DNA of 61,271 nucleotides from a virus (lineage: Duplodnaviria; Caudoviricetes), in IMG/VR virus record IMGVR_UViG_3300032083_000576, positions 1 through 61,271 of that record. The stretch is one strand, 5' to 3'. This document shows positions 1-61,271 of the stretch, piece by piece. How positions within the stretch are numbered: position 1 is the stretch's first letter; every line of letters begins with the position of its first letter. The translations under genes and the position numbers were made by a program. The notes under the pieces are model-generated. The model did no database searches. It was not told the DNA's origin and saw only the letters and a program-made list of their open reading frames with translations.

Positions 1-4
1 AAAT

Positions 5-313
5 ATGGCTCAAACAGTAGCAGAAGTGCTAACAGCAGCAACAGATAGCGTAACGCTTATCAACGACATCAATACGAATGGTAAAAAATCAACGTATGTT
101 GGTGGTTCAGCAGAAGCTGATACAACTTGGACACAAGCCGAGATAAATGAAGTAGTACAGCGTAATGTTGATCATTTAGAAACTATCTTGCTTTACGAAC
201 CTGTTGATTCAGATGATGATACACCTAACGTAGTAGGTTCATCTTCAAGTAAAAAAACTACTTGTAGTGGCGGAGTTACAACTGGTAAAGCTTATATAGC
301 AGCTAATTCATAA
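5..313 (+). CDS. Hypothetical protein, probably tail-fibre associated
   Basis: 102-aa ORF; would follow the tail-fibre gene truncated at the window end if the genome is circularly permuted. Confidence 0.6.
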   Translation: MAQTVAEVLTAATDSVTLINDINTNGKKSTYVGGSAEADTTWTQAEINEVVQRNVDHLETILLYEPVDSDDDTPNVVGSSSSKKTTCSGGVTTGKAYIAANS

Positions 314-552
314 TGACTGAAGAAGTAACAACTGAAACTACAGAACAACCTGTAGACCCACAATTACAACAAAGAATCGCTTATACCGAAACTTTGCAAC
401 AAGAGATACAAAATCTTAGAGAGCAAATGGCTCAACTACAATATCAATTAGATATTAGAGTTACAGCTTTAGTTGGTTATCAAAGTACCTTAGAAGTGAT
501 AGAAGAACCTGTTTTAAATGGAAAAGGAGATAACGTTGATGATGTGGATTAA
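313..552 (+). CDS. Small coiled-coil protein (possible tail-fibre chaperone)
   Basis: Heptad-like LQQEIQNLREQMAQLQYQL; TAATG coupling to previous ORF. Confidence 0.6.
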   Translation: MTEEVTTETTEQPVDPQLQQRIAYTETLQQEIQNLREQMAQLQYQLDIRVTALVGYQSTLEVIEEPVLNGKGDNVDDVD

Positions 553-700
553 TATATTTATGTGGATTACAGCTATTGTAGCCATAGCTTCACTTGTAGC
601 TGCGGTTACACCAACTCCTCAAGGAGATAAATGGTTAACAAAACTCTATAAACTAATAGATTTTTTAGCTTTAAATATAGGCAAAGCTAAAGATAAATAA
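539..700 (+). CDS. Small membrane protein, holin-like
   Basis: AAGGAG at 524-529 favours ATG 539; N-terminal TM helix then TPTPQGD...LALNIGKAK, typical of small phage membrane proteins. Confidence 0.6.
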   Translation: MMWINIFMWITAIVAIASLVAAVTPTPQGDKWLTKLYKLIDFLALNIGKAKDK

Positions 701-876
701 TGCCTAAAAGAACCGTAATGGAAGTAGCCGCACATATAGAAAGACACGAAGCAGTTTGTACAGAACGTTGGCTCGAAACTATTCATCGAATAAAACGTCT
801 TGAGTTATTTGTAATAGCTACCTTAGTTACACTTTTATTAAGTACGGGAGCTATCTTAGCTGATCAATTATTTTAA
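700..876 (+). CDS. 58-aa coiled-coil plus C-terminal TM protein (XhlA/holin-like); not in ORF track
   Basis: MPKRTVMEVAAHIERHEAVCTERW...IKRLELFVIATLVTLLLSTGAILADQLF; TAATG coupling. Confidence 0.6.
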   Translation: MPKRTVMEVAAHIERHEAVCTERWLETIHRIKRLELFVIATLVTLLLSTGAILADQLF

Positions 877-884
877 AATGACTA

Positions 885-2774
885 ATGCCCTTACAAAAAT
901 ACATTTTTCGACCAGGAGTTAACAAAGAAGGAACTGACTATTCTAACGAGGGTGGTTGGTTTAATTCAAACCTTGTTCGATTTCGCAAAGGTCTTCCTGA
1001 AAAAATAGGTGGATGGGCAAAAGCTACTTTAAGTACATATCAATCCACAGTTAGAGCTCTTCATGCTTGGGTAGATTTATCTTTAACAAGATATTTAGGT
1101 TTAGGTGCTACATGGAAGTATTACATAAAAGAAGGAGATAACTTTTATGATATTACTCCTCTTCGAGAAACCACGTCTGCAGGCGATGTTACATTTGCAG
1201 CAACTAACGGCAGTTCAACTATTACAATTACAGACACAAACCACGGCGCAGTAACTGATGATTTTGTTACGTTTAGTGGCGCTGCTAGTTTAGGTGGGAC
1301 TGTAACCGCGACAGTTTTAAATCAAGAATATCAAATACTTTTAGTTACAGGTGTTAGTACTTATACGATTACAGCTAAAGATACTTCTGGCGCAACAGTA
1401 ACAGCTAACGGTAGCGATAGTGGTAACGGCGGAAGTTCTGTCGTAGGGGCATACCAAATTAACGTAGGACTAGATACTTATGTGGAGTCTACAGGGTGGG
1501 GAGCAGGAACTTGGGGAGCAGGAACTTGGGGCTCAGCAACAGCGATTACAGCTTCTAATCAATTACGTCTATGGTCTCATGATAATTTTGGAGAAGACCT
1601 AGTTATGAATGTACGAGCAGGTGGGGTTTTTTATTACGACATAAGTACAGCTACATTAGGAACCACTAGAGCAATACCTTTAACAAGTTTATCAGGAGCA
1701 AATCTAACACCTACGGTAGCATTACAAGTTTTAGTCAGTGACGTGGATAGACACGTTGTTTGTTTTGGCGCTGATCCAATATCAGGAAGCTCGCGATCAG
1801 GGGCAGTAGATCCTTTATTTATAGCTTGGAGCGACCAAGAAAACGTTTCTGAATGGGAGCCTTTACCAACCAATACCGCAGGTTCTTTTAGATTGTCCGC
1901 AGGATCTCAAATTATTGGAGCACTTCGAGCTAGACAAGAAACTTTAATTTGGACAGATACTGCATTGTATTCAATGACTTTTGTGGGTCAACCTTTTACA
2001 TTTGGTGTAAATTTAGTAAATGAAGGGGTTGGGTTAATATCCCCTAATGGAGCAGTTAATACTCCTAAAGGTGTTTATTGGATGGATAAAAAAGGATTTT
2101 ATACGTATTCAGGTTCTGTTCAAGATATTCCCTGTACTGTTCAGGATTATGTTTTTAGTGATTTTAATGAAGGACAAGCTTTTCAATCATTTGCCTTTGT
2201 AAATAAAGAATTCGACGAAGTAGGATGGTTTTATTGTTCCTCAAGTTCTTCGGTTATAGATAAATATGTAGTTTTTAATTATGAAGACGGAGTTTGGACT
2301 ATAGGAGATTTAACCAGAAGCTCTTGGTTAGATGAGGGAATATTTAACACCCCAATGGCTACGTATAGCACGAATGATGTGGGGTATTTATATAACCATG
2401 AAACAGGTAATGACGATGATGGTTCTCCTATGGACAATGTGTTTATAGAATCTAGTGATTTTGATTTAGGGGAAGGAGAAGAGTTTCAATCGATAAAAAG
2501 AATTATTCCTGATATAAAATTCACAGGAAGTGGAGGCACAGGTCAAACCATTAACATGGTAGTTAAAACTAGAAATTTTCCTGCAGAAAGTTTATCAACA
2601 TCTACAACAAGCGCCTGCACCAGTAGTACTTCTAAAATTGATACTAGAATTAGAGCTCGCCAAGCAGTGCTAAGAATCGAATCAGATGACGATAATAGCG
2701 AAGGAGCAAGGTTAGGAGTAGGTTTTAGAATAGGTGCTACAAGAATGGATGTACAACCTAACGGCAGACGTTAA
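885..2774 (+). CDS. Tail nozzle / packaged-DNA stabilisation protein (P22 gp10 / tubular protein B-like)
   Basis: 629 aa, beta-propeller-like; FRPGVNKEGT N-terminus, IAWSDQE, C-terminal RIGATRMDVQPNGRR. Confidence 0.7.
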   Translation: MPLQKYIFRPGVNKEGTDYSNEGGWFNSNLVRFRKGLPEKIGGWAKATLSTYQSTVRALHAWVDLSLTRYLGLGATWKYYIKEGDNFYDITPLRETTSAGDVTFAATNGSSTITITDTNHGAVTDDFVTFSGAASLGGTVTATVLNQEYQILLVTGVSTYTITAKDTSGATVTANGSDSGNGGSSVVGAYQINVGLDTYVESTGWGAGTWGAGTWGSATAITASNQLRLWSHDNFGEDLVMNVRAGGVFYYDISTATLGTTRAIPLTSLSGANLTPTVALQVLVSDVDRHVVCFGADPISGSSRSGAVDPLFIAWSDQENVSEWEPLPTNTAGSFRLSAGSQIIGALRARQETLIWTDTALYSMTFVGQPFTFGVNLVNEGVGLISPNGAVNTPKGVYWMDKKGFYTYSGSVQDIPCTVQDYVFSDFNEGQAFQSFAFVNKEFDEVGWFYCSSSSSVIDKYVVFNYEDGVWTIGDLTRSSWLDEGIFNTPMATYSTNDVGYLYNHETGNDDDGSPMDNVFIESSDFDLGEGEEFQSIKRIIPDIKFTGSGGTGQTINMVVKTRNFPAESLSTSTTSACTSSTSKIDTRIRARQAVLRIESDDDNSEGARLGVGFRIGATRMDVQPNGRR

Positions 2775-3097
2775 TGGCTAAAATATTAGAAACAAAACTT
2801 CCTATAGCTATAGGGGAAATATCCCCAGAAACATTTAATAGACTCGTTAGAGTTTTAGAACTTAGTTTAAACAAAGTCGATATAGGTGCAACACCTACGT
2901 TTAATGAAACACAACGTAATGAAAATAAATTCGAAGACGGGGATTTAATTTGGAATATAGAAACAGAACAATTACAATTATGGAACGGTCTTAAATGGGT
3001 AGATATCTATACAGGAACCGAACAAGGGGTAGAAGGCGTTGCTTTTCTTGGAGAAATTACGGTTTCAACAAACGGAGCGACAACAATATCATTGTGA
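2774..3097 (+). CDS. Hypothetical virion protein
   Basis: Coupled to the nozzle gene; GDLIWN...LQLWNGxxW fibre-like motif. Confidence 0.6.
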   Translation: MAKILETKLPIAIGEISPETFNRLVRVLELSLNKVDIGATPTFNETQRNENKFEDGDLIWNIETEQLQLWNGLKWVDIYTGTEQGVEGVAFLGEITVSTNGATTISL

Positions 3098-3540
3098 TGA
3101 ATAAAGATAAATTAATAGAAGAATTAATCAAAGACGAAGGATATAAATACGAAATATATCTAGACCACCTTGGCTACCCCACATTCGGAGTAGGTCATTT
3201 AATTTTAGAAAAAGATGAAGAATATGGAAAGCCTGTTGGTACTCCTGTTTCAGAAGAAAGAATTAAAGAATGTCTTAGTAATGATATTGAAATAATTTGT
3301 AATGAATTAAATAGAAATATGGAATGGTGGCAGGATCTAAACGATACCAGACAACGTGTGTTGGCTAATATGGCATTTAATTTAGGATTACCTAGATTAA
3401 GTAAGTTTGTTAAATTCTTAAAAGCTGTTCAAGATTCAGATTGGGAAAAAGCTTCAGAAGAAATGATGGACTCTAAATGGGCGACCCAAGTAGGGGATAG
3501 AGCAAAAAGATTAAAAATAAAAATGTTAAAAGGAGTGTAA
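3097..3540 (+). CDS. Endolysin, T4-like lysozyme (GH24)
   Basis: LIKDEG...YLDHLGYPTFGVGH (catalytic E-D-T), NMAFNLG, SKWATQVGDRA; start moved to ATG 3097 (TGATG coupling). Confidence 0.92.
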   Translation: MNKDKLIEELIKDEGYKYEIYLDHLGYPTFGVGHLILEKDEEYGKPVGTPVSEERIKECLSNDIEIICNELNRNMEWWQDLNDTRQRVLANMAFNLGLPRLSKFVKFLKAVQDSDWEKASEEMMDSKWATQVGDRAKRLKIKMLKGV

Positions 3541-3714
3541 ATGAAGGGTGTAACGCATTACAAAAGAGACGGGAGACCCTATAAAGGGGGTACTCATAAA
3601 ATGCCTAACGGAACTTTACATTCAGGGAAATCTCATGGCAAAACAAGTGAGAGATTATATCATTTTAAAGATTTAAGTAAAAAAGCTAAATTAAAAGTAA
3701 AAGGAAAAAAATAA
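3541..3714 (+). CDS. 57-aa basic His/Lys-rich protein; not in ORF track
   Basis: MKGVTHYKRDGRPYKGGTHKMPNGTLHSGKSHGK...; AAGGAG upstream. Confidence 0.75.
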   Translation: MKGVTHYKRDGRPYKGGTHKMPNGTLHSGKSHGKTSERLYHFKDLSKKAKLKVKGKK

Positions 3715-3896
3715 TGCCAAGTAAAAAAACACATAAAACTAAAGACGGCAGAACAGCTAAAAAAGGTCTTTATTACTATATAAATAAAAAGAAAGCAGAA
3801 GGCAGGAAGCCACGTAAAAAAGGAGCTAAAGGTGCTCCGACTGCTGCTGCTTTTAAACGTTCAGCTAAAACAGCTAAAAAACCTAAAAAGAAATAA
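3714..3896 (+). CDS. Small Lys-rich basic protein
   Basis: KKGLYYYINKKK...GAPTAAAFKRSAKTAKK; coupled. Confidence 0.75.
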   Translation: MPSKKTHKTKDGRTAKKGLYYYINKKKAEGRKPRKKGAKGAPTAAAFKRSAKTAKKPKKK

Positions 3897-4195
3897 TGGC
3901 TACTAAGCGCAAAGAAAAGTCTATACGACGCACTACGAAAGGAAAAGGTGCTAATTACCGTAAGACTAAATCTGGCGCGGGAATGACGGCTAAGGGTGTA
4001 AAAGCCTATAGGAAGAAAAATCCTGGATCTAAACTTAAAACAGCTGTTACAGGTAAAGTTAAAAAAGGTAGTAAAGCCGCAAAAAGAAGAAAATCTTATT
4101 GTGCAAGGTCAGCGGGACAAATGAAGAAGTTCCCTAAAGCCGCCAAAAATCCTAATTCTAGGTTGAGACAAGCAAGAAAGAGATGGAAATGTTAA
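3896..4195 (+). CDS. Basic Lys/Arg-rich protein
   Basis: RRKSYCARS...NPNSRLRQARKRWKC, a conserved phage motif. Confidence 0.8.
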   Translation: MATKRKEKSIRRTTKGKGANYRKTKSGAGMTAKGVKAYRKKNPGSKLKTAVTGKVKKGSKAAKRRKSYCARSAGQMKKFPKAAKNPNSRLRQARKRWKC

Positions 4196-4196
4196 T

Positions 4197-4625
4197 ATGT
4201 ATGAATATAGTTGCACAGTTGAAAGAGTGGTTGATGGAGATACTATCGACGTTGTGTTGGATCTTGGGTTTGATATTATGTATAAGTCTCGTGTTAGGTT
4301 ATATGGGATTGATACTCCCGAGTCACGTACTCGTGACCTGGATGAAAAGGCTAGAGGAAAAATGGCTGGGGCTTTCTTAAAAGCTGCTATTGAAAAAGGT
4401 ACTAAAGTTGTTATACAAACTGAAGTAAAAGATTCAAAAGGTAAGTATGGAAGAGTTTTAGGAAACGTTGTGGTTGACGGAGTTAATATAAATAAAAAGA
4501 TGATAGAAAGTCATTTAGCTGTTGCTTATTTTGGACAATCTAAAAACGACGTAGAAGAAGAACATTTAGTTAATAGAAATAAATTAATTGAATTAGGTAA
4601 ATTTAATCCTCAGGAGTTGTTATGA
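4197..4625 (+). CDS. Thermonuclease (SNase-like)
   Basis: RVVDGDTID, RLYGIDTPE, GKYGRVLG. Confidence 0.92.
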   Translation: MYEYSCTVERVVDGDTIDVVLDLGFDIMYKSRVRLYGIDTPESRTRDLDEKARGKMAGAFLKAAIEKGTKVVIQTEVKDSKGKYGRVLGNVVVDGVNINKKMIESHLAVAYFGQSKNDVEEEHLVNRNKLIELGKFNPQELL

Positions 4626-5098
4626 AAATAGGTGGAATATTAAAAAGTGTGGTCGGAGCGGTAGCTCCTACCCTAGGTACTGCACTAGGTGGTCCAATGG
4701 GCGGTATGGCGGCTAAAATGATTTCAGAAGTATTGGGTGTTCCTAATACTCCTAAAGCGATAGATAAAGCAATACAAGAAGCCACTCCCGAACAACTTCT
4801 CGAACTTAAAAAAGCAGAACAAGCATTTGAAATTCAAATGAAAGAGCTTAAAGTAGATGTTTTTAAGTTAGAAACAGCAGATATACAAGATGCAAGAGGT
4901 AAATTTTCTAAAGATTGGACAGCCAGAATCATGGGTATAGTTGTTGTGGGCGGTTTTATGGGCTACATATTTTTAGTCACCATCCAGCCTCCTGAGCAAA
5001 ACTCAGAGGCATTGATAAACCTTGTTCTAGGCTACCTTGGTGGTTTAGCTTCTGCGATTATAAGTTTTTATTTTGGAGCGTCTCAGAAACAAGACTAA
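4622..5098 (+). CDS. Holin-like membrane protein
   Basis: AVAPTLGTALGGPMGG N-terminus, two C-terminal TM helices ending ISFYFGAS. Confidence 0.7.
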   Translation: MKIGGILKSVVGAVAPTLGTALGGPMGGMAAKMISEVLGVPNTPKAIDKAIQEATPEQLLELKKAEQAFEIQMKELKVDVFKLETADIQDARGKFSKDWTARIMGIVVVGGFMGYIFLVTIQPPEQNSEALINLVLGYLGGLASAIISFYFGASQKQD

Positions 5099-5448
5099 TG
5101 GATCAAGCAGTAACATTTATAAACGAAGTTGGTTTTCCTATTGCAGCAGCACTAGGTTTAGGTTTCTTTATATGGAAACTTATCAATAGAATTATTGATG
5201 GTATGGAAACAAAGTTAGATGTACTAGACGAAAAAGTTGCAGTACAAATAGCAGCAATGGAAGAAAGGCTAGGGGGCAAACTAGATTCACAACATGGTAT
5301 TTTAGTAGCTTTGATAGATAGAATAAGATCTCTTGATAATGAAATTATTAGGCAAGATACTATGATCAAAACAATCCTAGGAGTTCCTAATCTTATAGAT
5401 ATAGATAAAATCGCTAAAGCGGATAGAGACGACCAACGTAAAGATTGA
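5098..5448 (+). CDS. Membrane-anchored coiled-coil protein (YvrJ-like N-terminus)
   Basis: INEVGFPIAAALGLGFFIW followed by coiled coil. Confidence 0.6.
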   Translation: MDQAVTFINEVGFPIAAALGLGFFIWKLINRIIDGMETKLDVLDEKVAVQIAAMEERLGGKLDSQHGILVALIDRIRSLDNEIIRQDTMIKTILGVPNLIDIDKIAKADRDDQRKD

Positions 5449-5915
5449 TGAACAAACATGATAATCTTTTTGCAATAATAGGTTTATCTATAGTATTACT
5501 TGTAGTAGTTCTACAACAAGTACAGGCTGATGAAATGGTACATCAGTTTAAAAGTCCTTCTTTTAACGGAGAAGGAACTTCTAGTCATTATTTAACTATA
5601 GAAAACCAAGAAGCTAATCGCAAACAAGCTATAGAAGAAGAAATACAGGCTCTTAAAGACGAAATAGAAAGAGAAGAAAATAACACAGTGGAAGCTAGGT
5701 TTATGCGCAACCTTACTTCACGAATTTATGCAAACATTGCTAGGCAAGTAGAGGCTGCATTGTTTGGAGAAGATACAAACAAAAGTGGATCTATGGAACT
5801 TGATGGAAACACGATAGATTATGAGATTACGGAAGAGGAGGTTAGAGTTACAATCACTGATGAAGACGGCAATACAACAGAAGTTATCGTACCTATTGGT
5901 GGTTTTACTTTCTAG
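5445..5915 (+). CDS. csgF: Curli assembly protein CsgF-like
   Basis: Signal peptide (VQA-DE), mature VHQFKSPSFNG...YLTIENQE resembling CsgF FxNPxFGG; C-terminal VTITDEDGNTTEVIVP; directly upstream of CsgG. Confidence 0.8.
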   Translation: MMNKHDNLFAIIGLSIVLLVVVLQQVQADEMVHQFKSPSFNGEGTSSHYLTIENQEANRKQAIEEEIQALKDEIEREENNTVEARFMRNLTSRIYANIARQVEAALFGEDTNKSGSMELDGNTIDYEITEEEVRVTITDEDGNTTEVIVPIGGFTF

Positions 5916-6660
5916 TTGTGCTTTGATGATTGATCCGCTAGAAAATAATTTACCACCAATCAAGCATATACAACCTGCTTCGATTGAGAAACTATACACT
6001 GCTTTAGCGGATGTCGAAGAGCCTTCTAGGAAACCAGTTATTTCCGTATATGCTAATGATTTTAAAGATCAAACAGGACAACGTAGATCGAATGCTAAAT
6101 ATGCAACTTTTGCTACAGCAATTACACAAGCACCGCATGCATACCTTATACGAGCACTTAAACACTCTGGGTTTTTTGAAGTAGTCGAACGAGTCGCTCT
6201 TGAATCAGTTAGTAAAGAAAGACAACTAATTCGTTCAACTCGAGAAACGTTTGACGAAAAACAAAAACTCTTACCCCTCAAATTTGGCGATATGATTATG
6301 ACAGGTGGAGTGTTATCGTATCAAGCAAATATAAGTTCTGGAGGAGCAGGGGCTAGAAATTTAGGAATAGGTTTTTCTAAACAATATAGAGAAGATATAA
6401 TTACTATTAGTTTACGAACGGTCTCAGTAAGTACGGGCAGAGTCCTTACTGAAGTGTTGGTTACTAAAACTGTTTTATCAGCTTCTTTAGATAGTGATGT
6501 TTTTAGATTTATAAGTCAGGGAACAGAGCTTATAGAGATAGAAGGAGGAAATGTTAGGAACGAGCCGATGAGCGTAGCTTTACAAATAGCTATCGAAACA
6601 GCTGTGTTAGAAACAATTAAAGAGGGTTTAGATAAAAATTATTGGAGGTTAATACAATGA
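5860..6660 (+). CDS. csgG: Curli secretion channel CsgG (lipoprotein)
   Basis: Lipobox LSSC; VYxxxFKDQTGQR, AITQ, FFEVVER, KERQLIRSTR, SGGAGARxLGIG, LRTVSVSTGRVL, NEP. Confidence 0.93.
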   Translation: MKTAIQQKLSYLLVVLLSSCALMIDPLENNLPPIKHIQPASIEKLYTALADVEEPSRKPVISVYANDFKDQTGQRRSNAKYATFATAITQAPHAYLIRALKHSGFFEVVERVALESVSKERQLIRSTRETFDEKQKLLPLKFGDMIMTGGVLSYQANISSGGAGARNLGIGFSKQYREDIITISLRTVSVSTGRVLTEVLVTKTVLSASLDSDVFRFISQGTELIEIEGGNVRNEPMSVALQIAIETAVLETIKEGLDKNYWRLIQ

Positions 6661-7370
6661 AAAAATATCTATTTATACTTATATTTTGTGCACCTATTTA
6701 CGGAGCAGATAACGAAATATTCATTGATCAAAGTTCAGGAGCATCTAATTCTAATATAGATTTAGAACAGTTAGGTTCTGGTAATATTATCGGAGGAGCC
6801 ACTGCAGCAGCAGGTTCTATGACTGATTTAAATTTAGTAGGGACAGCACTTAATTTAGATATAAATCAGATTGGCGATACAAACAAGTTTTTGGGTGATA
6901 TTGTTTCAGATTCATATACAGGGTTTTTTGAGTTTGATGGCAACAGTAATACTTTTAATATGAACACCGATAAAACAGCAACTTACGGAGCAGATTCATC
7001 AAATGTTAATGTAGACGTGACTGGAAACAGTAATACATTTACTTTAAATCAAGCCACTTCTGCCTTAGCCAGTACATTAGACTTGGATTGGATTATCAAT
7101 GGTTCTAGTAACACAATCACATCTTCGATCAATGTGGATGCTGCTACAAACTATGTCAACATAGACGGATCAGATAATGCTTTAACACATACAGCCACTG
7201 GTTATGCGGGTAATTACTTTTACCTAGACCACGACGGGGCTAATAGAACATTTAACATCACACAATCATCAACATTAGATAATGACTGGCTCAAAATACT
7301 TAGTTCTGGTACTAGCACTTCTACTGTCTGCGTCATTCAAAACGACCAAGGCACAGGCACAAGCTGTTGA
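6657..7370 (+). CDS. Secreted curlin-like beta-solenoid protein (CsgA/CsgB-like)
   Basis: GGAGGT SD; signal peptide; repeats ending in GxxN (EQLGSGN, NQIGDTN, FDGNSN, VTGNSN, INGSSN, IDGSDN); downstream of csgFG. Confidence 0.7.
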   Translation: MKKYLFILIFCAPIYGADNEIFIDQSSGASNSNIDLEQLGSGNIIGGATAAAGSMTDLNLVGTALNLDINQIGDTNKFLGDIVSDSYTGFFEFDGNSNTFNMNTDKTATYGADSSNVNVDVTGNSNTFTLNQATSALASTLDLDWIINGSSNTITSSINVDAATNYVNIDGSDNALTHTATGYAGNYFYLDHDGANRTFNITQSSTLDNDWLKILSSGTSTSTVCVIQNDQGTGTSC

Positions 7371-8400
7371 TATAGGAAGTATCAGTGAGCTAAAAGGTAA
7401 TGCTCAGGTTGTACGAGACAAGCCGTATGGCGCAGAACTATCGTTTCCTATCCAGCAAATGGATAATGTCAAAACAGAAACTGGTCGAGTCGCGATTACG
7501 TTTGCTGACGATACGATTGTTCGCGTTATGGATCATAGTAGGTTAGTTATAGATACATATATTTATGATCCTAATCCTAAAAAATCTGAGATGGCTCTTA
7601 GGTTTGCTAGTGGAACAGCAAGATTCGTAACAGGTAAATTTAATAATAAAAAGAATATAAAAATCAGTACTCCTAGTGCTGATGTGTTTGTTAGAGGCAC
7701 AGATTTTACAATTACAACAACTCCAGAAACAGGCGCTTCTTTAGTTATTTTATTGCCCGACGAGTACGGAGAATCTAGTGGGGAGATAGTTGTCGCCACA
7801 GCTATGGGGCAAGTTGTATTAAACCAACCGTATCAAGCTACAACAGCTATGACCTATAATCAAGCCCCTTCTAAACCTGTGACGTTAGATATAAGTTTAG
7901 AGTTTATAGATAACATGTTAATAGTAAACTCTCCTAATGAAAAAGATAATATAGAAGAAGAATCACAAACAGGTACTACAGCAGATTATTTAGATTTTAA
8001 TGATTTAGATGTAGATTTTTTAGCAGAAGATTTTTTAGATAACGAAGCTGATTTAACATTTACAGAACTAGATATAAATTATCTTGACGTAAACTTTCTT
8101 GAAGACTTACTTAATATACTTGATGCTTTAGCCGTAGGAGCTGAAGAAGATCAATTAAATCAAATTGCGACTGGAATAAAAATAACAGGTACACAAATAG
8201 GTCAGGACAAAGTAAGCCAAATAACAACAATTATTACAGGACAACTTATTAGTTTTAGACGAAGCGTAGGAGAAACAGTACGAATAGACCTTGACGGATC
8301 AAGTTCTTATACCTTAGTTTTGTTACAAAATGGTGTAGAAAATATAATAAAAGTTAACGGTGGTTCTTCAAATACTATAAACATAAAACAAGGAAACTGA
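7282..8400 (+). CDS. Secreted FecR-domain protein
   Basis: Signal peptide; IGSISELKGNAQVVR, DNVKT, ITFADDT, GTARFVTG, ISTPSADVFVRGTDF; acidic LDxDxL repeats in C-terminal half. Confidence 0.85.
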   Translation: MTGSKYLVLVLALLLSASFKTTKAQAQAVDIGSISELKGNAQVVRDKPYGAELSFPIQQMDNVKTETGRVAITFADDTIVRVMDHSRLVIDTYIYDPNPKKSEMALRFASGTARFVTGKFNNKKNIKISTPSADVFVRGTDFTITTTPETGASLVILLPDEYGESSGEIVVATAMGQVVLNQPYQATTAMTYNQAPSKPVTLDISLEFIDNMLIVNSPNEKDNIEEESQTGTTADYLDFNDLDVDFLAEDFLDNEADLTFTELDINYLDVNFLEDLLNILDALAVGAEEDQLNQIATGIKITGTQIGQDKVSQITTIITGQLISFRRSVGETVRIDLDGSSSYTLVLLQNGVENIIKVNGGSSNTINIKQGN

Positions 8401-10154
8401 TGAAGAAAATAGTTTTTACAATTTTATTTATAGTTTTACTTTTTCCGTTAGCGTTTCAAACAACTCCGTTAGAAGTATTAAAACTAAAAACATTTGATGC
8501 TTTTCTTCCTAAACAACAACCTTCTGGTTATTTTACAATTTTAAATATTACAGAAGAAGACATAACAAACGAGGGGGGATATCCTTTATCCAGACAGACC
8601 TTAGCACAAATACAAATTAACTTATTACGGAAAGGTGCGATAGGTGTCGGGTGGGTTGTTGCTTTTCCACAACCCGATAGATTCGGAGGAGATTTCGAAT
8701 TTATGGAAGCGCTAGGTTTTGCTCCTAGTGTGTTAGCTATGTATGAAAACGATACAGATAATTACCCACCGACCACAGGGACAGTAATTTTAGGAGAAAA
8801 TATCGGGGGGATAGAAGCTCAAGGAGTGGTACAAAACATAGACGTCTTAAAACAAAATGCGTCTCAAGGAATTGCAGTAGCTAGACCTGAAGTTGATTCT
8901 TTAGTTCGTAGATTACCTTTGTTATTAAGAACTCCTGATGGATTCGTGCCAGCTTTTGGAACAGAAGTTTTAAAAATATTAGCTGGAGCAGATACCTATG
9001 TTATTAAAACAAACGAAAATGGTTTAGAAGAAATAAGAGTAAAAGGTTTACCTTCTGTTCCTGTAGATTCTTACGGTAGAAAATGGGTAAGTTGGGTAGA
9101 TACCCCACAGACCACGTTACAAGAAATGAACGTAGAAAATAAGTTTGTTTTTGTGGGGTTTACTGCTAAAGGAATTATGCCCCAGTTAAGTACCCCTGTT
9201 GGCTATCTTGAGCCTCATAAAATACAAACCGCATTAGCCGAAAGTATTCTTATAGAAAATAGTCCATACGTACCTGATTATGCTTTAGCTGTAGAGCTTC
9301 TTATCTTTTCTGTAGTTATAAGCTTAATCTGGTTAGTTTTAAACGTATTCGGAATAACCTCTGGAATAGTATTAGCTACCCTTATTTCTTTCTTAACTGC
9401 GTTTTCTGGGCTTTATTTAATAAAAAACGGGTTATTAATAGACGTAACATGGACATTAATAGCTGGAATCTTAACAGGGACAACAGCTTTTTATATAAAC
9501 TATCGGACACAATTTAAATTACGTCAACAGATTAAAAAACAATTTGAACATTATTTAGATCCTCGCCAAGTAAAACAACTACAAAACAATCCTGAGTTAT
9601 TAAAATTAGGAGGTGAAAAAAGGTACTGTACCTTTCTGTTCACAGATGTAAGGGGATTTACAGCTATGAGCGAAAGTATGCCTCCAGAAGAAGTTACTAT
9701 AATTATGAATAAAGCATTGACTATTCAACAAAAAGTTGTACAAAAACATGGGGGCATGGTGGATAAATATATAGGCGATGCAATGATGGCTATCTTTAAC
9801 GCACCGTTAGATTTAGAAAACCATGCACATAAAGCAGTTCTTGCTGCTATAGAGATACAACAACTTATAAAAGAAGAAAATATTGGAATAGAAATCGGAG
9901 TTGGATTAAATACAGGTGACGCTGTTATTGGCAACATGGGCAGTGACACTCGTTTCGATTACACCGCTATTGGCGACGCTGTAAACACTGCGGCTAGAAT
10001 GGAGAGTAGTTGTAAGGAAGTAGGAGAAGATATAGTGATTACGGAAAACACAGCATCACAAACTCAAATAGAACTTAGACCATTAAAACCTATAAAAGTT
10101 AAGGGGAAAGAAAAAACAATTAATATATACACAGTCAATGATCTTGAAGTATAA
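8400..10154 (+). CDS. CHASE2-domain class III adenylate cyclase
   Basis: N-terminal TM, CHASE2-like region (ITEEDI...YPLSR, FPQPDR, DSLVRRLPL, TPVG), three TM helices, cyclase core FTDVRGFT, VDKYIGDAMMA, GNMGS, DYTAIGDAVNTAARME; Lys and Thr specificity residues favour ATP. Confidence 0.93.
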   Translation: MKKIVFTILFIVLLFPLAFQTTPLEVLKLKTFDAFLPKQQPSGYFTILNITEEDITNEGGYPLSRQTLAQIQINLLRKGAIGVGWVVAFPQPDRFGGDFEFMEALGFAPSVLAMYENDTDNYPPTTGTVILGENIGGIEAQGVVQNIDVLKQNASQGIAVARPEVDSLVRRLPLLLRTPDGFVPAFGTEVLKILAGADTYVIKTNENGLEEIRVKGLPSVPVDSYGRKWVSWVDTPQTTLQEMNVENKFVFVGFTAKGIMPQLSTPVGYLEPHKIQTALAESILIENSPYVPDYALAVELLIFSVVISLIWLVLNVFGITSGIVLATLISFLTAFSGLYLIKNGLLIDVTWTLIAGILTGTTAFYINYRTQFKLRQQIKKQFEHYLDPRQVKQLQNNPELLKLGGEKRYCTFLFTDVRGFTAMSESMPPEEVTIIMNKALTIQQKVVQKHGGMVDKYIGDAMMAIFNAPLDLENHAHKAVLAAIEIQQLIKEENIGIEIGVGLNTGDAVIGNMGSDTRFDYTAIGDAVNTAARMESSCKEVGEDIVITENTASQTQIELRPLKPIKVKGKEKTINIYTVNDLEV

Positions 10155-10229
10155 TCATTTTATCAGTTCTTTACTGCAGCCTTCGGGAACGGCTTTATCC
10201 GCTAATAATGAATAAAATAAGGAAGGGGA

Positions 10230-10724
10230 ATGAGTAATTTTTTTGTAGTGGGATTACCTAGAAGCCGTACAGCTTGGTTGGCTAATTTCTTAACATACGA
10301 AAATAAATTCTGCTTTCACGAAGGCATCAACGGTTGTTCTACCCTAAAAGAATACAAAAACAAACTTGGGGACAATAAAGGAGACAGTTGTACTGCGTTA
10401 ATGTTATTAAATTTAAACAAAGAATTCCCTGAAGCTCCTGTAGTTGTTATTGAAACAGATACAAAAAGAGCTATAGAATTTTCTAAAGAAATTTACGGTA
10501 AAGACTTAACTCAAGAGATGAATGTATTAAATGAACAAATGAAGTTTATAAAAGGATTAAGGATAAGGTTAGAAAATTTAGATAATTCTCTTGAAGAAAT
10601 ATGGACATATTTAATCGGAACCTCGTACAATAAAGAAAGAGGGGATTTATTAAAAAATATGAACATCCAAACAAATAATTTTAATTACGACATAAAAGCT
10701 GCAGGAGAATTGTTATGCCGATAA
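10230..10724 (+). CDS. Sulfotransferase-like P-loop protein
   Basis: FFVVGLPRSRTAWLANFL resembles the PAPS-binding loop; CFHE motif. Confidence 0.6.
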   Translation: MSNFFVVGLPRSRTAWLANFLTYENKFCFHEGINGCSTLKEYKNKLGDNKGDSCTALMLLNLNKEFPEAPVVVIETDTKRAIEFSKEIYGKDLTQEMNVLNEQMKFIKGLRIRLENLDNSLEEIWTYLIGTSYNKERGDLLKNMNIQTNNFNYDIKAAGELLCR

Positions 10725-11797
10725 CTGCTGCATTAATAGCGGGAGGAAGTGCTATTCTTGGGAACCTAGTAGCTCCTGAACCCAAAGGCTCTAGTGGTGG
10801 GGTTTCTTCGTCAACTCAATCAGGAAACTCAGGATTAAATTATACACCTGTGGGATTAGAATCTTTAGAAATTACTCCTTTCGAATACAAACTTTTAAAC
10901 GAGATGTTTAAAGAACAACAAGAACCCCAAGAAATGATGTACGGTGGTCCTTTATATGCAAAAGGTGGGGGCGATTTAAATAAAGCACTTTTAGGGGCGG
11001 CAGGTTTAAGTATGATTCCAGGAACATTAGGAGATTTTGGAAGAACACTTTCAGGAGGATTAACTTCTATGGAGGAACAAGAGCCTAAAGGATTAATTTC
11101 TTTATTATTTGAACATTTTACTAAAGATGATGAAGAAGACGATAAAGAAGAATCTATCGTTCCTGGTCTACAAAACGGTGGTCCGCTATATTTAGCAGAA
11201 GGTGATGATATTTATAGACAAGAAGTAATAGCGCAAAGACCTGAAGGAATTATGTCTGTTGATAATGACATAGAACCAGACTTAAATATACCTGATCCTA
11301 AACCCACCGTTACAGATTTTAAAAAAGAATTAGACGACATGCTTAGACGTCAATTAATGCAAGATATAGTAATGAACGAAATACCTGATCTTGTTTCTGT
11401 ACTTATGTCGAATAGAAATCAAAAAGCTAATGTTAGTGGCAGAGGAAACATAGTTCCAGGAAGTGGACGTGGAAGTGGGAGATCTATATCTAATCAAGAT
11501 TTTAGAGTCGCAGGAACTACTGTGAATCCTTTCTCCTATAGAAGATTAAAAAACGGTGGTACAATGGTAGATGGAGTATTAGATAGACCTATGTTTGCGG
11601 CAAATTATATGCCTAACGGAGGGGAGATGGAAGGTCCAGGTGGTCCAAAAGACGATTTAATACCTGTGATGGCTAGTAATGGAGAGTTTATGTTATCTAA
11701 AGCAGCAGTTGATCAAGCAGGTGGCGGCAATCATTCTGAAGGAATTGCGATGTTAGAAGCTTTTAACGAATTAGGGAATCAAAGATATGGCAGATAG
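10715..11797 (+). CDS. Putative internal virion protein
   Basis: C-terminal GPGGPKDDLIPVMASNGEFMLSKAAV motif seen in virion proteins; repeated hydrophobic-x-x-GG. Confidence 0.6.
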   Translation: MPITAALIAGGSAILGNLVAPEPKGSSGGVSSSTQSGNSGLNYTPVGLESLEITPFEYKLLNEMFKEQQEPQEMMYGGPLYAKGGGDLNKALLGAAGLSMIPGTLGDFGRTLSGGLTSMEEQEPKGLISLLFEHFTKDDEEDDKEESIVPGLQNGGPLYLAEGDDIYRQEVIAQRPEGIMSVDNDIEPDLNIPDPKPTVTDFKKELDDMLRRQLMQDIVMNEIPDLVSVLMSNRNQKANVSGRGNIVPGSGRGSGRSISNQDFRVAGTTVNPFSYRRLKNGGTMVDGVLDRPMFAANYMPNGGEMEGPGGPKDDLIPVMASNGEFMLSKAAVDQAGGGNHSEGIAMLEAFNELGNQRYGR

Positions 11798-12968
11798 ATC
11801 AGAACGAGAATTTTCATCACAAGCACCTGCAGGTTATATAGGTGATTTTTTATCGCAAGGTATATTCCCTTATTTACAGGGTTTTATGCAAAACCAATTC
11901 GATAATATAGGAACACCTGACGCAACTCCATTTACATATACAGGCGATAGAATAGCTGAATTTGATCCTCGCGAACAATACGCGATGGATATGTCTGATG
12001 CGGCTATAGGTAGTTATCGACCATTTATTTCTGAAACCTCAGATATCTATAGAACAGGTATGGATGATTTTAGAAACATACAAGGAGCAGGTTTAGCCGC
12101 TTTTGGAGACGCAGGAGCAGCAACAGCCGCAAGTCGTGGAGATTTTGATCCATCGTCTATGTCTAGTTATTACAACCCTTTCGAAGAACAAGTAGTTCAA
12201 CAAACATTATCAGATATAAGTAGAGGATTATCTCAGGGTGATATGGCACTTAGAGACCAAGCAGTAAGTTCTGGAGCCTTCGGCGGTTCAAGAGGTAGAT
12301 TAACACAAGAAGAATTAGCTAGAAAAACTGGTAGAGGAGCCGCGGAAGCTGTAGCAGGTATACGGAGTGGGGGGTTTAGTGACGCTTTAAAAAATGCTAT
12401 GACTGGATTCGAAAGCGGAAGACAAAGAGATGCGAATGCAGCAGGTTTATTTACAGGTATTGGAAGTGACGTCGGTAGAGCAGGAATGCAGGGGGCAGGT
12501 ATTGCTCAGAGTTTCGGACAAGGCACAGCTAATTTAGGTTCGCAATTTGCAGGTCTTCAAGAAGGAGATATAAACCGTACTATGGGTATAGGTTCGTTAG
12601 GTAGAGGAAGATCGCAAGCGGGACTTGATAGAAATTATTCTGATTTTGTAGGTACTTATAATTTACCGATGACTACGTTAAGTAATACTGGTTCTATTTT
12701 AGGGGCTCTTGGACCAATGGCAGGTGGTTTTGGTTACGCAGGCAGTAGTGCACCAATGGATTACGGAACGAGTGGTCGACCTTTTTATCCAACCCAAACA
12801 ATGGGAGCTGTTGGCGGCGGTGGTATGGGTGGTGGTATGGGCGGCGGAGGATTTTTCGGTGGTGGTATCGGCAGTCTTCCTGGTGGTTTTTACGGCATGG
12901 GAGGCATGCCTAATTATGGTTCTACAGCTACTACAGGAACTTATGGCATTAATATGCCTGTAGCATAG
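11787..12968 (+). CDS. Gly-rich DNA-ejection/pilot-like protein
   Basis: YYNPFEEQVV...AVSSGAFGGSRG motif; Gly/Ala-rich. Confidence 0.65.
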   Translation: MADRSEREFSSQAPAGYIGDFLSQGIFPYLQGFMQNQFDNIGTPDATPFTYTGDRIAEFDPREQYAMDMSDAAIGSYRPFISETSDIYRTGMDDFRNIQGAGLAAFGDAGAATAASRGDFDPSSMSSYYNPFEEQVVQQTLSDISRGLSQGDMALRDQAVSSGAFGGSRGRLTQEELARKTGRGAAEAVAGIRSGGFSDALKNAMTGFESGRQRDANAAGLFTGIGSDVGRAGMQGAGIAQSFGQGTANLGSQFAGLQEGDINRTMGIGSLGRGRSQAGLDRNYSDFVGTYNLPMTTLSNTGSILGALGPMAGGFGYAGSSAPMDYGTSGRPFYPTQTMGAVGGGGMGGGMGGGGFFGGGIGSLPGGFYGMGGMPNYGSTATTGTYGINMPVA

Positions 12969-12976
12969 GGGTAAAT

Positions 12977-14590
12977 ATGGCAAACGGAAGACAAAGAAGC
13001 GGAGGATTAGGCGGATTACCATTTCCAACGTTTAATGCGGGCGGAGAAAAAGGTGTTATACCCCAACTACAACTTAGACCCGCACCAATAAACTTTCCAC
13101 GAGCAGGTGGCGGAGGGGGTTCGAGAAGCAAAGGTGTTAACCCTGCAGCATATTTTGCTCCTGGACTTCTTAGTTTATTAGGTGATAGAATTTTACCTAA
13201 ACCTGACGTAAAACAAAGACAACCCACAGGAGATGCTAGAATAGACAGAGCCACAGCACAAGCCGATAGGATATACGGAGCAGAAAGAGAAGCTCCTACA
13301 TTGTTCCAAGAACTCTTGCCTATGGGGATTGATGCATTAGCAGCCGCAGGATTTGGTGACGAAGGCGGAACACAGTATGCACAAACAGCTATTAATAGAA
13401 AGATAGCCAACAGGACTGCGGAAAGAAAATTAGCCGACGACAAAAGACAATTTATAAAAGAACAATTAGCTCCTGAATCAGCGCAATCAAGAACGATGAT
13501 AGACGCAGAAAAAATAAAAGTTGGGGTAGCAGATACTCGAAGAGGTTTCTTTTTACCGAAAGAACAAAGATTTAAAGTTTTTGATCCTAAAAACCCTAAA
13601 GCTAACGAAGACGGATTCGCTTATGCTAGTGATGTGGGTAAAGGCAGTTGGTTAGATGTAGATCAAACGGGGGGAGACAGTAGGGATTTAAGTTTCTTAA
13701 AAGACCCGCAATACGAAGCGTTATTTGAATTTAGTAAAACACAAAAAGAACAAGACAGTGCTTTATTAAGTACATTTGATGCAGTTAATAATGTTATAAA
13801 AGAATTAGATAAAGCAATAGATAATCCAGCATTAAATCCTGCTACAACCATAGCTACGGGGCTTAGATTCGTTGACGATCTTTATGCTAATATAGATCAA
13901 GTATTTGTTGATAAAGGCTACGAAAATGCGTTTAATCAAACCACAGGAGACGATAGTGGATTAGCTGCTCAAGATTTATGGCTTTCGTTAAAAGGTGGAA
14001 CTGATGATGAAATTAATAGAGCAACTAAAGCATTAGAAAACAAACTAGGTATTGATCTTTCCTCTAGGGAATATTTAGGAAGTCTAGCGTATAGTAATGT
14101 TCGATTAAGATCGCAAATGTTATCCCTTGCTTATGCTGCGGCTGCTTCGGCAGGTCAAACTGGCAGAACTTTATCTGATAAAGATTTAGCTTTTTTCCTA
14201 CAACAAGTAGGTTTTGGAGCATCACAAAATCCTTTAGTTTTGAAAGAAAATTTATTGCAATTTACTGACGGTGTTCAACGAAAAAATGATGATAGAATAC
14301 CTGTGTTTTTACCTAAACGAACACTAGCTCAATACAACCTAGATAATACTATTGTTCAATCAACTTTAGGTGAATACTATATTCCTACCAAAAATGAAGA
14401 AGGGAATGATAATTGGAAAGATTACCTAAATTATTCTACAAGAAATTTTGACATGCGGTATAAAGATGTTGAAACATATAAAAAATTCAAAACCCATAAA
14501 AGAGGTGTGTTTGATGGAACACCTGATTCTACACAAACAGAAGAAGAAAGTATTTTAGAACGTATTGAGTTGTTTCCAAACAGACCATAA
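12977..14590 (+). CDS. Putative internal virion/ejection protein
   Basis: 537 aa helical; GRTLSDKDL motif; position in block. Confidence 0.55.
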   Translation: MANGRQRSGGLGGLPFPTFNAGGEKGVIPQLQLRPAPINFPRAGGGGGSRSKGVNPAAYFAPGLLSLLGDRILPKPDVKQRQPTGDARIDRATAQADRIYGAEREAPTLFQELLPMGIDALAAAGFGDEGGTQYAQTAINRKIANRTAERKLADDKRQFIKEQLAPESAQSRTMIDAEKIKVGVADTRRGFFLPKEQRFKVFDPKNPKANEDGFAYASDVGKGSWLDVDQTGGDSRDLSFLKDPQYEALFEFSKTQKEQDSALLSTFDAVNNVIKELDKAIDNPALNPATTIATGLRFVDDLYANIDQVFVDKGYENAFNQTTGDDSGLAAQDLWLSLKGGTDDEINRATKALENKLGIDLSSREYLGSLAYSNVRLRSQMLSLAYAAAASAGQTGRTLSDKDLAFFLQQVGFGASQNPLVLKENLLQFTDGVQRKNDDRIPVFLPKRTLAQYNLDNTIVQSTLGEYYIPTKNEEGNDNWKDYLNYSTRNFDMRYKDVETYKKFKTHKRGVFDGTPDSTQTEEESILERIELFPNRP

Positions 14591-17500
14591 TGGTAGACAC
14601 AGCTAACCTTACAAAAGAATTCGTATTAAAAGAACTTGACAGAGGTGCTAAGGAGTTTAGTGAATACCCTATTTCCGACCTTAATCCGAATGTAACTTAC
14701 GGCGATATTTATAATACTGATCAATTAAAAGCAGGAGCTATCGCTGAAAGCCCCGTTCTACAGACCTATCTTTCTGTTTTAGAAGGTCCCGATAAAGTAA
14801 AACAAAAAATAGATGAATATAATCAAGCAGCACCTTCCTTAATCAGTTTTTATGACAGACCTCCCTCAACTTTAACAGAAGCAGATATTTTTCCTGAGTA
14901 TACTGCTAGAGCTCAACGATACGACAGAGAGGCAGACAGACGTAGTAGAGAAACTGCTTATTTAAGGGGTAATCTTCCTGAAAGTTTTTTAGAACCTGAA
15001 GCTCCTATGAAACCGATGGGCTATGACACAGCAATGCAGATCGCTGCCCGTGGATTTGATCCTCGTAAAGAAATAGATATAGAAGGAATTAATGAGTTTA
15101 GAAGAATAATGGCGGCACGTGGTCCCTATGTGCCAACTCCTGACGATTTAAATTACGCTAAACAATATTTAGGAACTGATTTAATGCAGCGTACAGATAA
15201 TCCAGATATTAGAGGAAAATTTGCTGAACTTCTTCCTGGAAAGTTTGCATATTTAAATCCTAAAAATCCTGATCTTGGCACTGTTTACGTTGAAGAGGGG
15301 AAAGAACCTGCTTTATACGATTCCCCATTATTTACAGGAACAGATGCTGTGGAGTTGTTTGTACAAGAAGCTCCTTTAATAGGAGCGGAAATATTAATAG
15401 GTGGAAAAGGTTTAAAATATTTTGATGAATTTTTAAAAGACGTTCCTACAGGGAAAAACTTTGCAAGAAAAGCATTAGAAGGCACAGCAGGCAATATTTT
15501 ATTATCAGGTGGTGTGGCTACTACTAGATTTTTACAATTAGCTTCGGGATCTTTTACAGGGGTTCATAACAGAGATGTGGTAGAGATGTTAGAAGAATCA
15601 GGGTATACAGCTATGCTCGCTTTTGCAGGCAATACGGCAATCTCTGCGTTTACAAGTGGCTTTCCTAAAGTATATAGAGGATTGTTTGGAAAAGATTTAT
15701 CTGCTACAGATTTAAAAAGAATAGAAGAAGCAATAAGTGCCAAACAAACAAGTGCTCAAGGTGGAAAAGTTAGGGCAATAGGGGGAGAAGAACCTGTCAG
15801 TCTTCTTGAAATAGACGAAGCATTAGAAAAACTTTCTGTAGACATGGTTGAAGGATTAAAATTTAAACCAACTTTAGCTCAAGCGTCAAAAGATTCATAT
15901 ATCGCTGATTTAGAAGAAATATTAATGAGTAATATAAACAACCCAGAATACGGTAAATTATATAAAGATATGCTCGATGGGAACGAAGAATTAATTCAAG
16001 ATTTATTTGGAAAAGTTTTTGAAAATTTAAATAACGACACCACAGGAAACACTGTAGCTAAATCTCTTACGAATTTATTCGGAAGAAAATCTGAAAACTT
16101 ACAAGACCAAGGTCTTGTTATTATGGCGGGCATCAAACAAAACATAGATAATATGAAATCAGCGTCTCAGGGCAAAAATTTATTAGACCAAGTAGTTGAC
16201 ATAGACGCTTCTTCTAAACTGATCCCTAGATATACAACTCGTTTAAATGAAATATCCCGTAATTATAAAAATCAATTATCAAAAGATGTAAACGATGCAT
16301 TCGATCTTCCTGAATTAGCAGATCTTAAATTTACGGGGAGAGGTTTTAGAGGGCAAATAAAAGCTTTTGAAAACGCAGGTAAACAAACACAAGGGTTAAA
16401 TGTTGGTCGTAAAGAAATAGAAAAAACATTTAAAGAGTTATTTGAACCACAGGTTTTAGAAAGACTTACTAGGTATACAGATGGTGATTTAACATTAAGA
16501 GAACTGAACGATGTTCGAATTCAGTTAAATTCTTTTGCCAGCACACTAGAGCCAGGAAAAAAAGTAGCTGATCAAAAAGTTTTTCAACTCAGTCGAGACT
16601 TACAAGAATCTATTGAAAATACCATGTTTAGTACGATAAGAAAAAATCTCCCTAAAGACCAAGCTAATTATGTTATTGAAACATTAAACGTACAAAAATA
16701 TGGAACAGAATTAGCTAACAATCAAGCTATAAAAGATTTATTACGAACCTCTCCTGAAGAAGTTGTTGGGTATTTATTTGCAGGAGGAAAAGGAAAAACA
16801 GTAAACACTAAAGCTAACAGTGTTATTGATTTTTTAAAAACAACAAACAGCGAACAAGAAATTAGTAGAATTAGAAACGACACAGTTGAGTTTATGAAAC
16901 GAAACTTTTTTGATGACCCTGATTTGTCTCCTGTCGAGCTAAGTAAAAATTATAGAAAATTCTTAGAAGAAAACAGATCAACTTTAAGGGCTATATTTCC
17001 CGATGATGAATTTAAAGGAATACTAAGAACTCGAAAAGATTTTGCAAAAAATATTTCCGAGCCCTTAGAACGATTAGAAAGAAAAAATAGATTGTTAACT
17101 ACAAAATTTGGAGAAGACACTCCCTTTAATATTGTTACTGAAATATTAGGAACAGGTTCAACTAAAAAAGCCAGTGGTGAGTTAGTAGACGATTTAAATT
17201 TTATCGACGACTTACTTGAGTCTGCAACAGGAGCTGAAAAAGAAATATTACAAAAACAAATAAGCGACGCAACTAAAAAATACATACTTATGCGCTCCTC
17301 TGTTGATGGTAGCTTTGATGTTAATATGTTAAATCAATTCATGAATGATGGATTTGCTCCTGCACAACTAGTTGGAGATGATTTAAGTTTTAAAGGTGTG
17401 ATTGGTAGATTAATTGATAATCCAGATGACTTTTTTACAAATCTTGAAGTTATGAGAGACATAGGAATGAGGACAAGTCAAGATTTAACAAGTCCAAGCG

Positions 17501-17892
17501 CTATGCGTAGACAAATAAGAGAACAAGTTTCTGACCCAGGAACAGAATATTTAAGAAGATTTTTTATACCCCCTTTGACACAGTTTGGAAGACGAGCAAC
17601 TGCGTTAGAAAACCTTGTTAAAGATAGAAATATAAGATTTTTAAGTAAAGTATTGACCGATGATGCATTATTTAAAAGATATGTTGACGGGATCAAGGGA
17701 ACTAAAAAAGCAGGAAATATCGCAAAATTACTTGCTGATTACGGTATAGTTCATTACACGGATATCGGAAGTACTGCTAAGTTTTATGATACAGTAGAAA
17801 AAGAACAAAGACCGTCGAGGACACAAGTACTTAGCTCAGATATGCGAGATGAATTAGAAAGATTACAACGATCAATAGGGGGGATGAACTAA
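14590..17892 (+). CDS. Large putative internal virion/ejection protein
   Basis: 1100 aa, helical, with hydrophobic segments; position typical of podoviral ejection proteins. Confidence 0.55.
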   Translation: MVDTANLTKEFVLKELDRGAKEFSEYPISDLNPNVTYGDIYNTDQLKAGAIAESPVLQTYLSVLEGPDKVKQKIDEYNQAAPSLISFYDRPPSTLTEADIFPEYTARAQRYDREADRRSRETAYLRGNLPESFLEPEAPMKPMGYDTAMQIAARGFDPRKEIDIEGINEFRRIMAARGPYVPTPDDLNYAKQYLGTDLMQRTDNPDIRGKFAELLPGKFAYLNPKNPDLGTVYVEEGKEPALYDSPLFTGTDAVELFVQEAPLIGAEILIGGKGLKYFDEFLKDVPTGKNFARKALEGTAGNILLSGGVATTRFLQLASGSFTGVHNRDVVEMLEESGYTAMLAFAGNTAISAFTSGFPKVYRGLFGKDLSATDLKRIEEAISAKQTSAQGGKVRAIGGEEPVSLLEIDEALEKLSVDMVEGLKFKPTLAQASKDSYIADLEEILMSNINNPEYGKLYKDMLDGNEELIQDLFGKVFENLNNDTTGNTVAKSLTNLFGRKSENLQDQGLVIMAGIKQNIDNMKSASQGKNLLDQVVDIDASSKLIPRYTTRLNEISRNYKNQLSKDVNDAFDLPELADLKFTGRGFRGQIKAFENAGKQTQGLNVGRKEIEKTFKELFEPQVLERLTRYTDGDLTLRELNDVRIQLNSFASTLEPGKKVADQKVFQLSRDLQESIENTMFSTIRKNLPKDQANYVIETLNVQKYGTELANNQAIKDLLRTSPEEVVGYLFAGGKGKTVNTKANSVIDFLKTTNSEQEISRIRNDTVEFMKRNFFDDPDLSPVELSKNYRKFLEENRSTLRAIFPDDEFKGILRTRKDFAKNISEPLERLERKNRLLTTKFGEDTPFNIVTEILGTGSTKKASGELVDDLNFIDDLLESATGAEKEILQKQISDATKKYILMRSSVDGSFDVNMLNQFMNDGFAPAQLVGDDLSFKGVIGRLIDNPDDFFTNLEVMRDIGMRTSQDLTSPSAMRRQIREQVSDPGTEYLRRFFIPPLTQFGRRATALENLVKDRNIRFLSKVLTDDALFKRYVDGIKGTKKAGNIAKLLADYGIVHYTDIGSTAKFYDTVEKEQRPSRTQVLSSDMRDELERLQRSIGGMN

Positions 17893-19118
17893 TGGGTCCA
17901 GGATTTGGCGGAATAAATATAGGTGGGTTTGCATTACCTGAACTTAACATGGAAGAAATCAATGCAGGGATAGCTTCACAACTTGGTCCCGAAATAGCAG
18001 CATTTCTTGCCGAACAAGAATTAGCTAATGCGACTAACGAATACGAAAAAGACGCGGCTGAAACAAAAGTAGAACAAATTAAAGAATATGAAGCTGGTCT
18101 TGGGTCATTACCCCCTGTTGTAGAACAAGTCATGAAAGAAATACAAGCGGGAGAAGGGATAGCTTCTGGGTATGAGGGTGATGGGTTTGAAAGGTCTATC
18201 GACGTTGCCCCTAGAGATCCGATCCAAGAAATAATAGAACAAATAATCGAAACATCAACTGAACCTAGTAGACTTGTGCCTAATCCTAATAATTTTGAAC
18301 AATTAGCTCCAGTAGCCCCAATAGGGGTGTCTAATAGTGCAATAGCTAATCGCCCTGTTTCATTAGAACCTGAATCTGAAACTGTTATGGCAGAAGATGA
18401 TCCATATTATAATCCTAACTATATGGGATTCGAGGATGAAAGATTGATTGGAATAGAAAATGAAGCTCCATATATTTCAAACGAGCCTTATATTCCTCCT
18501 GAATATATACCACCAAATATAATAGACCCTATTATAGAAGAACCTATTGTTGTTCCTCCTCCTCCGCCACCGCCAGAAGATATAAGTGGTTATGATGATA
18601 TTATTACACTGCCTTCTGCACCCCCAGAAGAACCTGTTGTAGACCCAGAAAATCCATATAATAATCCGTATTATCCTTTCCCTTATGGCAATGTCTATAA
18701 TCCAACAGTTTATGGTCAAATGGATCCTTCACAAACTACGGGTAGTGAAGCAGTTTTTGATCCAGGATATACACGAACAAATCCTGCGATATCTGATTTA
18801 ATTATGCAACAAAGAGAAGCATATAATTCAGCATTACGAAATCCAGTATATAGGGCTCCCGATACAGTACAACCTGATTATGTAAGACCGATGTCTGCCG
18901 CAGAATTCGGTAGTGTTCCTGGAAGATATACACCACCTACAACAGCACGACCTCTCGTAGACCCAAAAGAACAAAATATAAATACTGATTTAGGTTTTCT
19001 AGCAATGAACCGTGGTGGATCCCTAAACAACCGTATGGGATTAGGGGGGTTGCCCCCGATGCAACAAAACGATAAACTAACACAACTATTCGCACAGTCT
19101 TTTAGACCAAGGAGATAA
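17892..19118 (+). CDS. Pro/acidic low-complexity protein
   Basis: PPPPPPP tract, NPY repeats, MNRGG near C-terminus. Confidence 0.65.
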   Translation: MGPGFGGINIGGFALPELNMEEINAGIASQLGPEIAAFLAEQELANATNEYEKDAAETKVEQIKEYEAGLGSLPPVVEQVMKEIQAGEGIASGYEGDGFERSIDVAPRDPIQEIIEQIIETSTEPSRLVPNPNNFEQLAPVAPIGVSNSAIANRPVSLEPESETVMAEDDPYYNPNYMGFEDERLIGIENEAPYISNEPYIPPEYIPPNIIDPIIEEPIVVPPPPPPPEDISGYDDIITLPSAPPEEPVVDPENPYNNPYYPFPYGNVYNPTVYGQMDPSQTTGSEAVFDPGYTRTNPAISDLIMQQREAYNSALRNPVYRAPDTVQPDYVRPMSAAEFGSVPGRYTPPTTARPLVDPKEQNINTDLGFLAMNRGGSLNNRMGLGGLPPMQQNDKLTQLFAQSFRPRR

Positions 19119-19120
19119 AT

Positions 19121-19591
19121 ATGGCTATGACACCGACAGAAGAAATAATGATGATGGGACAAAGAGCAGATGTACCTATGGGTGATCCTAACGCACCTGC
19201 GCCACAGGCACCACCAGAAGCAATGGATGCAATGGATGCAATGACAGCCCTTATGGGTAATGAAGCAAGTTTAGGTTCAGAGATGGACAGACAGATGCCC
19301 GCGGACAGTGCTCAAATGATGGACGAAGATGCAGGAGCTTTAGCAGAAGCCGTGGTCGGCAGAGCAGGTGGGGATGTTATGGGTGCTATCGCATTATTAG
19401 ATAACGCAAAAGCCATGTTAATGGCTAGTGCCGAACAACCACAAATGGCGGCACAAGGTGGTGGTTTAATGCGTAAAGGCGATAAAAAATCTGTTGGTAT
19501 GTATAAAGACGGCGGGGTTATGTATAACAAAGGTGGTGGAGCAATGACTCCAGAAGAAGCCCTAAAACAACTAAACGACTACAGGTCTTAG
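19121..19591 (+). CDS. Met/Ala-rich small protein
   Basis: AGGAGA SD; AQGG, YKDGG, YNKGG motifs. Confidence 0.65.
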   Translation: MAMTPTEEIMMMGQRADVPMGDPNAPAPQAPPEAMDAMDAMTALMGNEASLGSEMDRQMPADSAQMMDEDAGALAEAVVGRAGGDVMGAIALLDNAKAMLMASAEQPQMAAQGGGLMRKGDKKSVGMYKDGGVMYNKGGGAMTPEEALKQLNDYRS

Positions 19592-21030
19592 CCGATCCAA
19601 TCTTTCCATTTATCATCACCTAGTACCTCTTGTGCTAGGTTGAGCTTATTTCGTAAAGCTTTTACAATTTTTTCATCAACGGTATCTTTCGATATCAAAT
19701 CAATATAAGTTACTTTATTTACCTGACCTATACGGTGCGCTCTGTCTTCAGATTGTAAACGTTTTTCTAAATCATAATTGTTACTATAATAAACAACATT
19801 ACTTGCTTGGTGTAGCGTGATCCCATAACCACCTGTTTGTGTATTACTAATTAAATATTGTAAACTAGAGTCGGGATCTTGGAATCTATCAATAATACCT
19901 TGACGGTCTTCTTCTGGTGTTCCGCCATAGTACGTAGCTACTGCGTCAACTCCTACAATATCATGTAACGTTCTTAAAATACGTTTTATATCGTATTGAT
20001 AGTTAGCCCATATAATTGTTTTACCTTGTATTTCTTCTAATACTTTTAATAATTCTTCGAGTCGATTGTTTTTAATTTCTATTTCTTCGCCTTCGTCGTG
20101 TTTTACAAACCCACAAGTAACTTGATGTAGTCGTAATATCTGTGTAAGTACCGAACTAACACTTACTATTTCATTAGATTCAAGTTCTGCTATTGCGTAA
20201 TCTTTTATTTGTGTATAGATTTTCTTTTGTTCAGGAGTAAGTTCTACTTCTCTTTTTTGATAAACCTTATCAGGAAGATCTAAACAATCTTTTTTCAGAA
20301 CTCTGTAAGAAAACTGGTTTACTTTTCCAGATAGTTCTTCTAGGTTTTGATACCCGACCACTTGTCTAAACGTTCGCTGCCCCATACTTCTATTTATTAC
20401 TTTCGCATAATGATTTTGGAAGGTATAAAAAGAAGAATAACCAAGTAATTCAGAACATAAGAACTCTGATTGACTAAATAGGTCTAGTGGTGACTGGGTA
20501 ACAGGAAAACCCGTTAGTATGCGTCTGTATTTGCTTTGTAATGCCAACTTAACAAGGTTCTTTGTCCGTTGTGCTTTCGGGTTCTTAATAGTAGTTGATT
20601 CGTCAACTGCCATCATAGCGTTATGAGTTAATAAAAACTTTTCTACAAACGCTACTCCTTTCTTAGTACTAAAGGCTTCTACGTTAATAACTAATATTTT
20701 TAAATCATCGGTTATATCAAATAGTTTTGTAAGTTGTAGTTTATCTTTTTTATTTGGAGCAGGATTCCAAACACCTATTCTTCTTAATACATGTTCAGGC
20801 ATGTGTGTGGGTATTTCACGTTCAGACCAGTTCTTATATACCCCCTTAGGGGCTACTATAACAGCGGCATTAATAGCTCCCCTGTCGTACAGTAGGGCTA
20901 TATTATCAACAAGTACTTTAGATTTACCTGTCCCCATTTCCATAAAATAAGCGAACTCTTTCTTATTCCAGGATCTTTTTAATGCTTCGAGTTGATGCTC
21001 GTAAGGCTCCGTTTTAAACTTATATTTCAT
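19588..21030 (-). CDS. SNF2-family helicase
   Basis: MEMGTGKS (Walker A), VDEST, LTGFP, GGYGITL, QSEDRAHRIGQ. Confidence 0.93.
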   Translation of the reverse strand: MKYKFKTEPYEHQLEALKRSWNKKEFAYFMEMGTGKSKVLVDNIALLYDRGAINAAVIVAPKGVYKNWSEREIPTHMPEHVLRRIGVWNPAPNKKDKLQLTKLFDITDDLKILVINVEAFSTKKGVAFVEKFLLTHNAMMAVDESTTIKNPKAQRTKNLVKLALQSKYRRILTGFPVTQSPLDLFSQSEFLCSELLGYSSFYTFQNHYAKVINRSMGQRTFRQVVGYQNLEELSGKVNQFSYRVLKKDCLDLPDKVYQKREVELTPEQKKIYTQIKDYAIAELESNEIVSVSSVLTQILRLHQVTCGFVKHDEGEEIEIKNNRLEELLKVLEEIQGKTIIWANYQYDIKRILRTLHDIVGVDAVATYYGGTPEEDRQGIIDRFQDPDSSLQYLISNTQTGGYGITLHQASNVVYYSNNYDLEKRLQSEDRAHRIGQVNKVTYIDLISKDTVDEKIVKALRNKLNLAQEVLGDDKWKDWIG

Positions 21031-21100
21031 AACAAACTTTCTAATTTCTAATGTGATATAGTATATATAAAAAGAATAAAATATAGTCCAAACAGAATAA

Positions 21101-21285
21101 TTCTCTTATGCCCTCTCATATTTCTAATAGATTTACCTGTTTCTAATAGAATTCACTTGAAATCTAATAGACTGTAGTCCTCTAAAATCCTATATTCTTC
21201 TCATAATCTATTAGATTATTAGACTTATTAGTAGTTTTCGTGATTTATTTTTAATAAAATTTTTATTTCTTAAAACTCCTATAAG
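21101..21285. repeat. Copy A of a diverged ~190-bp inverted repeat with CTAATAG/CTATTAG units; candidate origin
   Basis: Three CTAATAG then three inverted (C/T)TATTAG and an AT tract; 21207-21285 matches the reverse complement of 43026-43104 at 60/79 nt, ungapped, by hand count. Confidence 0.8.
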
Positions 21286-21294
21286 TAATATCCC

Positions 21295-21323
21295 TTTACT
21301 TTGCCGTTTTTGAAGAGTATCTT
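21295..21323 (+). promoter_or_regulatory. Promoter, TTTACT-N17-TATCTT
   Basis: Member of repeated promoter family; upstream of AGAAAGGAG SD and ATG 21352. Confidence 0.55.
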
Positions 21324-21351
21324 TATTCCTAAGAAATTAGAAAGGAGAAAA

Positions 21352-21672
21352 ATGACAGTATATGTTGTACAAGAAGTTACGGGACGGAATATTGCCTCTG
21401 CTAGACAGTATGGCGATTTTGAAGTTTTGTTACCTTCTCAAACCAATATAATGTTAAGTGCGGGTCCATCGGTTAGACGTATGAAGAAAATACTTCACGA
21501 CTATAAAGATGAGGACTACTTATTATTAATTGGAGATCCAGCGGCTATTGGAGTTGCGTGCTCAATAGCTGCATTTTATAATCGAGGTCGGTTTAGTATC
21601 CTTAAATGGGATAGACAGGAAGGGGTTTATTACCCAGTCCATATCGACCTACATCAGAAAGGAGAATTATGA
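21352..21672 (+). CDS. Conserved phage hypothetical protein
   Basis: AGAAAGGAG SD before ATG 21352; VYVVQE, LLLIGDPAAI. Confidence 0.8.
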   Translation: MTVYVVQEVTGRNIASARQYGDFEVLLPSQTNIMLSAGPSVRRMKKILHDYKDEDYLLLIGDPAAIGVACSIAAFYNRGRFSILKWDRQEGVYYPVHIDLHQKGEL

Positions 21673-22244
21673 ATATAGAAAACCCAACTTTTGAAGAACT
21701 CATTGGCGAAGAGAACGTAGAATCGTTTAATGATATCAACGAAGGTGAACTTTCATTAGTTTCTGCTTTAGCAAATAAACAGGTTCAACTAGCTCAAGAA
21801 CTAGCGAGTTTAGAAGAAGCTGTAAAAGCTAAAAAAGAAGAGTTTAGATTAACTTCAGAACAAGAGTTACCTGAGGCAATGCAGACTGCAGGGCTGACGG
21901 AAATAGTACTAAGTACTGGTGAGAAAATCACTGTTGCTGAGTTTTATAACGCTCATATATCTAAAGCTAATCAAGACATTGCGTACCTATGGCTAACCCA
22001 AAACGGACACGCGGGCTTAATTAAAAATGAAGTCTCGTTAAAGTTTGGTAGAGACGAAGATAGAATTGTTGAAGAAACAGTTATAGCTTTGAAATCTAGA
22101 GGGCTTGCTCCTGAAGTACGTCAGAGCGTTCATCCCAGTACGTTAAAAGCTTTTGTAAAAGAGCAATTAACATCAGGGAAGGACATACCAACAGAACCAT
22201 TTGGAATCTATATAGGTTCTAAAGCAATTATTAAGAAGGATTAA
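21669..22244 (+). CDS. Conserved replication-module protein
   Basis: LPEAM, WLxxNGHxGLIK, VHPSTLKAFVKE. Confidence 0.75.
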   Translation: MNIENPTFEELIGEENVESFNDINEGELSLVSALANKQVQLAQELASLEEAVKAKKEEFRLTSEQELPEAMQTAGLTEIVLSTGEKITVAEFYNAHISKANQDIAYLWLTQNGHAGLIKNEVSLKFGRDEDRIVEETVIALKSRGLAPEVRQSVHPSTLKAFVKEQLTSGKDIPTEPFGIYIGSKAIIKKD

Positions 22245-22248
22245 TATT

Positions 22249-23049
22249 ATGGCAGAAGAAAAAACAAGCCTAGCTGAGGCGAAACAAACAGCAATCGCTA
22301 CTTTTGACGATGATTTATTATCGGGTGGCACTGGACTAGAAGAAACTACGACTGAGGATTTTGCGATCCCCTTTATTAGGATTCTTCAACAGATGTCCCC
22401 ACAACTTAATAAACAAGACGGACGTTATAACGTTGACGCAGAAGCAGGAATGCTTGTTAACACAGTGACTAATGAAGTTTATGACGGTGAGAAAGGTATT
22501 ACGGTTGTCCCGTGTGCTTATGTTAAAAAATATATCGAGTGGGTTCCACGTGAAAAAGGCGGTGGTATAGTAAACACTGACCACAGTGCTTCGATACTTA
22601 AATCTTGTAAAAAAGATCTTGAGTCTCGTAGATTATTCCTCGATAACGGTAACGAGATTGTAGAAACAGCACAGTTTTTTGTGTTGGTTTTAGAGCCTCA
22701 ACCACAACAAGCAGTTGTGGCATTTACCTCGACACAGTTAGGCGCTTCTAGGAAATGGCTTACTATGTTAAGAATGGCTAGAGTACAAACTAGCAAAGGT
22801 CAGTCAGTATCTGCCCCAATGTTCGCTTATCAATACAACTTAGGTACTTTATCTCAGTCTAATGATAAGGGTTCGTGGAACGGTTATACTGTAAACCAAG
22901 AGGGTCCAACCGACGTAGAGACAGCACGAATAGCTAAAGAGTTTATGGATGCGGCAAGATCGGGTGATGTAGAAGTAAAAGAAGAGCAGCAAAGAGACGG
23001 AGCTAGAGTAGAAGTGCCTACAGACTCCGAGGAAAATGCTCCCTTCTAA
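22249..23049 (+). CDS. Putative ssDNA-binding protein
   Basis: DFAIPFIRILQQMSPQ, NDKGSW, acidic tail ending APF; upstream of primase. Confidence 0.6.
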   Translation: MAEEKTSLAEAKQTAIATFDDDLLSGGTGLEETTTEDFAIPFIRILQQMSPQLNKQDGRYNVDAEAGMLVNTVTNEVYDGEKGITVVPCAYVKKYIEWVPREKGGGIVNTDHSASILKSCKKDLESRRLFLDNGNEIVETAQFFVLVLEPQPQQAVVAFTSTQLGASRKWLTMLRMARVQTSKGQSVSAPMFAYQYNLGTLSQSNDKGSWNGYTVNQEGPTDVETARIAKEFMDAARSGDVEVKEEQQRDGARVEVPTDSEENAPF

Positions 23050-23066
23050 AATAAAGGAGAAGACAT

Positions 23067-24590
23067 ATGTCGTTAGCAGAGGAATTTGCTACACGTTACG
23101 CTGGATTACGGCAAGCATATGGAACCTTTACCGCTACGAATGAATCACGGGAAGACGGGAAAGAGGGTGGTAGAAACGTCACTATCTCTAAGGAATTATC
23201 TGAAAAAGATGTCCTGGAGTTGTGGACAAACCATCTATCGGGTGAACAAAGCATTGGGCTCGTGCCTATTGACGAGAACAATGCTTGTGTTTGGGGTGCG
23301 ATTGATGTCGATGAATATCAATTGGATCTCAAGGGGCTATCTAAAAAATTAGCCAAACATAAGTTACCCTTAGTCCTTTGTCGAAGTAAAAGCGGTGGAG
23401 CACACATATACTTGTTTATAGAAGAACCAGTACCCGCGTCACTATTACAAAGAAAACTTAGGCAGTTAGCCGCGTCCATTGGATATGGTCAGGCAGAGAT
23501 ATTTCCTAAACAAACACAGTTGTTATTAGACAGGGGAGACAGAGGTAGCACATTAAACATGCCTTACTTTGGTGGAGAAAACTCTACTAGGTATGCGTAT
23601 GGTAAAGAAGGTCAGGCATTAAGTCCTGAAGAATTTATAGAAAGAGTTAAGGAAATAACCTTAACAAAAGATGCAATAGAAAAACTGGAGGCTAGTCCAT
23701 TAGTAGAAAAAATAGATTGGCTAGATCAATCACCACCATGTATACAACACTTAGTTGTCCAAGGGTTTCCTAAAGGAACTCGTAACTCTGGGTTGTTTAA
23801 TGTAGGTGTCTTTCTTCGTAAAAAGTATCCCGATGAATGGGAGTTACGATTAGAAAAGGTAAATTTAGAATACATGCAACCACCTTTAGGTGCGCAAGAA
23901 GTATTAACAATAACTAAACAATTAAAAAGGAAAGATTATTTTTACAGGTGTAACGACCAACCGATAGCAAGTCATTGTAATAGTCCTCTATGTAGAACTA
24001 GAAAACATGGTATAGGGGCTAACGGCGGTACTCCATTATTTAGTAATTTAACTAAACAAGACAGTGACCCACCTATTTGGTTCCTGGATGTTGAAGGAGG
24101 ACGATTAGAACTAGAAACAGACGATCTCTTAAATCAAAACAGATTCCAACGTAAATGTATGGATGCGTTAAATAAGATACCCCCGAAGGTAAAAGATAAC
24201 GTCTGGAGACAGATTATACAACAGCTATTAGATAGCCTAACCGTTGTAGAGGTTCCTAAAGAATCATCTACTGAAGGGCACTTCTTAGAGTTATTAGAAA
24301 CTTTTTGTACCGAACGACCTGCTCGTGAAAAAGATGAGTTACTTCTTCATAAACCATGGACAGATATAGGTAAAACTTATTTTAGATTAGCAGACCTTAT
24401 GGAATACTTACATCGAAATAACTTTAAAGATTACCCTAGAAATAAACTTACATCTAAATTAAAACAAATGGAAGGGAGTCCGCACTTCTTTAATATAAAA
24501 GGTCGAGGTGTTAACGTATGGTGTATTAATGAATTTGTTACTCAAACTGAGTCTCATGACTTACCTGAGTTTAACGAGAATCCGATATGA
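23067..24590 (+). CDS. AEP-type primase with PriCT-like domain
   Basis: WGAIDVD, SKSGGAH, LNMPY; PPCI...GTRN, Cys cluster CNDQPIASHCNSPLC. Confidence 0.8.
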   Translation: MSLAEEFATRYAGLRQAYGTFTATNESREDGKEGGRNVTISKELSEKDVLELWTNHLSGEQSIGLVPIDENNACVWGAIDVDEYQLDLKGLSKKLAKHKLPLVLCRSKSGGAHIYLFIEEPVPASLLQRKLRQLAASIGYGQAEIFPKQTQLLLDRGDRGSTLNMPYFGGENSTRYAYGKEGQALSPEEFIERVKEITLTKDAIEKLEASPLVEKIDWLDQSPPCIQHLVVQGFPKGTRNSGLFNVGVFLRKKYPDEWELRLEKVNLEYMQPPLGAQEVLTITKQLKRKDYFYRCNDQPIASHCNSPLCRTRKHGIGANGGTPLFSNLTKQDSDPPIWFLDVEGGRLELETDDLLNQNRFQRKCMDALNKIPPKVKDNVWRQIIQQLLDSLTVVEVPKESSTEGHFLELLETFCTERPAREKDELLLHKPWTDIGKTYFRLADLMEYLHRNNFKDYPRNKLTSKLKQMEGSPHFFNIKGRGVNVWCINEFVTQTESHDLPEFNENPI

Positions 24591-25168
24591 TGCATTTTAT
24601 GAAAGAGGGTATGAAAGAATATATCCCCTATATAGAGAAGTGGGACGCGCCGTCCGAAAGAATGTTTAACGGTAGAAAAGTTATGGGAAGACCTACCAGA
24701 GCGTTCGGCACTTCGTCTTTCGAATATGCTGGAAAGTTATATGAACCTGATCCATGGACTAAAAATATAGAATGGATAAAAGAAGGTGCAGAAGAATATG
24801 TAAAACGAGTCGTTGACCGTGAGGTAGAGTTTACTTTTTGTTTATGCGGTATGTATAAAAATGGTCGTATAGGTGTCCCAGCTCATTCAGATACTGTCCC
24901 TACCCAAAAAGACCTCGTTATTTCTATATCGTTTGGCGAACCAAGAATATTTACATGGAAAGAATACGATAGAAATATAAAAACTACATGTAATACGAGT
25001 GAGGTAGATATTACAGAAGCAAATATTAAAAAATACACCACCTATTTGTTAAGACATGGTGATGTGATTATATTTGATGGAGCTTCTCAAATGAATACAA
25101 CACATGCCGTACCCAGACTACGAGGAGTGGGCGAACGTATTAACCTTACTTTTAGGACTGGAATATGA
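24587..25168 (+). CDS. AlkB-like 2OG-Fe(II) dioxygenase
   Basis: HSD...ISISFGEPR...HAVP...RINLTFR. Confidence 0.9.
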   Translation: MMHFMKEGMKEYIPYIEKWDAPSERMFNGRKVMGRPTRAFGTSSFEYAGKLYEPDPWTKNIEWIKEGAEEYVKRVVDREVEFTFCLCGMYKNGRIGVPAHSDTVPTQKDLVISISFGEPRIFTWKEYDRNIKTTCNTSEVDITEANIKKYTTYLLRHGDVIIFDGASQMNTTHAVPRLRGVGERINLTFRTGI

Positions 25169-25314
25169 ATTGTTGGCATTGTAAAACAGAATTAATTTGG
25201 GGCGGAGACCATGAGATTGAAGAAGAAAGTGAAGATTACAGCATGGTTACTAATTTATCTTGTCCTAACTGTGCTGCTTTTGTAGAGGTTTATTATAAAA
25301 ATGACATTACCTGA
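25165..25314 (+). CDS. 49-aa zinc-ribbon protein; not in ORF track
   Basis: MNCWHC...WGGDH...LSCPNC; ATGA coupling. Confidence 0.75.
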   Translation: MNCWHCKTELIWGGDHEIEEESEDYSMVTNLSCPNCAAFVEVYYKNDIT

Positions 25315-26797
25315 CCACACACAAGTAATTCTTGGACCACCTGGAACAGGAAAGACAAGTACATTACTTGGTCTTATAGAAGACGAATTAGAAAAACAAA
25401 CAGACCCAACTCGAATAGGTTTTTTTACGTTTACGAAAAAAGCTGTAAACGAGGGCAAACAACGTGCGATGGAAAGGTTTGACTTATCGCAGAGAGATTT
25501 ACCTTTCTTTCGCACACTTCATTCATTAGCGTTTAGACAACTAGGGCTTTCTAAAGAAAGCGTTATGGATTTAAAAGATATAAGAGAACTAAACGAAGTT
25601 CTTAATTTAAGATTAACGGGTGGAGTAAATACTGATTCAGGACATTTGTTTGGCATGAGCCACGACGATCGACTAGCGTTTATAGAAAACCTATCCCGTA
25701 TGCGTCAAGTATCTTTAGAAGATCAATGGCACGATGTTGATGATGCAGTAGGTTGGTTTGAATTAGAACGTTACGCGCGAGGGTTACAGTTATTTAAAGA
25801 TGATAGGTTGTTAGTTGATTATACTGATATGTTAAAACTGTTTTTAGAAAAAGGAGACGTACCAAAACTAGAGGCAGTTTTTGTAGATGAGGCACAAGAC
25901 TTATCCCCCCTACAGTGGTCAGTGGTTCGTAAGATTATAAAAAATGCAGATAGAGTTTATGTTGCTGGCGATGATGATCAAGCAATCTATAAATGGGCAG
26001 GAGCCGATGTAGATTATTTAATTAAAAACGCAACTAATGCTACGATCCTAGAACAGTCTTATCGAATACCGTCAGCTGTTCATGAATTAGCGAGCCGATG
26101 TATTGGTCAAGTTAGATCCAGGATACATAAATCATGGTTGCCTAGAAAAGAAACAGGTTTAGTTAGGTGGGAGCCATCTATCGAATTGATCGATATGGAA
26201 AAAAGTGATTGGTTAGTTCTTGCGCGGACTAATTATTTACTAGAACAGATAGATGAATACTGTAGAAATGAAGGTTGGTTTTTTGAAGTTAAGGGAAGAC
26301 CTAGTATTTCTGAATCAAAAGTCAGAGCCGTACTAAATTGGCAAAAACTACAGCTAGGGGATAGTTTACCCCTTTCAGAATGCGTCAATCTGTTAAAATT
26401 TGTTAACGTTCGTAGGGCTAACTCCCTAGATGTTTTAGAGATTGACGCGATGATGACGCTAACTAGTCTTAAAGAACGCTTTCCTGACCTACCTGAAGGT
26501 GATTGGTACGATGCGCTTACAGGATTAAGCCCAAAAGACATCAGTTACATTCGAGCGATGTTACGTAGAGGAGAAAAAATTACTAAAGAACCTAGAATTA
26601 GGTTATCGACCATACATGCTGCAAAAGGTGGGGAGGCAACCAACGTAGTTTTGTTAACTGATATAACAAACAGGGTTTATAAAACATACCAACAAAATCC
26701 TGATGATGAAAACAGAGTGTTTTATGTTGGGCTTACTAGGGCAAAAGAAAACTTGTACCTTATTGAGCCCTCAACAACGCGCTGCTTCCAAATATAA
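25301..26797 (+). CDS. UvrD/Rep-like SF1 helicase
   Basis: GPPGTGKT, VDEAQD, AGDDDQAIY, QSYR, TIHAAKGGE, YVGLTRAK. Confidence 0.95.
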   Translation: MTLPDHTQVILGPPGTGKTSTLLGLIEDELEKQTDPTRIGFFTFTKKAVNEGKQRAMERFDLSQRDLPFFRTLHSLAFRQLGLSKESVMDLKDIRELNEVLNLRLTGGVNTDSGHLFGMSHDDRLAFIENLSRMRQVSLEDQWHDVDDAVGWFELERYARGLQLFKDDRLLVDYTDMLKLFLEKGDVPKLEAVFVDEAQDLSPLQWSVVRKIIKNADRVYVAGDDDQAIYKWAGADVDYLIKNATNATILEQSYRIPSAVHELASRCIGQVRSRIHKSWLPRKETGLVRWEPSIELIDMEKSDWLVLARTNYLLEQIDEYCRNEGWFFEVKGRPSISESKVRAVLNWQKLQLGDSLPLSECVNLLKFVNVRRANSLDVLEIDAMMTLTSLKERFPDLPEGDWYDALTGLSPKDISYIRAMLRRGEKITKEPRIRLSTIHAAKGGEATNVVLLTDITNRVYKTYQQNPDDENRVFYVGLTRAKENLYLIEPSTTRCFQI

Positions 26798-26804
26798 AAA
26801 CTTC

Positions 26805-26834
26805 TTTACTTTGCACATAAAAGTAAAGGATAAT
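26805..26834 (+). promoter_or_regulatory. Promoter of nucleotide-modification cluster, TTTACT-N18-GATAAT
   Basis: Family motif, with CTTTACT/AGTAAAG inverted repeat and AGAAAGGAG SD downstream. Confidence 0.55.
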
Positions 26835-26861
26835 TAAATCTGTTAAAAGAAAGGAGAAAAT

Positions 26862-27713
26862 ATGTCATCTATAAGAAAAAAATTAAAAGTTAATGAAAAC
26901 GATAGCAAAAATACTCGTATGGATTTAGCTTCTGCAGGAGTCCTAGGAAACTGGAGACCTGATGAATTAGCTCATATGAGTCGATTCGATAAAATTGCGA
27001 GTCTTGCTATAGAAGAGGCTAAATTGTTAGGCAGACCATTAGATACCTTAGAAATAGGTTGTGGTGAGTGTTGGTCTTTACGTGTGCTTTATAAAGCGTA
27101 CGTCGTAAAAAAGTCTGATATTATTAGTTCGTATAAAGGATACGATATTGATCCTGCCTGTGAACTAGATAATAGGTTCTGGTCTAACGGCGGTGGAGAA
27201 CTAAAAGATTCTACTTGGTTTAAGAATTTCAATGGCGAAATACGTATACAAGATTTAACAACTAATCCGATATTAGATATACCTGACGAAAGTATAGATT
27301 TCTTTTGGTCTACTGAAGTTATAGAACACATGGGTAGAGAATTTGTTCCACCATGGCTTGATGAAGCTGCAAGGGTTATGAGACCTGATGCTATCGCTTA
27401 TATATCAACACCCAACCATGACGGCTCTAACGATAAGTTGCCCGAGGATCATGTCTACGAATGGGGTTTTCAAGAATTAAAAGAAGAACTAGAAAGAAAC
27501 TTCCGTATAGAAGCAGTAACAGGTACGTTTATGCAAATGCCTAAATTAAAGAAAGCTATGTCTCAAGTAACTGAAATGAATGCTAGAGGGTGGAGCATAG
27601 AACAACTTTTAATGTTACAAGAACGTTTCGGTAAACAGTTTTTAAGAATGGCGGCAGCTGTATTCTATCCAGAGATAGCAAACAACTGCGCGTGGAGGCT
27701 CGTTAAGAAGTGA
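26862..27713 (+). CDS. Class I SAM-dependent methyltransferase
   Basis: LEIGCG motif I, GYDID, STEVIEH, ISTPN, HVYEW. Confidence 0.85.
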   Translation: MSSIRKKLKVNENDSKNTRMDLASAGVLGNWRPDELAHMSRFDKIASLAIEEAKLLGRPLDTLEIGCGECWSLRVLYKAYVVKKSDIISSYKGYDIDPACELDNRFWSNGGGELKDSTWFKNFNGEIRIQDLTTNPILDIPDESIDFFWSTEVIEHMGREFVPPWLDEAARVMRPDAIAYISTPNHDGSNDKLPEDHVYEWGFQELKEELERNFRIEAVTGTFMQMPKLKKAMSQVTEMNARGWSIEQLLMLQERFGKQFLRMAAAVFYPEIANNCAWRLVKK

Positions 27714-28594
27714 TTCACGAACTACGAGAAAGACTCGATACCTACTTTTATTGGATACACGAACGGGAAACTATTCGTTTAAATAAAGAAGTAGAACAAA
27801 AACCACCACCTTGGACGGATGATTCTATCTTACAAAAGTTTAAGTTTTGTCAAGTCTTTCGAGAAGATGATAGAACAACACGTTGGTTTAGAACTCATAT
27901 CCGAGACCCTTACCGAGACGACCCTGAGGTATTAATGGCTACGGTAATCTTCCGTTGGTTTAATTACATAGAAACAGGAAGGACTTTAGTAAAGAATAAA
28001 CTACACCTAGAGTGGGATAGAAAGAAAGCTATCGAAGAAATAACAAAACAAAATAAATGGGTAACAGGTGCTTATATTGTTAAGACACCTAACCGCATGG
28101 ATAAAGTAACAGGGGTGGCTGAATGTATATCCCATATGTGGGGAGATAGAGAAAAGCTAGTAGAAAAAATACTCGCGACTAATTCATTAGAAAAATCTTG
28201 GAACATATTAAGAGATTATCCGTACATGGGTCCATTCATGGCTTATGAGGTCATAACGGATTTAAGACATACTTATTTATTACGAGATGCTGAAGATATA
28301 CTAACTTGGGCTAATGCTGGTCCAGGAGCCATGCGGGGACTTAATAGGCTCGCGGGCAGAGAACTTGGGTTCTGTAAACGCAGTCACCCGTGGAACGAAG
28401 AAATGAGAAACTTATGGGAAATATCTCGTGAAAAACTCAACCCTAACTTAATCGATTTAGATAAGTTTGAAATGAGAGAGATAGAAGGAGGACTTTGTGA
28501 ATTTGATAAATACTCTAGAATTCTAAATGAAGAGGGAAGAACACGAAGTGTATATAAGTATAACGAAGATCTACCTTTGGTAGAAGAAATATAG
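27710..28594 (+). CDS. aGPT-Pplase1 / 5-hmdU DNA kinase helical-domain protein
   Basis: ERExIR...PWTDDxILxxFKFCxVFREDDR, FRWFN, GPFMAYEVITDL, GPGAMRGL, EGGLCEFDKY. Confidence 0.85.
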   Translation: MIHELRERLDTYFYWIHERETIRLNKEVEQKPPPWTDDSILQKFKFCQVFREDDRTTRWFRTHIRDPYRDDPEVLMATVIFRWFNYIETGRTLVKNKLHLEWDRKKAIEEITKQNKWVTGAYIVKTPNRMDKVTGVAECISHMWGDREKLVEKILATNSLEKSWNILRDYPYMGPFMAYEVITDLRHTYLLRDAEDILTWANAGPGAMRGLNRLAGRELGFCKRSHPWNEEMRNLWEISREKLNPNLIDLDKFEMREIEGGLCEFDKYSRILNEEGRTRSVYKYNEDLPLVEEI

Positions 28595-28606
28595 AAAGGA
28601 GAAAAG

Positions 28607-28828
28607 ATGAGCGGATATAAAGATATAGCTATAGATTTATTAGAACAATACGGGGATGTAGTAGATATATATTACACACAGTTTTTAGAGGTGGCTTTCT
28701 TTTTAAAAGTACCTGCAAGCTACGAAATGGCTTTAGGTTTCTTAAAAAAGAAACTACCACAACTTACAGACGAACAATTACATTTCCTAATTAACGAAAT
28801 AACAAGCGCATACCAAGATACGATATGA
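28607..28828 (+). CDS. Hypothetical protein
   Basis: AGAAAGGAG SD; 73 aa. Confidence 0.7.
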   Translation: MSGYKDIAIDLLEQYGDVVDIYYTQFLEVAFFLKVPASYEMALGFLKKKLPQLTDEQLHFLINEITSAYQDTI

Positions 28829-29868
28829 AAGTAATTCGAGCAAGAAACGTAAACGACGCTCTACTATTGGGATTAGATTTATTCCAAGACCCTCGTAACT
28901 TTCGTGAACAAGAAAGCAGGAACGGAACAACTTACGAGGCATTAGAACCTGTAACAACAGTATATGAAAAACCATGGGAAAGAGTATTGCTTCTTAAGAT
29001 ACGAGACGCTAATCCATTTTTTCATTTTATAGAGGGCTTATGGATGTTGGCAGGTCGTAAAGATTTAGCGCCATTAACTCGATATGTTAAATCTATGGAG
29101 AACTTTTCTGACGACGGAGAAACTCTATGGGGAGCCTACGGTTGGCGATGGAGAGATTATTTTCATAAAGACCAAATTACTATGGTTATTGATATGTTAC
29201 GTAAAAACCAAGACGAAAGACGATGCGTATTACAGATGTGGGATGCTAATAAAGACCTTGCACGAGCTAGTAAAGACGTGCCATGTAATACGAATATCTA
29301 TTTTAAGATACGGGATAAAAAACTACATATGACTGTTTGTAATCGTTCTAACGATATGCTTTGGGGAGCTTACGGTGCTAACGCAGTTCATATGTCTATG
29401 TTACAAGAATATATCGCAGGACATCTTGAAGTCGAAATAGGAACATATAGACAAATTAGTGATAGTTTTCACGTATACCATAACGAAGTATGGGAAAGGG
29501 TAAAAGGTTTAGAAATAGACCCATGGACTTATTCTAATTTAAAGAACCCTTACGATACGCTAGAAGGGATCGTATATACCAACTTTATAACTAACCCTAA
29601 AACTTTTGATCGGGAGTTAGATCGATTCTTTAATATGCCTCCTGAGGATATAGATTTATATCAAGACGGGTGGGAAAATGCTGCTTTTGTAGATATAGCA
29701 TTACCCATGGTAAGGACGTTTAACGCACATAAAAACAAAGATTACATACAAGCATATCGAGAAGTTATGAAAATTCTACCAAACGACTGGATGACAGCTT
29801 GTTTTGATTGGATTAAAAAGAGAGATTTATCTTGGACACTTAATAACGAAGGAGGAAACAATGGATAA
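28825..29868 (+). CDS. Thymidylate-synthase-fold enzyme, probable dUMP hydroxymethylase
   Basis: ESRNG, NPFFH, GAYG, RRCVLQMWD, DVPCN (catalytic Cys), RSNDMLWGAYGAN (Asn at the dUMP-specificity position), SFHVY; next to a 5hmdU-kinase-like gene. Confidence 0.85.
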   Translation: MKVIRARNVNDALLLGLDLFQDPRNFREQESRNGTTYEALEPVTTVYEKPWERVLLLKIRDANPFFHFIEGLWMLAGRKDLAPLTRYVKSMENFSDDGETLWGAYGWRWRDYFHKDQITMVIDMLRKNQDERRCVLQMWDANKDLARASKDVPCNTNIYFKIRDKKLHMTVCNRSNDMLWGAYGANAVHMSMLQEYIAGHLEVEIGTYRQISDSFHVYHNEVWERVKGLEIDPWTYSNLKNPYDTLEGIVYTNFITNPKTFDRELDRFFNMPPEDIDLYQDGWENAAFVDIALPMVRTFNAHKNKDYIQAYREVMKILPNDWMTACFDWIKKRDLSWTLNNEGGNNG

Positions 29869-30220
29869 TAAGTGGGAAAGTATGCGCGATATAGCGCAAT
29901 TAGACTTACAAGCGCTTAAAAAAGCTGAAGAGTCTTATGGGAATTCATGGAGACGACGCGGTGGCGTGGGTGCTTTTATGATGTTGGCACGTAAGTTCGA
30001 TAGGATCGAGCACCAAGCTGAAAAGCACGGGTGGGATATATTTGAGGCAGGCGAAGTCTATAAAGGCGAAGCTGGTCTACTCGATGATATACGAGATTTG
30101 CGTAGGTATCTGATACTTGTCGAGGAGTTTATTCTCGATAACTCAGGTGATATTAATAACGAAGACACGGAGGAAGAGTCATGGGATGGTTCAACTGGTT
30201 CAGAAGAACAAAACCAATAG
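29861..30220 (+). CDS. Nmad1/DUF1599-like MazG-fold nucleotide-modification-associated protein
   Basis: SYGNSW...ARKFDRI...DDIRDLRRY; GGAGG SD before ATG 29861. Confidence 0.7.
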   Translation: MDNKWESMRDIAQLDLQALKKAEESYGNSWRRRGGVGAFMMLARKFDRIEHQAEKHGWDIFEAGEVYKGEAGLLDDIRDLRRYLILVEEFILDNSGDINNEDTEEESWDGSTGSEEQNQ

Positions 30221-30510
30221 TAGCTGACTCAGAGGGTAAAAGCCCTTTTGAACAAGCTAAAGAAATCTTGTCACAAGATAATAAAAAAGAGGATATTATT
30301 TCTCAAAAGATGGAAGAAGCAACGGTAGAACTCGAAAAGTTCGAAGAAGCTGATATCGTTAAAGAAGTTCCTAAAAGGGCTCGGACTAATAAAGGAACTT
30401 ATAAGTCAGACGATAAATCTACACCTGATGTTAATGAAGCTTGGGAAGGTGGTAAATCACCAAAGCCTAAGAAAAAGACTGTAAAAGTCATTAGGAAGAA
30501 AAAGAAATAA
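30181..30510 (+). CDS. Hypothetical protein
   Basis: RARTNKGTYKSDDKSTPDVNEAW motif; basic tail. Confidence 0.7.
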   Translation: MGWFNWFRRTKPIVADSEGKSPFEQAKEILSQDNKKEDIISQKMEEATVELEKFEEADIVKEVPKRARTNKGTYKSDDKSTPDVNEAWEGGKSPKPKKKTVKVIRKKKK

Positions 30511-32369
30511 TGCAACAATCTCCAATATTCGCTCCTGAAAGTAACTGGTCTATACCAGAAATCTTTCCTAAATTTGCAGATAACGAACGTATAGCTATAG
30601 ATTTAGAAACATATGATCCACACTTATTAACTTCAGGTCCAGGATGGGCTTCGAATCGTGGTCATGTGGTAGGAGTGGGTGTTGCCACTAAAGATTGGAA
30701 AGGTTACTTTCCGATTCGTCATGAAGGCGGTGGCAACCTTGATGAGGCAGTTGTTTTGCGGTGGGTGAAAAATACTCTATCTTCTACGAAGAGAGAAGTA
30801 ATCTTCCATAACGCACTTTATGATGTTGGATGGTTGAGAAGAGAAGGAGTGGACGTAAAGGGTAAAATCCTTGATACTATGTTTGCTGCTCCAATCGTAG
30901 ATGAGAACCGATACTCTTACTCTCTTGATTCATTAGGACATCTATATTGTGGGGAAAAGAAGGACGAATCGTTGCTGCAAGATGCTGCCTTAGCATGGGG
31001 AATAAATCCTAAGTCCGAAATGTATAAACTTAATTCTAAATATGTCGGACCATATGGAGAACAAGATGCTGCTTTGACATTAAAGCTGTATGAAAAATTA
31101 AAAATAGAATTACAAGAACAAGGATTAGAAGCAATCTACGACTTAGAATGTAAATTAATCCCTTTATTGATCGAGATGCGTTGGAGAGGTGTCCGCGTAG
31201 ATGAACAAAGAGCAGAAGATATAAGTAAAGACTTATCGCTCAAAGAACAAAAACTATTAGTAGAAATTAAAAGAAAGTACGGTGAAGATGTAAACCTCTG
31301 GGCTAATGCTTCTTTACAAAAAGTATTCGATAAAAACAATCTACCTTATCCTAGAACAGAAAAAGGTATGGCTAGTTTCCAAAGGCAATGGCTTGAGGGT
31401 CACGAACACGAGCTACCTAAGATGATAGTACAAGCTAGGAAACTTAACAAAGCTAGGACTACATTTATTGAAAAGATGATATCAGAACACGCGGTTAACG
31501 GAAGAATACATGCAGAAGCACATCCGTTACGTAACGACTCAGGTGGTACGGTTAGCGGTCGTTTTAGTTACAGCAACCCTAATCTACAACAAGTGCCTGC
31601 CCGTGATCCAGAGATAGGTAATCTAATTCGTTCTTTATTTATTCCAGAAGAAGGTTGTCAGTGGGGTGTGTTCGATTACTCACAACAAGAACCTAGACTT
31701 ACCGTACATTACGCTAATAAGATGGGTTTGGTAGGGGCTAAAGATGCCGTAACCGCCTATAGGGATAAGAACGCGGACTTCCACCAGATAGTGGCGGATA
31801 TGGCTAAAATACCCCGTAAACAGGCTAAAAATATTAATCTAGGACTTAGTTATGGAATGGGTAAAGCTAAACTTGTAAAAGAACTAGGATTAAACGATTC
31901 AGAAGCAGAAGTTCTACTTGCTCAATACCATGAAAAAGTGCCGTTTATTAAAGGATTACAAGATCAATGTGCTCGGGTCGCTATGGATAGAGGATATATA
32001 AAAACACTTGCGGGAAGAAGGTGTCACTTCGACCTATGGGAACATAAGTACGATAAAAGCTTACCGTTGCCATTGGAAGAAGCTAGAGAAAAATACGGAG
32101 ACGTTTTAAAAAGGTCTTATACATATAAAGCCCTTAATAGACTGATTCAAGGTTCGGCAGCTGATATGACAAAATTAGCTATGCTCGGACTGTGGGAAGA
32201 AGGAATAGTTCCCCACGTACAAGTTCACGATGAGGTGGACATATCTATACATGATAATGAACAAGCAGCAACAGTTTCAAGAATAATGGAAAACTGTGTC
32301 GAACTTGCTGTTCCCCTTGTAGTAGATACTGAACTCGGTCCAAACTGGGGATCAACGGAGGAAATTTAA
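30510..32369 (+). CDS. polA: Family A DNA polymerase with 3'-5' exonuclease
   Basis: IDLET, HNALYD, GRFS..NPNLQQVP, DYSQQEPR, RKQAKNINLGLSYG, IQGSAAD, VHDE. Confidence 0.97.
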   Translation: MQQSPIFAPESNWSIPEIFPKFADNERIAIDLETYDPHLLTSGPGWASNRGHVVGVGVATKDWKGYFPIRHEGGGNLDEAVVLRWVKNTLSSTKREVIFHNALYDVGWLRREGVDVKGKILDTMFAAPIVDENRYSYSLDSLGHLYCGEKKDESLLQDAALAWGINPKSEMYKLNSKYVGPYGEQDAALTLKLYEKLKIELQEQGLEAIYDLECKLIPLLIEMRWRGVRVDEQRAEDISKDLSLKEQKLLVEIKRKYGEDVNLWANASLQKVFDKNNLPYPRTEKGMASFQRQWLEGHEHELPKMIVQARKLNKARTTFIEKMISEHAVNGRIHAEAHPLRNDSGGTVSGRFSYSNPNLQQVPARDPEIGNLIRSLFIPEEGCQWGVFDYSQQEPRLTVHYANKMGLVGAKDAVTAYRDKNADFHQIVADMAKIPRKQAKNINLGLSYGMGKAKLVKELGLNDSEAEVLLAQYHEKVPFIKGLQDQCARVAMDRGYIKTLAGRRCHFDLWEHKYDKSLPLPLEEAREKYGDVLKRSYTYKALNRLIQGSAADMTKLAMLGLWEEGIVPHVQVHDEVDISIHDNEQAATVSRIMENCVELAVPLVVDTELGPNWGSTEEI

Positions 32370-32713
32370 TGAGAGGAATCTCAAAACAAAAAGCTGACGA
32401 AAACTCAATACGATACAGGTCTATTTACGATAAATGGTTATCAGAAGAAGCACTTACTCTATCTGAATTAGGAGAAGAGTACGAGGTAACTAAACAACGT
32501 ATGTGGCAGATCATCACTAGATGCAAACTCGGTAACGGAGATTATTATTACGGAGTAAAACTTGCTAGAGATAAATGGTCTGAACTCTACTCTACTTATA
32601 GAGATAAAGAACAAACTCGATTAGCTTTTAATGAATGGTTGGAAAATAATAAAATTAAAGTGATAGGCAATAATAAAAAAGTTGCACCACATACAGGATG
32701 GGATATGTTCTAA
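32369..32713 (+). CDS. HTH protein, sigma-70 region 4-like
   Basis: LTLSELGEEYEVTKQRMWQI. Confidence 0.65.
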   Translation: MRGISKQKADENSIRYRSIYDKWLSEEALTLSELGEEYEVTKQRMWQIITRCKLGNGDYYYGVKLARDKWSELYSTYRDKEQTRLAFNEWLENNKIKVIGNNKKVAPHTGWDMF

Positions 32714-33354
32714 TGTTCGAAGAAGAAAGGTTATGTGAGTATTGTGGGGCAGAGTATGTGACAAAAACACAGACTCAGTTATTTTGTAGTAAAGAATGTA
32801 AGCAACAAAATCAATACGATAAAAATAAAAATCCCTACAGTATAACCAATCTTACAGAACATCGTTTCACAGAAGTCCCAAACAGCTACGGAGAATATTA
32901 CGTAGATCCTGAAATACTTCGTCAAGCAGAACTCTACTCAGATTGTGCTGTAGATGCTAATTTTGGATATACCAGTGAAATTCAAGAAGACTCAGATGAT
33001 TTACATATGATTTTGCGTAGTGAATATTCGTATCAAAAAGCTAGGTATGAAAAAAGACATAACGCTAAATACAGTGGTAGAAATTATTGGGAAGCAAAAC
33101 TTCTAAGAAACTATCATAGAAAGAAAGTAGGAGTTCCCGAACTACCGACTATTCGATACCATAGTTTCGAAAGGCAACTAAATGAACATCATGAACAAAA
33201 ACAAGGTAAAAAACTTAAAAAGTCTGCACCATCAGAAGCAGAACTACAAACTCCAGGATTTACTACGATCACTCCTATGAAAACAAAGAGCGGTAGATTA
33301 ACTTCAGAAATATTAGATAATGTCAAAAGAAAAAAATCTGTGGGCTCTACTTAG
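32713..33354 (+). CDS. Zn-finger hypothetical protein
   Basis: CEYCG...FCSKEC; TAATG coupling at 32713. Confidence 0.65.
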   Translation: MFEEERLCEYCGAEYVTKTQTQLFCSKECKQQNQYDKNKNPYSITNLTEHRFTEVPNSYGEYYVDPEILRQAELYSDCAVDANFGYTSEIQEDSDDLHMILRSEYSYQKARYEKRHNAKYSGRNYWEAKLLRNYHRKKVGVPELPTIRYHSFERQLNEHHEQKQGKKLKKSAPSEAELQTPGFTTITPMKTKSGRLTSEILDNVKRKKSVGST

Positions 33355-33709
33355 AGACAATATAAAAAAGGTACATTGGCAACGTATCGAAACAGGGATG
33401 ACAGGAGCAGGTGTACCTGATGTTAACGGCTGTGCTAAAGGCAAAGAGTTCTGGATTGAACTAAAAGAAATACATTCAGGTAACTCACTTACTCTACGTC
33501 CTATGCAAGTCGCTTGGCTTTCTAAACGTGCGATGTATGGTGGTCAAGTGTTCGTACTCGCTCGCAAAAACAATCAAATAAAACTCTTTCACGTCGATGG
33601 TATTGAACGAGCTCAAGAACTCGTAAAAGGTGGGTATAAATCTGACAGTCTTTTAATTCTTAATATTCCTTACGACTGGGATGCTCTTTATAGTGCTTTA
33701 CTCTCGTAA
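33320..33709 (+). CDS. PD-(D/E)xK nuclease, VRR-NUC / Holliday junction resolvase-like
   Basis: RIET...GVPDV...FWIELK...LRPMQVAW. Confidence 0.8.
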   Translation: MSKEKNLWALLRDNIKKVHWQRIETGMTGAGVPDVNGCAKGKEFWIELKEIHSGNSLTLRPMQVAWLSKRAMYGGQVFVLARKNNQIKLFHVDGIERAQELVKGGYKSDSLLILNIPYDWDALYSALLS

Positions 33710-33725
33710 GCGTTTAGGCTTTAAT
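33694..33725 (+). promoter_or_regulatory. Early promoter TGC-TTTACT-N17-TTTAAT
   Basis: Family motif; followed by hairpin CGTAGC/GCTACG and AGAAAGGAG. Confidence 0.65.
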
Positions 33726-33784
33726 ATAAGGCGTAGCGTAACAGCTACGATCATTAACGTGCAACAATTAGAAAGGAGAAATAT

Positions 33785-34819
33785 ATGGCACATGAAGTAG
33801 AAACAATGGCTTGGACAGGCGATAAGCCTTGGCACGGTTTGGGTGTCGAGGTTACAAATGACCTAACGCCATTGCAAATGCAGGAAGCGGCAAAGCTTAA
33901 CTGGACTGTTAGTAAACGTCCTAGTTATACGCTAGACGCGCCTGAATGGAGCGAAGATGTAGGGCTTATCCAATCGGAGAGTACCTTCCACATTGTTCGT
34001 GATTCTGATAACCGAATACTTAGCCATTGCGGTAGAGACTACGTCCCTATTCAAAATGAAGATGTATTTAAGTTCTTTAAACGCTTTACTGAGGCAGGTC
34101 ATATGACTATGGAAACTGCAGGTAGCTTAAAAGACGGCGGAGAAATTTGGGGTTTAGCCAAAATATCCGAAGACTTTGAGTTAGCGGGCGAAGACCTTAT
34201 TAAAGGTTATCTTCTTATAAACCAACCGCATATCGTAGGAAGGTCTATGACTATCAAGCTTACCCCCATTAGAGTAGTATGTAATAATACGCTTACAATG
34301 GCTTTACAGCATGGTGGAACAGCCTCTTTCCGTATGCCCCATGTTAAAGAGTTCGGCGACGACGTTATGAAAACTGCAGAAGAAGCCTTAGGTTTATCTG
34401 CTGAACGCATGACTGAGTTTAGAGAAGCAGCAACGCTGTTATCTAAGAAGAAAGCTAAACACTCTAACTTCCTAGATTTTGTAGGAGAGCTGTATCAACC
34501 AGATATGATTGCTGCCTACAGAAAAGAAGCCGAGTTAAAGGCTCAAGGTAAAAAGATTGGCGAACAAGCCCCTCTTATTGAGCAATTTAATAGTTACCCT
34601 AGATTAGTTGTTGATGCTCTTGAGCGTCAGCCAGGTGCAAACCTAGCCTCATCTAAAGGTACGTGGTGGGGTGCATTAAATGCAGTAACCTACGTTGAAG
34701 ACCATTTACGTGAGTCTCAGACCGAAGGTAATGCGTTACATAGTGCATGGTTCGGAGCAGGTGCTAATCGTAAAGCGAAAGCCCTAGACCTAGCTGTTAA
34801 ATACGCAAAGGTGGCTTAA
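33785..34819 (+). CDS. DUF932-family phage/plasmid protein
   Basis: MAHEVETMA...PWHGLG, YVPIQN, ETAGSL, TPIRVVCNNTL, GTWWGALNAVT. Confidence 0.9.
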   Translation: MAHEVETMAWTGDKPWHGLGVEVTNDLTPLQMQEAAKLNWTVSKRPSYTLDAPEWSEDVGLIQSESTFHIVRDSDNRILSHCGRDYVPIQNEDVFKFFKRFTEAGHMTMETAGSLKDGGEIWGLAKISEDFELAGEDLIKGYLLINQPHIVGRSMTIKLTPIRVVCNNTLTMALQHGGTASFRMPHVKEFGDDVMKTAEEALGLSAERMTEFREAATLLSKKKAKHSNFLDFVGELYQPDMIAAYRKEAELKAQGKKIGEQAPLIEQFNSYPRLVVDALERQPGANLASSKGTWWGALNAVTYVEDHLRESQTEGNALHSAWFGAGANRKAKALDLAVKYAKVA

Positions 34820-35058
34820 TGGCAGATAACCCTCAAAAGTACACGCTGGACGCGGATGTATTGGGTATGGTCTGGTCGGCATTATACGAGTCAGGACAAG
34901 ACGAACTGGCTCGTGTAATATCCGATACGATGATCGCTCAAGGTTGTCAGGAACTAGTAGGGGTGGATGATCCATCCCTAATCCTGATGTTTTGGAAAAA
35001 CTATATGGAAGAACGAAATATATTACACGTTGTTCCTACAGATAAGGAGTTAAATTAA
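34819..35058 (+). CDS. Hypothetical protein
   Basis: Coupled ORF. Confidence 0.65.
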   Translation: MADNPQKYTLDADVLGMVWSALYESGQDELARVISDTMIAQGCQELVGVDDPSLILMFWKNYMEERNILHVVPTDKELN

Positions 35059-35366
35059 TGGAAAATATTGAAATAGGATTACCTAACGACACTATTTTTG
35101 ATAAAGAAACGGGAGTAACTATAGATATAGGAATCCCTCTACCGCAAGATAGACGATCTAATGTCAAATACCCGTTCGGTAATATGGAAATAGGTGATTC
35201 GTTTTTCGTTACTGTAGTCTCAGGAGATAATGGTGATCGATTGAAAAACAGGTTATCTCAAGCTACTAGAACCTTTGGTAAACGTCAAAATCCTGAACGT
35301 AAATTTATATTACGTACACGATTAGAAAACGAAATATCAGGTGTTCGTGTATGGAGAACCCAGTAA
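35058..35366 (+). CDS. Small putative DNA-binding protein
   Basis: KYPFGNMEIGDSFFV...GVRVWR motif. Confidence 0.7.
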   Translation: MENIEIGLPNDTIFDKETGVTIDIGIPLPQDRRSNVKYPFGNMEIGDSFFVTVVSGDNGDRLKNRLSQATRTFGKRQNPERKFILRTRLENEISGVRVWRTQ

Positions 35367-35587
35367 TGACAAACTACCGAAAAAGTCTTGTTAGACAATT
35401 AAATAGTGAAATTATTGATTTACGAGAAGCTCTCGACTCTATGTTGATAGAATCAGTCGAATGTATTCGACTTGAAGATATGAGTATAGAACTGCGGGAT
35501 GCTATACAAGTTGGTAATTCGCTCTTACATGGTCCAAAAAGTGAATACATCACGCAGGATCCTGAGTTTGATAAGCGTTCGGTTTAG
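35366..35587 (+). CDS. Hypothetical protein
   Basis: TAATG coupling at 35366. Confidence 0.55.
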   Translation: MTNYRKSLVRQLNSEIIDLREALDSMLIESVECIRLEDMSIELRDAIQVGNSLLHGPKSEYITQDPEFDKRSV

Positions 35588-35619
35588 TGCTTTACTCTTA
35601 CGTTATTCTGAAGTAAAGT
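35588..35619 (+). promoter_or_regulatory. Early promoter TGC-TTTACT-N17-TAAAGT
   Basis: Family motif with CTTTACT-N15-AGTAAAG palindrome. Confidence 0.65.
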
Positions 35620-35697
35620 ACTTAATATGTTCTACTACAAGGTAGAAAAAAGTTGCATCGAAAGATGTGTGTGTAGAAAGAAGAAAGGAGAATAGAT

Positions 35698-36090
35698 ATG
35701 GCACAAGCACTATCAGCCGCCAGTGTGAAAACACCAGTGAAGAAAATCTCTGCTAAAGCTAAAAAAGCACCAGTGAAAGCTACTAAAAGCAAAATAGGAA
35801 CGTTAGTTCCTAAGCCTACAGTAACTGGAAAAGGTGCTTCTCGTAAACTATATAAGTATACGGGCAAATATCCTGAGAACGTAGATAAAACTACTCCTCA
35901 GATAGTTGGTTTAGTTGACACAGTTGAATCTGCAGAAAAAGAAGAGCTTGACTCTTCTAGTTTTACAGCTCAAGATTGTGTAGAACTAGCAGTGAAGAAA
36001 GGCTTTTTGTCAACTAGACAAGACCCTCTTAGAATTTTTAGATTCTATAGGAAACGTCTGATTGATGAAGGCTACTTCGTTGAGGTATAA
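35698..36090 (+). CDS. Basic protein: Lys/Ala-rich N-terminus plus putative winged-helix domain
   Basis: AGAAAGGAG SD; TRQDPLRIFRFYRKRL; flanked by its own promoter and terminator. Confidence 0.75.
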   Translation: MAQALSAASVKTPVKKISAKAKKAPVKATKSKIGTLVPKPTVTGKGASRKLYKYTGKYPENVDKTTPQIVGLVDTVESAEKEELDSSSFTAQDCVELAVKKGFLSTRQDPLRIFRFYRKRLIDEGYFVEV

Positions 36091-36098
36091 CAAATAAC

Positions 36099-36131
36099 TA
36101 AGTGCGTCAGTATATGGCGCACTTATTTTTT
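36099..36131 (+). terminator. Rho-independent terminator
   Basis: TAAGTGCG...CGCACTTA stem followed by T tract. Confidence 0.8.
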
Positions 36132-36144
36132 ACTAAGGGGAATT

Positions 36145-36309
36145 ATGAATATACAAGTAACAAAAGATGACGGCACAGTTATCAATCTTAGAGTCGAAAC
36201 AATCGCGCGTCATTTAACAAAACAATTAAATCTAAAAGATATACCTGACCCAGATTTATTTAATTTCATATATGATGAGATTGAGGAGTTAATAAATAAA
36301 AATGGATGA
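36145..36309 (+). CDS. 54-aa hypothetical protein; not in ORF track
   Basis: AAGGGG SD; MNIQVTKDDGTVINL... Confidence 0.55.
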   Translation: MNIQVTKDDGTVINLRVETIARHLTKQLNLKDIPDPDLFNFIYDEIEELINKNG

Positions 36310-36583
36310 AAAGAAAGTTATTACGAGCATCGGAGAAGTACCTGATAAAACGATAGACTTACAAGTCAGTTTTGTCTCACTTATAGCTATATGTACGTCA
36401 ATGCAGATGTATATAGATTTTATCGAAGATCTTGTAGAAAACGAAGAATTAGAAAAAGACGTTGCTAAGAAAATGTTAGAACACGTCGAAGGAACATTAG
36501 CCGACTTTAAACATAAAATGTTATTAGAAGGTAATGAAGGCATACGTGCCTTATTTGAAGAAGTAGAGGGGACAATACAATGA
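36302..36583 (+). CDS. Hypothetical protein
   Basis: GAGGAG SD; 93 aa. Confidence 0.65.
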   Translation: MDEKKVITSIGEVPDKTIDLQVSFVSLIAICTSMQMYIDFIEDLVENEELEKDVAKKMLEHVEGTLADFKHKMLLEGNEGIRALFEEVEGTIQ

Positions 36584-36677
36584 ATTATAAAAAAGCAGAA
36601 AAAGTATGGCGCACGAGTTGCCCAGAAGAAGCGAACGGTTTAGTAGAGCATCCTGCTCCTCGCCGCCGTCCTAAGGC

Positions 36678-36709
36678 TGCTTTACTCTGGGTTAAATCTA
36701 AAGTAAAGT
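36678..36709 (+). promoter_or_regulatory. Early promoter TGC-TTTACT-N17-TAAAGT
   Basis: Family motif with CTTTACT-N15-AGTAAAG palindrome. Confidence 0.65.
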
Positions 36710-36714
36710 AGTAC

Positions 36715-36900
36715 TACGTTATTAAACCTATAGGGAAACCTTAGTGACTACATAATAACCAGAGTGATTAGAGGATGAGCCTTTATAAAAACCAGACGTG
36801 TGAATGCGAGTTTCATTACAAGCAAGAGGACATTAAGTAGGTGAGGGAGGAATTAGGGATAGGCAGGAACCATACCCGAACTAATCACTTGCTATTATTT
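36715..36900 (+). ncRNA. Candidate structured leader or ncRNA
   Basis: ~200-nt gap with no convincing ORF; 9-bp long-range helix AGTGATTAG 36763-71 / CTAATCACT 36881-89. Confidence 0.35.
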
Positions 36901-36922
36901 ACTAATAAGAAAGGAGAAATAT

Positions 36923-37081
36923 ATGAAAAACTTGAAATGTGTTTTATGTAACTTGCCATTAGGAGATCCTCATGGCAACAATGCAGAGCCTGCAGCGACA
37001 GGTCGATGTTGTAATAAATGTAACGCGACAACAGTTATTCCTATGAGAATACTACAGTTACGAGGAGGTCAAAATGCCTAA
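36923..37081 (+). CDS. 52-aa zinc-finger protein; not in ORF track
   Basis: CVLC...GNNAEP...GRCCNKCN; AGAAAGGAG SD. Confidence 0.75.
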   Translation: MKNLKCVLCNLPLGDPHGNNAEPAATGRCCNKCNATTVIPMRILQLRGGQNA

Positions 37082-37526
37082 TTGGTGTCATAACAGAGTA
37101 GAGATTTTTGGCGACGAAGAAGAACTAGCTAAAATTAAAGCACACATCGAAACTAAAGAATCTTTATTCGATTTTAATAAAATTGTCCCGATGCCTTCAG
37201 CACTTAAATATACTGAACGTTCAGATGATGGAGATTACGAATTAGTAATGGGTAAATACGTTCTGAAAGATAAAGTTGCTCGAAAGCGTTTAATTGTTGA
37301 ACACGGTGCTGATAATTGGTACGATTGGTCAATTAATTGTTGGGGCACTAAATGGAACAGTGCCGATGTTACTGTAGAAGATGAAGGCGATGTATTACGT
37401 TATTATTTTGATACAGCGTGGTCGCCACCAGAACCTATTATTCATAAATTACGGGAACTCTACCCAGACGTAGGGATTACTGCATTTTATGACGAACCTG
37501 GAATGGAATTAGCAGGCTATATTTGA
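37074..37526 (+). CDS. DUF1281 / YubB ferredoxin-like protein
   Basis: MPNWC, WYDW...WGTKW, FDTAWSPP, FYDEPG. Confidence 0.85.
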   Translation: MPNWCHNRVEIFGDEEELAKIKAHIETKESLFDFNKIVPMPSALKYTERSDDGDYELVMGKYVLKDKVARKRLIVEHGADNWYDWSINCWGTKWNSADVTVEDEGDVLRYYFDTAWSPPEPIIHKLRELYPDVGITAFYDEPGMELAGYI

Positions 37527-37536
37527 TTTCCTATAA

Positions 37537-37639
37537 GACCTTTCAAATAACATTGTTCGTATAGCAGGAGCAATGGTTACCAAAGCTGAGAGTGCGGAAA
37601 GGTCGCCCCCTATCTTGGGTTTAGTTACGCGCTCTCAGC
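37537..37639 (+). ncRNA. Candidate pseudoknotted structured RNA
   Basis: 8-bp and 12-bp crossing helices plus a nested 8-bp hairpin (see findings). Confidence 0.5.
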
Positions 37640-37641
37640 AC

Positions 37642-37673
37642 TGCTTTTATTCGCTTTTTTGCACCTATATAAT
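37642..37673 (+). promoter_or_regulatory. Early promoter TGC-TTTTAT-N17-TATAAT
   Basis: Family motif, then AGAAAGGAGAAAGATATG. Confidence 0.65.
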
Positions 37674-37704
37674 ATATAGGTAATAACTTAGAAAGGAGAA
37701 AGAT

Positions 37705-37944
37705 ATGAGAAAGATACACGGAAAGATGGATGTTGCTAACAGAGACCGTTATAAAGAGATAGCTGACGAAGATAAAGCACACCGCGAAAAATACCCTTCA
37801 TTAATGACTAGTAAGCCTATGGTTTACGAAGATAATTCATATAAACAAGAAGTCAGTAAAAAATACACTGTCGCAGTCGCTTATAATAAAGGTGGCTATC
37901 AGGTGATCCCTAGTGACCAAGTTAAATATATAGGAAAGAAATAA
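37705..37944 (+). CDS. Hypothetical protein
   Basis: Strong SD; VAYNKGGYQVI motif. Confidence 0.75.
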   Translation: MRKIHGKMDVANRDRYKEIADEDKAHREKYPSLMTSKPMVYEDNSYKQEVSKKYTVAVAYNKGGYQVIPSDQVKYIGKK

Positions 37945-38234
37945 TGAATAAAGAATTTGAAACAACATTAGAGAGACACAACATACCTAAAGATATAGAG
38001 GTTGTTGATCAGCCGTATAGTGTATGGAATATAGATTATGAAAAATTTAAAGAGTTTTTCATATCAGAAGGATATGAAACAAAAGAAAAATGGGAACTAT
38101 ACCTAAATGATTTTTCAGGTTGCGACCAAGATTGGATTGAGGAGATAGCAACATATTATGATCTTAATTGGGCTTATTGCGACCCTGATGAAGATAGGTG
38201 TAAGGGTAACGATTATTTTGTATTATATGAATAA
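37944..38234 (+). CDS. Hypothetical protein
   Basis: Coupled ORF. Confidence 0.65.
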   Translation: MNKEFETTLERHNIPKDIEVVDQPYSVWNIDYEKFKEFFISEGYETKEKWELYLNDFSGCDQDWIEEIATYYDLNWAYCDPDEDRCKGNDYFVLYE

Positions 38235-38245
38235 GGAGACAGATA

Positions 38246-38446
38246 ATGAATTCTAAAAAAGCAAAACAAATACGTAAGATGTTAAAAGAACAGGGAGTCG
38301 ATTGGAATGATTCGAAGCCCGTACAACAAATTAAAACAGACCACGAAGGTAACGAACAAAGGGATCAGAGAATCTTCCAAGATCCAAAAGGTGGTCGTGC
38401 TATCTATAATGCTATGAAAAACCTTATGGAATCAAAGCGTTCGTAG
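38246..38446 (+). CDS. Hypothetical protein
   Basis: AAGGAG SD; MNSKKAKQIR...RAIYNAMK. Confidence 0.7.
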   Translation: MNSKKAKQIRKMLKEQGVDWNDSKPVQQIKTDHEGNEQRDQRIFQDPKGGRAIYNAMKNLMESKRS

Positions 38447-38448
38447 AG

Positions 38449-38480
38449 TGCTTTACTTCGGCTATTTTGTAAAGTAAAGT
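38449..38480 (+). promoter_or_regulatory. Early promoter TGC-TTTACT-N17-TAAAGT
   Basis: Family motif with CTTTACT-N15-AGTAAAG palindrome. Confidence 0.65.
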
Positions 38481-38517
38481 AGTATTTATATTATTAATAA
38501 CTAGAAAGGAGAAAGAT

Positions 38518-38727
38518 ATGGCAGTAGATATAAGCTTACACGACGTTGCGTCGATAACAGCGTCTAAACCAGAAAAACTATTTAGGAAGGAAGGTCTCGA
38601 AAACGACCCCACCTATACCATAAAAATAAAAGTTAAACACCAAGGTTGGGATGGTGAGGAAGAAATGACACTCACGTTGTTTGGAACGGAGGAAGAACTA
38701 GCAGTAGTTATTCGAGAACATGAGTAG
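38518..38727 (+). CDS. Hypothetical protein
   Basis: AGAAAGGAGAAAGATATG start. Confidence 0.75.
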   Translation: MAVDISLHDVASITASKPEKLFRKEGLENDPTYTIKIKVKHQGWDGEEEMTLTLFGTEEELAVVIREHE

Positions 38728-38995
38728 ACCTGTCGAGACTGTTGCAGACTTAGTCGGCGAAAAAGTTTGCAAATTATTATTTAACGAAGTTGACGAAGTA
38801 CAAAATGCTTGTACAGATCATATATGTGAGTTGATCGCGGAAAGCGACCGCCCACATAACCCGCATCTAAACGAGATACACGCGCTTGTTAACGAGTTTT
38901 TACATAACCTCTATGGTACAGATATTGATCGAGCTAGGCGAGAGTCTGACTGGGTTAAATTTGCCGTAGAAGAAACACTAAAAGGGAGAAGATAA
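38720..38995 (+). CDS. Hypothetical protein
   Basis: Overlapping start with previous ORF. Confidence 0.6.
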   Translation: MSRPVETVADLVGEKVCKLLFNEVDEVQNACTDHICELIAESDRPHNPHLNEIHALVNEFLHNLYGTDIDRARRESDWVKFAVEETLKGRR

Positions 38996-39307
38996 ATGGA
39001 AGGATTTGATAAAATAAATAAATTCTATATTTCAGCAACAGGTGAGCAATTAGCGAGTAAAGTCGACCATGCGTACTACAGGCAAGACGACACAGTTTCG
39101 ATGCCTATTTCGCCTATTATTCGAGGAGGAGACGATAAATTTCACGACGGCTTTGTTGAAGCTATACAAGGTCTGACTCTTATATATTACGACTCAGAAA
39201 CTTCGGGTAGTACTTTTGAATTAAAACACGATGAAAAAAGTAATACGTTCAGTGTAAAACAAACAGGTCAAATATATACACCAACTAATAAGGAGATAAC
39301 AGCATGA
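38996..39307 (+). CDS. Hypothetical protein
   Basis: GGGAG SD. Confidence 0.65.
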   Translation: MEGFDKINKFYISATGEQLASKVDHAYYRQDDTVSMPISPIIRGGDDKFHDGFVEAIQGLTLIYYDSETSGSTFELKHDEKSNTFSVKQTGQIYTPTNKEITA

Positions 39308-39408
39308 CAGAAGAAACTATGTTACTAATTGGTGTACTTGCACCATTTTTTGTGATCGCAGCACTTATTGTTGCAATGTATTATTTAGGAGATGAAGATG
39401 GGAAATAG
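39304..39408 (+). CDS. 34-aa single-TM peptide; not in ORF track
   Basis: AAGGAG SD; MTEETMLLIGVLAPFFVIAALIVAMYYLGDEDGK. Confidence 0.55.
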   Translation: MTEETMLLIGVLAPFFVIAALIVAMYYLGDEDGK

Positions 39409-39799
39409 AGCAGTAATAGCTTTCGATGAAAAACATAGATGGAAAGATCAATGTCCAGCAATATACCTTCATTGGCATGGTAGTCGACATACCGTAGAGG
39501 GCTTTTTACGAGCCGCAAAAGATTTCGGTATACGAGGTGATGACCCTAGTTATTGTATGGCTAGATTGACGCAAGTTATCGGCAATGCGATTAACGGTAC
39601 ATTATCACTCGGTGTCGGATGTTACGGCAACTTCGGCGATCCAGGTGACAACGGTGTCTATTGGATTCGAAACTGGGAAATAGTTGAACACGTAACTGAC
39701 TACCCTAATGAATGTTCAAAAGAAGATGTTGACCATACATATATCGGAGTCGTTAACGCTAACGAAGGTTTTCATGAAGTCGGAGCTAAACAACAATGA
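39398..39799 (+). CDS. Conserved phage hypothetical protein
   Basis: MGNRAVI...IYLHW.G...DNGVY. Confidence 0.75.
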   Translation: MGNRAVIAFDEKHRWKDQCPAIYLHWHGSRHTVEGFLRAAKDFGIRGDDPSYCMARLTQVIGNAINGTLSLGVGCYGNFGDPGDNGVYWIRNWEIVEHVTDYPNECSKEDVDHTYIGVVNANEGFHEVGAKQQ

Positions 39800-40242
39800 C
39801 AAAAATAGAAATTATATTTACCGATAAACGTGCCGAGGATCTTCACCCCCCGCAATATGCGACTGTAGGATCTGCAGGAATGGATTTACGAGCCTTAGAA
39901 CATACTGTGATACATCCTGGAGAAACTATACCATTTTCTATGGGTTACCGAATATATATCGGAGACCATACGCTTTGCGGATTAATCGTTCCTAGATCAG
40001 GTTTAGGAATAAAAGGCATAATGCCCGCAAACGTATTAGGATTAATCGATTCTGACTATCAAGGAGAGTTAATAGTACACCTTAAAAACCATGGAGACGA
40101 AAACTTTCTAGTAGAAAGCGGCGACCGTATTGCTCAATTAGTTATTATGCCAGTTGAGTCTGTATATTTTTCGATAGTATCAGAGTTTAAACATTCTACG
40201 GATCGTGGCGAAGGCGGGTTCGGAAGTACAGGAGAGAGATAA
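39796..40242 (+). CDS. dut: Trimeric dUTPase
   Basis: All five motifs: AGMDL, PRSGLG, GLIDSDYQGE, GDRIAQL, RGEGGFGSTG. Confidence 0.96.
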   Translation: MTKIEIIFTDKRAEDLHPPQYATVGSAGMDLRALEHTVIHPGETIPFSMGYRIYIGDHTLCGLIVPRSGLGIKGIMPANVLGLIDSDYQGELIVHLKNHGDENFLVESGDRIAQLVIMPVESVYFSIVSEFKHSTDRGEGGFGSTGER

Positions 40243-40385
40243 TGGATAAAATAATGCACGTAACGATTAAATTAGTAGTTACAGATACTGCTACAGAAGA
40301 AGATTTAGAAAGAAATCTTGATTATAAATTCATTCATGAAGATATTATCTATACAGATTGGGTGGAGTTAGAGGAGAAAAGCTAA
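40242..40385 (+). CDS. 47-aa hypothetical protein; not in ORF track
   Basis: TAATG coupling to dut. Confidence 0.5.
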   Translation: MDKIMHVTIKLVVTDTATEEDLERNLDYKFIHEDIIYTDWVELEEKS

Positions 40386-40531
40386 TGGAAGATTTTGAAA
40401 TTAAAATTAGAGTTGTGGTCTACTCACCTAAAGGCGAGTTTGTTAAACAATGCGATAACTCGAGCTTCTCTGACAAGACGATAAAAGCGATTATGGATGA
40501 GATAGATAAGGAGTTTAAGGAACGTGGCTAA
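40385..40531 (+). CDS. 48-aa hypothetical protein; not in ORF track
   Basis: GAGGAG SD, TAATG coupling. Confidence 0.55.
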   Translation: MEDFEIKIRVVVYSPKGEFVKQCDNSSFSDKTIKAIMDEIDKEFKERG

Positions 40532-40544
40532 CGGCTCGTGGTAC

Positions 40545-40576
40545 TGCTTTATTCGCGTTTGTTCCGCTTATATAAT
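40545..40576 (+). promoter_or_regulatory. Early promoter TGC-TTTATT-N17-TATAAT
   Basis: Family motif; 5' hairpin 40584-40604; AGAAAGGAG SD. Confidence 0.7.
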
Positions 40577-40626
40577 AACTATACGCGGTAACAGTTTTGC
40601 TGCGATAACTAAGAAAGGAGAAAGAT

Positions 40627-40860
40627 ATGTCCGATAATAAAGAACCAGTAGTTTTACAAGAAAATAATTTTTTCGATACTAAAGAGTCACTCGATGAAGT
40701 TATGGACTATATGACCGCTTACGCGGGTAAAGATAACGCGTGGATATGCGCAATGACTATGGCTTTTACATTAAATGCCTTAGTAAGAATGATGCACGAG
40801 CAGGGTGACGGCACGTGTATAGGGAAACGCGCTAAAACATTGATGGAGGAGACAGCATAA
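40627..40860 (+). CDS. Hypothetical protein
   Basis: Strong SD. Confidence 0.7.
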   Translation: MSDNKEPVVLQENNFFDTKESLDEVMDYMTAYAGKDNAWICAMTMAFTLNALVRMMHEQGDGTCIGKRAKTLMEETA

Positions 40861-41153
40861 TGGAGTTTTTAGAAGTATGGATACATGCCCCAGATTTATC
40901 TGGACATGAACTGATTTGTAGAGTCCCTGAGCCGTACCCCGATACAATATACGATGTAGTAAGGGGTTACGAAAAAGCCCATACTGCATTAACGGAGACA
41001 GGATTTAGCGTAGCCGATTTAACAAGTAATAATATATTGAGATGGTGGGAAACAGGCGATATAACAATTACTAACCAAAAAACCCGCGAGCGTTTTAATT
41101 ATGTTGAAGTACAAGGCGGTTACGGATTAGAACCAATCGAGGAGGCAGTATGA
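40860..41153 (+). CDS. Hypothetical protein
   Basis: GGAGGAG SD, coupled. Confidence 0.65.
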   Translation: MEFLEVWIHAPDLSGHELICRVPEPYPDTIYDVVRGYEKAHTALTETGFSVADLTSNNILRWWETGDITITNQKTRERFNYVEVQGGYGLEPIEEAV

Positions 41154-41536
41154 AAAATCATTATTATACAATTAGAATGTACCCTAGTTTGAGCGAAGGT
41201 AACAGCCGATCGTTTTTATTACAATATGCCGCGACGAGGCTACAAGCGACTCGAGTTGTCGAATGGTACGAAAAACTATGGTACGAAGTTATCGATAAAC
41301 AACTCGATCATCTCGATCCTGATATAGGACGCGTGGATATAGAAGATCTGACCGATGACGTTATATTACATAACTGGGAGGGTTGCGAAATATTAGCATT
41401 TAGTCGATTCGACGATACCGTACTTTTTTATAGCGACGAGGACAGTTGGTTAGTATACGGCTCACAAAAACGATGGGTCGAGTTAGAAGATGCAGTATGG
41501 GTTCCGATGGGCTCAGTATTACGAGGTGAAGCATAA
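41150..41536 (+). CDS. Hypothetical protein
   Basis: GGAGG SD, ATGA coupling. Confidence 0.65.
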   Translation: MKNHYYTIRMYPSLSEGNSRSFLLQYAATRLQATRVVEWYEKLWYEVIDKQLDHLDPDIGRVDIEDLTDDVILHNWEGCEILAFSRFDDTVLFYSDEDSWLVYGSQKRWVELEDAVWVPMGSVLRGEA

Positions 41537-41681
41537 TGTTAAAAAGTCATAGAAATGATTATACATATATACGGATAATGACAGCGCCCGCAAGAGATCA
41601 TATCTACCCAAATAAATCAATATTTCGATTTGTTCCTATTCGAGACATCCCATTCACCAAAATGAAAGACGGGAGCTACCG

Positions 41682-41855
41682 ATGAAGTATTGCGTAACAA
41701 TCGAATTAGATAGTAAGGCGGAAGCCCACGAAATTATCGAACGGTTGCCACTCGAGCGACCCGTATATCTCAGTGGTACGCGACCGAAAGGTTCATATCC
41801 CGTGGACGATTGGGAACGTAAGCGGATCTCACGAGAGAAAAAATATAAACGATAG
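41682..41855 (+). CDS. 57-aa hypothetical protein, preceded by a coupled 49-aa ORF at 41536-41685
   Basis: GGGAG SD, ATGA coupling. Confidence 0.45.
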   Translation: MKYCVTIELDSKAEAHEIIERLPLERPVYLSGTRPKGSYPVDDWERKRISREKKYKR

Positions 41856-41875
41856 TCGCGTGCGCTTTGGTACGC

Positions 41876-41907
41876 TGCTTTTTTCTACTTTGTTCCCCCT
41901 ATATAAT
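41876..41907 (+). promoter_or_regulatory. Early promoter TGC-TTTTTT-N17-TATAAT
   Basis: Family motif; closely resembles the 40545 promoter (TTTGTTCC...TATATAATAACTATA). Confidence 0.65.
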
Positions 41908-41912
41908 AACTA

Positions 41913-42077
41913 TAAGTTTATAAAGATTTAAAGAGGTTCGCGAAAACAAGCACCACCTAAGATAATAAGAGAGCAAAACGACTCTATCAGCTTAAAGCTA
42001 AATAAATAGGTACGGACGGGAAACAATGCAACCAAGGAGAAAGCCCCTAACTACGAAAGTGGTTAGGGGTTATTTTT
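41913..42077 (+). ncRNA. Candidate stand-alone small RNA (~165 nt)
   Basis: Lies between a promoter and a strong terminator with no credible ORF. Confidence 0.5.
42042..42077 (+). terminator. Rho-independent terminator
   Basis: GCCCCTAACTAC-GAAA-GTGGTTAGGGGT then TATTTTT. Confidence 0.85.
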
Positions 42078-42097
42078 ATGGGCAATAGTCGTTTTAC

Positions 42098-42131
42098 TGC
42101 TTTTAATCGCGTGGTAATTCTTAGGTATAAT
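42098..42131 (+). promoter_or_regulatory. Early promoter TGC-TTTTAAT...TATAAT
   Basis: Family motif (spacer 18-19 nt); hairpin CCTAGC/GCTAGG and AGAAAGGAG follow. Confidence 0.6.
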
Positions 42132-42186
42132 ATACGCCTAGCTTTTAAAAGGGCTAGGATTTTAATAACAAAGAAAGGAGAAAGAA

Positions 42187-42537
42187 ATGAAACTATATGA
42201 AATATACGCTAACGATAAACTATGGGACGAGACCAGTTGCCCGTTCGGGACTCAGGTATTGAACCGTGAAGCATACGATATCAACATGGGAGAACTTAGT
42301 CTTGAAGGATTCAAAGATGAATTAGTGATAGATGAGATTCCCTTCAATGAAAGTAACCAGTCATTGACCGTAGAGATTTCATGGGAAGACGACCAGTGGA
42401 CCGTGGGTCATGGAGTCAGGGGATTGATATATGTTTATAACGATTATATCTATTATGTAAGGACAACATACAGTCCTGACGGATGTTCTGGATTTACTAT
42501 GACTCGAGAGCCACAGTTTAACAAAAAGTATTTATAG
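42187..42537 (+). CDS. Hypothetical protein
   Basis: AGAAAGGAGAAAGAAATG start. Confidence 0.75.
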   Translation: MKLYEIYANDKLWDETSCPFGTQVLNREAYDINMGELSLEGFKDELVIDEIPFNESNQSLTVEISWEDDQWTVGHGVRGLIYVYNDYIYYVRTTYSPDGCSGFTMTREPQFNKKYL

Positions 42538-42550
42538 AAAGGAGAAAGAA

Positions 42551-43018
42551 ATGACTAAATTAATAGATACTAGATTGATTGCGAAACTGATGAAAGAGAC
42601 AGCTAAAGAATGTGGTATGACTCGATTATATAGTTCGACCGATAATATTTGGTGGGCAAAACACTATAAATTAAAAGAACAAGGAGACATTAACCCTGTG
42701 GAAAGTTATCGACGTATAGTTAAAGCTTACGATTTTGTAGCCGATAACTTTATAGAGTTACTCGATTCTAAAGTAAAGGCTGAGGGTTTTGACTTAGCTG
42801 ATAATGAGATTACTTTTAGTACGTGTCCAACGACTGATAGAGATTGGTGTGCTGAAGAAGAAAAGTACGGGGAATCTCCTTGGAAACACCCAAGTCACCA
42901 GACTATATATAAAGACCACAAAATGAAAGGTGGGACGTATGTTAGAATGATTGCTAGTTTTGTCGGAGAGAGAAGATATAAAGGACCACGTTGGTGGGAA
43001 AATAAAAGTGACTATTAG
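42551..43018 (+). CDS. Hypothetical protein
   Basis: Identical AGAAAGGAGAAAGAAATG start. Confidence 0.75.
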   Translation: MTKLIDTRLIAKLMKETAKECGMTRLYSSTDNIWWAKHYKLKEQGDINPVESYRRIVKAYDFVADNFIELLDSKVKAEGFDLADNEITFSTCPTTDRDWCAEEEKYGESPWKHPSHQTIYKDHKMKGGTYVRMIASFVGERRYKGPRWWENKSDY

Positions 43019-43025
43019 AAAAGTC

Positions 43026-43213
43026 CTATTAGTAGTTTTAGAAAATAAAAAAGTTTTTGAAAAAAGTTTACGAGAACTACTAATAGAAGTAATAAACTAA
43101 TAGAATCACGTTGAAAGGCTCGTGGACAGTGGATAGTGTGAAACGAAGGAAGTAATAGAATTCTATTGAACTATTAGAAACAAACAGGTAAGAGAAGGAG
43201 AGGGCACGAGAAA
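43026..43213. repeat. Copy B of the diverged inverted repeat; candidate origin
   Basis: Reverse complement aligns to 21101-21285; shared blocks TGCCCTCTC, TTACCTGTTT, TTTCTAATAG, TATTAGTAGTTyTCGT, TAAAACT. Confidence 0.8.
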
Positions 43214-43278
43214 ACTATTTTATTTATTAATTTTCTATTATTATTCTAATAACTCTATTAGAAACTCTGGAGATAAGA

Positions 43279-43809
43279 ATGAAACAGTTGACCTACACTC
43301 CACTTGTACCGTCAGAAGATGGTAACTCACTCATCGACGAAAGCGGTAAGAATTGGCAACCCATAAACTCTAAACAAAAAAAGTTTTGTAGAGAGTACGT
43401 CAAAGGCATGACAGCTACTGAAGCAGCGATGAAAGCAGGCTACACAAAGGATCGCAAGGGTGCTAAGACACAAGGCAGTGTTCTACTCAATCATAACCCA
43501 GTTGTACGAAACTATCTCATTGAGTTGGAAATGTCACTCGCGGAGCGAGATGCAGTTTCCTTGGAGAGCCACCTGTCCACGCTCCACGATCTACGGGAAG
43601 AGGCAAAGGACCAAGGTCAGATATCCGCGGCAATCACAGCCGAGGTTCATCGAGGCAAAGCTGGCGGACTCTACATCGATAGACGAGAGATCCTGACCGC
43701 GAAGATCGATTTAATGTCCAAAGACGACATACTCACTCGACTCGAAGAGTTGATCAAGAAACGAGCGACCGAGTCAAACGTGATCGAGGGTGAGTTCTCC
43801 CAATCCTAG
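43279..43809 (+). CDS. terS: Terminase small subunit
   Basis: KQKKFCREYV...ATEAAMKAGY HTH; AAITAE...GK..GLY. Confidence 0.85.
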   Translation: MKQLTYTPLVPSEDGNSLIDESGKNWQPINSKQKKFCREYVKGMTATEAAMKAGYTKDRKGAKTQGSVLLNHNPVVRNYLIELEMSLAERDAVSLESHLSTLHDLREEAKDQGQISAAITAEVHRGKAGGLYIDRREILTAKIDLMSKDDILTRLEELIKKRATESNVIEGEFSQS

Positions 43810-43814
43810 AATCG

Positions 43815-43975
43815 CTCTACTCTACTCTACTCTATCAAAACAAATCTACTCTATCACTGACTCTACTCGTCCCTGACCCTTACCCTCGCCCAGTCTCAGA
43901 CTCCTGGATTCCTGGATTCCCGCCCGACAGGACACGAGCCACGAACCACGGAAATAGGACGGAATATAGACGGAA
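43815..43975. repeat. Cluster of short tandem repeats; candidate genome end / packaging site
   Basis: (CTCTA)x4 plus further copies, TCCTGGAT x2, CACGA/CCACG, and ACGGAA x3 immediately after terS. Confidence 0.6.
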
Positions 43976-44080
43976 CATATATATAAATATTTAATATAAT
44001 TAATTAGGTAATATTAGTTTATATATGTATAATACACACATGGCACAGACATAAGACCATATAACTAATAAAAGATAATT

Positions 44081-44455
44081 ATGAAAAATAATAACGAAGT
44101 GAAAGCAAACACTAAATCAGCTAACCCTTTCAAGCCTACCACTAGCGGCGGCGGTGCTAACCTTAATATGAAAGTTACCATAGGCGCTGATGCTGGTGCA
44201 GAGTATTCAAATACTCCGCGTCAATGTCAGGTATTACTTAACTACCTATATGAGTTAGGCGGCACAGCTACACTTAAGCAGCTTAATGAGTTTAGTGAAA
44301 CTAGCGGCGCTGAGTTTTGGGGCAGAGGTGATGAGATATATAATCAAACAGTATCTAAAATTACTGGGCATTATTTATCTAGGCTTACAGGCGCGGATGA
44401 GTGGGAACGTAAGAACCTAAAAGGCAAAGCTGAGATAATTAAAATAGTTAGATAG
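44081..44455 (+). CDS. Monocistronic putative winged-helix protein
   Basis: TATAAT near 44028 upstream, terminator downstream; resembles ORF 35698-36090. Confidence 0.7.
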   Translation: MKNNNEVKANTKSANPFKPTTSGGGANLNMKVTIGADAGAEYSNTPRQCQVLLNYLYELGGTATLKQLNEFSETSGAEFWGRGDEIYNQTVSKITGHYLSRLTGADEWERKNLKGKAEIIKIVR

Positions 44456-44469
44456 CTTAACCTCTCTAT

Positions 44470-44500
44470 AAAAAAGGTAGTCTACGGGCTACCTTTTTTT
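44470..44500. terminator. Bidirectional rho-independent terminator
   Basis: AAAAAAGGTAGTC-TACG-GGCTACCTTTTTTT. Confidence 0.85.
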
Positions 44501-44755
44501 ATGCGCGCTATTTAATTAACTTACCCTTACCCTTAAACATACCCTATAAAGCACATAAACGCTCTCTATTAAACAATAAAATACAAGCCTATAAGTAAAG
44601 GGGTAACCCCCCTTTTAGTACGCTACCGCGGTACCCACCCGCCCTCCTAGTTTTAGACTCGCTTTTGCATGTATTTTTCAAATTAAAAAAATTTTGCGAA
44701 AAAATTTTTCCGAGTTATATTATGACAAACTTGTTGACCACTTAACCACTTTACT

Positions 44756-45253
44756 ATGGCAGACCGAATCACAGACCTCGAACAAGAAATAATGGATCTT
44801 GAATACCAACAAGAACAAGCATTATATGAACGCGTCAAAGACGAACCTGGATTACAAGAAGTTTCATTGTTCGCACCTAAGGCTCCTGTCAAAATCCTAT
44901 CCCAAGCATTTAATACAGGTACATCAAAACTAGCCTCCATGGTTCCGCAACAAGTAACGGAAGCCTTTGCAGGTTTACCGTCACTCATGGCTCGTGGTTC
45001 GGGTGAAGGATTTGAACGGTTCGGTAAACGTAGAGGAGCAGGTACGTCCCGCGTAAATCAAAACTTAGATGAATTAATTAGTGACTTTTTTGCGCAAAGC
45101 AAAGGGGGCACAGACCTTAGTGACGTTAGCCAATATACATTAGAATTGCTCCGCGCAAATTTGCCCGCGATCCGCGCAGCGGCGGCAAGACAAAAACAAA
45201 ACCCTAAAGCTGGATTAAATCGAATTATCAAACTAATGGACGAACTTGAATAG
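44756..45253 (+). CDS. Hypothetical protein
   Basis: 165-aa ORF upstream of terL. Confidence 0.65.
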   Translation: MADRITDLEQEIMDLEYQQEQALYERVKDEPGLQEVSLFAPKAPVKILSQAFNTGTSKLASMVPQQVTEAFAGLPSLMARGSGEGFERFGKRRGAGTSRVNQNLDELISDFFAQSKGGTDLSDVSQYTLELLRANLPAIRAAAARQKQNPKAGLNRIIKLMDELE

Positions 45254-45326
45254 TATTTACAAGACGATGACTTTCGAACTAAGATACGCGCTAAAGGAAC
45301 CATTCATATATTAAACTACTTTACTT

Positions 45327-45887
45327 ATGGAAATCAGAGAAAACTTCCAAAACTTCTTAAATGAATTTTCAGGAAATTTACAAAGGGAAAGCGATAGGAA
45401 GTTATCCGAAAATAAAGCCCTAACAGAATACGTACAATCACCAGAAGGTCAACGTGCCTCAACGGCTGTTGGAATGGGGGTCGCTTCGTTGTTACCGATT
45501 CCAGGAATGAAAAGAATGTTTGGCACCCGTATTATGAATATGATGAAGCCAACAGCGCCTCCTAAAAGAGAACCTTTTCTTCCTGAAACAAGCCGTAAAA
45601 TAAAAGAGTATGTAGAACGTCAAAAACTTGCAGATCAAAAAATGATGTTTCAACAAAAACAAATCAGAAACAACATCAGAAACGAACCGCCTTTAGGAAC
45701 GACTACTAAAAACCCTATGGAAGAAATAGCGGCAAAACGTATATTAGAACAACAAACAAATCGTCGTAATTTTTTAAGACAAAACGTACAAAAGGATCAA
45801 TCTTTAATTAGCGCAAACGAAGCACCGTCTCCCGAGTATTTTAAAAACATGGCAGAATTAAAGAAGTTAGAAGATCTTCTAAAATAA
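45327..45887 (+). CDS. Hypothetical protein
   Basis: 186 aa; GVASLLPIPG hydrophobic motif. Confidence 0.65.
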   Translation: MEIRENFQNFLNEFSGNLQRESDRKLSENKALTEYVQSPEGQRASTAVGMGVASLLPIPGMKRMFGTRIMNMMKPTAPPKREPFLPETSRKIKEYVERQKLADQKMMFQQKQIRNNIRNEPPLGTTTKNPMEEIAAKRILEQQTNRRNFLRQNVQKDQSLISANEAPSPEYFKNMAELKKLEDLLK

Positions 45888-45893
45888 TTTGCG

Positions 45894-46844
45894 ATGGAGC
45901 AACGAAAACAAGAATTAAAACCTGCTCTTCCCGAATGGCAACAGTTTCTTTTTAATTTTAAAAACAATCCGCTTACCGCTGTTAACCCTGAAATAGTTAA
46001 CGACCCAAGTTATCAAAAAATACAGGAAATAGCCAAAACTGTATTTCCTGCAGTAGACCCGAGAGACCCGTTAAATCAAATACAAACAGCCGCATCTAAA
46101 GATCCTCGAATAGGGGGGATTATTGCCGCAGCTAAATTACTTAAAAATAAAAAACGAAAAGCACCTGCGGTAATTAAAAAAGATCCAGGAGAACAGTTAG
46201 CTAAAAAATTAAATAAAAATGAACTGTATCACGGCAGTCCTTCAACAGGCATTATGGGATCTCTTAAAATACCAAAAGCTAAAGTAGACGAAAGAGCGGG
46301 GGATATAACAAGAGGCTCAAGTGGAGGGATATATACTACAACAGGATTATTAGATCCTAGATTAATGCTATATGCTAAAAAACGTAACCAAGAGCTTCCA
46401 GGTTCAGTTTATGGCGCTAAACCTAAATTCGAAAGAACATATGACGCACAAAATGTTGATCCCGAAGTAAGAAAATATTTAGAAAACAGAATTATAAGAA
46501 AAACCCAGAACCCAGATGATATAAATCGACAAACAGCATTCGGCATCGAACAATTATTAGATATAAATAGTAAATCAAAAAGAGGATTAGGTTATCCAAC
46601 ATATATGGCAAAAGATTTTGCAGATGTGTTTAGAGAGATTAACGAGTTTCGTCCTAATTTAAAAAATTACGATTCATTGTATTTTGGACCAAGAAATAGA
46701 ATAAGCAGAAAAGCTACAGGAAATTATGATGAATCAGATACCGTAATTTCTTTAAAAGACTTGGACATCCAAAGAGAAATTCCCTATGAAGAAATGGTAG
46801 AGCTGTTTGAAAAAGCAGGAAGATACTATCCAGGAAAATATTAA
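45894..46844 (+). CDS. Putative ADP-ribosyltransferase-fold (ART-PolyVal-like) protein
   Basis: LYHGS...GGIYTT...YA...GSVY...YDSL...ESDTVI pattern. Confidence 0.5.
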   Translation: MEQRKQELKPALPEWQQFLFNFKNNPLTAVNPEIVNDPSYQKIQEIAKTVFPAVDPRDPLNQIQTAASKDPRIGGIIAAAKLLKNKKRKAPAVIKKDPGEQLAKKLNKNELYHGSPSTGIMGSLKIPKAKVDERAGDITRGSSGGIYTTTGLLDPRLMLYAKKRNQELPGSVYGAKPKFERTYDAQNVDPEVRKYLENRIIRKTQNPDDINRQTAFGIEQLLDINSKSKRGLGYPTYMAKDFADVFREINEFRPNLKNYDSLYFGPRNRISRKATGNYDESDTVISLKDLDIQREIPYEEMVELFEKAGRYYPGKY

Positions 46845-48373
46845 TGACCGACGATAAAAGAAAAAAGTTACAACTCTTAAAAGGGATTAACTTAGACCAC
46901 CTTCATAAATCAGAAGCAAAAGAATTTACGGTTCTTTTAGAAGAACTCGAAAAACGCGACTTCCAAGAAAAATCAACAAGTACCTTTATGGAATTCGTCC
47001 GTGCGATCTGGACAGATTTTATAGACGGAGACCACCATAAACAAATGGCAGCGGCTTTTGATGATATAGCATCAGGTAAATTAAAAAGGCTAATAATAAA
47101 TATGCCGCCTAGACATACTAAATCTGAATTTGCGTCTCATTTGTTTCCTGCGTATTTATTAGGTAAAAACCCTAAATTAAAAATTATAGAAGCAACACAT
47201 ACCGCTGACCTTGCAGTTAACTTTGGACGTAAAGTTCGTGATTTAATTGACGGTGAGGAATATAAAGAATTATTTCCTGAAACAGAATTAAAAGCAGATA
47301 GCCGTTCTGCTGGTAAATGGTTAACAAATAAAGGCGGAGAATATTACGCGGCAGGTATCGGAGGCGCATTAGCAGGTAGGGGTGCTGATTTGTTTATTAT
47401 TGACGATCCGCATTCCGAACAAGACGCTATGTCTGATAAAGCATTAGACGAAGCTTACGAATGGTTTATGTCGGGACCACGTCAAAGGCTACAACCTGGA
47501 GGCGCAATCGTAATAGTTATGACTCGTTGGTCTAAAAAAGATTTAACAGGTCGTTTAATTAAGAAAATGTCACAAGACGAAGGAGCAGACCAATGGAAAC
47601 TAATTGAGTTTCCTGCAATACTGCCGAGTGGCAAATCATTATGGTCTAATTTTTGGTCGCTAGAAGAACTTAATACAATTAAAGCTTCTGTTAGTCCGTC
47701 GAAATGGGCTTCGCAATATATGCAAAGACCAACAGGTGAGGGTATATCTATTATACCGAAAGATTGGTTTAAGATTTGGGAACAAGATAAACCACCTTCG
47801 TGCGATTATATTATCCAAAGTTACGATACTGCTTTTTTAAAATCAGAAAGAGCTGACTTTACTGCAATAACTACGTGGGGAGTTTTTTATCCTGAAGGTA
47901 AAATAGGGGAAGAACATTACAAAGGTGGAGAAGCTCATTTAATTTTAATTGATTGTATAAAAGAACGTTTCGATTTCCCTGAATTAAAAGCTGAAGCTTT
48001 ACGGTTATATGAATATTGGGAACCTGATACAGTAATTATAGAAGCTAAAGCTAGTGGTATTCCGTTAGTACAAGAATTACGTAGAGTAGGTATTCCTGTA
48101 AACACTTTTAGTCCAGGAAAAGGTCAAGATAAGATTGCAAGACTTAACGCAGTATCTCCAATTTTCCAAGACGGAAGGATTTGGGTTCCTGAAAACAGGT
48201 GGGGAGAAGAACTTATGGAAGAAGTTTCTGATTTCCCTGCAGGCGAAAACGATGACCTTGTAGATGCGACAACTTTAGCATTAGCGCGGTTTAGGGAAGG
48301 TGGATTTTTAAGTCTTTCCACTGATTATGAAGACGAGTACGATTACCCAAGAACGCAAAGGGTTTATTATTAA
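46844..48373 (+). CDS. terL: Terminase large subunit
   Basis: IINMPPRHTKS, GRGADLFIIDDPH, YMQRP, SYDTAF, IEAKASG, DDLVDA. Confidence 0.96.
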   Translation: MTDDKRKKLQLLKGINLDHLHKSEAKEFTVLLEELEKRDFQEKSTSTFMEFVRAIWTDFIDGDHHKQMAAAFDDIASGKLKRLIINMPPRHTKSEFASHLFPAYLLGKNPKLKIIEATHTADLAVNFGRKVRDLIDGEEYKELFPETELKADSRSAGKWLTNKGGEYYAAGIGGALAGRGADLFIIDDPHSEQDAMSDKALDEAYEWFMSGPRQRLQPGGAIVIVMTRWSKKDLTGRLIKKMSQDEGADQWKLIEFPAILPSGKSLWSNFWSLEELNTIKASVSPSKWASQYMQRPTGEGISIIPKDWFKIWEQDKPPSCDYIIQSYDTAFLKSERADFTAITTWGVFYPEGKIGEEHYKGGEAHLILIDCIKERFDFPELKAEALRLYEYWEPDTVIIEAKASGIPLVQELRRVGIPVNTFSPGKGQDKIARLNAVSPIFQDGRIWVPENRWGEELMEEVSDFPAGENDDLVDATTLALARFREGGFLSLSTDYEDEYDYPRTQRVYY

Positions 48374-48399
48374 TGAAATAAGTAGTAGAGTTTGTATAT

Positions 48400-50829
48400 A
48401 TGGCAATAGAAAGATCACCATTTTCAGTAATTCCAGGAACTGAAGAAGACCTAGCAATAGAAATTGAACAACCTGAAATGATGGATTCTCAAAATACGGA
48501 AGTGTATTTAGCAGAAGACGGATCCGCTACGATTGGATTTGATCCCGAAGAACAAATTAATTTACAGTTCGGAGAAAACATAGCAGAAGCGCTAGACGAA
48601 CGTCAATTACAACAAATTGCTAGTGAGTTAGTTGAAAATTACGAAGAAGATCTAAATTCACGAGACGATTGGTTTAATACTTTTAGTAAAGGTTTAGATT
48701 TATTAGGGATTAGAGGGGAAGATCGTTCAGAACCATTTGAAGGAGCTTCAGGAGTTCATCACCCAATACTTTCAGAAGCAGTTACACAGTTTCAATCACA
48801 AGCTTATAAAGAATTATTACCTGCAGGTGGACCAGTAGACGTAGAAATACTAGGAGTTAGTAACGACGCTAAGTTAGAAAAAGCAAATCGTGTTAAAAAC
48901 TTCATGAATTACCAAATAACGTACAAAATGGACGAATTTGACCCTGAAATGGATCAATTATTGTTTTATTTACCGTTATCAGGTTCAGCATTTAAGAAAA
49001 TTTACTATGATCCGTCATTAGGACGAGCCACCTCACGGTTTATTAAGGCAGAAGACCTAGTTGTTCCGTATTACGCAGTAGATTTACTTACTGCACCAAG
49101 AATTACGCATGTTATGTACATGACAGAAAACGAAATGCGTAAATTACAAATTTCTGGGTTCTATAGAGAGACATCTATGAGCGATCCAGCCTCAATATCA
49201 ACTACAGCGCTTGACGATAAGTTTGACGAACTTGAAGGTTTGTCCAGAACAGCGCAAAGTGAAGAATTTACATTGTTAGAAGTACATGTAGACCTTGATA
49301 TTGAAGGTTTTGAAGATAAAAATGCACAGGGAGAAGAAACAGGTTTAGCATTGCCGTATATTGTTACAATTTGTAAAGATAACAGCGAAGTTTTGGCAAT
49401 CCGTCCAAATTATGATCCGAAAGACCCCATGCGCAAGAAAATAGAGCACTTCACCCACTTTAAATTCTTGCCTGGACTAGGATTTTATGGATTTGGCTTA
49501 ATTCACATGATGGGCGGGTTGACCAGATCAGTAACAGCGATATTAAGGCAACTTATCGACGCAGGTACGTTATCAAACCTACCAGCAGGGTTTAAATCAC
49601 GTGGATTAAATATCCAAAAACATGACGACCCACTTCAACCTGGAGAATGGAGAGATGTGGACGTTCCTGGAGGTCGATTAGCTGATTCATTCCTTCCATT
49701 GCCGTATAAAGAACCAAGTGCAACATTAACTAATTTGTTAAGTGTTTTAATTGATTCAGGTAAACAATTTGCAGCAACTATTGAACAACCCACAAGTGAC
49801 GGGAACTCAGAAGCCCCAGTAGGAACAACTGTTGCTTTATTAGAAAAAGGTCAACGAGTTATGTCCGCAATACATAAACGTTTACATTACGCACAGCGTC
49901 AAGAGTTTAAAATTCTTAAAAGAGTTTTTAGCGAATCACTACCTCCCGAGTATCCGTATTCAGTACAAGGTGCTTCTGAAAACGTATTTGCAACAGATTT
50001 TGATAAATCAGTAGATGTAATACCTGTAAGCGATCCTAATATTTTTAGTATGACTCAAAGGATAGTTCTTGCACAAACACAATTACAAATGGCACAAGCT
50101 GCTCCTGATATCCATAATTTACGAGAAGCGTATAGAAAAATGTATCTTGCTTTAAATATTAAAGATATAGATTCTATTTTGCCTCAAGAAGAAGAAATAC
50201 CACCTAGAGACCCAATAAGTGAACAACAAGCCTCATTAACAGGAAATCCTATAAAAGCTTTTGAATTCCAAAACCACGAAGCATATATAGCAGCACATAG
50301 TTCTTTTTTACAAAACCCAATGACTCAACAAAATCCTGGGGTACTGCAGGCGATAGGTGCGAATATACAAGAACACCAAGCAATGTTGTATAGAATTCAA
50401 ATTGAACAAGCGTTAGGTCAATCACTACCACCTCTTGATCAGCCAATGCCTCCAGAACTAATGAATGAAATTGCAGTAGCCGCAGCAACCGCAACCCAAC
50501 AAGTTACAGGTCAGGCACAAGCGATGGCAGAAGCACAAGCGAGAGCACAACAAGATCCGCAACGTGAAATGTTCCAACAACAACTCCAACAAGAACGCGA
50601 TGAGTTAATGCAAAAAGAAGCAAGCGAACAACGTAGAGTTGAGATGGATATGCAAAAAGCAGGAATCAATGCGCAAATAGAACTTGAAAGAATAGAAGCA
50701 TCCAGAGATGCAGCAGAAATTAAAACAGCTGTCGATCTTCAAGAACTAGAAATGAAAAACGAAAGAGACGTAGAAAAGAATTTTAACGAACTAGTTAAAA
50801 CAGTGAAAACCACAACGAGAGAGGAATAG
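48400..50829 (+). CDS. Portal protein (P22-like)
   Basis: Follows terL; GSAFKKIYYD, PGLGFYGFG, DAGTLSN, long Gln-rich barrel. Confidence 0.9.
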   Translation: MAIERSPFSVIPGTEEDLAIEIEQPEMMDSQNTEVYLAEDGSATIGFDPEEQINLQFGENIAEALDERQLQQIASELVENYEEDLNSRDDWFNTFSKGLDLLGIRGEDRSEPFEGASGVHHPILSEAVTQFQSQAYKELLPAGGPVDVEILGVSNDAKLEKANRVKNFMNYQITYKMDEFDPEMDQLLFYLPLSGSAFKKIYYDPSLGRATSRFIKAEDLVVPYYAVDLLTAPRITHVMYMTENEMRKLQISGFYRETSMSDPASISTTALDDKFDELEGLSRTAQSEEFTLLEVHVDLDIEGFEDKNAQGEETGLALPYIVTICKDNSEVLAIRPNYDPKDPMRKKIEHFTHFKFLPGLGFYGFGLIHMMGGLTRSVTAILRQLIDAGTLSNLPAGFKSRGLNIQKHDDPLQPGEWRDVDVPGGRLADSFLPLPYKEPSATLTNLLSVLIDSGKQFAATIEQPTSDGNSEAPVGTTVALLEKGQRVMSAIHKRLHYAQRQEFKILKRVFSESLPPEYPYSVQGASENVFATDFDKSVDVIPVSDPNIFSMTQRIVLAQTQLQMAQAAPDIHNLREAYRKMYLALNIKDIDSILPQEEEIPPRDPISEQQASLTGNPIKAFEFQNHEAYIAAHSSFLQNPMTQQNPGVLQAIGANIQEHQAMLYRIQIEQALGQSLPPLDQPMPPELMNEIAVAAATATQQVTGQAQAMAEAQARAQQDPQREMFQQQLQQERDELMQKEASEQRRVEMDMQKAGINAQIELERIEASRDAAEIKTAVDLQELEMKNERDVEKNFNELVKTVKTTTREE

Positions 50830-50831
50830 TT

Positions 50832-51050
50832 ATGAGAAGATATTTTGACAATGATGATTATCCAAGCCCTTCATCTAAAAGCTATAAAGCTGAACCTAGT
50901 GAACCTTCTGTACAAGACGACACTAGAACACAAGATGTAAAAGCGGGCGAACTAATTACTAAAGATGATAAAGTAGTTGGTGAAAAAGCTAAGATGAAAG
51001 CTGGATACGGTCAAACAAAAGGACTTCTTTATTATAAGTACATTAAATAA
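50832..51050 (+). CDS. Hypothetical protein
   Basis: GAGG SD; KAGYGQTKG motif. Confidence 0.65.
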   Translation: MRRYFDNDDYPSPSSKSYKAEPSEPSVQDDTRTQDVKAGELITKDDKVVGEKAKMKAGYGQTKGLLYYKYIK

Positions 51051-51057
51051 ATAATTA

Positions 51058-51255
51058 ATGGATTATATTAAAGCGGCGGAGCATTTGCTCCAAAAAATAC
51101 GAAAGAGAAAAGAAAATCTTTCGCAAACACTGGCTACAGGTAGTGTTCAGGATTTTGAACAATATCATAGAGTAGTTGGTGAAATCGCAGGTTTGAATAT
51201 AGCGGAGCAGGAGATTCAAACTTTAAATAAAAATATGGAGGACATAGATGACTGA
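51058..51255 (+). CDS. Conserved hypothetical protein
   Basis: G..QDFEQYHRVVGEIAGL motif, typical just upstream of phage GroES. Confidence 0.75.
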   Translation: MDYIKAAEHLLQKIRKRKENLSQTLATGSVQDFEQYHRVVGEIAGLNIAEQEIQTLNKNMEDIDD

Positions 51256-51682
51256 TACTGTTCCAAATCGAGTAGATAATTTTGGCAGCACTGACATACA
51301 ACCTGTAGAAAAACAGGAAGTTGGATTAACTGTTGAAACATTAGATTCGCACACGGAAAAATTACCGCACCCCACTGGTTATAGAATTTTAATCCTGCCT
51401 TTTGTGGCACAAGCAGTGACTAAAGGAGGCATACATTTATCTAAACAAACGCTAGACAAAGAACGACTAGCAACTGTTGTAGGTTATGTTGTCGAACTTG
51501 GACCTGACGCCTACGGAGACTTAAACAAGTTTCCTGATGGACCTTGGTGTAAAAAAGGAGATTGGGTTATATTCGGCAGATATGCTGGAGCTCGTTTTCA
51601 AATAGAAGGTGGCGATATGCGCCTTTTAAATGATGATGAAATTTTAGCAAAAATAGACAACCCAGAGGATATATTATCATAA
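51248..51682 (+). CDS. groES: Co-chaperonin GroES
   Basis: PTGYRILI, TKGGI, VELGPDAY, GDWVIFGRYAG, LLNDDEILA. Confidence 0.92.
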   Translation: MTDTVPNRVDNFGSTDIQPVEKQEVGLTVETLDSHTEKLPHPTGYRILILPFVAQAVTKGGIHLSKQTLDKERLATVVGYVVELGPDAYGDLNKFPDGPWCKKGDWVIFGRYAGARFQIEGGDMRLLNDDEILAKIDNPEDILS

Positions 51683-51695
51683 ACGTGGAGAAACC

Positions 51696-52583
51696 ATGCA
51701 AGAAGAAGCACAAAAAATAGAACTAGAACTTCCTGAAGGAGAAGTTGATATAAGAGAAGCAGATGTAGACGATTCAATCACAACCGTCGAAGAATCTGTA
51801 GTTGAAGAGGTTTCTACCTCTTCTGAACAAGAACTAGATGCGATTAGTGATACTGTACAAAAACGTATAGATAAACTAACATATAAAATGAGAGAGGCAG
51901 AAAGACAGCGAGATGAAGCTGTTAATTACGCTCAAAACATCCATACGGACAATACTCAGCTAAAAGAAAAGTTAAAGAATTCAGATTCTTCTCTTTTCAA
52001 AGAGTACGACAGTAGAGTACAATCGAATATTGAAAGAGCAAAACTTGATCTAAGGGACGCTCAAGAAAAAGGAGATGCCGATGAAATTGCTAGTGCAACA
52101 GAATTACTTTCAAGGAGTGCAGCAGAAGCTGAAAACCTTAGAAGACTATCTGCACAGCAAAAAGCAAGACAAACTTCTAATGAGGAAGAAGTTGTCAACC
52201 AAGTTCCTAATTTTAACCAACCTGTTCAACAAGCTCAACCAGATCCAAAAGCAGAAGCTTGGGCTAACAAAAATAATTGGTTTGGAGATGATCAAGCGAT
52301 GACCTACGCAGCATTTGGAATACATAGGCAATTAGTAGAAGAAGGAGTAGATCCCCACACTGATAATTACTACAACCAAGTTGATCAAAAAATTAGGGAA
52401 TATTTTCCTCAAAAGTTTTCGGAAGAGCAATCTGCACCCGCACAACAGGTTGCAGCTTCTAGCAGAGGTGCTACAGGCAAAAGAAACGTGCGCAAAATAA
52501 AACTCACACCAAGTCAAGTAGCAATAGCTAAAAGACTAAATGTGCCACTAGAAGAATATGCGAAGCATATCGAAGGAGTATAA
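51696..52583 (+). CDS. Capsid scaffolding protein
   Basis: Acidic N-terminus, coiled coil, PDPKAEAWA..NNWFG, C-terminal LTPSQVAIAKRLNVPLEEYAK. Confidence 0.8.
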   Translation: MQEEAQKIELELPEGEVDIREADVDDSITTVEESVVEEVSTSSEQELDAISDTVQKRIDKLTYKMREAERQRDEAVNYAQNIHTDNTQLKEKLKNSDSSLFKEYDSRVQSNIERAKLDLRDAQEKGDADEIASATELLSRSAAEAENLRRLSAQQKARQTSNEEEVVNQVPNFNQPVQQAQPDPKAEAWANKNNWFGDDQAMTYAAFGIHRQLVEEGVDPHTDNYYNQVDQKIREYFPQKFSEEQSAPAQQVAASSRGATGKRNVRKIKLTPSQVAIAKRLNVPLEEYAKHIEGV

Positions 52584-52584
52584 A

Positions 52585-53082
52585 ATGACAGAAGATAATA
52601 AAACAGACGTCACCACTGATCGTAACTCACGATCTGCAGAGACACGAGATACACAAACTCGCAGAAAACCTTGGCAACCCCCGTCTATGTTAGACGCACC
52701 CGCAGCTCCTCCTGGATACCAACATCGTTGGATTCGAGAATCTGTAAGAGGATCAGATGATAAATCTAATATGTCGAAACGTATTAGAGAAGGATATGAA
52801 CCTGTGAGAGCAGAAGATTATCCTGATTTTGAAGCTCCTACTATAGAGGATGGAAACAGATCAGGAGTTATTGGAGTTGGAGGTTTAATCCTCGCAAAAG
52901 TTCCAGTTGAAACCGCAAATGAAAGAAACGCTTATTTTAAAACACAAACAAGCGACCAACTTAACGGTGTAGACCATAACTATATGCGAGAAAGCGATCC
53001 TAAGATGCCTATTAAGGATAGTGATATTCAAAGGTCATCAAAGGTTCAATTTGGTAGTCGACCAGATGAGTCGTCTAAATAA
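52585..53082 (+). CDS. Conserved head-module protein
   Basis: AAGGAG SD; WQPPSMLDAP, HRWIR, REGYEPV, VGGLILAK. Confidence 0.8.
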   Translation: MTEDNKTDVTTDRNSRSAETRDTQTRRKPWQPPSMLDAPAAPPGYQHRWIRESVRGSDDKSNMSKRIREGYEPVRAEDYPDFEAPTIEDGNRSGVIGVGGLILAKVPVETANERNAYFKTQTSDQLNGVDHNYMRESDPKMPIKDSDIQRSSKVQFGSRPDESSK

Positions 53083-53112
53083 TAATAATAATTTTATATA
53101 GAGGTATATATT

Positions 53113-53652
53113 ATGGCAAATACTGATGCCCCAAACGGGTTTACGCCAGCATACCACATGTATGGAGGTGTTATTCGTCCGTCTCGTATGAGAATTGCTA
53201 GTGCAACTAATGCATCAATCTTTTCAGGTGATGTTGTTTCTTTATCTAGTGGTTACGTAATTCAAGGCACGGCGACAAGCACTCCTATAGGTGTTTTTTA
53301 TGGTGTATTTTTTACAGCAACTGATGGCACTCCAACTTTTTCTAAAGTTTGGACTGCTGACACGGCTACACAAGGCGGAGCGGATGCCGAAGCTTTAGTT
53401 TATAGCGATCCTGGTATCGTTTATGAAGCTCAATTTACTGCAGGTACACCTGCTGTAAGTTTTATCGGCAGCAAGTATACTCTTTCAACTACTGCGGGCT
53501 CAACGCTCAACGGTAGATCGAAAGAAGGTGTTACTGCAACAACTTCGTCAGGTATAGCTTTATGTGTAGGCTTTAACTTGTCCCCATCGAATTCGATAGG
53601 CGCAAGTGCAAGAGCTTACTTCACATTCCCGACGAATACGTTCGCGGTTTAA
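53113..53652 (+). CDS. Capsid decoration / minor head protein
   Basis: MANTDAPNGF.P N-terminus; directly upstream of MCP. Confidence 0.7.
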   Translation: MANTDAPNGFTPAYHMYGGVIRPSRMRIASATNASIFSGDVVSLSSGYVIQGTATSTPIGVFYGVFFTATDGTPTFSKVWTADTATQGGADAEALVYSDPGIVYEAQFTAGTPAVSFIGSKYTLSTTAGSTLNGRSKEGVTATTSSGIALCVGFNLSPSNSIGASARAYFTFPTNTFAV

Positions 53653-53668
53653 TTTAGGAGTATAAATA

Positions 53669-54577
53669 ATGGCAATTAATAGAGCACAATTAGTAAAAGA
53701 GCTAACTCCTGGACTGCACGCACTTTTTGGGTTAGAGTATGATCGTTATAACAACGAACATGAAGATATTTTCGACACCGAAAGTTCTGAAAGAGCTTTC
53801 GAGGAAGAAGTAATGTTAACTGGCTTCGGTGAAGCATCTGTTAAAGGGGAAGGCGCAGGAGTCGTTTACGACACAGCGCAAGAAGCTTGGACAGCACGTT
53901 ATTCACACGAAACTGTTGCACTAGCTTTCGCCTTAACGGAAGAAGCTATTGAAGACAATCTTTATGATACTCTTTCTTCAAGGTACACAAGAGCCTTAGC
54001 TCGTTCAATGCAAACAACCAAACAGGTTAAAGCAGCGAATGTTCTTAATAACGCTTTCAACTCCAGCTTTGTTGGTGGTGATGGTAAAGAACTTTGCGCT
54101 ACTGATCACCCGACAGTTGCAAACATTGACATGAAAAATGAGCTAAGTACGGCAGCAGACCTTAATGAAACTTCTCTTGAACAAGCTTTGATTGATATCG
54201 CAGCTTTTCAAGACGAAAGAGGTCTTAAAATAAATGCACAAGCAACGAAATTAATCATTCCGCCTGCTTTGCAATTTACAGCTGACAGACTCATGGAAAG
54301 TCCTGGACGAGTAGCAACCTCAGATAACGATATCAATGCTATAAGAAATATGGGCATGGTTTCAGGAGGATACGCGGTAAATCATTATCTAACAGATACT
54401 GATGCGTTCTTTTTAAAAACTGATGTACCTAATGGTCTTAAGCATTTCGTTAGAACACCTGTATCTACCAGTATGGAAGGCGACTTCGAAACTGGAAACG
54501 TTAGATATAAGGCTAGAGAGCGTTACAGCTTTGGATTTAGTGATTGGAGAGGAATTTTCGGATCTCCAGGAGCTTAA
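53669..54577 (+). CDS. Major capsid protein (Mu gpT-like, HK97 fold)
   Basis: MAINRAQLVKELTPGL..LFGLEY, EEAIEDNLY, GGDG..L....HP, ARERYSFG.SDWRG.FGSPGA. Confidence 0.93.
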   Translation: MAINRAQLVKELTPGLHALFGLEYDRYNNEHEDIFDTESSERAFEEEVMLTGFGEASVKGEGAGVVYDTAQEAWTARYSHETVALAFALTEEAIEDNLYDTLSSRYTRALARSMQTTKQVKAANVLNNAFNSSFVGGDGKELCATDHPTVANIDMKNELSTAADLNETSLEQALIDIAAFQDERGLKINAQATKLIIPPALQFTADRLMESPGRVATSDNDINAIRNMGMVSGGYAVNHYLTDTDAFFLKTDVPNGLKHFVRTPVSTSMEGDFETGNVRYKARERYSFGFSDWRGIFGSPGA

Positions 54578-54595
54578 TCTTTACAGTTCTTATTG

Positions 54596-54627
54596 GAAAA
54601 GGGATCTTCGGATCCCTTTTCTTTTTT
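54596..54627 (+). terminator. Rho-independent terminator after MCP
   Basis: GAAAAGGGATC-TTCG-GATCCCTTTTC-TTTTTT. Confidence 0.9.
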
Positions 54628-54652
54628 GATTCGATGATATAGAATGGATTCG

Positions 54653-54712
54653 AACTAGGGTAATTATAATTAATCTATCGACTGACCTAGCAGACTCGCC
54701 AAGACGATAGAA
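54653..54712 (+). ncRNA. Pseudoknotted RNA element downstream of MCP, probably the Mu-gpT-DE motif
   Basis: TCTATCG/CGATAGA stem enclosing CTG-ACCTAG-CAG whose loop pairs with upstream CTAGG 54655-59; location matches the described Mu-gpT downstream element. Confidence 0.6.
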
Positions 54713-54732
54713 TTTTATTAAGGAGACTTAAT

Positions 54733-55242
54733 ATGGCAAAATCGACATTTTCAGGTCCAGTCAAATCTTTGACAGGATTTATTTCAGCAGGTGTTGGCAA
54801 CAGCGTAAGCTTAACAGCAGACACCTCATTAACAGTAGCAGATCACGCAGGAAAAATCTTGTTGTGTAATGATGCAGACGGTAAATTTACTTTACCTTCT
54901 ATAAATATTTCAGTTCCAACTGATTCAACAGACCCAAACCAGTTAAACAATATCGGGGCTTCTTTCTATTTTGTAATAGAAACAGCAGCTACTGATCTTG
55001 ATATTTTAACTGACGGAACTGACAAGTTTGAAGGTGCGGTACTTATTGCTGTAGATGACGGAGCTAAAAAAGCTTTTGTTCCAGCAGCATCTAACGATGT
55101 TATGACTATGAATGGTTCAACAAAAGGTGGTATTGCAGGGAGTGTTGTAAAGGTTACAGCTATCGATGCAGTAACTTATTTAGTTCATGATTCATTGTTA
55201 ATTGGTTCAGGAACTATAGTTACACCATTTGCTGACGCTTAA
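54733..55242 (+). CDS. Structural protein
   Basis: MAKSTFSGPVKS N-terminus; AAGGAG SD. Confidence 0.75.
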   Translation: MAKSTFSGPVKSLTGFISAGVGNSVSLTADTSLTVADHAGKILLCNDADGKFTLPSINISVPTDSTDPNQLNNIGASFYFVIETAATDLDILTDGTDKFEGAVLIAVDDGAKKAFVPAASNDVMTMNGSTKGGIAGSVVKVTAIDAVTYLVHDSLLIGSGTIVTPFADA

Positions 55243-55256
55243 TTTAGGAGACTAAT

Positions 55257-55583
55257 ATGAGCTCATCAGATGTAAAAGCCTCCGTACCTTTGACTGCTAC
55301 TGGTCAGTTACAGGGAACCATAGGCACTGGGGCGGGCACAGCGACTAATTTAGGACCACTAAGAGTTCAGTCAGTACAGGCTCAAGCTAGTGCTGCCGAT
55401 GCTACTATAAAAGTATACGATGGAACAGGTGCTTCTGGAACTAAACTTCTAATGGAATTTAAATTTGGTAGCGCGGCAAACGAATCGTTTGACCACTATC
55501 TGCCTAATGACGGAGTTTACTTTAAGAATGGGGCATACGTCGTGTTGGCTAATTGCGACTTCTTTGTTGCTTATCATTGTTAA
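55257..55583 (+). CDS. Structural protein
   Basis: Beta-rich; LPNDGVYFKNGAYV. Confidence 0.7.
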   Translation: MSSSDVKASVPLTATGQLQGTIGTGAGTATNLGPLRVQSVQAQASAADATIKVYDGTGASGTKLLMEFKFGSAANESFDHYLPNDGVYFKNGAYVVLANCDFFVAYHC

Positions 55584-55586
55584 AAT

Positions 55587-56258
55587 ATGGCAACCTCAGG
55601 AACTCGTACATTTAGTTTAGATGTAGCGACAGCAATAGAAGAGGCATATGAACTTGCGGGTCTAGAAGCCCGCACGTCATACGATGCCGTAACTGCTCGT
55701 CGTTCTTTAAATATCATGTTTGCCGATTGGGCAAATAGAGGTATTCAGATGTGGGAAGTTGTTAAAGTTGAACAAGCTTTAACTAAAGGAGATGAAACAT
55801 ACTCTTTAAATTCTTCTGATATCGATATTTTAGATGCGTACATACAAAAAACAGTAGGAAACACGGTTACAGATTTTTCGTTAAGTAGGATTGATCGTAA
55901 CGAATATGTAAATATTCCTGTAAAAGCAACAGAAGCTAGACCCACACAGTTTTGGTTAGAAAGATTGATAACCCCTGTTATACACCTCTATCCAGCGCCC
56001 GAGAATTCAACCGACAAACTCATTTACTATTCTTGGCAAAGAATACAAGACGCAACCACGTCACTTAATGATTTAGATATCCCAAATAGATTTATGCCTT
56101 GTTTGGTTTCTGGGTTAGCTTATTACCTTTGTTTAAAAAAGAACACTCAAAAAATTTCTATAATTCAACCGTTATATGAACAAAATCTTGAAAATGCAAT
56201 TAAATATGATGAAGATAGGTCTTCGATACATTTAGTTCCAAATAGGAGTTATATTTAA
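55587..56258 (+). CDS. Head-tail adaptor (P22 gp4 / tubular protein A-like)
   Basis: MATSGT, IEEAYE, ARRSLN...WANRG, LYPAP, GLAYY. Confidence 0.8.
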   Translation: MATSGTRTFSLDVATAIEEAYELAGLEARTSYDAVTARRSLNIMFADWANRGIQMWEVVKVEQALTKGDETYSLNSSDIDILDAYIQKTVGNTVTDFSLSRIDRNEYVNIPVKATEARPTQFWLERLITPVIHLYPAPENSTDKLIYYSWQRIQDATTSLNDLDIPNRFMPCLVSGLAYYLCLKKNTQKISIIQPLYEQNLENAIKYDEDRSSIHLVPNRSYI

Positions 56259-56626
56259 TGGCATATGCCACAGGTAAATATGCTAATGCTATTTGTGATA
56301 GATGTGGCTTTAAATACCCGTACTTGTCTATGAAAACTGAATGGGATCACACACGAGTTTGTCATGAATGTTATGAACCGAAACATCCACAACTAGACCC
56401 TTCTCATCCTCCTGTTGATGCAGAATCTTTGTGGCAACCAAGACCTGATGTTAGTTTACCTCAGGCTCAGTTAGGAAGAGTTACAACTAGAAATCCTTCG
56501 GACACGGTAATAAGTCAAAAAGGAACAAACATGATGCGATTCAGAGACGACCCTAATATAGGTAGTAAATTTGTAGGGGAACAAGGATTAGGTGAGTTAG
56601 GCGATATCACAGTGGGCACAAGCTAA
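56258..56626 (+). CDS. Zn-binding virion-module protein
   Basis: CDRCGF...CHECYEPKHPQL...PRPD. Confidence 0.75.
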   Translation: MAYATGKYANAICDRCGFKYPYLSMKTEWDHTRVCHECYEPKHPQLDPSHPPVDAESLWQPRPDVSLPQAQLGRVTTRNPSDTVISQKGTNMMRFRDDPNIGSKFVGEQGLGELGDITVGTS

Positions 56627-57279
56627 TGGCAGGATTTACTTATAACGGACTAACCACAGCTATCCAAAACTATATGGATAACACTGAAACAACGTTTACA
56701 AACACAATACCAACGTTTATCCAACAAGCTGAAGAAAAAATACTAAAATCTGTAGACCTTCCTGTGTTTAGAGAAAACGTCACAGGAACTGGTTCTTCTG
56801 GTAATACTTATTTATCAACCCCCACAGATTTTTTATCTCCGCGTAGTTTAGCTGTGATTGACAGCAGCGGTAATTATAGTTATTTATTATTAAAACATGT
56901 GTCTTGGATTAGAGACTATACTCCTGCAGCAGCCACGACAGGAGACCCATTGTTTTATGCTTTATTCGACGATAATACTTTTATTTTAGCTCCAACACCA
57001 AACAGCAACTTTACATTTGAACTGCATTATTTCTATAGACCGTCCTCATTAGTAGATGCAGGCGGGACAGGAAGCACGTGGCTATCTACAAATGCGTCTA
57101 ATACTTTGTTATATGGTTCTTTAGTTGAGGCGGCTATTTTTATGAAACTAACCCCCGCAGAAATACAGACATATGATGTTAAATATCAAGAAGGATTAAC
57201 AAGGTTAAAATTATTAGGTGAATCAAAAGATGTAAGAGACGAAGCAAGGTACGACAGCCTAAGAGTACCTCCTCAGTAA
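56626..57279 (+). CDS. Second neck/adaptor protein
   Basis: FIQQAE, LAPTP, TWLS, LLYGSLVEA. Confidence 0.75.
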   Translation: MAGFTYNGLTTAIQNYMDNTETTFTNTIPTFIQQAEEKILKSVDLPVFRENVTGTGSSGNTYLSTPTDFLSPRSLAVIDSSGNYSYLLLKHVSWIRDYTPAAATTGDPLFYALFDDNTFILAPTPNSNFTFELHYFYRPSSLVDAGGTGSTWLSTNASNTLLYGSLVEAAIFMKLTPAEIQTYDVKYQEGLTRLKLLGESKDVRDEARYDSLRVPPQ

Positions 57280-57281
57280 CT

Positions 57282-58010
57282 ATGTTAAAAGAACCTATAC
57301 CGTCGTTACAAGGAAAAAACATAGCTTTAGTAGCCATGGGGCAAAGTCAAATAGATTATCATTTATCAAGAACACATAGTTTAGCTTTTGACGAAATATG
57401 GGCTGTAAACGCGATGATTGGAGTTTTACCTGAAATAGACAGAGCTTTTATATTAGATCCTATGTTTCGATTTCTAGACACTGAAGACGCAGGAAGTATG
57501 ACCCAAATGATGAGAAAATACCTTCCTCAAGCAAAATACCCCGTATATACTTGTGAACTTGACGAAAGAGTTCCGTATGCTGAGGAGTTTCCACTTGAAC
57601 CTTTAATACAAGATTTAGGCTGTGCTTATTTTAATAATACTGTAGCCTATGCCATAGCTTTTGCATTATGGAATCAAGTCAGTCATCTAACTGTTTTTGG
57701 CGTAGATTTTACATACAAAACAAATATGCATTTTGCAGAGTCAGGGAAAGCCTGTTGTGAGTTTTGGTTAGCTAAATGTATGGAAAATGAGATAAATATC
57801 TCTGTTGCGCCAAGATCGAACTTGTTAGAAACTAGTACAAACACTAAAGAAAAACTTTATGGGTATCATAGATTAAAAGACCCTACCATTACCTATCAAA
57901 AAGAAGGTACAATAAAAACTTGTAAATGGTCGGAGGTAGAGCAGATTAACCAACCCGAACCGCAAATGATAGATAGAAATGATTTACCACCAGAACCAGA
58001 GGAGTATTAA
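57282..58010 (+). CDS. Putative enzyme with GT29/GT42 sialyltransferase-like or DUF115-like fold
   Basis: IALVAMG, IWAVN, FNNTVAYAIAFA, VFGVDF, EFW pattern. Confidence 0.45.
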   Translation: MLKEPIPSLQGKNIALVAMGQSQIDYHLSRTHSLAFDEIWAVNAMIGVLPEIDRAFILDPMFRFLDTEDAGSMTQMMRKYLPQAKYPVYTCELDERVPYAEEFPLEPLIQDLGCAYFNNTVAYAIAFALWNQVSHLTVFGVDFTYKTNMHFAESGKACCEFWLAKCMENEINISVAPRSNLLETSTNTKEKLYGYHRLKDPTITYQKEGTIKTCKWSEVEQINQPEPQMIDRNDLPPEPEEY

Positions 58011-58300
58011 TGTTTTCACTTAATTCTGAAACAGAAGTTGGCAACCTTGGCGTTGTCACAACCGAGCACAGAGGGCACACTGTAGAAGAAGTTGCAGAAA
58101 TGGCAACTAAGAGATTAGTTTCTATTAGCGACGAAGCCCCTGCACCCATAAGGGCACAAGCACATGCTTTTAGAGAAGCATGCAAAAAAGTTGTTATTTA
58201 TTATATGCACGAGGCTGTAAAAAACCATGTATGTACAATATGTAATGAATTAGAAAAACAAGGTCAACACGACCTAGCAAATATTATTAGGAGACTATAA
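58010..58300 (+). CDS. Hypothetical protein
   Basis: GAGGAG SD; coupled. Confidence 0.7.
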   Translation: MFSLNSETEVGNLGVVTTEHRGHTVEEVAEMATKRLVSISDEAPAPIRAQAHAFREACKKVVIYYMHEAVKNHVCTICNELEKQGQHDLANIIRRL

Positions 58301-58731
58301 TGGCGATAACACAAGCAATGTGCACTAGCTTTAAAAAAGAACTATTAGAAGCAAAACATAACTTTCTTGCCTCAGGTGGTAATAGTTTTAAACTAGCGTT
58401 ATACACAAGTTCTGCAACCATGACTGCAGCTACTACAGCGTTTACAACTACAAACCAAGCATCTGGAACAAACTATACTTCAGGGGGAGCTGCCTTAACT
58501 AATGTTAATCCATCATCTTCAGGAACAACAGCGTTTACTGATTTTGCAGATTTAACATTTGGAACAGCAACAATTACTGCAAGAGGTTGTATGATTTACA
58601 ACGATACTGCATCGGGGGATCCCGCTGTAGCTGTGTTTGATTTTGGCGGAGATAAAACATCTACTGCAGGAAGTTTTACTATTCAGTTCCCAACAGCAGA
58701 CGCTAGTAATGCAGTAATAAGAATAGCGTAA
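58300..58731 (+). CDS. Conserved virion structural protein
   Basis: MAITQAMCTSFK.EL, FKLALYT, DFGGDKTS, FTIQFP. Confidence 0.8.
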   Translation: MAITQAMCTSFKKELLEAKHNFLASGGNSFKLALYTSSATMTAATTAFTTTNQASGTNYTSGGAALTNVNPSSSGTTAFTDFADLTFGTATITARGCMIYNDTASGDPAVAVFDFGGDKTSTAGSFTIQFPTADASNAVIRIA

Positions 58732-58738
58732 ATAGCCT

Positions 58739-59632
58739 ATGGCTAACGTAACGGGCTGGGGTCGCGGAACCTGGGGTTCTGGGGCTTGGAGTGAAGAAGA
58801 TCCTGTTGTAATAACAGGGTTAGCGGGCACTTCTGCGTTAGGCAGTTTAACGGTAACAGGACAGGCTAATGTAACCGAAACTGGTGTTGCTGGAACAGGT
58901 GGTCTAGGCTCTCTCACTATAGCCGCTGCTGCAAACGTTTCTGAAACAGGTGTTAACGGCACAGGAGGAATCGGCTCATTAATAGCTACGGGAGCTGCTA
59001 ACGTAGTCGAAACAGGTCTAGCTGGAACAGGTGGTTTAGGATCTCTAACAGCTACAGGTATTGCAAATACTTCTGTGACTGGGATCGCAGCTTCGTCTGG
59101 GTTAGGATCTCTAACAGCTACGGGAGCTGCCACCATAACCGAAACAGGTTTAGCAGCAACAAGTGGTTTAGGCACTTTAACTCCTACAGGTGACGCTAAT
59201 GTAGTCGAAACAGGTGTAGTAGGAACAACAGCTTTAGGTAATGTGATTACCGCAGGAGCTGCAATAACAGGTGTTTCAGGTGCTGCTTCTACAATAGCAT
59301 TGGGTGAAGAAACTGTAACATGTGATGCTAACGTATTCCCAACAGGTGTTGCGGCTACTACGGCTTTAGGAAGTGTAGCTACAGTTACAGATAACGTATT
59401 TAGTATCACTGGTCTTGCAGGAGCAGGTGCAGTAGGAACAATAACTACTACAGCTGCTGCTGTAGTAATACCCACAGGGGTAGCAGCTTCGGGAGCAATC
59501 AGTCAAATACTTGTTTGGGGGAAAGTAGATGATTCCCAAAATGCTGATTGGTCGGGAATAACAGATACTCAAACCCCTAATTGGACGAGCATTTCTGATT
59601 CTCAGACTCCAGGATGGGAAGAAGTTGCTTAA
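58739..59632 (+). CDS. Repeat-rich fibre/collar protein
   Basis: About ten ~21-aa repeats (ETGxAGTGGLGSLTATGAANV-like); N-terminal WGRGTWG. Confidence 0.75.
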   Translation: MANVTGWGRGTWGSGAWSEEDPVVITGLAGTSALGSLTVTGQANVTETGVAGTGGLGSLTIAAAANVSETGVNGTGGIGSLIATGAANVVETGLAGTGGLGSLTATGIANTSVTGIAASSGLGSLTATGAATITETGLAATSGLGTLTPTGDANVVETGVVGTTALGNVITAGAAITGVSGAASTIALGEETVTCDANVFPTGVAATTALGSVATVTDNVFSITGLAGAGAVGTITTTAAAVVIPTGVAASGAISQILVWGKVDDSQNADWSGITDTQTPNWTSISDSQTPGWEEVA

Positions 59633-59680
59633 CTAATATGAAAAAAGAGAATATAATCAAAATGTACGGAGAATACTAAT

Positions 59681-61271
59681 ATGGCAAGCACATACGTAAA
59701 TGACCTTAGACTTAATGAAATGGCGACAGGTGATGCGTCAGGAAGCTGGGGAACAGTCACAAACACCAACTTAGAGTTGATCGGCGAAGCTTTAGGCTTT
59801 GGCACAGAAGCAATAACCACCAACGCAGATACGCATACATCTACAGTAGCAGATGGAGCTACAGACCCAGTAAGGGCGATGTATGTTAAATATACAGGCA
59901 CATTAGATTCAGCTTGTACAATTACTATTGCACCTAACACAATCAATAGGATGCAATTTATAGAGAACGGAACAAGTGGTTCTCAAAACATAGTAATTTC
60001 ACAAGGCTCTGGAGCTAACGTAACGATCGCTCCTGGTGATGCAAAAGCAGTTTACCTAGATGGTGCTGGTTCAGGAGCAGCAGTAACAGATGCTTTTGCT
60101 AGTCTTTCTGTAGTAGACCTAAAAGTACAAGACGATTTAACAGTTACAGATGATGCCTCAGTAGGTGGTGATTTAGCCACAACAGGTGCTTCTACAGCAG
60201 CCAGTTATAATGGCATAACCAGTAAGACCTTTGGTACATCCTCCATAATGATTGGAGACAATGCGACTGGTACTATAGATGCTGCTAACTATAATGTTGG
60301 ATTAGGTGTAGATGTTTTTGCAGCTTTGACTACTGGAGACTATAACACTGCTGTAGGTTTTAGTTCTTTAAAAGACCTTACAACAGGAACTCGTAATGTT
60401 GCAATGGGTGATTCTACTCTTGAAAATAATACTACAGCTAATGATAATACTGCATTTGGTTCTGCTGCTTTATATTTAAACACTACAGGAAATAACAACG
60501 TAGCAGTAGGTGCAGCAGCTTTAAATGGAAATGTAACAGCACATAGGTCAACCGCCGTAGGTTACGAAGCTTTAAAAGTTTCTAACGTATCTGGTAATTC
60601 AAATGCTTCTAACACCGCAGTAGGTTTTCAAGCAGGACTTTCTACAACTACAGGAACTGCAAATGTTTTTATAGGTTCACAAAATGGAGATGCAAATACC
60701 ACAGGAAGTAACAACACAGCCGTAGGTTTAGGTGCTTTATCTGATAACACCACAGCAGCTAACAACGTAGCCGTTGGTTTTCAGTCTTTACTAGCAAATA
60801 CGACAGCAGCAGATAATACGTCTGTGGGTTCACAAGCTTTACTAGCAAACACAACTGGTGCTTCAAATACCGCAATCGGTAGAGCAGCCTTACAAGCAAA
60901 CACTACAGGTGGTACTAACACCGCAGTTGGTGCAGTGTCCTTAGACGCTAACACAACAGGTGCGGCAAACACGGCTCTTGGTAATGCGGCATTAGGGGCT
61001 AACACGACTGCAAATGCAAATACAGGAATAGGCAATAATGCTTTAGTAGCAAATACAACGGGTGCTGCTAATTCTGCTGTAGGTAGTGGTGCTTTAGCCG
61101 CAAACACCACAGCATCTAACAATGTAGCAGTTGGCTATAACTCTTTAACAGCAAACACTACAGGTGCAAATAACGTAGCAGTTGGTTCTCTTACTTTAGA
61201 TGCTAATACTACAGGTTTAGAAAACACAGCAGTTGGTCAAGGTTCTATGTCAGGAACCACTACAGGTAGTT
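59681..61271 (+). CDS. Tail fibre / receptor-binding protein with YadA-head-like 14-aa repeats; runs off the window end, not in ORF track
   Basis: MASTYVNDLRL...WGTVTNTNLELI anchor, then about 20 repeats NTAVGxxALxANTTG; no stop before 61271. Confidence 0.85.
   Translation, partial: MASTYVNDLRLNEMATGDASGSWGTVTNTNLELIGEALGFGTEAITTNADTHTSTVADGATDPVRAMYVKYTGTLDSACTITIAPNTINRMQFIENGTSGSQNIVISQGSGANVTIAPGDAKAVYLDGAGSGAAVTDAFASLSVVDLKVQDDLTVTDDASVGGDLATTGASTAASYNGITSKTFGTSSIMIGDNATGTIDAANYNVGLGVDVFAALTTGDYNTAVGFSSLKDLTTGTRNVAMGDSTLENNTTANDNTAFGSAALYLNTTGNNNVAVGAAALNGNVTAHRSTAVGYEALKVSNVSGNSNASNTAVGFQAGLSTTTGTANVFIGSQNGDANTTGSNNTAVGLGALSDNTTAANNVAVGFQSLLANTTAADNTSVGSQALLANTTGASNTAIGRAALQANTTGGTNTAVGAVSLDANTTGAANTALGNAALGANTTANANTGIGNNALVANTTGAANSAVGSGALAANTTASNNVAVGYNSLTANTTGANNVAVGSLTLDANTTGLENTAVGQGSMSGTTTGS

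Follow-up and report, generated by a model that had tools for sequence, protein, structure and literature searches.

A published pelagiphage curli-type cassette with a FecR-fold protein and a CHASE2 adenylate cyclase in a complete podovirus genome

Gene content and published precedent

The window analyzed here is the whole 61,271-nucleotide viral record IMGVR_UViG_3300032083_000576, rated a 100% complete genome by CheckV. Its large terminase is 57% identical to that of phage 023Pt_psg01, 52% to that of HTVC027P and 51% to that of HTVC023P, and this complete genome belongs to the HTVC023P-type podoviruses. Near one end lie five consecutive, overlapping genes for envelope proteins, all present as the original prediction described them and each encoding an N-terminal hydrophobic segment by hydropathy scan (Table 1). 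The boundaries first drawn, 5445 to 10154, contain these five genes but omit a sixth conserved one, u116.

Table 1. Features of the cassette and its upstream neighborhood
Feature	Position	Strand	Basis or remark
Phage lysozyme	2995-3540		Pfam; ~1.9 kb upstream of csgF, ~1.6 kb upstream of u116
Widespread phage membrane protein, function unassigned	4622-5098		
u116, small single-pass membrane protein, 116 aa, sixth conserved cassette gene	5098..5448	+	Hydropathy, alignment, synteny
CsgF-like secreted protein	5448..5915	+	Pfam CsgF 1.5e-19; phrog_35372 3.8e-39
CsgG outer-membrane lipoprotein channel	5860..6660	+	Pfam CsgG 7.7e-49
Curlin-like beta-solenoid subunit, N-terminal hydrophobic leader, C-terminal Cys pair	6657..7370	+	Homology, model
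Exported FecR-fold protein, acidic conserved middle, C-terminal beta region	7282..8400	+	Pfam FecR 1.9e-11
Membrane CHASE2 sensor and class III adenylate cyclase fusion	8400..10154	+	Pfam CHASE2 2.4e-23 (residues 12-307), Guanylate_cyc 5.9e-23 (409-579)
Five cassette ORFs as listed	5445-5915, 5821-6660, 6642-7370, 7282-8400, 8400-10154	+	ORF listing

The likely true starts were read from the junction sequences. csgF begins at the ATG of a TGATG shared with the stop codon of the upstream ORF. For csgG, ATG 5860 yields a hydrophobic N-terminus ending in LLSSC and the 56-nt overlap with csgF quoted originally; a start at 5821, the first ATG, would lengthen it to 95 nt. The curlin-like gene overlaps csgG by 4 nt (ATGA) and is itself overlapped for 89 nt by the FecR gene, with both frames conserved in relatives (alignments A1 and A3). 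A TGATG joins the FecR and cyclase genes with a 1-nt overlap. The cassette had been placed beside the lysis genes. A lysozyme gene does lie upstream, but well short of csgF, with three small basic proteins, a nuclease, the phage membrane protein and u116 encoded between them.

The cassette is not new, being already in print for HTVC023P-type phages and for the myophages HTVC008M and Melnitz, both of which are annotated with the same gene order. Wittmers et al. (2022, mSystems; PMC9599517) published it for ocean SAR11 phages, FecR and cyclase included; the sections of that paper used here give HK-CsgF-CsgG-CsgA/B-FecR-(second CsgA/B)-AC in nine genomes of the window's own podovirus group and in myophages. 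Excerpts of PMC7029224 and PMC9004378 contain earlier, partial accounts of the pelagiphage type VIII secretion (curli) region. The original prediction knew of csgF and csgG in marine myophages, as HTVC008M and Melnitz bear out, but missed the full cassette published for the podoviruses. As far as those sections of Wittmers et al. go, their region and the window share phage group, genes and order, and CsgE and CsgD are absent from both. The window copy lacks the second curlin-repeat gene that they place between FecR and cyclase; a gene-sized gap separates these two genes in 8 of 66 viral loci surveyed. To the published picture we add the sixth gene, sister cassettes with TolC/HlyD, a likeness of the FecR protein to the MpIBP plug, and a survey of relatives of a Pelagibacter-labeled MAG.

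Folds and conserved residues

Homology and structure searches, which had been called for, confirmed the predicted gene identities: Pfam recognized CsgF, CsgG, FecR, CHASE2 and Guanylate_cyc, and the curlin-like ORF was assigned by a fold match. The Pfam CsgF match runs over profile positions 3-132 of 132, whereas E. coli CsgF chains are matched only weakly (E 0.14), in an alignment that sets VHQFKSPSFNGEG against MTFQFRNPNFGGN. CsgG matches E. coli CsgG structures over residues 7-264 (E 2.3e-40) and is 42.5% identical to HTVC008M CsgG. With E. coli curli, then, the cassette shares CsgG, an end-to-end CsgF match and a beta-solenoid substrate with Q/N-G-x-x-N repeats whose best structural match is a CsgA. 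Unlike the E. coli system, it has a FecR protein and a cyclase in the operon, and a single subunit gene in place of CsgA/CsgB, with longer repeats that fall below the Pfam curlin repeat threshold. CsgE, CsgC and CsgD, which E. coli has, were all missing from Pfam scans of 93 window ORFs, in agreement with the original reading.

On its own, the curlin-like ORF matches neither Pfam nor PHROG and does not reach the Curlin_rpt model. HTVC008M (28% identity, E 6e-16) and Melnitz (27%, E 4e-13) encode curlin-repeat proteins homologous to it. Across 32 relatives its eight G-x-x-N motifs are largely invariant, C237 is invariant and C225 nearly so. Its AlphaFold model is an all-beta solenoid (pLDDT 86.4), as foreseen from the GxxN pattern. 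Structurally it comes closest to Pontibacter korlensis CsgA (8c50_A; Z 17.7, 196 aligned, 18% identity), although the rmsd of this match is high (8.7) and its score stands only about 1-3 Z units above those of unrelated beta-helices (Z 15-17).

The cyclase matches solved cyclases with E values from 1.6e-32 to 5.7e-27 and has hydrophobic segments at residues 4-22 and 296-314 by hydropathy scan. Its catalytic motifs are intact, as predicted: all 35 relatives compared keep D416, K456, D460, N529 and R533, and position 522 is threonine in 22 of them and serine in 13.

The model of the FecR-fold protein has an overall pLDDT of 60.1, with an unreliable C-terminal half. Residues 58-211 resemble the C-terminal cell-surface signaling domain of PupR (6ovk_R; Z 15.4, rmsd 2.5, 134 aligned). 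In the same model, residues 28-122 superpose on the N-terminal anchoring domain of MpIBP (5ix9; Z 6.5, rmsd 2.4, 72 aligned of a 76-residue chain, 28% identity; Foldseek E 0.012), the periplasmic plug of the LapA/MpIBP RTX adhesin retention module (5IX9; PMC5550230; bioRxiv 10.1101/198937). The score of this match is modest, and the model is of only moderate confidence. Compared with those adhesins, the window protein is small, Sec-exported and paired with CsgG instead of a TolC-like pore, and LapG/LapD-like genes are absent from the window.

These features bear on one possibility from Wittmers et al., in which iron or other nutrients enter through the pore and FecR is an iron-citrate-type regulator. 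The failure of Pfam scans of the window ORFs to find a CsgE gate would suit an import channel. Behind its cleavable-looking leader, however, the FecR protein has just the periplasmic FecR/PupR-type fold and no cytoplasmic anti-sigma part, and the same scans of 93 ORFs turned up neither a TonB-dependent transducer nor a sigma factor or siderophore gene. In sister loci the FecR domain heads RTX/cadherin adhesins, pointing to secretion and retention rather than iron sensing. We consider import very improbable.

Linkage in viral and bacterial loci

Of 600 pattern matches in viral contigs, 593 encoded a relative of the cyclase. We surveyed synteny in the best 80 viral loci by cyclase similarity; these are close relatives and not independent, and each denominator counts the loci with enough flank. 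The predicted co-occurrence of FecR and cyclase with csgFG is conserved. In 44 of 46 loci FecR lies upstream of the cyclase and shares its strand; the other two have it inverted. Further upstream, in the order seen in the window, come the curlin-like gene (33/34), CsgG (29/29) and CsgF (26/26), and a u116 homologue sits directly 5' of csgF in 21 of 21.

A second cyclase clade comprises 306 viral relatives. At all 25 of its loci with at least 1500 nt upstream, an outer-membrane export system adjoins the cyclase: TolC/HlyD in 15, CsgFG in 8 and both in 2. In marine myophage-like contigs a FecR domain, a CHASE2 cyclase and a u116-type protein also adjoin TolC/HlyD genes, and in loci of this type an RTX/cadherin adhesin has the FecR domain at its N-terminus.

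This linkage also weighs on the idea that the fiber alone is the function, serving aggregation ("sibling capture") or shielding against superinfection, with FecR and cyclase as loosely associated passengers. Such roles are raised in the available parts of PMC7029224 and PMC9599517, and the subunit is indeed conserved and solenoid-shaped. Yet FecR and cyclase are retained in nearly all viral loci examined, in other phages the cyclase comes after another type of export system, and the overlapping stop and start codons would couple both genes tightly, at translation, to the csg genes. Moreover, Melnitz cultures showed no clumping in the portion of Buchholz et al. (PMC9004378) consulted. A fiber acting alone is unlikely, in our judgment.

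FecR-domain genes were also said to neighbor CHASE2 sensors in bacteria, and they do. Excerpts of two papers describe an exported FecR-domain protein next to a membrane CHASE2 sensor in the Burkholderia 'BiofilmReg' operon (PMC5192318), and the Sinorhizobium meliloti CHASE2 sensor CyaD1 with the neighboring FecR-domain protein SMc02177 (PMC5498481). The output domain of the Burkholderia pair is a histidine kinase, whereas that of the window is a class III adenylate cyclase. Among bacteria, the closest relatives of the window cyclase are 28-38% identical to it. A FecR-domain gene neighbors theirs at 14 of 71 loci, and CsgG, CsgF and curlin-like genes were missing within 10 kb at all 71. Unlike the window FecR, these neighbors are giant adhesin-like proteins. 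Of these, L091 (2678 aa) and L098 (2714 aa) were scanned: both have Big_9 and cadherin-like domains, to which L091 adds RTX repeats and L098 FG-GAP repeats.

u116, lysis and a putative sensing unit

The hydrophobic segment of u116 spans residues 11-29 by hydropathy scan, and alignment A2 reveals a conserved motif, L72..R75..N81..I84-R85. Melnitz (E 1e-13) and HTVC008M (E 8e-11) both have a homologue upstream of csgF, and in a phage-isolate collection the matches fell solely in six cassette-bearing records. Neither Pfam nor NCBIfam assigned a family. u116 is probably the gene labeled "HK" in PMC9599517, to judge from the sections at hand. We rejected a histidine kinase, since this 116-residue, single-pass protein has no kinase feature, no kinase domain and no conserved histidine. 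Of the named clusters in an Atlas feature search, it fell nearest the holin-BhlA and Mu releasin clusters at 0.86-0.88, under the 0.9 mark, which makes these leads only.

Those leads would fit a lysis or egress program in which the CsgG(F) pore, perhaps with u116, permeabilizes or depolarizes the envelope while the cyclase sets the timing. Buchholz et al., writing on Melnitz, propose CsgGF as a gated lysis-timing pore in the part of PMC9004378 seen. The window lysozyme gene is not far from u116, a lysozyme homologue lies directly 5' of the u116 homologue in loci L036, L059 and L065, and lysozyme occurs in 7 of the 80 viral loci within the sequence available. Against this, the CsgG channel belongs to the outer rather than the inner membrane, and the conserved curlin-like subunit and FecR protein are left unaccounted for. 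HTVC023P, HTVC027P and 023Pt_psg01 have no match for CsgG, FecR, cyclase or u116, yet are lytic isolates or complete genomes, and no recognized lysin adjoins the cassette in myophage contigs. We regard a lysis program as quite unlikely.

We favor, with some confidence, the reading that positions 5098-10154 are a copy of the type VIII secretion module published for pelagiphages, with FecR and cyclase, and work as an export and sensing unit. After infection, CsgG, CsgF, the curlin-like subunit and the FecR-fold protein would be exported by Sec. CsgF-capped CsgG would form an outer-membrane channel through which the subunit exits, perhaps to polymerize on the cell surface. The FecR-fold protein, at least partly periplasmic, could form a sensor with the periplasmic CHASE2 domain, and the cyclase would make cAMP in the cytoplasm. 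u116 may be an accessory of this sensing and secretion unit. Several observations count against this reading: Pfam scans of 93 window ORFs showed no CsgE-like gate, the curlin-like protein misses the Curlin_rpt model and stands only slightly above other beta-helices in its fold match, and the C-terminal half of the FecR model has low confidence.

The proposed rewiring of host cAMP-CRP control found no support. As a stand-in for the host, which may not represent this phage's own, we took 30 relatives of a MAG labeled Candidatus Pelagibacter: 29 lack a cNMP-binding domain, 29 show no Crp-type HTH scoring over the family threshold, and class III cyclases are missing from all 30. Pfam scans of 93 window ORFs likewise recognized no cNMP-binding protein or cAMP receptor. 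With no recognizable receptor in the phage or in 29 of the 30 MAG relatives, cAMP would be a signal without a known reader.

Trans-envelope sensing, from pore and fiber through FecR to the cyclase, gains indirect, comparative support from the sister TolC/HlyD cassettes and the fold match to the MpIBP plug. The viral and bacterial RTX/cadherin adhesins beside CHASE2 cyclases open with the FecR domain and have no Sec leader, a further likeness to retention-module adhesins.

A pelagiphage module in a podovirus genome

The cassette is already known, having been published in 2022 (PMC9599517). Its genes are co-oriented in the order csgF, csgG, curlin-like gene, FecR and adenylate cyclase, as in the pelagiphage module, and the deposited annotation of the cultured pelagimyophages HTVC008M and Melnitz gives an identical gene order. 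PMC9599517 attributes the module to nine podovirus genomes of the HTVC023P type as well as to pelagimyophages, and lists its members as a "histidine kinase", CsgF, CsgG, CsgA/B, FecR, often a second CsgA/B, and adenylate cyclase. According to the paper, the module was detected at each of the 65 GOV2.0 stations and its transcripts occur in Pacific metatranscriptomes; a transfer between phage families is proposed. Two earlier papers (PMC7029224, PMC9004378) dealt with CsgF and CsgG only; the main text of the latter contains no occurrence of cyclase or FecR. Since the importance of the module was argued in 2022, the window holds a further copy and no discovery. Three points are added here: the histidine kinase label looks wrong, the FecR/CHASE2 pair occurs with two export systems, and the presumed hosts are unlikely to support an output through CRP.

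The five overlapping ORFs of the original prediction are present with slightly corrected start codons, and Pfam upheld the CsgF, CsgG, FecR, CHASE2 and cyclase assignments (table below); the interpretation built on them gains partial support. The genes join through TGATG- and ATGA-type stop/start overlaps and, at two junctions, through longer ones (56 and 89 nt); relatives conserve both frames across the 89-nt stretch.

Coordinates of the cassette, its flanks and related loci (window positions unless a contig is named; E values from Pfam)
Feature	Position	Strand	Content
Small basic ORFs	3541-4195		Three successive ORFs (57, 60 and 99 aa), very Lys/Arg-rich, between lysozyme and nuclease gene; the 99-aa ORF matches DUF6321
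Phage membrane protein	4622-5098		158 aa, glycine-rich N-terminus, two C-terminal hydrophobic segments, phrog_1544
u116	5098-5448	+	116 aa, single-pass membrane protein
csgF	5448-5915	+	E 1.5e-19 across profile positions 3-132
csgG	5860-6660	+	E 7.7e-49; leader ends in Cys
Curlin-like gene	6657-7370	+	
FecR-fold gene	7282-8400	+	E 1.9e-11
FecR C-terminus	8290-8400	+	Ends in TINIKQGN
CHASE2 cyclase	8400-10154	+	CHASE2 at residues 12-307 (E 2.4e-23), hydrophobic segments 4-22 and 296-314; class III cyclase domain (E 5.9e-23)
DNA modification cluster	26862-29868		Methyltransferase, 5-hmdU DNA kinase helical-domain protein, thymidylate synthase homologue
Cassette in Nisaea MAG	L088:99-11047		11-kb contig, full six-gene cassette, cyclase 38% identical
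Sister cassette	L093:2234-12386		Myophage-like contig
Sister cassette	L183:1545-12467		Myophage-like contig
Both export systems	L169:1-10533		Two CHASE2 cyclases
Both cyclases	L170:3-7839		Begins inside cyclase 1; Csg block visible
cNMP-ABC exporter	L244:1-1830	-	MAG G001
cNMP-ABC exporter	L245:1351-3255	+	MAG G001

The carrier is, as judged from its genes, an HTVC023P-type podovirus. The 61-kb window is 100% complete by CheckV, its large terminase is 57% identical to that of 023Pt_psg01, 52% to HTVC027P and 51% to HTVC023P, and its replication, DNA hypermodification and head genes agree with the HTVC023P-type group. The modification cluster in the table fits the thymidine hypermodification genes that PMC9599517 ascribes to some clades of this type. 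A scan of 2700-10900 for promoters and terminators stayed at the level of shuffled sequence (promoter-like sites: 33, shuffled 27.0 +/- 5.4; terminator-like sites: 4, shuffled 3.5 +/- 1.7), and no transcription unit could be defined.

Scanning viral contigs with the cyclase gave at least 593 relatives among the 600 pattern matches listed, and we counted linkage in the best 80 loci, whose cyclases are 59-98% identical to that of the window. Wherever enough flank was available, FecR lay upstream of the cyclase on the same strand in 44 of 46 loci (the other two being inverted), the curlin-like gene was found in 33 of 34, CsgG in 29 of 29 and CsgF in 26 of 26. The co-occurrence of the FecR/cyclase pair with csgFG, on which the original prediction depended, is thus conserved among phage relatives; the loci are closely related, so the counts reflect retention and not independent origins. 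The 158-aa membrane protein is a flank marker and no cassette member. It is widespread, with matches in 129 phage records, and among the same 80 loci its homologue lies ahead of the cassette in 3, the window's arrangement, and behind the cyclase in 27, which indicates that the cassette's insertion point relative to it varies among relatives.

The best 80 cyclase loci in the genome collection comprised nine phage-like contigs in MAGs (L084-L089, L092, L093, L105) and 71 others. Each of the nine has cassette genes or the phage membrane protein of the flank. They appear to be phage DNA that ended up in MAG bins, a possible source of error when bacterial origins of the cassette are sought. Phage genes were confirmed in all three contigs checked: terminase, portal and head genes in L086, phage-type exonuclease and QueD genes in L092, and, beside the complete cassette of L088, a tyrosine integrase, a Cas4-like exonuclease and a Sak4-like protein. 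Given this integrase neighborhood, the module may ride on temperate phages too. The MAG labels of the nine are Vicingus, Parvibaculum, Pelagibacter, Neomarinimicrobiota, Nisaea, Flavobacteriaceae and Rickettsiales.

Pore, fiber and small membrane protein

CsgG is a lipoprotein channel by homology, matching solved E. coli CsgG at E 2.3e-40. The N-terminal, CsgG-binding segment of CsgF aligns with its E. coli counterpart, weakly (E 0.14). No CsgE family, the periplasmic gate or adaptor, appeared in Pfam scans of the 93 window ORFs, in line with the earlier remark that no csgE is recognizable.

The curlin-like protein is harder to place. The Pfam curlin repeat PF07012 does not match it even at E 10, and a sequence search against the PDB returned chance-level rows only. 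Homology links it to the curlin-repeat proteins of HTVC008M and Melnitz; with PF07012, the Melnitz protein scores 26.0 bits, passing the cut-off of 20.7, and the first HTVC008M homologue 9.7 bits, below it. A model built with 32 relatives is an all-beta solenoid (pLDDT 86.4), whose top VIA-align match is the CsgA structure 8c50_A (Z 17.7 over 196 residues, 18% identity, rmsd 8.7). Several unrelated beta-helices score nearly as high (Z 15-17), and Foldseek found no PDB match at E <= 0.001. The expected solenoid fold is therefore seen in the model with CsgA as its nearest structure, and a curlin-type solenoid is the best reading of this ORF, although not an exclusive one.

A sixth gene, u116, precedes csgF. 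It lies directly upstream of csgF in 21 of 21 viral loci with sufficient flank (from the best 80), and homologues precede csgF in Melnitz, in two copies, and in HTVC008M. Among 50,697 phage records, u116 had no matches beyond those bearing the cassette, and an Atlas feature search returned unnamed, viral clusters, with named clusters below 0.9. It is most likely the gene that PMC9599517 calls "HK, sometimes two". That label looks wrong. Neither u116 (116 aa) nor the 158-aa protein matched a kinase family (HisKA/DHp or HATPase_c) in Pfam up to E 10 or in NCBIfam, and 25 u116 homologues share no conserved histidine in invariant or near-invariant columns.

Cyclase, FecR-fold protein and two export systems

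The cyclase matches solved bacterial cyclases at E values down to 1.6e-32, and its CHASE2 receptor domain is flanked by hydrophobic segments. The class IIIb pattern consists of two metal-binding aspartates, a substrate-specifying lysine with threonine or serine, and the transition-state asparagine and arginine. All 35 relatives compared keep D416, D460, K456, N529 and R533; at position 522, 22 of them have threonine and 13 serine. Under the class IIIb rule, this lysine with Thr/Ser at 522 predicts ATP as the substrate.

The FecR-fold protein adopts the periplasmic C-terminal signaling-domain fold of PupR and FecR. Its model is confident in the N-terminal half only, and this half carries the match to 6ovk_R (the PupR/FecR periplasmic signaling domain; Z 15.4, rmsd 2.5, 134 aligned). 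The fold begins directly after the N-terminal leader, with no cytoplasmic anti-sigma domain or membrane anchor, and Pfam scans of the 93 window ORFs found no sigma factor or TonB-dependent receptor family.

In bacteria, FecR-domain genes do adjoin CHASE2 sensors, as the original prediction stated: PMC5192318 and PMC5498481 describe such pairs in operons, and a FecR-domain ORF lies near the cyclase in 14 of our 71 bacterial loci, whose cyclases are 28-38% identical to the phage enzyme. All 14 ORFs are large. The two that we scanned are adhesin-like with the FecR domain at the N-terminus, one of 2678 aa with Big_9, cadherin-like and RTX repeats (L091) and one of 2714 aa with FG-GAP, Big_9 and cadherin-like repeats (L098). 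CsgG, CsgF, the curlin-like gene and a u116 homologue were absent within 10 kb of the cyclase in all 71.

A similar architecture occurs in phages. Through the MAG contig L093 we found a second viral cyclase clade of 306 relatives, on contigs up to 137 kb, with a sister cassette on myophage-like contigs (L093, L183, L166, L178, L189, L192, L199, L226). Its genes usually encode, in order, a protein of 1200-1700 aa with an N-terminal FecR domain, cadherin domains and no Sec leader; a TolC-like protein; a 250-270-aa protein; a short HlyD-family protein; the CHASE2 cyclase; and two copies of a small membrane protein of the u116 type. In L226 the first protein bears RTX repeats and a serralysin-type C-terminal domain instead of cadherin domains. 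In this clade, 25 loci extend 1500 nt or more upstream of the cyclase; of these, 15 have TolC/HlyD, 8 a divergent CsgF/CsgG/curlin/FecR set, 2 both and none neither; the small membrane protein follows the cyclase in 59 of 80. L169 holds TolC/HlyD and cyclase 1, then inverted FecR (740 aa), curlin-like (372 aa), CsgG (434 aa) and CsgF genes, facing cyclase 2, and L170 shows part of a like arrangement. In phages, the FecR/CHASE2 cyclase pair is thus found with two kinds of export system, which reduces the range of hypotheses worth testing. The sister cassette did not turn up in the main text of the three pelagiphage papers; TolC, HlyD and T1SS are absent from that of PMC9599517 and PMC7029224, and a literature search found no paper on phage TolC with adenylate cyclase and FecR.

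The most likely working, whose functional steps we infer throughout, is the published one: the phage would supply a curli-type pore and fiber with a built-in periplasmic sensor that makes cAMP. A more specific reading, which we consider rather unlikely, has the FecR-fold protein as the periplasmic plug or tether of a secreted surface fiber, likening it to the retention module of LapA/MpIBP adhesins, with the CHASE2 cyclase reading its state. FecR domain, cyclase and usually the small membrane protein would then form a portable, secretion-coupled cAMP sensor, joined in the window to a curli pore with a curlin-like fiber; elsewhere its partners would be TolC/HlyD genes and an RTX/cadherin adhesin that itself begins with the FecR domain. 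The sister cassette suggests such a role together with a fold match: PDB 5IX9 can be superposed on FecR model residues 28-122 (Z 6.5, rmsd 2.4, 72 aligned of a 76-residue chain, 28% identity; Foldseek E 0.012), a modest score from a model that is only fair. According to PMC5550230 and bioRxiv 10.1101/198937, 5IX9 represents the N-terminal domain of the RTX adhesin MpIBP, which lies in the periplasm; this domain is proposed to plug a TolC-like pore and keep the adhesin on the cell, and it served as template for the LapA retention module. The FecR alignment, used as a profile against PDB sequences, gave no hits at E <= 10, and a complex prediction for FecR (27-372) with the periplasmic part of CHASE2 (22-296), from separate alignments, scored 0.01 against a mark of 0.32, a value that speaks neither for nor against binding.

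Where a FecR protein is linked to CsgG, its C-terminus has strands of the alternating hydrophobic-x-hydrophobic-x-Q type, resembling the ends of the curlin-like subunits; the divergent clade (L169, L218) has VTIIQTD there. We considered a curlin-like C-terminal strand in FecR, for which the profile-profile match of the C-termini covered only 11 columns (GSSNTINIKQG against GANRTFNITQS; probability 2.6%, E 0.018). This match is insignificant, and the strand is an impression, not a result.

cAMP output and marine setting

The original prediction had the cassette rewiring host cAMP-CRP control, an idea for which we see no basis in the presumed hosts. No cNMP-binding protein is encoded in the window by Pfam scans of its 93 ORFs. 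For the presumed hosts, we searched 30 relatives of G001, a MAG labelled Candidatus Pelagibacter, all incomplete genomes. A cNMP-binding domain was absent in 29 of 30, a Crp-type HTH above the family cut-off in 29 of 30, and a class III cyclase (the class searched) and CsgG in 30 of 30; the sole cyclase and sole CsgG of G001 sit on its phage contig. Judging from these genomes, the presumed hosts probably offer no output through CRP, and in the plug reading cAMP would act on an unrecognized receptor. Future experiments can be focused by three leads, namely the sister cassette, the plug-like fold and the lack of CRP; the module itself remains a known one.

We also considered host cNMP-gated ABC exporters as readers of phage cAMP. 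Two exporter-type proteins of about 1000 aa encoded by G001 begin with a cNMP-binding domain, and one of them additionally carries a C39 peptidase-like domain. Because 29 of 30 relatives have no such domain and G001 includes at least one phage contig, we dropped the idea as a general mechanism; on the same count, the two contigs (L244, L245) may be atypical or contamination.

SAR11-type bacteria rank with the ocean's most abundant cells and, to our knowledge, encode no curli system. A module giving the infected cell an outer-membrane pore, a fiber and a source of second messenger could alter aggregation, superinfection or lysis, and such an effect would be on a very large ecological scale. In a search of sequencing runs with 4600-10300, no RNA run was among the matches listed. 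Near-identical DNA was present in seawater and marine metagenome runs, with at least half of the sampled words in 11 of the rows listed; the phage genotype recurs across marine samples, as the 20 matching runs belong to 7 coded studies.

Follow-up and report, generated by a model that had tools for sequence, protein, structure and literature searches.

The closest described systems are the thymidine hypermodification clusters of the phages PaMx11 and M6, for which 5-AcNmdU and 5-NedU have been reported (Lee et al., PMC8989533). In PaMx11 the kinase gene (gp49) is followed by those of a PF18723 protein (gp50), a TS-fold enzyme (gp51) and, a few genes downstream, PolA (gp55). In SP10, which makes glutamyl-thymidine (PMC5889632, PMC11472151), a single PF18723 domain is fused behind a P-loop kinase. 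The Alphaproteobacteria phage PhiJL001 carries the PF18723 and TS-fold core with no recognisable kinase.

We analysed a window of 61,271 nt that is a whole virus record, a 61-kb phage with a CheckV completeness of 100%. The cluster at 26862-30220 holds the genes of a methyltransferase (MT), a PF18723 protein (HEL), a 73-aa ORF, a TS-fold enzyme and a 119-aa protein, with PolA downstream:

26805..26834, + strand: weak sigma-70-like promoter match, TTTACT-N18-GATAAT, 9/12 match
26862..27713, + strand: MT, class I SAM-dependent methyltransferase, 283 aa (Pfam Methyltransf_23/11)
27710..28594, + strand: HEL, PF18723 HMUDK_hel, 294 aa (Pfam)
28607..28828, + strand: 73-aa ORF (ORF list)
28825..29868, + strand: TS-fold enzyme, assigned as dUMP 5-hydroxymethyltransferase (PF00303, phrog_5131)
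29861..30220, + strand: 119-aa helical protein, conserved beside the TS-fold gene
30181..30510, + strand: Lys-rich 109-aa ORF between the cluster and polA, module membership uncertain
30510..32369, + strand: PolA, family A DNA polymerase with 3'-5' exonuclease (Pfam)
39796..40242, + strand: trimeric dUTPase (Pfam, NCBIfam)

The observation made in the initial annotation was partly confirmed: the methyltransferase, the small ORF, the TS-fold enzyme with its dUMP-type Asn, the position before polA (with the 109-aa ORF in between) and a dUTPase elsewhere were all found as described there. As in PaMx11, PolA lies a few genes downstream, a protein of the HhH-type fold family is present and a supply of dUMP is needed; HEL is 42% identical to gp50, and the TS-fold enzyme is 42% identical to gp51 over 338 aa. 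In contrast to PaMx11 and M6, the window has a SAM methyltransferase at the place of the kinase gene, lacks the P-loop 5-hmdU DNA kinase, the PF18724 transferase and the FAD, acetyltransferase, PLP and radical SAM enzymes, and differs in its backbone (SU10-adaptor and Pam3-like genes, 37% GC). PhiJL001 gp19 and gp24 are both 45% identical to their counterparts, and seven metagenomic loci share the UvrD, HEL, TS and PolA backbone. However, PhiJL001 and these loci carry TAGT/GT1 glycosyltransferases, Nmad5, an FkbM-type methyltransferase or radical SAM/SPASM enzymes, whereas the window carries a Methyltransf_23/11 enzyme.

MT stands directly before HEL in all 74 related IMG/VR loci. The TS-fold gene was found in 72 of them, always with the Asn-type motif, and the remaining two end before reaching it. 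The start of HEL overlaps the stop of MT by 4 nt in the window, and 66 of 70 relatives have an overlap of 1 or 4 nt. The order MT-HEL-TS-PolA is retained in a deeper sister clade of the L109/L124 type, whose MT is 54-57% identical. The cluster genes are real and conserved, and their order is more than chance. In other loci the slot held by MT contains kinases, TAGT/GT1 glycosyltransferases, an FkbM methyltransferase or radical SAM enzymes. HEL and the TS-fold gene are a constant core, around which the tailoring genes (kinase, glycosyltransferases, radical SAM enzymes, MT) vary. These core genes, which serve to make hydroxymethyl-uracil DNA, are carried by uncultured phages of marine type that form a widespread group.

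The TS-fold enzyme matched PF00303 (1.7e-22) and phrog_5131 (3.9e-109). It carries the PCN catalytic Cys, and its motif RSNDMLWGAYGAN has Asn at the position deciding between dUMP and dCMP. The best cultured relatives are found in PhiJL001, M6/YuA-like, PaMx11-like, SP82G and ViI-like phages, and the cultured phages with the nearest relatives are hmU-containing or T-hypermodifying. The enzyme falls far under every NCBIfam ThyA equivalog cut-off (97.7 vs 174.55 and 53.2 vs 108.35 bits) and is a member of the 347-350-aa subfamily that includes PaMx11 gp51 and PhiJL001 gp24, with which it shares a C-terminal extension. We therefore assign it, from these family relations, as a dUMP 5-hydroxymethyltransferase that would make 5-hmdUMP; it groups with the dUMP hydroxymethylases and apparently not with ThyA. 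The dUTPase (Pfam 3.5e-30; NCBIfam NF001862, 144.6 bits, cut-off 103) would by homology supply dUMP and keep dUTP out of the DNA. PolA (DNA_pol_A 1.8e-62, exonuclease 6.6e-11), which occupies the position of PaMx11 gp55 and PhiJL001 gp28, is presumed to incorporate 5-hmdUTP.

HEL matched PF18723 (HMUDK_hel) with an E-value of 1.5e-48 over profile positions 3-278 of 281, which spans the whole protein. It is a clade-1 aGPT-Pplase with a helix-hairpin-helix glycosylase-like fold and a paralogue of the amino-acid:DNA transferase. It had been labelled aGPT-Pplase1/5hmdU-DNA-kinase-like; the family stands, but 'kinase-like' is misleading, as HEL corresponds to no more than the helical, glycosylase-like half of what has been called the 5hmdU kinase and has neither kinase domain nor P-loop. 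In a VIA comparison, the HEL model (pLDDT 85.7) matched MjOgg with Z 11.2 and the amino-acid:DNA transferase PaMx11 gp46 (aGPT-Pplase2/ADDT/PUGT, PDB 8z2n) with Z 9.4 over 224 residues, covering both proteins end to end. The top 33 fold rows were all of the HhH-glycosylase type (glycosylases, PUGT and the queuine-salvage DUF2419), and the next row had Z 2.8. HEL nevertheless belongs to another Pfam family than the transferase, with no PF18724 match at E<=0.01.

The HEL motif is E259-G-G-L-C263-E264-F-D-K267. Across 125 diverse family members C263, E264 and K267 are 100% and E259 is 97% conserved. A weak profile-profile alignment (E 0.33) places this E-x-x-L-C motif on E243/C247 of gp46, which are catalytic (PMC11472151, PMC8989533). 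HEL thus appears to retain the Cys/Glu pair of the transferase, and in alignments read by eye this motif stands in place of the glycosylase Asp. The residue after the motif Glu is Gly in the window subclade and in SP10 (EGGLCE, EGWCCE), whereas it is Thr in gp46 and His in 94% of the family; the deeper MT-linked sister clade carries the usual EHSLCE. Among the records examined, PF18723 was restricted to thymidine-modifying contexts. A lysate of M6 gp55 was dispensable in the N-alpha-GlyT-forming reaction described in PMC8989533, and synteny suggests that M6 gp55 is the HEL homologue.

The cluster had been described as a 5-hmdU-type thymidine-modification cluster lacking the known later enzymes, and our searches agree with this. 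The Pfam scan of all 85 ORFs gave no ADDT, 5hmdU kinase, PLP, radical SAM, FAD or acetyltransferase family, and six-frame searches of the window at E<=10 gave no match to PF18724, PF18748 or PF18747. Five relatives with a completeness of 98-100% likewise lacked PF18724 and PF18748. PHROGs, searched with 65 of the 85 ORFs (12 from the cluster region and 53 without a Pfam match), named no such later enzyme. The Pfam kinase models have low sensitivity: PaMx11 gp49, a proven kinase, reaches only 18.1 bits on PF18748. A Walker-A pattern that recovers the known kinases PaMx11 gp49, L135 and L146 gave plausible sites only in the UvrD-like helicase and a terminase frame, the other three lying in short or opposite-strand frames. 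In tblastn of PaMx11 gp49 and gp46 against the window the best E-value was 0.54. The genome may hold a very divergent non-P-loop kinase.

MT scored above the Pfam cut-offs for Methyltransf_23 (33.1 bits, cut-off 27) and Methyltransf_11 (30.3 bits, cut-off 21.2). The closest folds to its AF2 model (pLDDT 78.5) are small-molecule O-/C-/N-methyltransferases (TleD, AtmM/RebM, BioC) at a TM of about 0.47. Since these are generic class I enzymes acting on O, C, N and carboxylate, O-methylation is not separable from other methylations by fold. A conserved (D/N/S)PP(Y/F/W) or PCQ motif was not seen in the MT alignment read by eye. With a mean column identity of 75% (26 sequences), MT ranks with the best conserved proteins encoded in the cluster. 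We collected 286 homologues at E<=1e-3, and every contig on which the family was found is phage or phage-like; a search of 185,579 prokaryote species genomes yielded only six matching loci, all on MAG contigs of 5-49 kb with the same cassettes. In at least three deep lineages MT adjoins TS-fold pyrimidine C5 enzymes, which are of two base specificities.

The second specificity was met in cassettes of the AXL3 type, present in Stenotrophomonas phage AXL3, in two further phage records and in 28 IMG/VR loci, where distant MT homologues (25-27% identical) lie directly before genes for NTP-PPase, dNMP kinase, a TS-fold enzyme with Asp and dCMP deaminase. In AXL3 (gp27-gp31) the homologue is gp31, 27% identical and beside the TS-fold gene; MT and gp31-type proteins are conserved end to end, from an N-terminal R..D...H..R to a C-terminal N..W..K. 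Unlike the window, these cassettes have no HEL, and their TS-fold enzyme has the dCMP-type Asp in 30 of 31 cases (the remaining locus is incomplete); the likely target in AXL3 is therefore cytosine in place of uracil. According to PMC7504290, AXL3 DNA withstood 35 of 37 restriction enzymes, the only cuts falling at A/T-only sites. As these homologues stand among nucleotide-pool enzymes without HEL, the target of MT may be free nucleotides or a different atom.

The conservation of MT, the overlap of its stop with the HEL start, its place in the kinase's syntenic slot and the link of its family to TS-fold pyrimidine enzymes elsewhere support a functional tie of MT to the thymidine-modification cluster. 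It is therefore reasonable to predict a different, methylated end product, and these phages probably carry in their DNA a so far undescribed substitute for thymine. The interpretation given in the initial annotation, a different base such as methylated (phospho)hydroxymethyl-uracil, is thereby partly supported: the methylated base stands as a prediction, whereas the phospho intermediate is unsupported because no P-loop kinase was found by family models, Walker-A or BLAST. The best explanation is that the cluster represents the phage 5-hmdU DNA modification system in a variant form that has neither kinase nor transferase.

Our preferred reading, which we put forward tentatively, is that 5-hmdU DNA is O-methylated to 5-methoxymethyl-dU and that HEL performs a further Cys-dependent step, with no phospho intermediate formed. 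Judged by homology, the dUTPase would yield dUMP and the TS-fold enzyme 5-hmdUMP, which host kinases and the phage PolA would place in DNA instead of T. MT, the proposed tailoring enzyme, is predicted from its gene context to move the methyl group of SAM onto the 5-hydroxymethyl oxygen, on DNA or nucleotide, giving 5-methoxymethyl-deoxyuridine; the 5-hydroxymethyl group as substrate is inferred from the neighbourhood only. The prediction draws on a parallel, as other enzymes of this slot decorate the same oxygen (kinases with phosphate, glycosyltransferases with sugar). TrmR, CmoM and Trm9, which act on the tRNA wobble uridine by O- or carboxyl-methylation, belong to the class I SAM enzymes and methylate, in a polynucleotide, an oxygen of the uracil C5 substituent. 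They offer a chemical analogy to the proposed step, although MT would have DNA or a deoxynucleotide as its substrate, and no specific relation of MT to these methyltransferases in sequence or fold was found, its top fold matches being generic. HEL, taken to bind DNA and flip the base, would attack the C6 position of a 5-substituted uracil in DNA, and hmU, or the methyl ether formed from it, would be processed via an exocyclic-methylene intermediate. Since a methyl ether leaves no more readily than a hydroxyl, MT does not obviously feed HEL.

A different order of events, in which HEL is a group transferase and MT methylates the group that HEL adds, we consider unlikely. Cys263 would attack C6 of 5-hmdU in DNA, water would leave directly with no phosphate needed, and a cellular nucleophile (amine, amino acid or thiol) would add to the exocyclic methylene; MT would then N-, S- or carboxyl-methylate the appended group, a DNA analogue of mnm5U/mcm5U formation in tRNA. 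The Cys/Glu pair and fold common to HEL and the amino-acid:DNA transferase speak for it, as do the 4-nt MT/HEL overlap and the parallel that Lee et al. draw between T hypermodification and tRNA xm5U chemistry (PMC8989533). SP10 gave no PF18724 match at E<=0.01, and its HEL-type domain is the only family candidate for glutamyl transfer, which suggests that HEL itself is possibly a group transferase; the Gly after the motif Glu is shared as well. However, the fusion to a kinase implies that SP10 uses phosphate activation, and no kinase to phosphorylate the substrate was detected in the window phage. The EHSLCE motif of the MT-linked sister clade means that the Gly substitution does not track MT, and in AXL3-type phages, where HEL is missing, the substrate feature of MT would have to be another one.

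It is likewise improbable that the DNA contains plain 5-hmdU, or hmU partly reverted to T by HEL, with no new thymine derivative and with MT acting elsewhere (another base atom, the nucleotide pool, RNA, protein or a small molecule). The non-specific fold and family matches of MT would fit this, and a module of MT and HEL would be complete without other enzymes if hmU itself protects. The hmU Bacillus phages (PMC8989533) are a precedent, with related TS-fold enzymes (SP82G), and hypermodifying phages turn remaining hmU into thymine by an enzyme left unnamed in the relevant passage of Lee et al. (PMC8989533). On the other hand, MT is found tightly and exclusively beside TS-fold enzymes and has no cellular genome context, which makes an unrelated target hard to explain; its strong conservation within the cluster and the restriction resistance of AXL3 DNA, far above that expected of an unmodified genome (PMC7504290), also argue against it.

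Ordinary nucleotide metabolism, with the TS-fold enzyme making dTMP as a thymidylate synthase, HEL as a repair glycosylase homologue and DNA unmodified except perhaps for conventional methylation, is very improbable. Such TS-fold genes are routinely annotated 'thymidylate synthase', and the catalytic Cys and dUMP-type Asn are present, but the ThyA scores, the gp51/gp24 subfamily with its extension, the contexts of PF18723 and the Cys/Glu motif of HEL all disagree. That the PF18723 protein phosphorylates 5-hmdU in DNA before methylation, as its Pfam name '5-hmdU DNA kinase, helical domain' would imply, can hardly be upheld, since the helical domain fills all of HEL, no kinase was detected elsewhere in the genome and the kinase is a separate protein (gp49) in PaMx11 and a separate N-terminal domain in SP10 (PMC8989533).

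Among the smaller ORFs, the 119-aa protein gave a tblastn match in 71 of the 74 loci and has 42 invariant positions across 27 sequences; an alternative TTG start lies at 29804. It matched nothing in Pfam, PHROG or PDB, and its description as Nmad1-like was not borne out, as PF07659/DUF1599 matched neither the protein nor any of 26 relatives at E<=1, and a six-frame search at E<=10 gave no match either. An ESM Atlas language-model lead pointed to a similar viral cluster in which 11% of the members carry PF07659. The 73-aa ORF had no family above cut-off in Pfam, PHROG or NCBIfam, and the 109-aa ORF none named by Pfam or PHROG; complete homologues were recovered in 42 and 47 of the 74 loci, respectively. 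The cluster had also been given its own promoter, a claim that we do not retain: sigma-70-like matches are not enriched in 24000-33000 (19 observed, 26.5 +/- 5.2 expected). The single match falls in the 64-nt gap after the UvrD-like helicase gene, and a GGAG ribosome-binding site lies between it and the start of MT.

The window is a complete virus record, 61,271 bp long (CheckV completeness 100%, GC 33-43%), and its plus strand carries every large gene but one. The phage was placed with an uncultured group, described as abundant and marine, on the basis of replication genes in common with cyanophage Pam3 plus SU10-type adaptor proteins; DNA-level similarity to cultured phages was confined to one 149-nt match in the TS gene. 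The genes of interest are arranged as follows:

26862-27713, plus strand: MT, a class I SAM methyltransferase of 283 aa (Methyltransf_23 33.1 bits and Methyltransf_11 30.3 bits, both above cut-off)
27710-28594, plus strand: HEL, the PF18723 protein (clade-1 aGPT-Pplase) of 294 aa (PF18723 'HMUDK_hel', E 1.5e-48, end-to-end coverage)
within 26862-30220, plus strand: 73-aa ORF between HEL and the TS-fold gene
within 26862-30220, plus strand: thymidylate-synthase-fold (TS-fold) enzyme of 347 aa, 3′ of the 73-aa ORF
ending at 30220, plus strand: 119-aa ORF, the last of the cluster genes
downstream of the 119-aa ORF: 109-aa ORF, then the family A DNA polymerase (PolA)
39796-40242: dUTPase

The methyltransferase, the Asn of the TS-fold enzyme and the dUTPase elsewhere in the window, all named in the initial annotation, were confirmed by Pfam, motif reading and NCBIfam. 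The cluster had also been placed just before polA; PolA does follow, with the 109-aa ORF in between. The proposed promoter of its own corresponds to a single 9-of-12 consensus match, and such matches are rarer in the region than in shuffled sequence.

When IMG/VR was scanned with MT, 74 loci at 55-91% identity were found, and HEL lay directly 3′ of MT in all 74. The TS-fold enzyme was present in 72 of these loci and the 119-aa gene and PolA in 71. In 66 of 70 loci, MT runs into HEL with an overlap of 1 or 4 nt between stop and start. When a diverse HEL alignment served as the query, the scan gave at least 597 pattern matches, at least 560 of which encoded a relative. Among the 80 HEL loci kept, 57 carried MT at 50% identity or more, including a deeper sister clade with the same gene order (MT 54-57% and PolA 57-59% identical). 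In total, MT-HEL-TS was found at no fewer than 130 distinct IMG/VR loci, and this group is not rare.

The TS-fold enzyme is 42% identical to gp51 of PaMx11 over 338 residues, with the C-terminal extension in common, and its closest cultured relatives are found in PhiJL001, M6/YuA-like, PaMx11-like, SP82G and ViI-like phages. It scored below all NCBIfam ThyA equivalog cut-offs (TIGR03283, 97.7 vs 174.55; NF002497, 67.3 vs 327; TIGR03284, 53.2 vs 108.35). The PCN and GAN motifs align with those of gp51, and we take their Cys and Asn to correspond to E. coli C146 and N177. The base-specifying Asn was present in 72 of the 74 related loci, the remaining two ending before the gene. Since the catalytic Cys and the Asn are common to dUMP hydroxymethylases, they cannot tell ThyA from a hydroxymethylase. 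By homology, the enzyme was assigned as a putative dUMP hydroxymethylase supplying 5-hydroxymethyl-deoxyuridine (5-hmdU).

No known transferase, PLP or radical SAM enzyme had been recognised initially, and an HMM search of all ORFs bore this out. Among the 85 window ORFs, Pfam detected no 5-hmdU DNA kinase, amino-acid:DNA transferase, PLP enzyme, radical SAM enzyme, FAD oxidoreductase, acetyltransferase, dNMP kinase or dCMP deaminase, and none of these was found with PHROGs in 65 of the 85 ORFs (the cluster region and all ORFs without a Pfam match). Six-frame searches of the window with PF18748, PF18747 and PF18724 gave no match at E ≤ 10; as a positive control, the transferase PaMx11 gp46 scored 97 bits with PF18724. 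PF18724 and PF18748 were also missing in five relatives that are 98-100% complete. Because Pfam detects such kinases poorly (PaMx11 gp49, a proven one, reached only 18.1 bits), a Walker-A scan was added. As positive controls, gp49 was recovered by the pattern together with kinases from two metagenomic loci; in the window the pattern gave plausible sites only in a UvrD-like helicase and a terminase frame, with no kinase candidate ORF. In tblastn against the window the best E for gp49 was 0.54, and no query among gp49, gp46 and the dNMP kinases, NTP-PPases and dCMP deaminase of the type found in Stenotrophomonas phage AXL3 did better than E 0.22. Compared to the M6/PaMx11/ViI-type pathway, the window thus appears, by homology, to share the TS-fold dUMP hydroxymethyltransferase, whereas the P-loop 5-hmdU DNA kinase, the PF18724 transferase and the known tailoring enzymes are all absent. 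To our knowledge, every worked-out thymidine hypermodification route opens with two enzymes, a DNA kinase and a transferase for amino acids or amines. The present cluster has neither, yet contains the putative hydroxymethylase and a clade-1 paralogue, and is a clean natural system for studying clade-1 protein function.

HEL matched PF18723 with 166 bits (cut-off 25) over profile positions 3-278 of 281. It had been taken for a kinase-like protein, but we conclude that it is no kinase, since PaMx11 has its kinase as a separate protein and the modelled fold of HEL is of the helix-hairpin-helix (HhH) glycosylase type. The PaMx11 kinase is gp49, a P-loop protein of 189 aa adjoined by the PF18723 protein gp50 (see also Table 1 of PMC8989533). 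The Pfam name is probably explained by a kinase-PF18723 fusion as in SP10, where an open frame of 653 aa contains a Walker-A site close to the N-terminus and a PF18723 match towards the other end (see also Table 3 of PMC5889632).

The AF2 model of HEL (pLDDT 85.7) aligned with HhH DNA glycosylases (MjOgg, Z 11.2) and, end to end over 224 residues, with the crystal structure of PaMx11 gp46 (Z 9.4). The top 33 rows of the fold search were all of the HhH-glycosylase type (glycosylases, PUGT and queuine-salvage DUF2419), the next row having Z 2.8; a sequence search of solved structures gave 0 hits. The family numbers 4,457 representatives at 50% clustering. In 125 members (50%-identity cluster representatives), C263, E264 and K267 were invariant and E259 was 97% conserved. 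In a weak profile alignment (E 0.33), E259 and C263 fall on E243 and C247 of gp46, for which PMC11472151 and PMC8989533 describe metal binding by the Glu and catalysis by the Cys. On the grounds of the modelled fold and the placement of the conserved Cys and Glu, HEL may attack C6 of a 5-substituted uracil in DNA. According to the lysate experiments of PMC8989533, M6 gp55 lysate is dispensable for N-alpha-GlyT formation, and synteny suggests that gp55 is a HEL homologue.

Fusions gave no clue to a partner of HEL: of three longer proteins, one was a HEL-PolA fusion and two were without a second domain. Among the 150 representatives listed, 28 were extended, and no Pfam domain was detected in the extensions at E ≤ 0.01. 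In the HEL-PolA fusion, P0003 (a metagenome protein of 931 aa), a family A DNA polymerase domain is followed by PF18723 at the C-terminus, an architecture that hints at HEL activity at or near the replication fork.

In an alignment of 26 MT sequences, EIGCGE and YDID, comprising the G-x-G-x-G motif I of class I enzymes and the acidic residue after strand 2, were invariant, and the predicted Rossmann-like structure matched many class I methyltransferases with a Foldseek probability of 1.00. Read by eye, none of the DNA amino- or C5-methyltransferase motifs (D/N/S)PP(Y/F/W), PCQ and ENV was conserved in these 26 sequences; the lone VPPW of the window MT is VPAW, ISAW or IGAW in relatives. Since the fold matches are generic, N-, C- or carboxyl-methylation is also possible. 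A sequence search of solved structures with MT gave only two weak hits. Residues 1-31 (26862-26954) are nearly invariant in the 26 sequences (M1, S3, I4, R5 ... R19, M20, D21) and were modelled with pLDDT <50; this N-terminus may serve as a lid over the substrate or as a tail that binds a partner.

Among cultured or assembled phages, only five records contain a relative of MT. Scanning 185,579 prokaryote species (one genome each) gave six MT loci, all on MAG contigs of 5-49 kb with the same cassettes, and the protein atlas neighbours were viral clusters only. The family looks phage-restricted and seems to track TS-fold enzymes of both base specificities. In the three of these records that were examined, HEL is missing and the MT homologue lies directly 5′ of genes for an NTP-PPase, a dNMP kinase (which MW202621 leaves unannotated), a TS-fold enzyme of ~265 aa and a dCMP deaminase; the same cassette was found in 28 further IMG/VR loci (L081-L108). 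MT and the AXL3-type homologues align over their full length, with conserved residues beyond the SAM motifs; R5, D34, H38 and R41 are common to both. The specificity position of the AXL3-type TS-fold enzyme is Asp in 30 of 31 loci, the remaining one being truncated, so this enzyme is of the dCMP type. The common feature of both TS-fold product types is a C5 one-carbon group. The cassette (AXL3 gp27-gp32 at L079, also L078 and L080) also includes a 199-aa protein, missing in L078 and a few other loci, and its dNMP kinase in AXL3 is 327 aa long.

The MT family reaches a cultured phage, AXL3, with restriction-resistant DNA. In the digests reported in PMC7504290, AXL3 DNA resisted 35 of 37 restriction enzymes, and the two cutters have A/T-only sites. 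The cassette, predicted to give a methylated derivative of 5-hydroxymethyl- or 5-methyl-cytosine, probably underlies the resistance to enzymes with G/C-containing sites.

The HEL and TS-fold pair recurs on similar UvrD...PolA backbones with differing accompanying genes. The contents of this variable slot were surveyed in 102 of 160 ORFs, from 15 of the 80 HEL loci:

L109, L124: MT
L135, L146: P-loop kinase, with or without ADDT (amino-acid:DNA transferase), FAD enzyme and acetyltransferase
L119 (3366-8224): FkbM-type methyltransferase and GT1 glycosyltransferase
L126, L128, L183: radical SAM/SPASM enzymes adjoining 320-350-aa proteins
L132: nucleotidyltransferase and radical SAM enzyme
L160, L188: TAGT glycosyltransferases, L188 with two HEL genes
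L112, L123, L166: dCTP-deaminase-like and DenV-like genes

PhiJL001 has TAGT and Nmad5, and the whole range indicates that kinase-less HEL clusters are common. Those slot enzymes whose action is understood target the hydroxymethyl oxygen, and the clusters of L119, L126, L128, L132, L183 and L188 probably each make a different thymine derivative. The 320-350-aa proteins beside radical SAM/SPASM enzymes have, by eye, the look of GT-B glycosyltransferases, and in L188 the HEL paralogues stand in tandem with a TAGT and a radical SAM enzyme. At four kinase-less loci, the protein encoded just 5′ of HEL (L003:6559-7014, which is PhiJL001 gp18; L112:3047-3748; L166:3200-3883; L183:3270-3872) has a common C-terminal motif NPK[RK]xGSxxxxxFxxYxxGxT...KG[YF]I and no Walker-A site. 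Proteins of this gp18 type may be DNA-binding partners.

We tentatively propose, as a reading that is still doubtful, that the MT family, confined to phage and phage-like contigs, makes 5-methoxymethyl-pyrimidines (-uracil in the window, -cytosine in AXL3-like phages) and that HEL works without a kinase. The route that we favour for the window, though it is less likely than not, would convert dUMP to 5-hmdUMP, with 5-hmdU incorporated in DNA. Judging from gene context for both later steps, MT would then O-methylate 5-hmdU with SAM to 5-methoxymethyl-dU, and HEL would act on the DNA in an additional Cys-dependent reaction. Nucleotides, instead of DNA, may be the MT substrate.

The main alternative, which we consider unlikely, is that HEL acts as a transferase in its own right, independently of any kinase, and that MT methylates the group so added. 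SP10, with only a HEL-type domain and no ADDT, would fit such an activity. The family motifs are E-H-x-L-C-E-x-D-K and F-[CT]-N-x-x-R-E-x-D, in which the His and the Asn are each 94% conserved (125 members); HEL of the window has Gly260 and Gln48 in their place, and the kinase-fused domain of SP10 likewise has Gly after the motif Glu (EGWCCE), which also speaks for this alternative. However, Gln48 and Gly260 are fixed in the window subclade and not in the MT-linked sister clade, and because the Gly is missing there, it was given little weight. As a signature of MT-linked HEL proteins the His260-to-Gly change was ruled out, as the same sister clade retains His.

If methoxymethylation is correct, 5-methoxymethyl-pyrimidines would be a natural DNA base class not yet described, and the clade-1 aGPT-Pplase family could act on unphosphorylated 5-hmdU. 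The candidate base is simple to test, requiring one enzyme, SAM and 5-hmdU DNA. New base chemistries have yielded tools, such as the 5-hmdU DNA kinase as a reagent, and such bases matter for marine virome sequencing and for phage defence and counter-defence.

A literature search, with supplements outside its scope, gave no account of this MT family or of a kinase-less HEL cluster and no 5-methoxymethyl pyrimidine in DNA; methoxymethyl-uracil, -cytosine and -deoxyuridine occurred only in unrelated chemistry. Nor was a function found for clade-1 aGPT-Pplases. For any of these, supplements possibly hold an earlier mention. MT-HEL contigs may already be present in Figure 2 or the supplements of PMC8989533 or in Dataset S10 of PMC13229309. 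The nearest statement is in section 12 of PMC13229309, where O-methyltransferases co-occur with phage T-dioxygenases; close to it is the 'combinatorial diversity' of hypermodification contigs noted in PMC8989533. We rate the MT-HEL cluster as a variant of known hypermodification systems.

The 119-aa protein had been described as Nmad1-like. PF07659/DUF1599, equated with Nmad1 in bioRxiv 10.1101/2021.07.29.453957, had no match at E ≤ 1 in this protein or 26 relatives, and none in six frames at E ≤ 10. The only hint was a language-model lead from the ESM Atlas, where a viral cluster resembling this protein (score 0.97) has PF07659 in 11% of its members. Among solved structures there were 0 hits to the 119-aa profile, and hhalign gave no match to the AXL3 NTP-PPase. 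An apparent fusion with the TS-fold enzyme in six loci was ruled out by an in-frame TAA between the two genes.

Elsewhere in the window, the sole sizeable minus-strand gene encodes an SNF2-family helicase (19588-21030), adjoined by Pam3 gp32/33/34-like genes and an AEP-TOTE-type primase (21301-24590). A Cpn10/GroES-like protein (51248-51682; PF00166, 2.7e-09) is encoded between portal and head genes. The block 5445-10154, amid lysis and structural genes, contains CsgF-like (5445-5915), CsgG-like (5821-6660), FecR-domain (7282-8400) and CHASE2/adenylate-guanylate cyclase (8400-10154) genes; curli-secretion-like and cyclase genes are unusual for a phage. Two genes 5′ of MT lies an AlkB-like 2OG-Fe(II) oxygenase gene (24587-25168; PF13532, 9.1e-20), which was found in 50 of the 74 related loci. 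Since MT-HEL loci further away lack it, the module can do without this gene. The enzyme might clear stray N-methyl lesions, or its target might be the modified base, much as ALKBH8 acts on a modified tRNA base.
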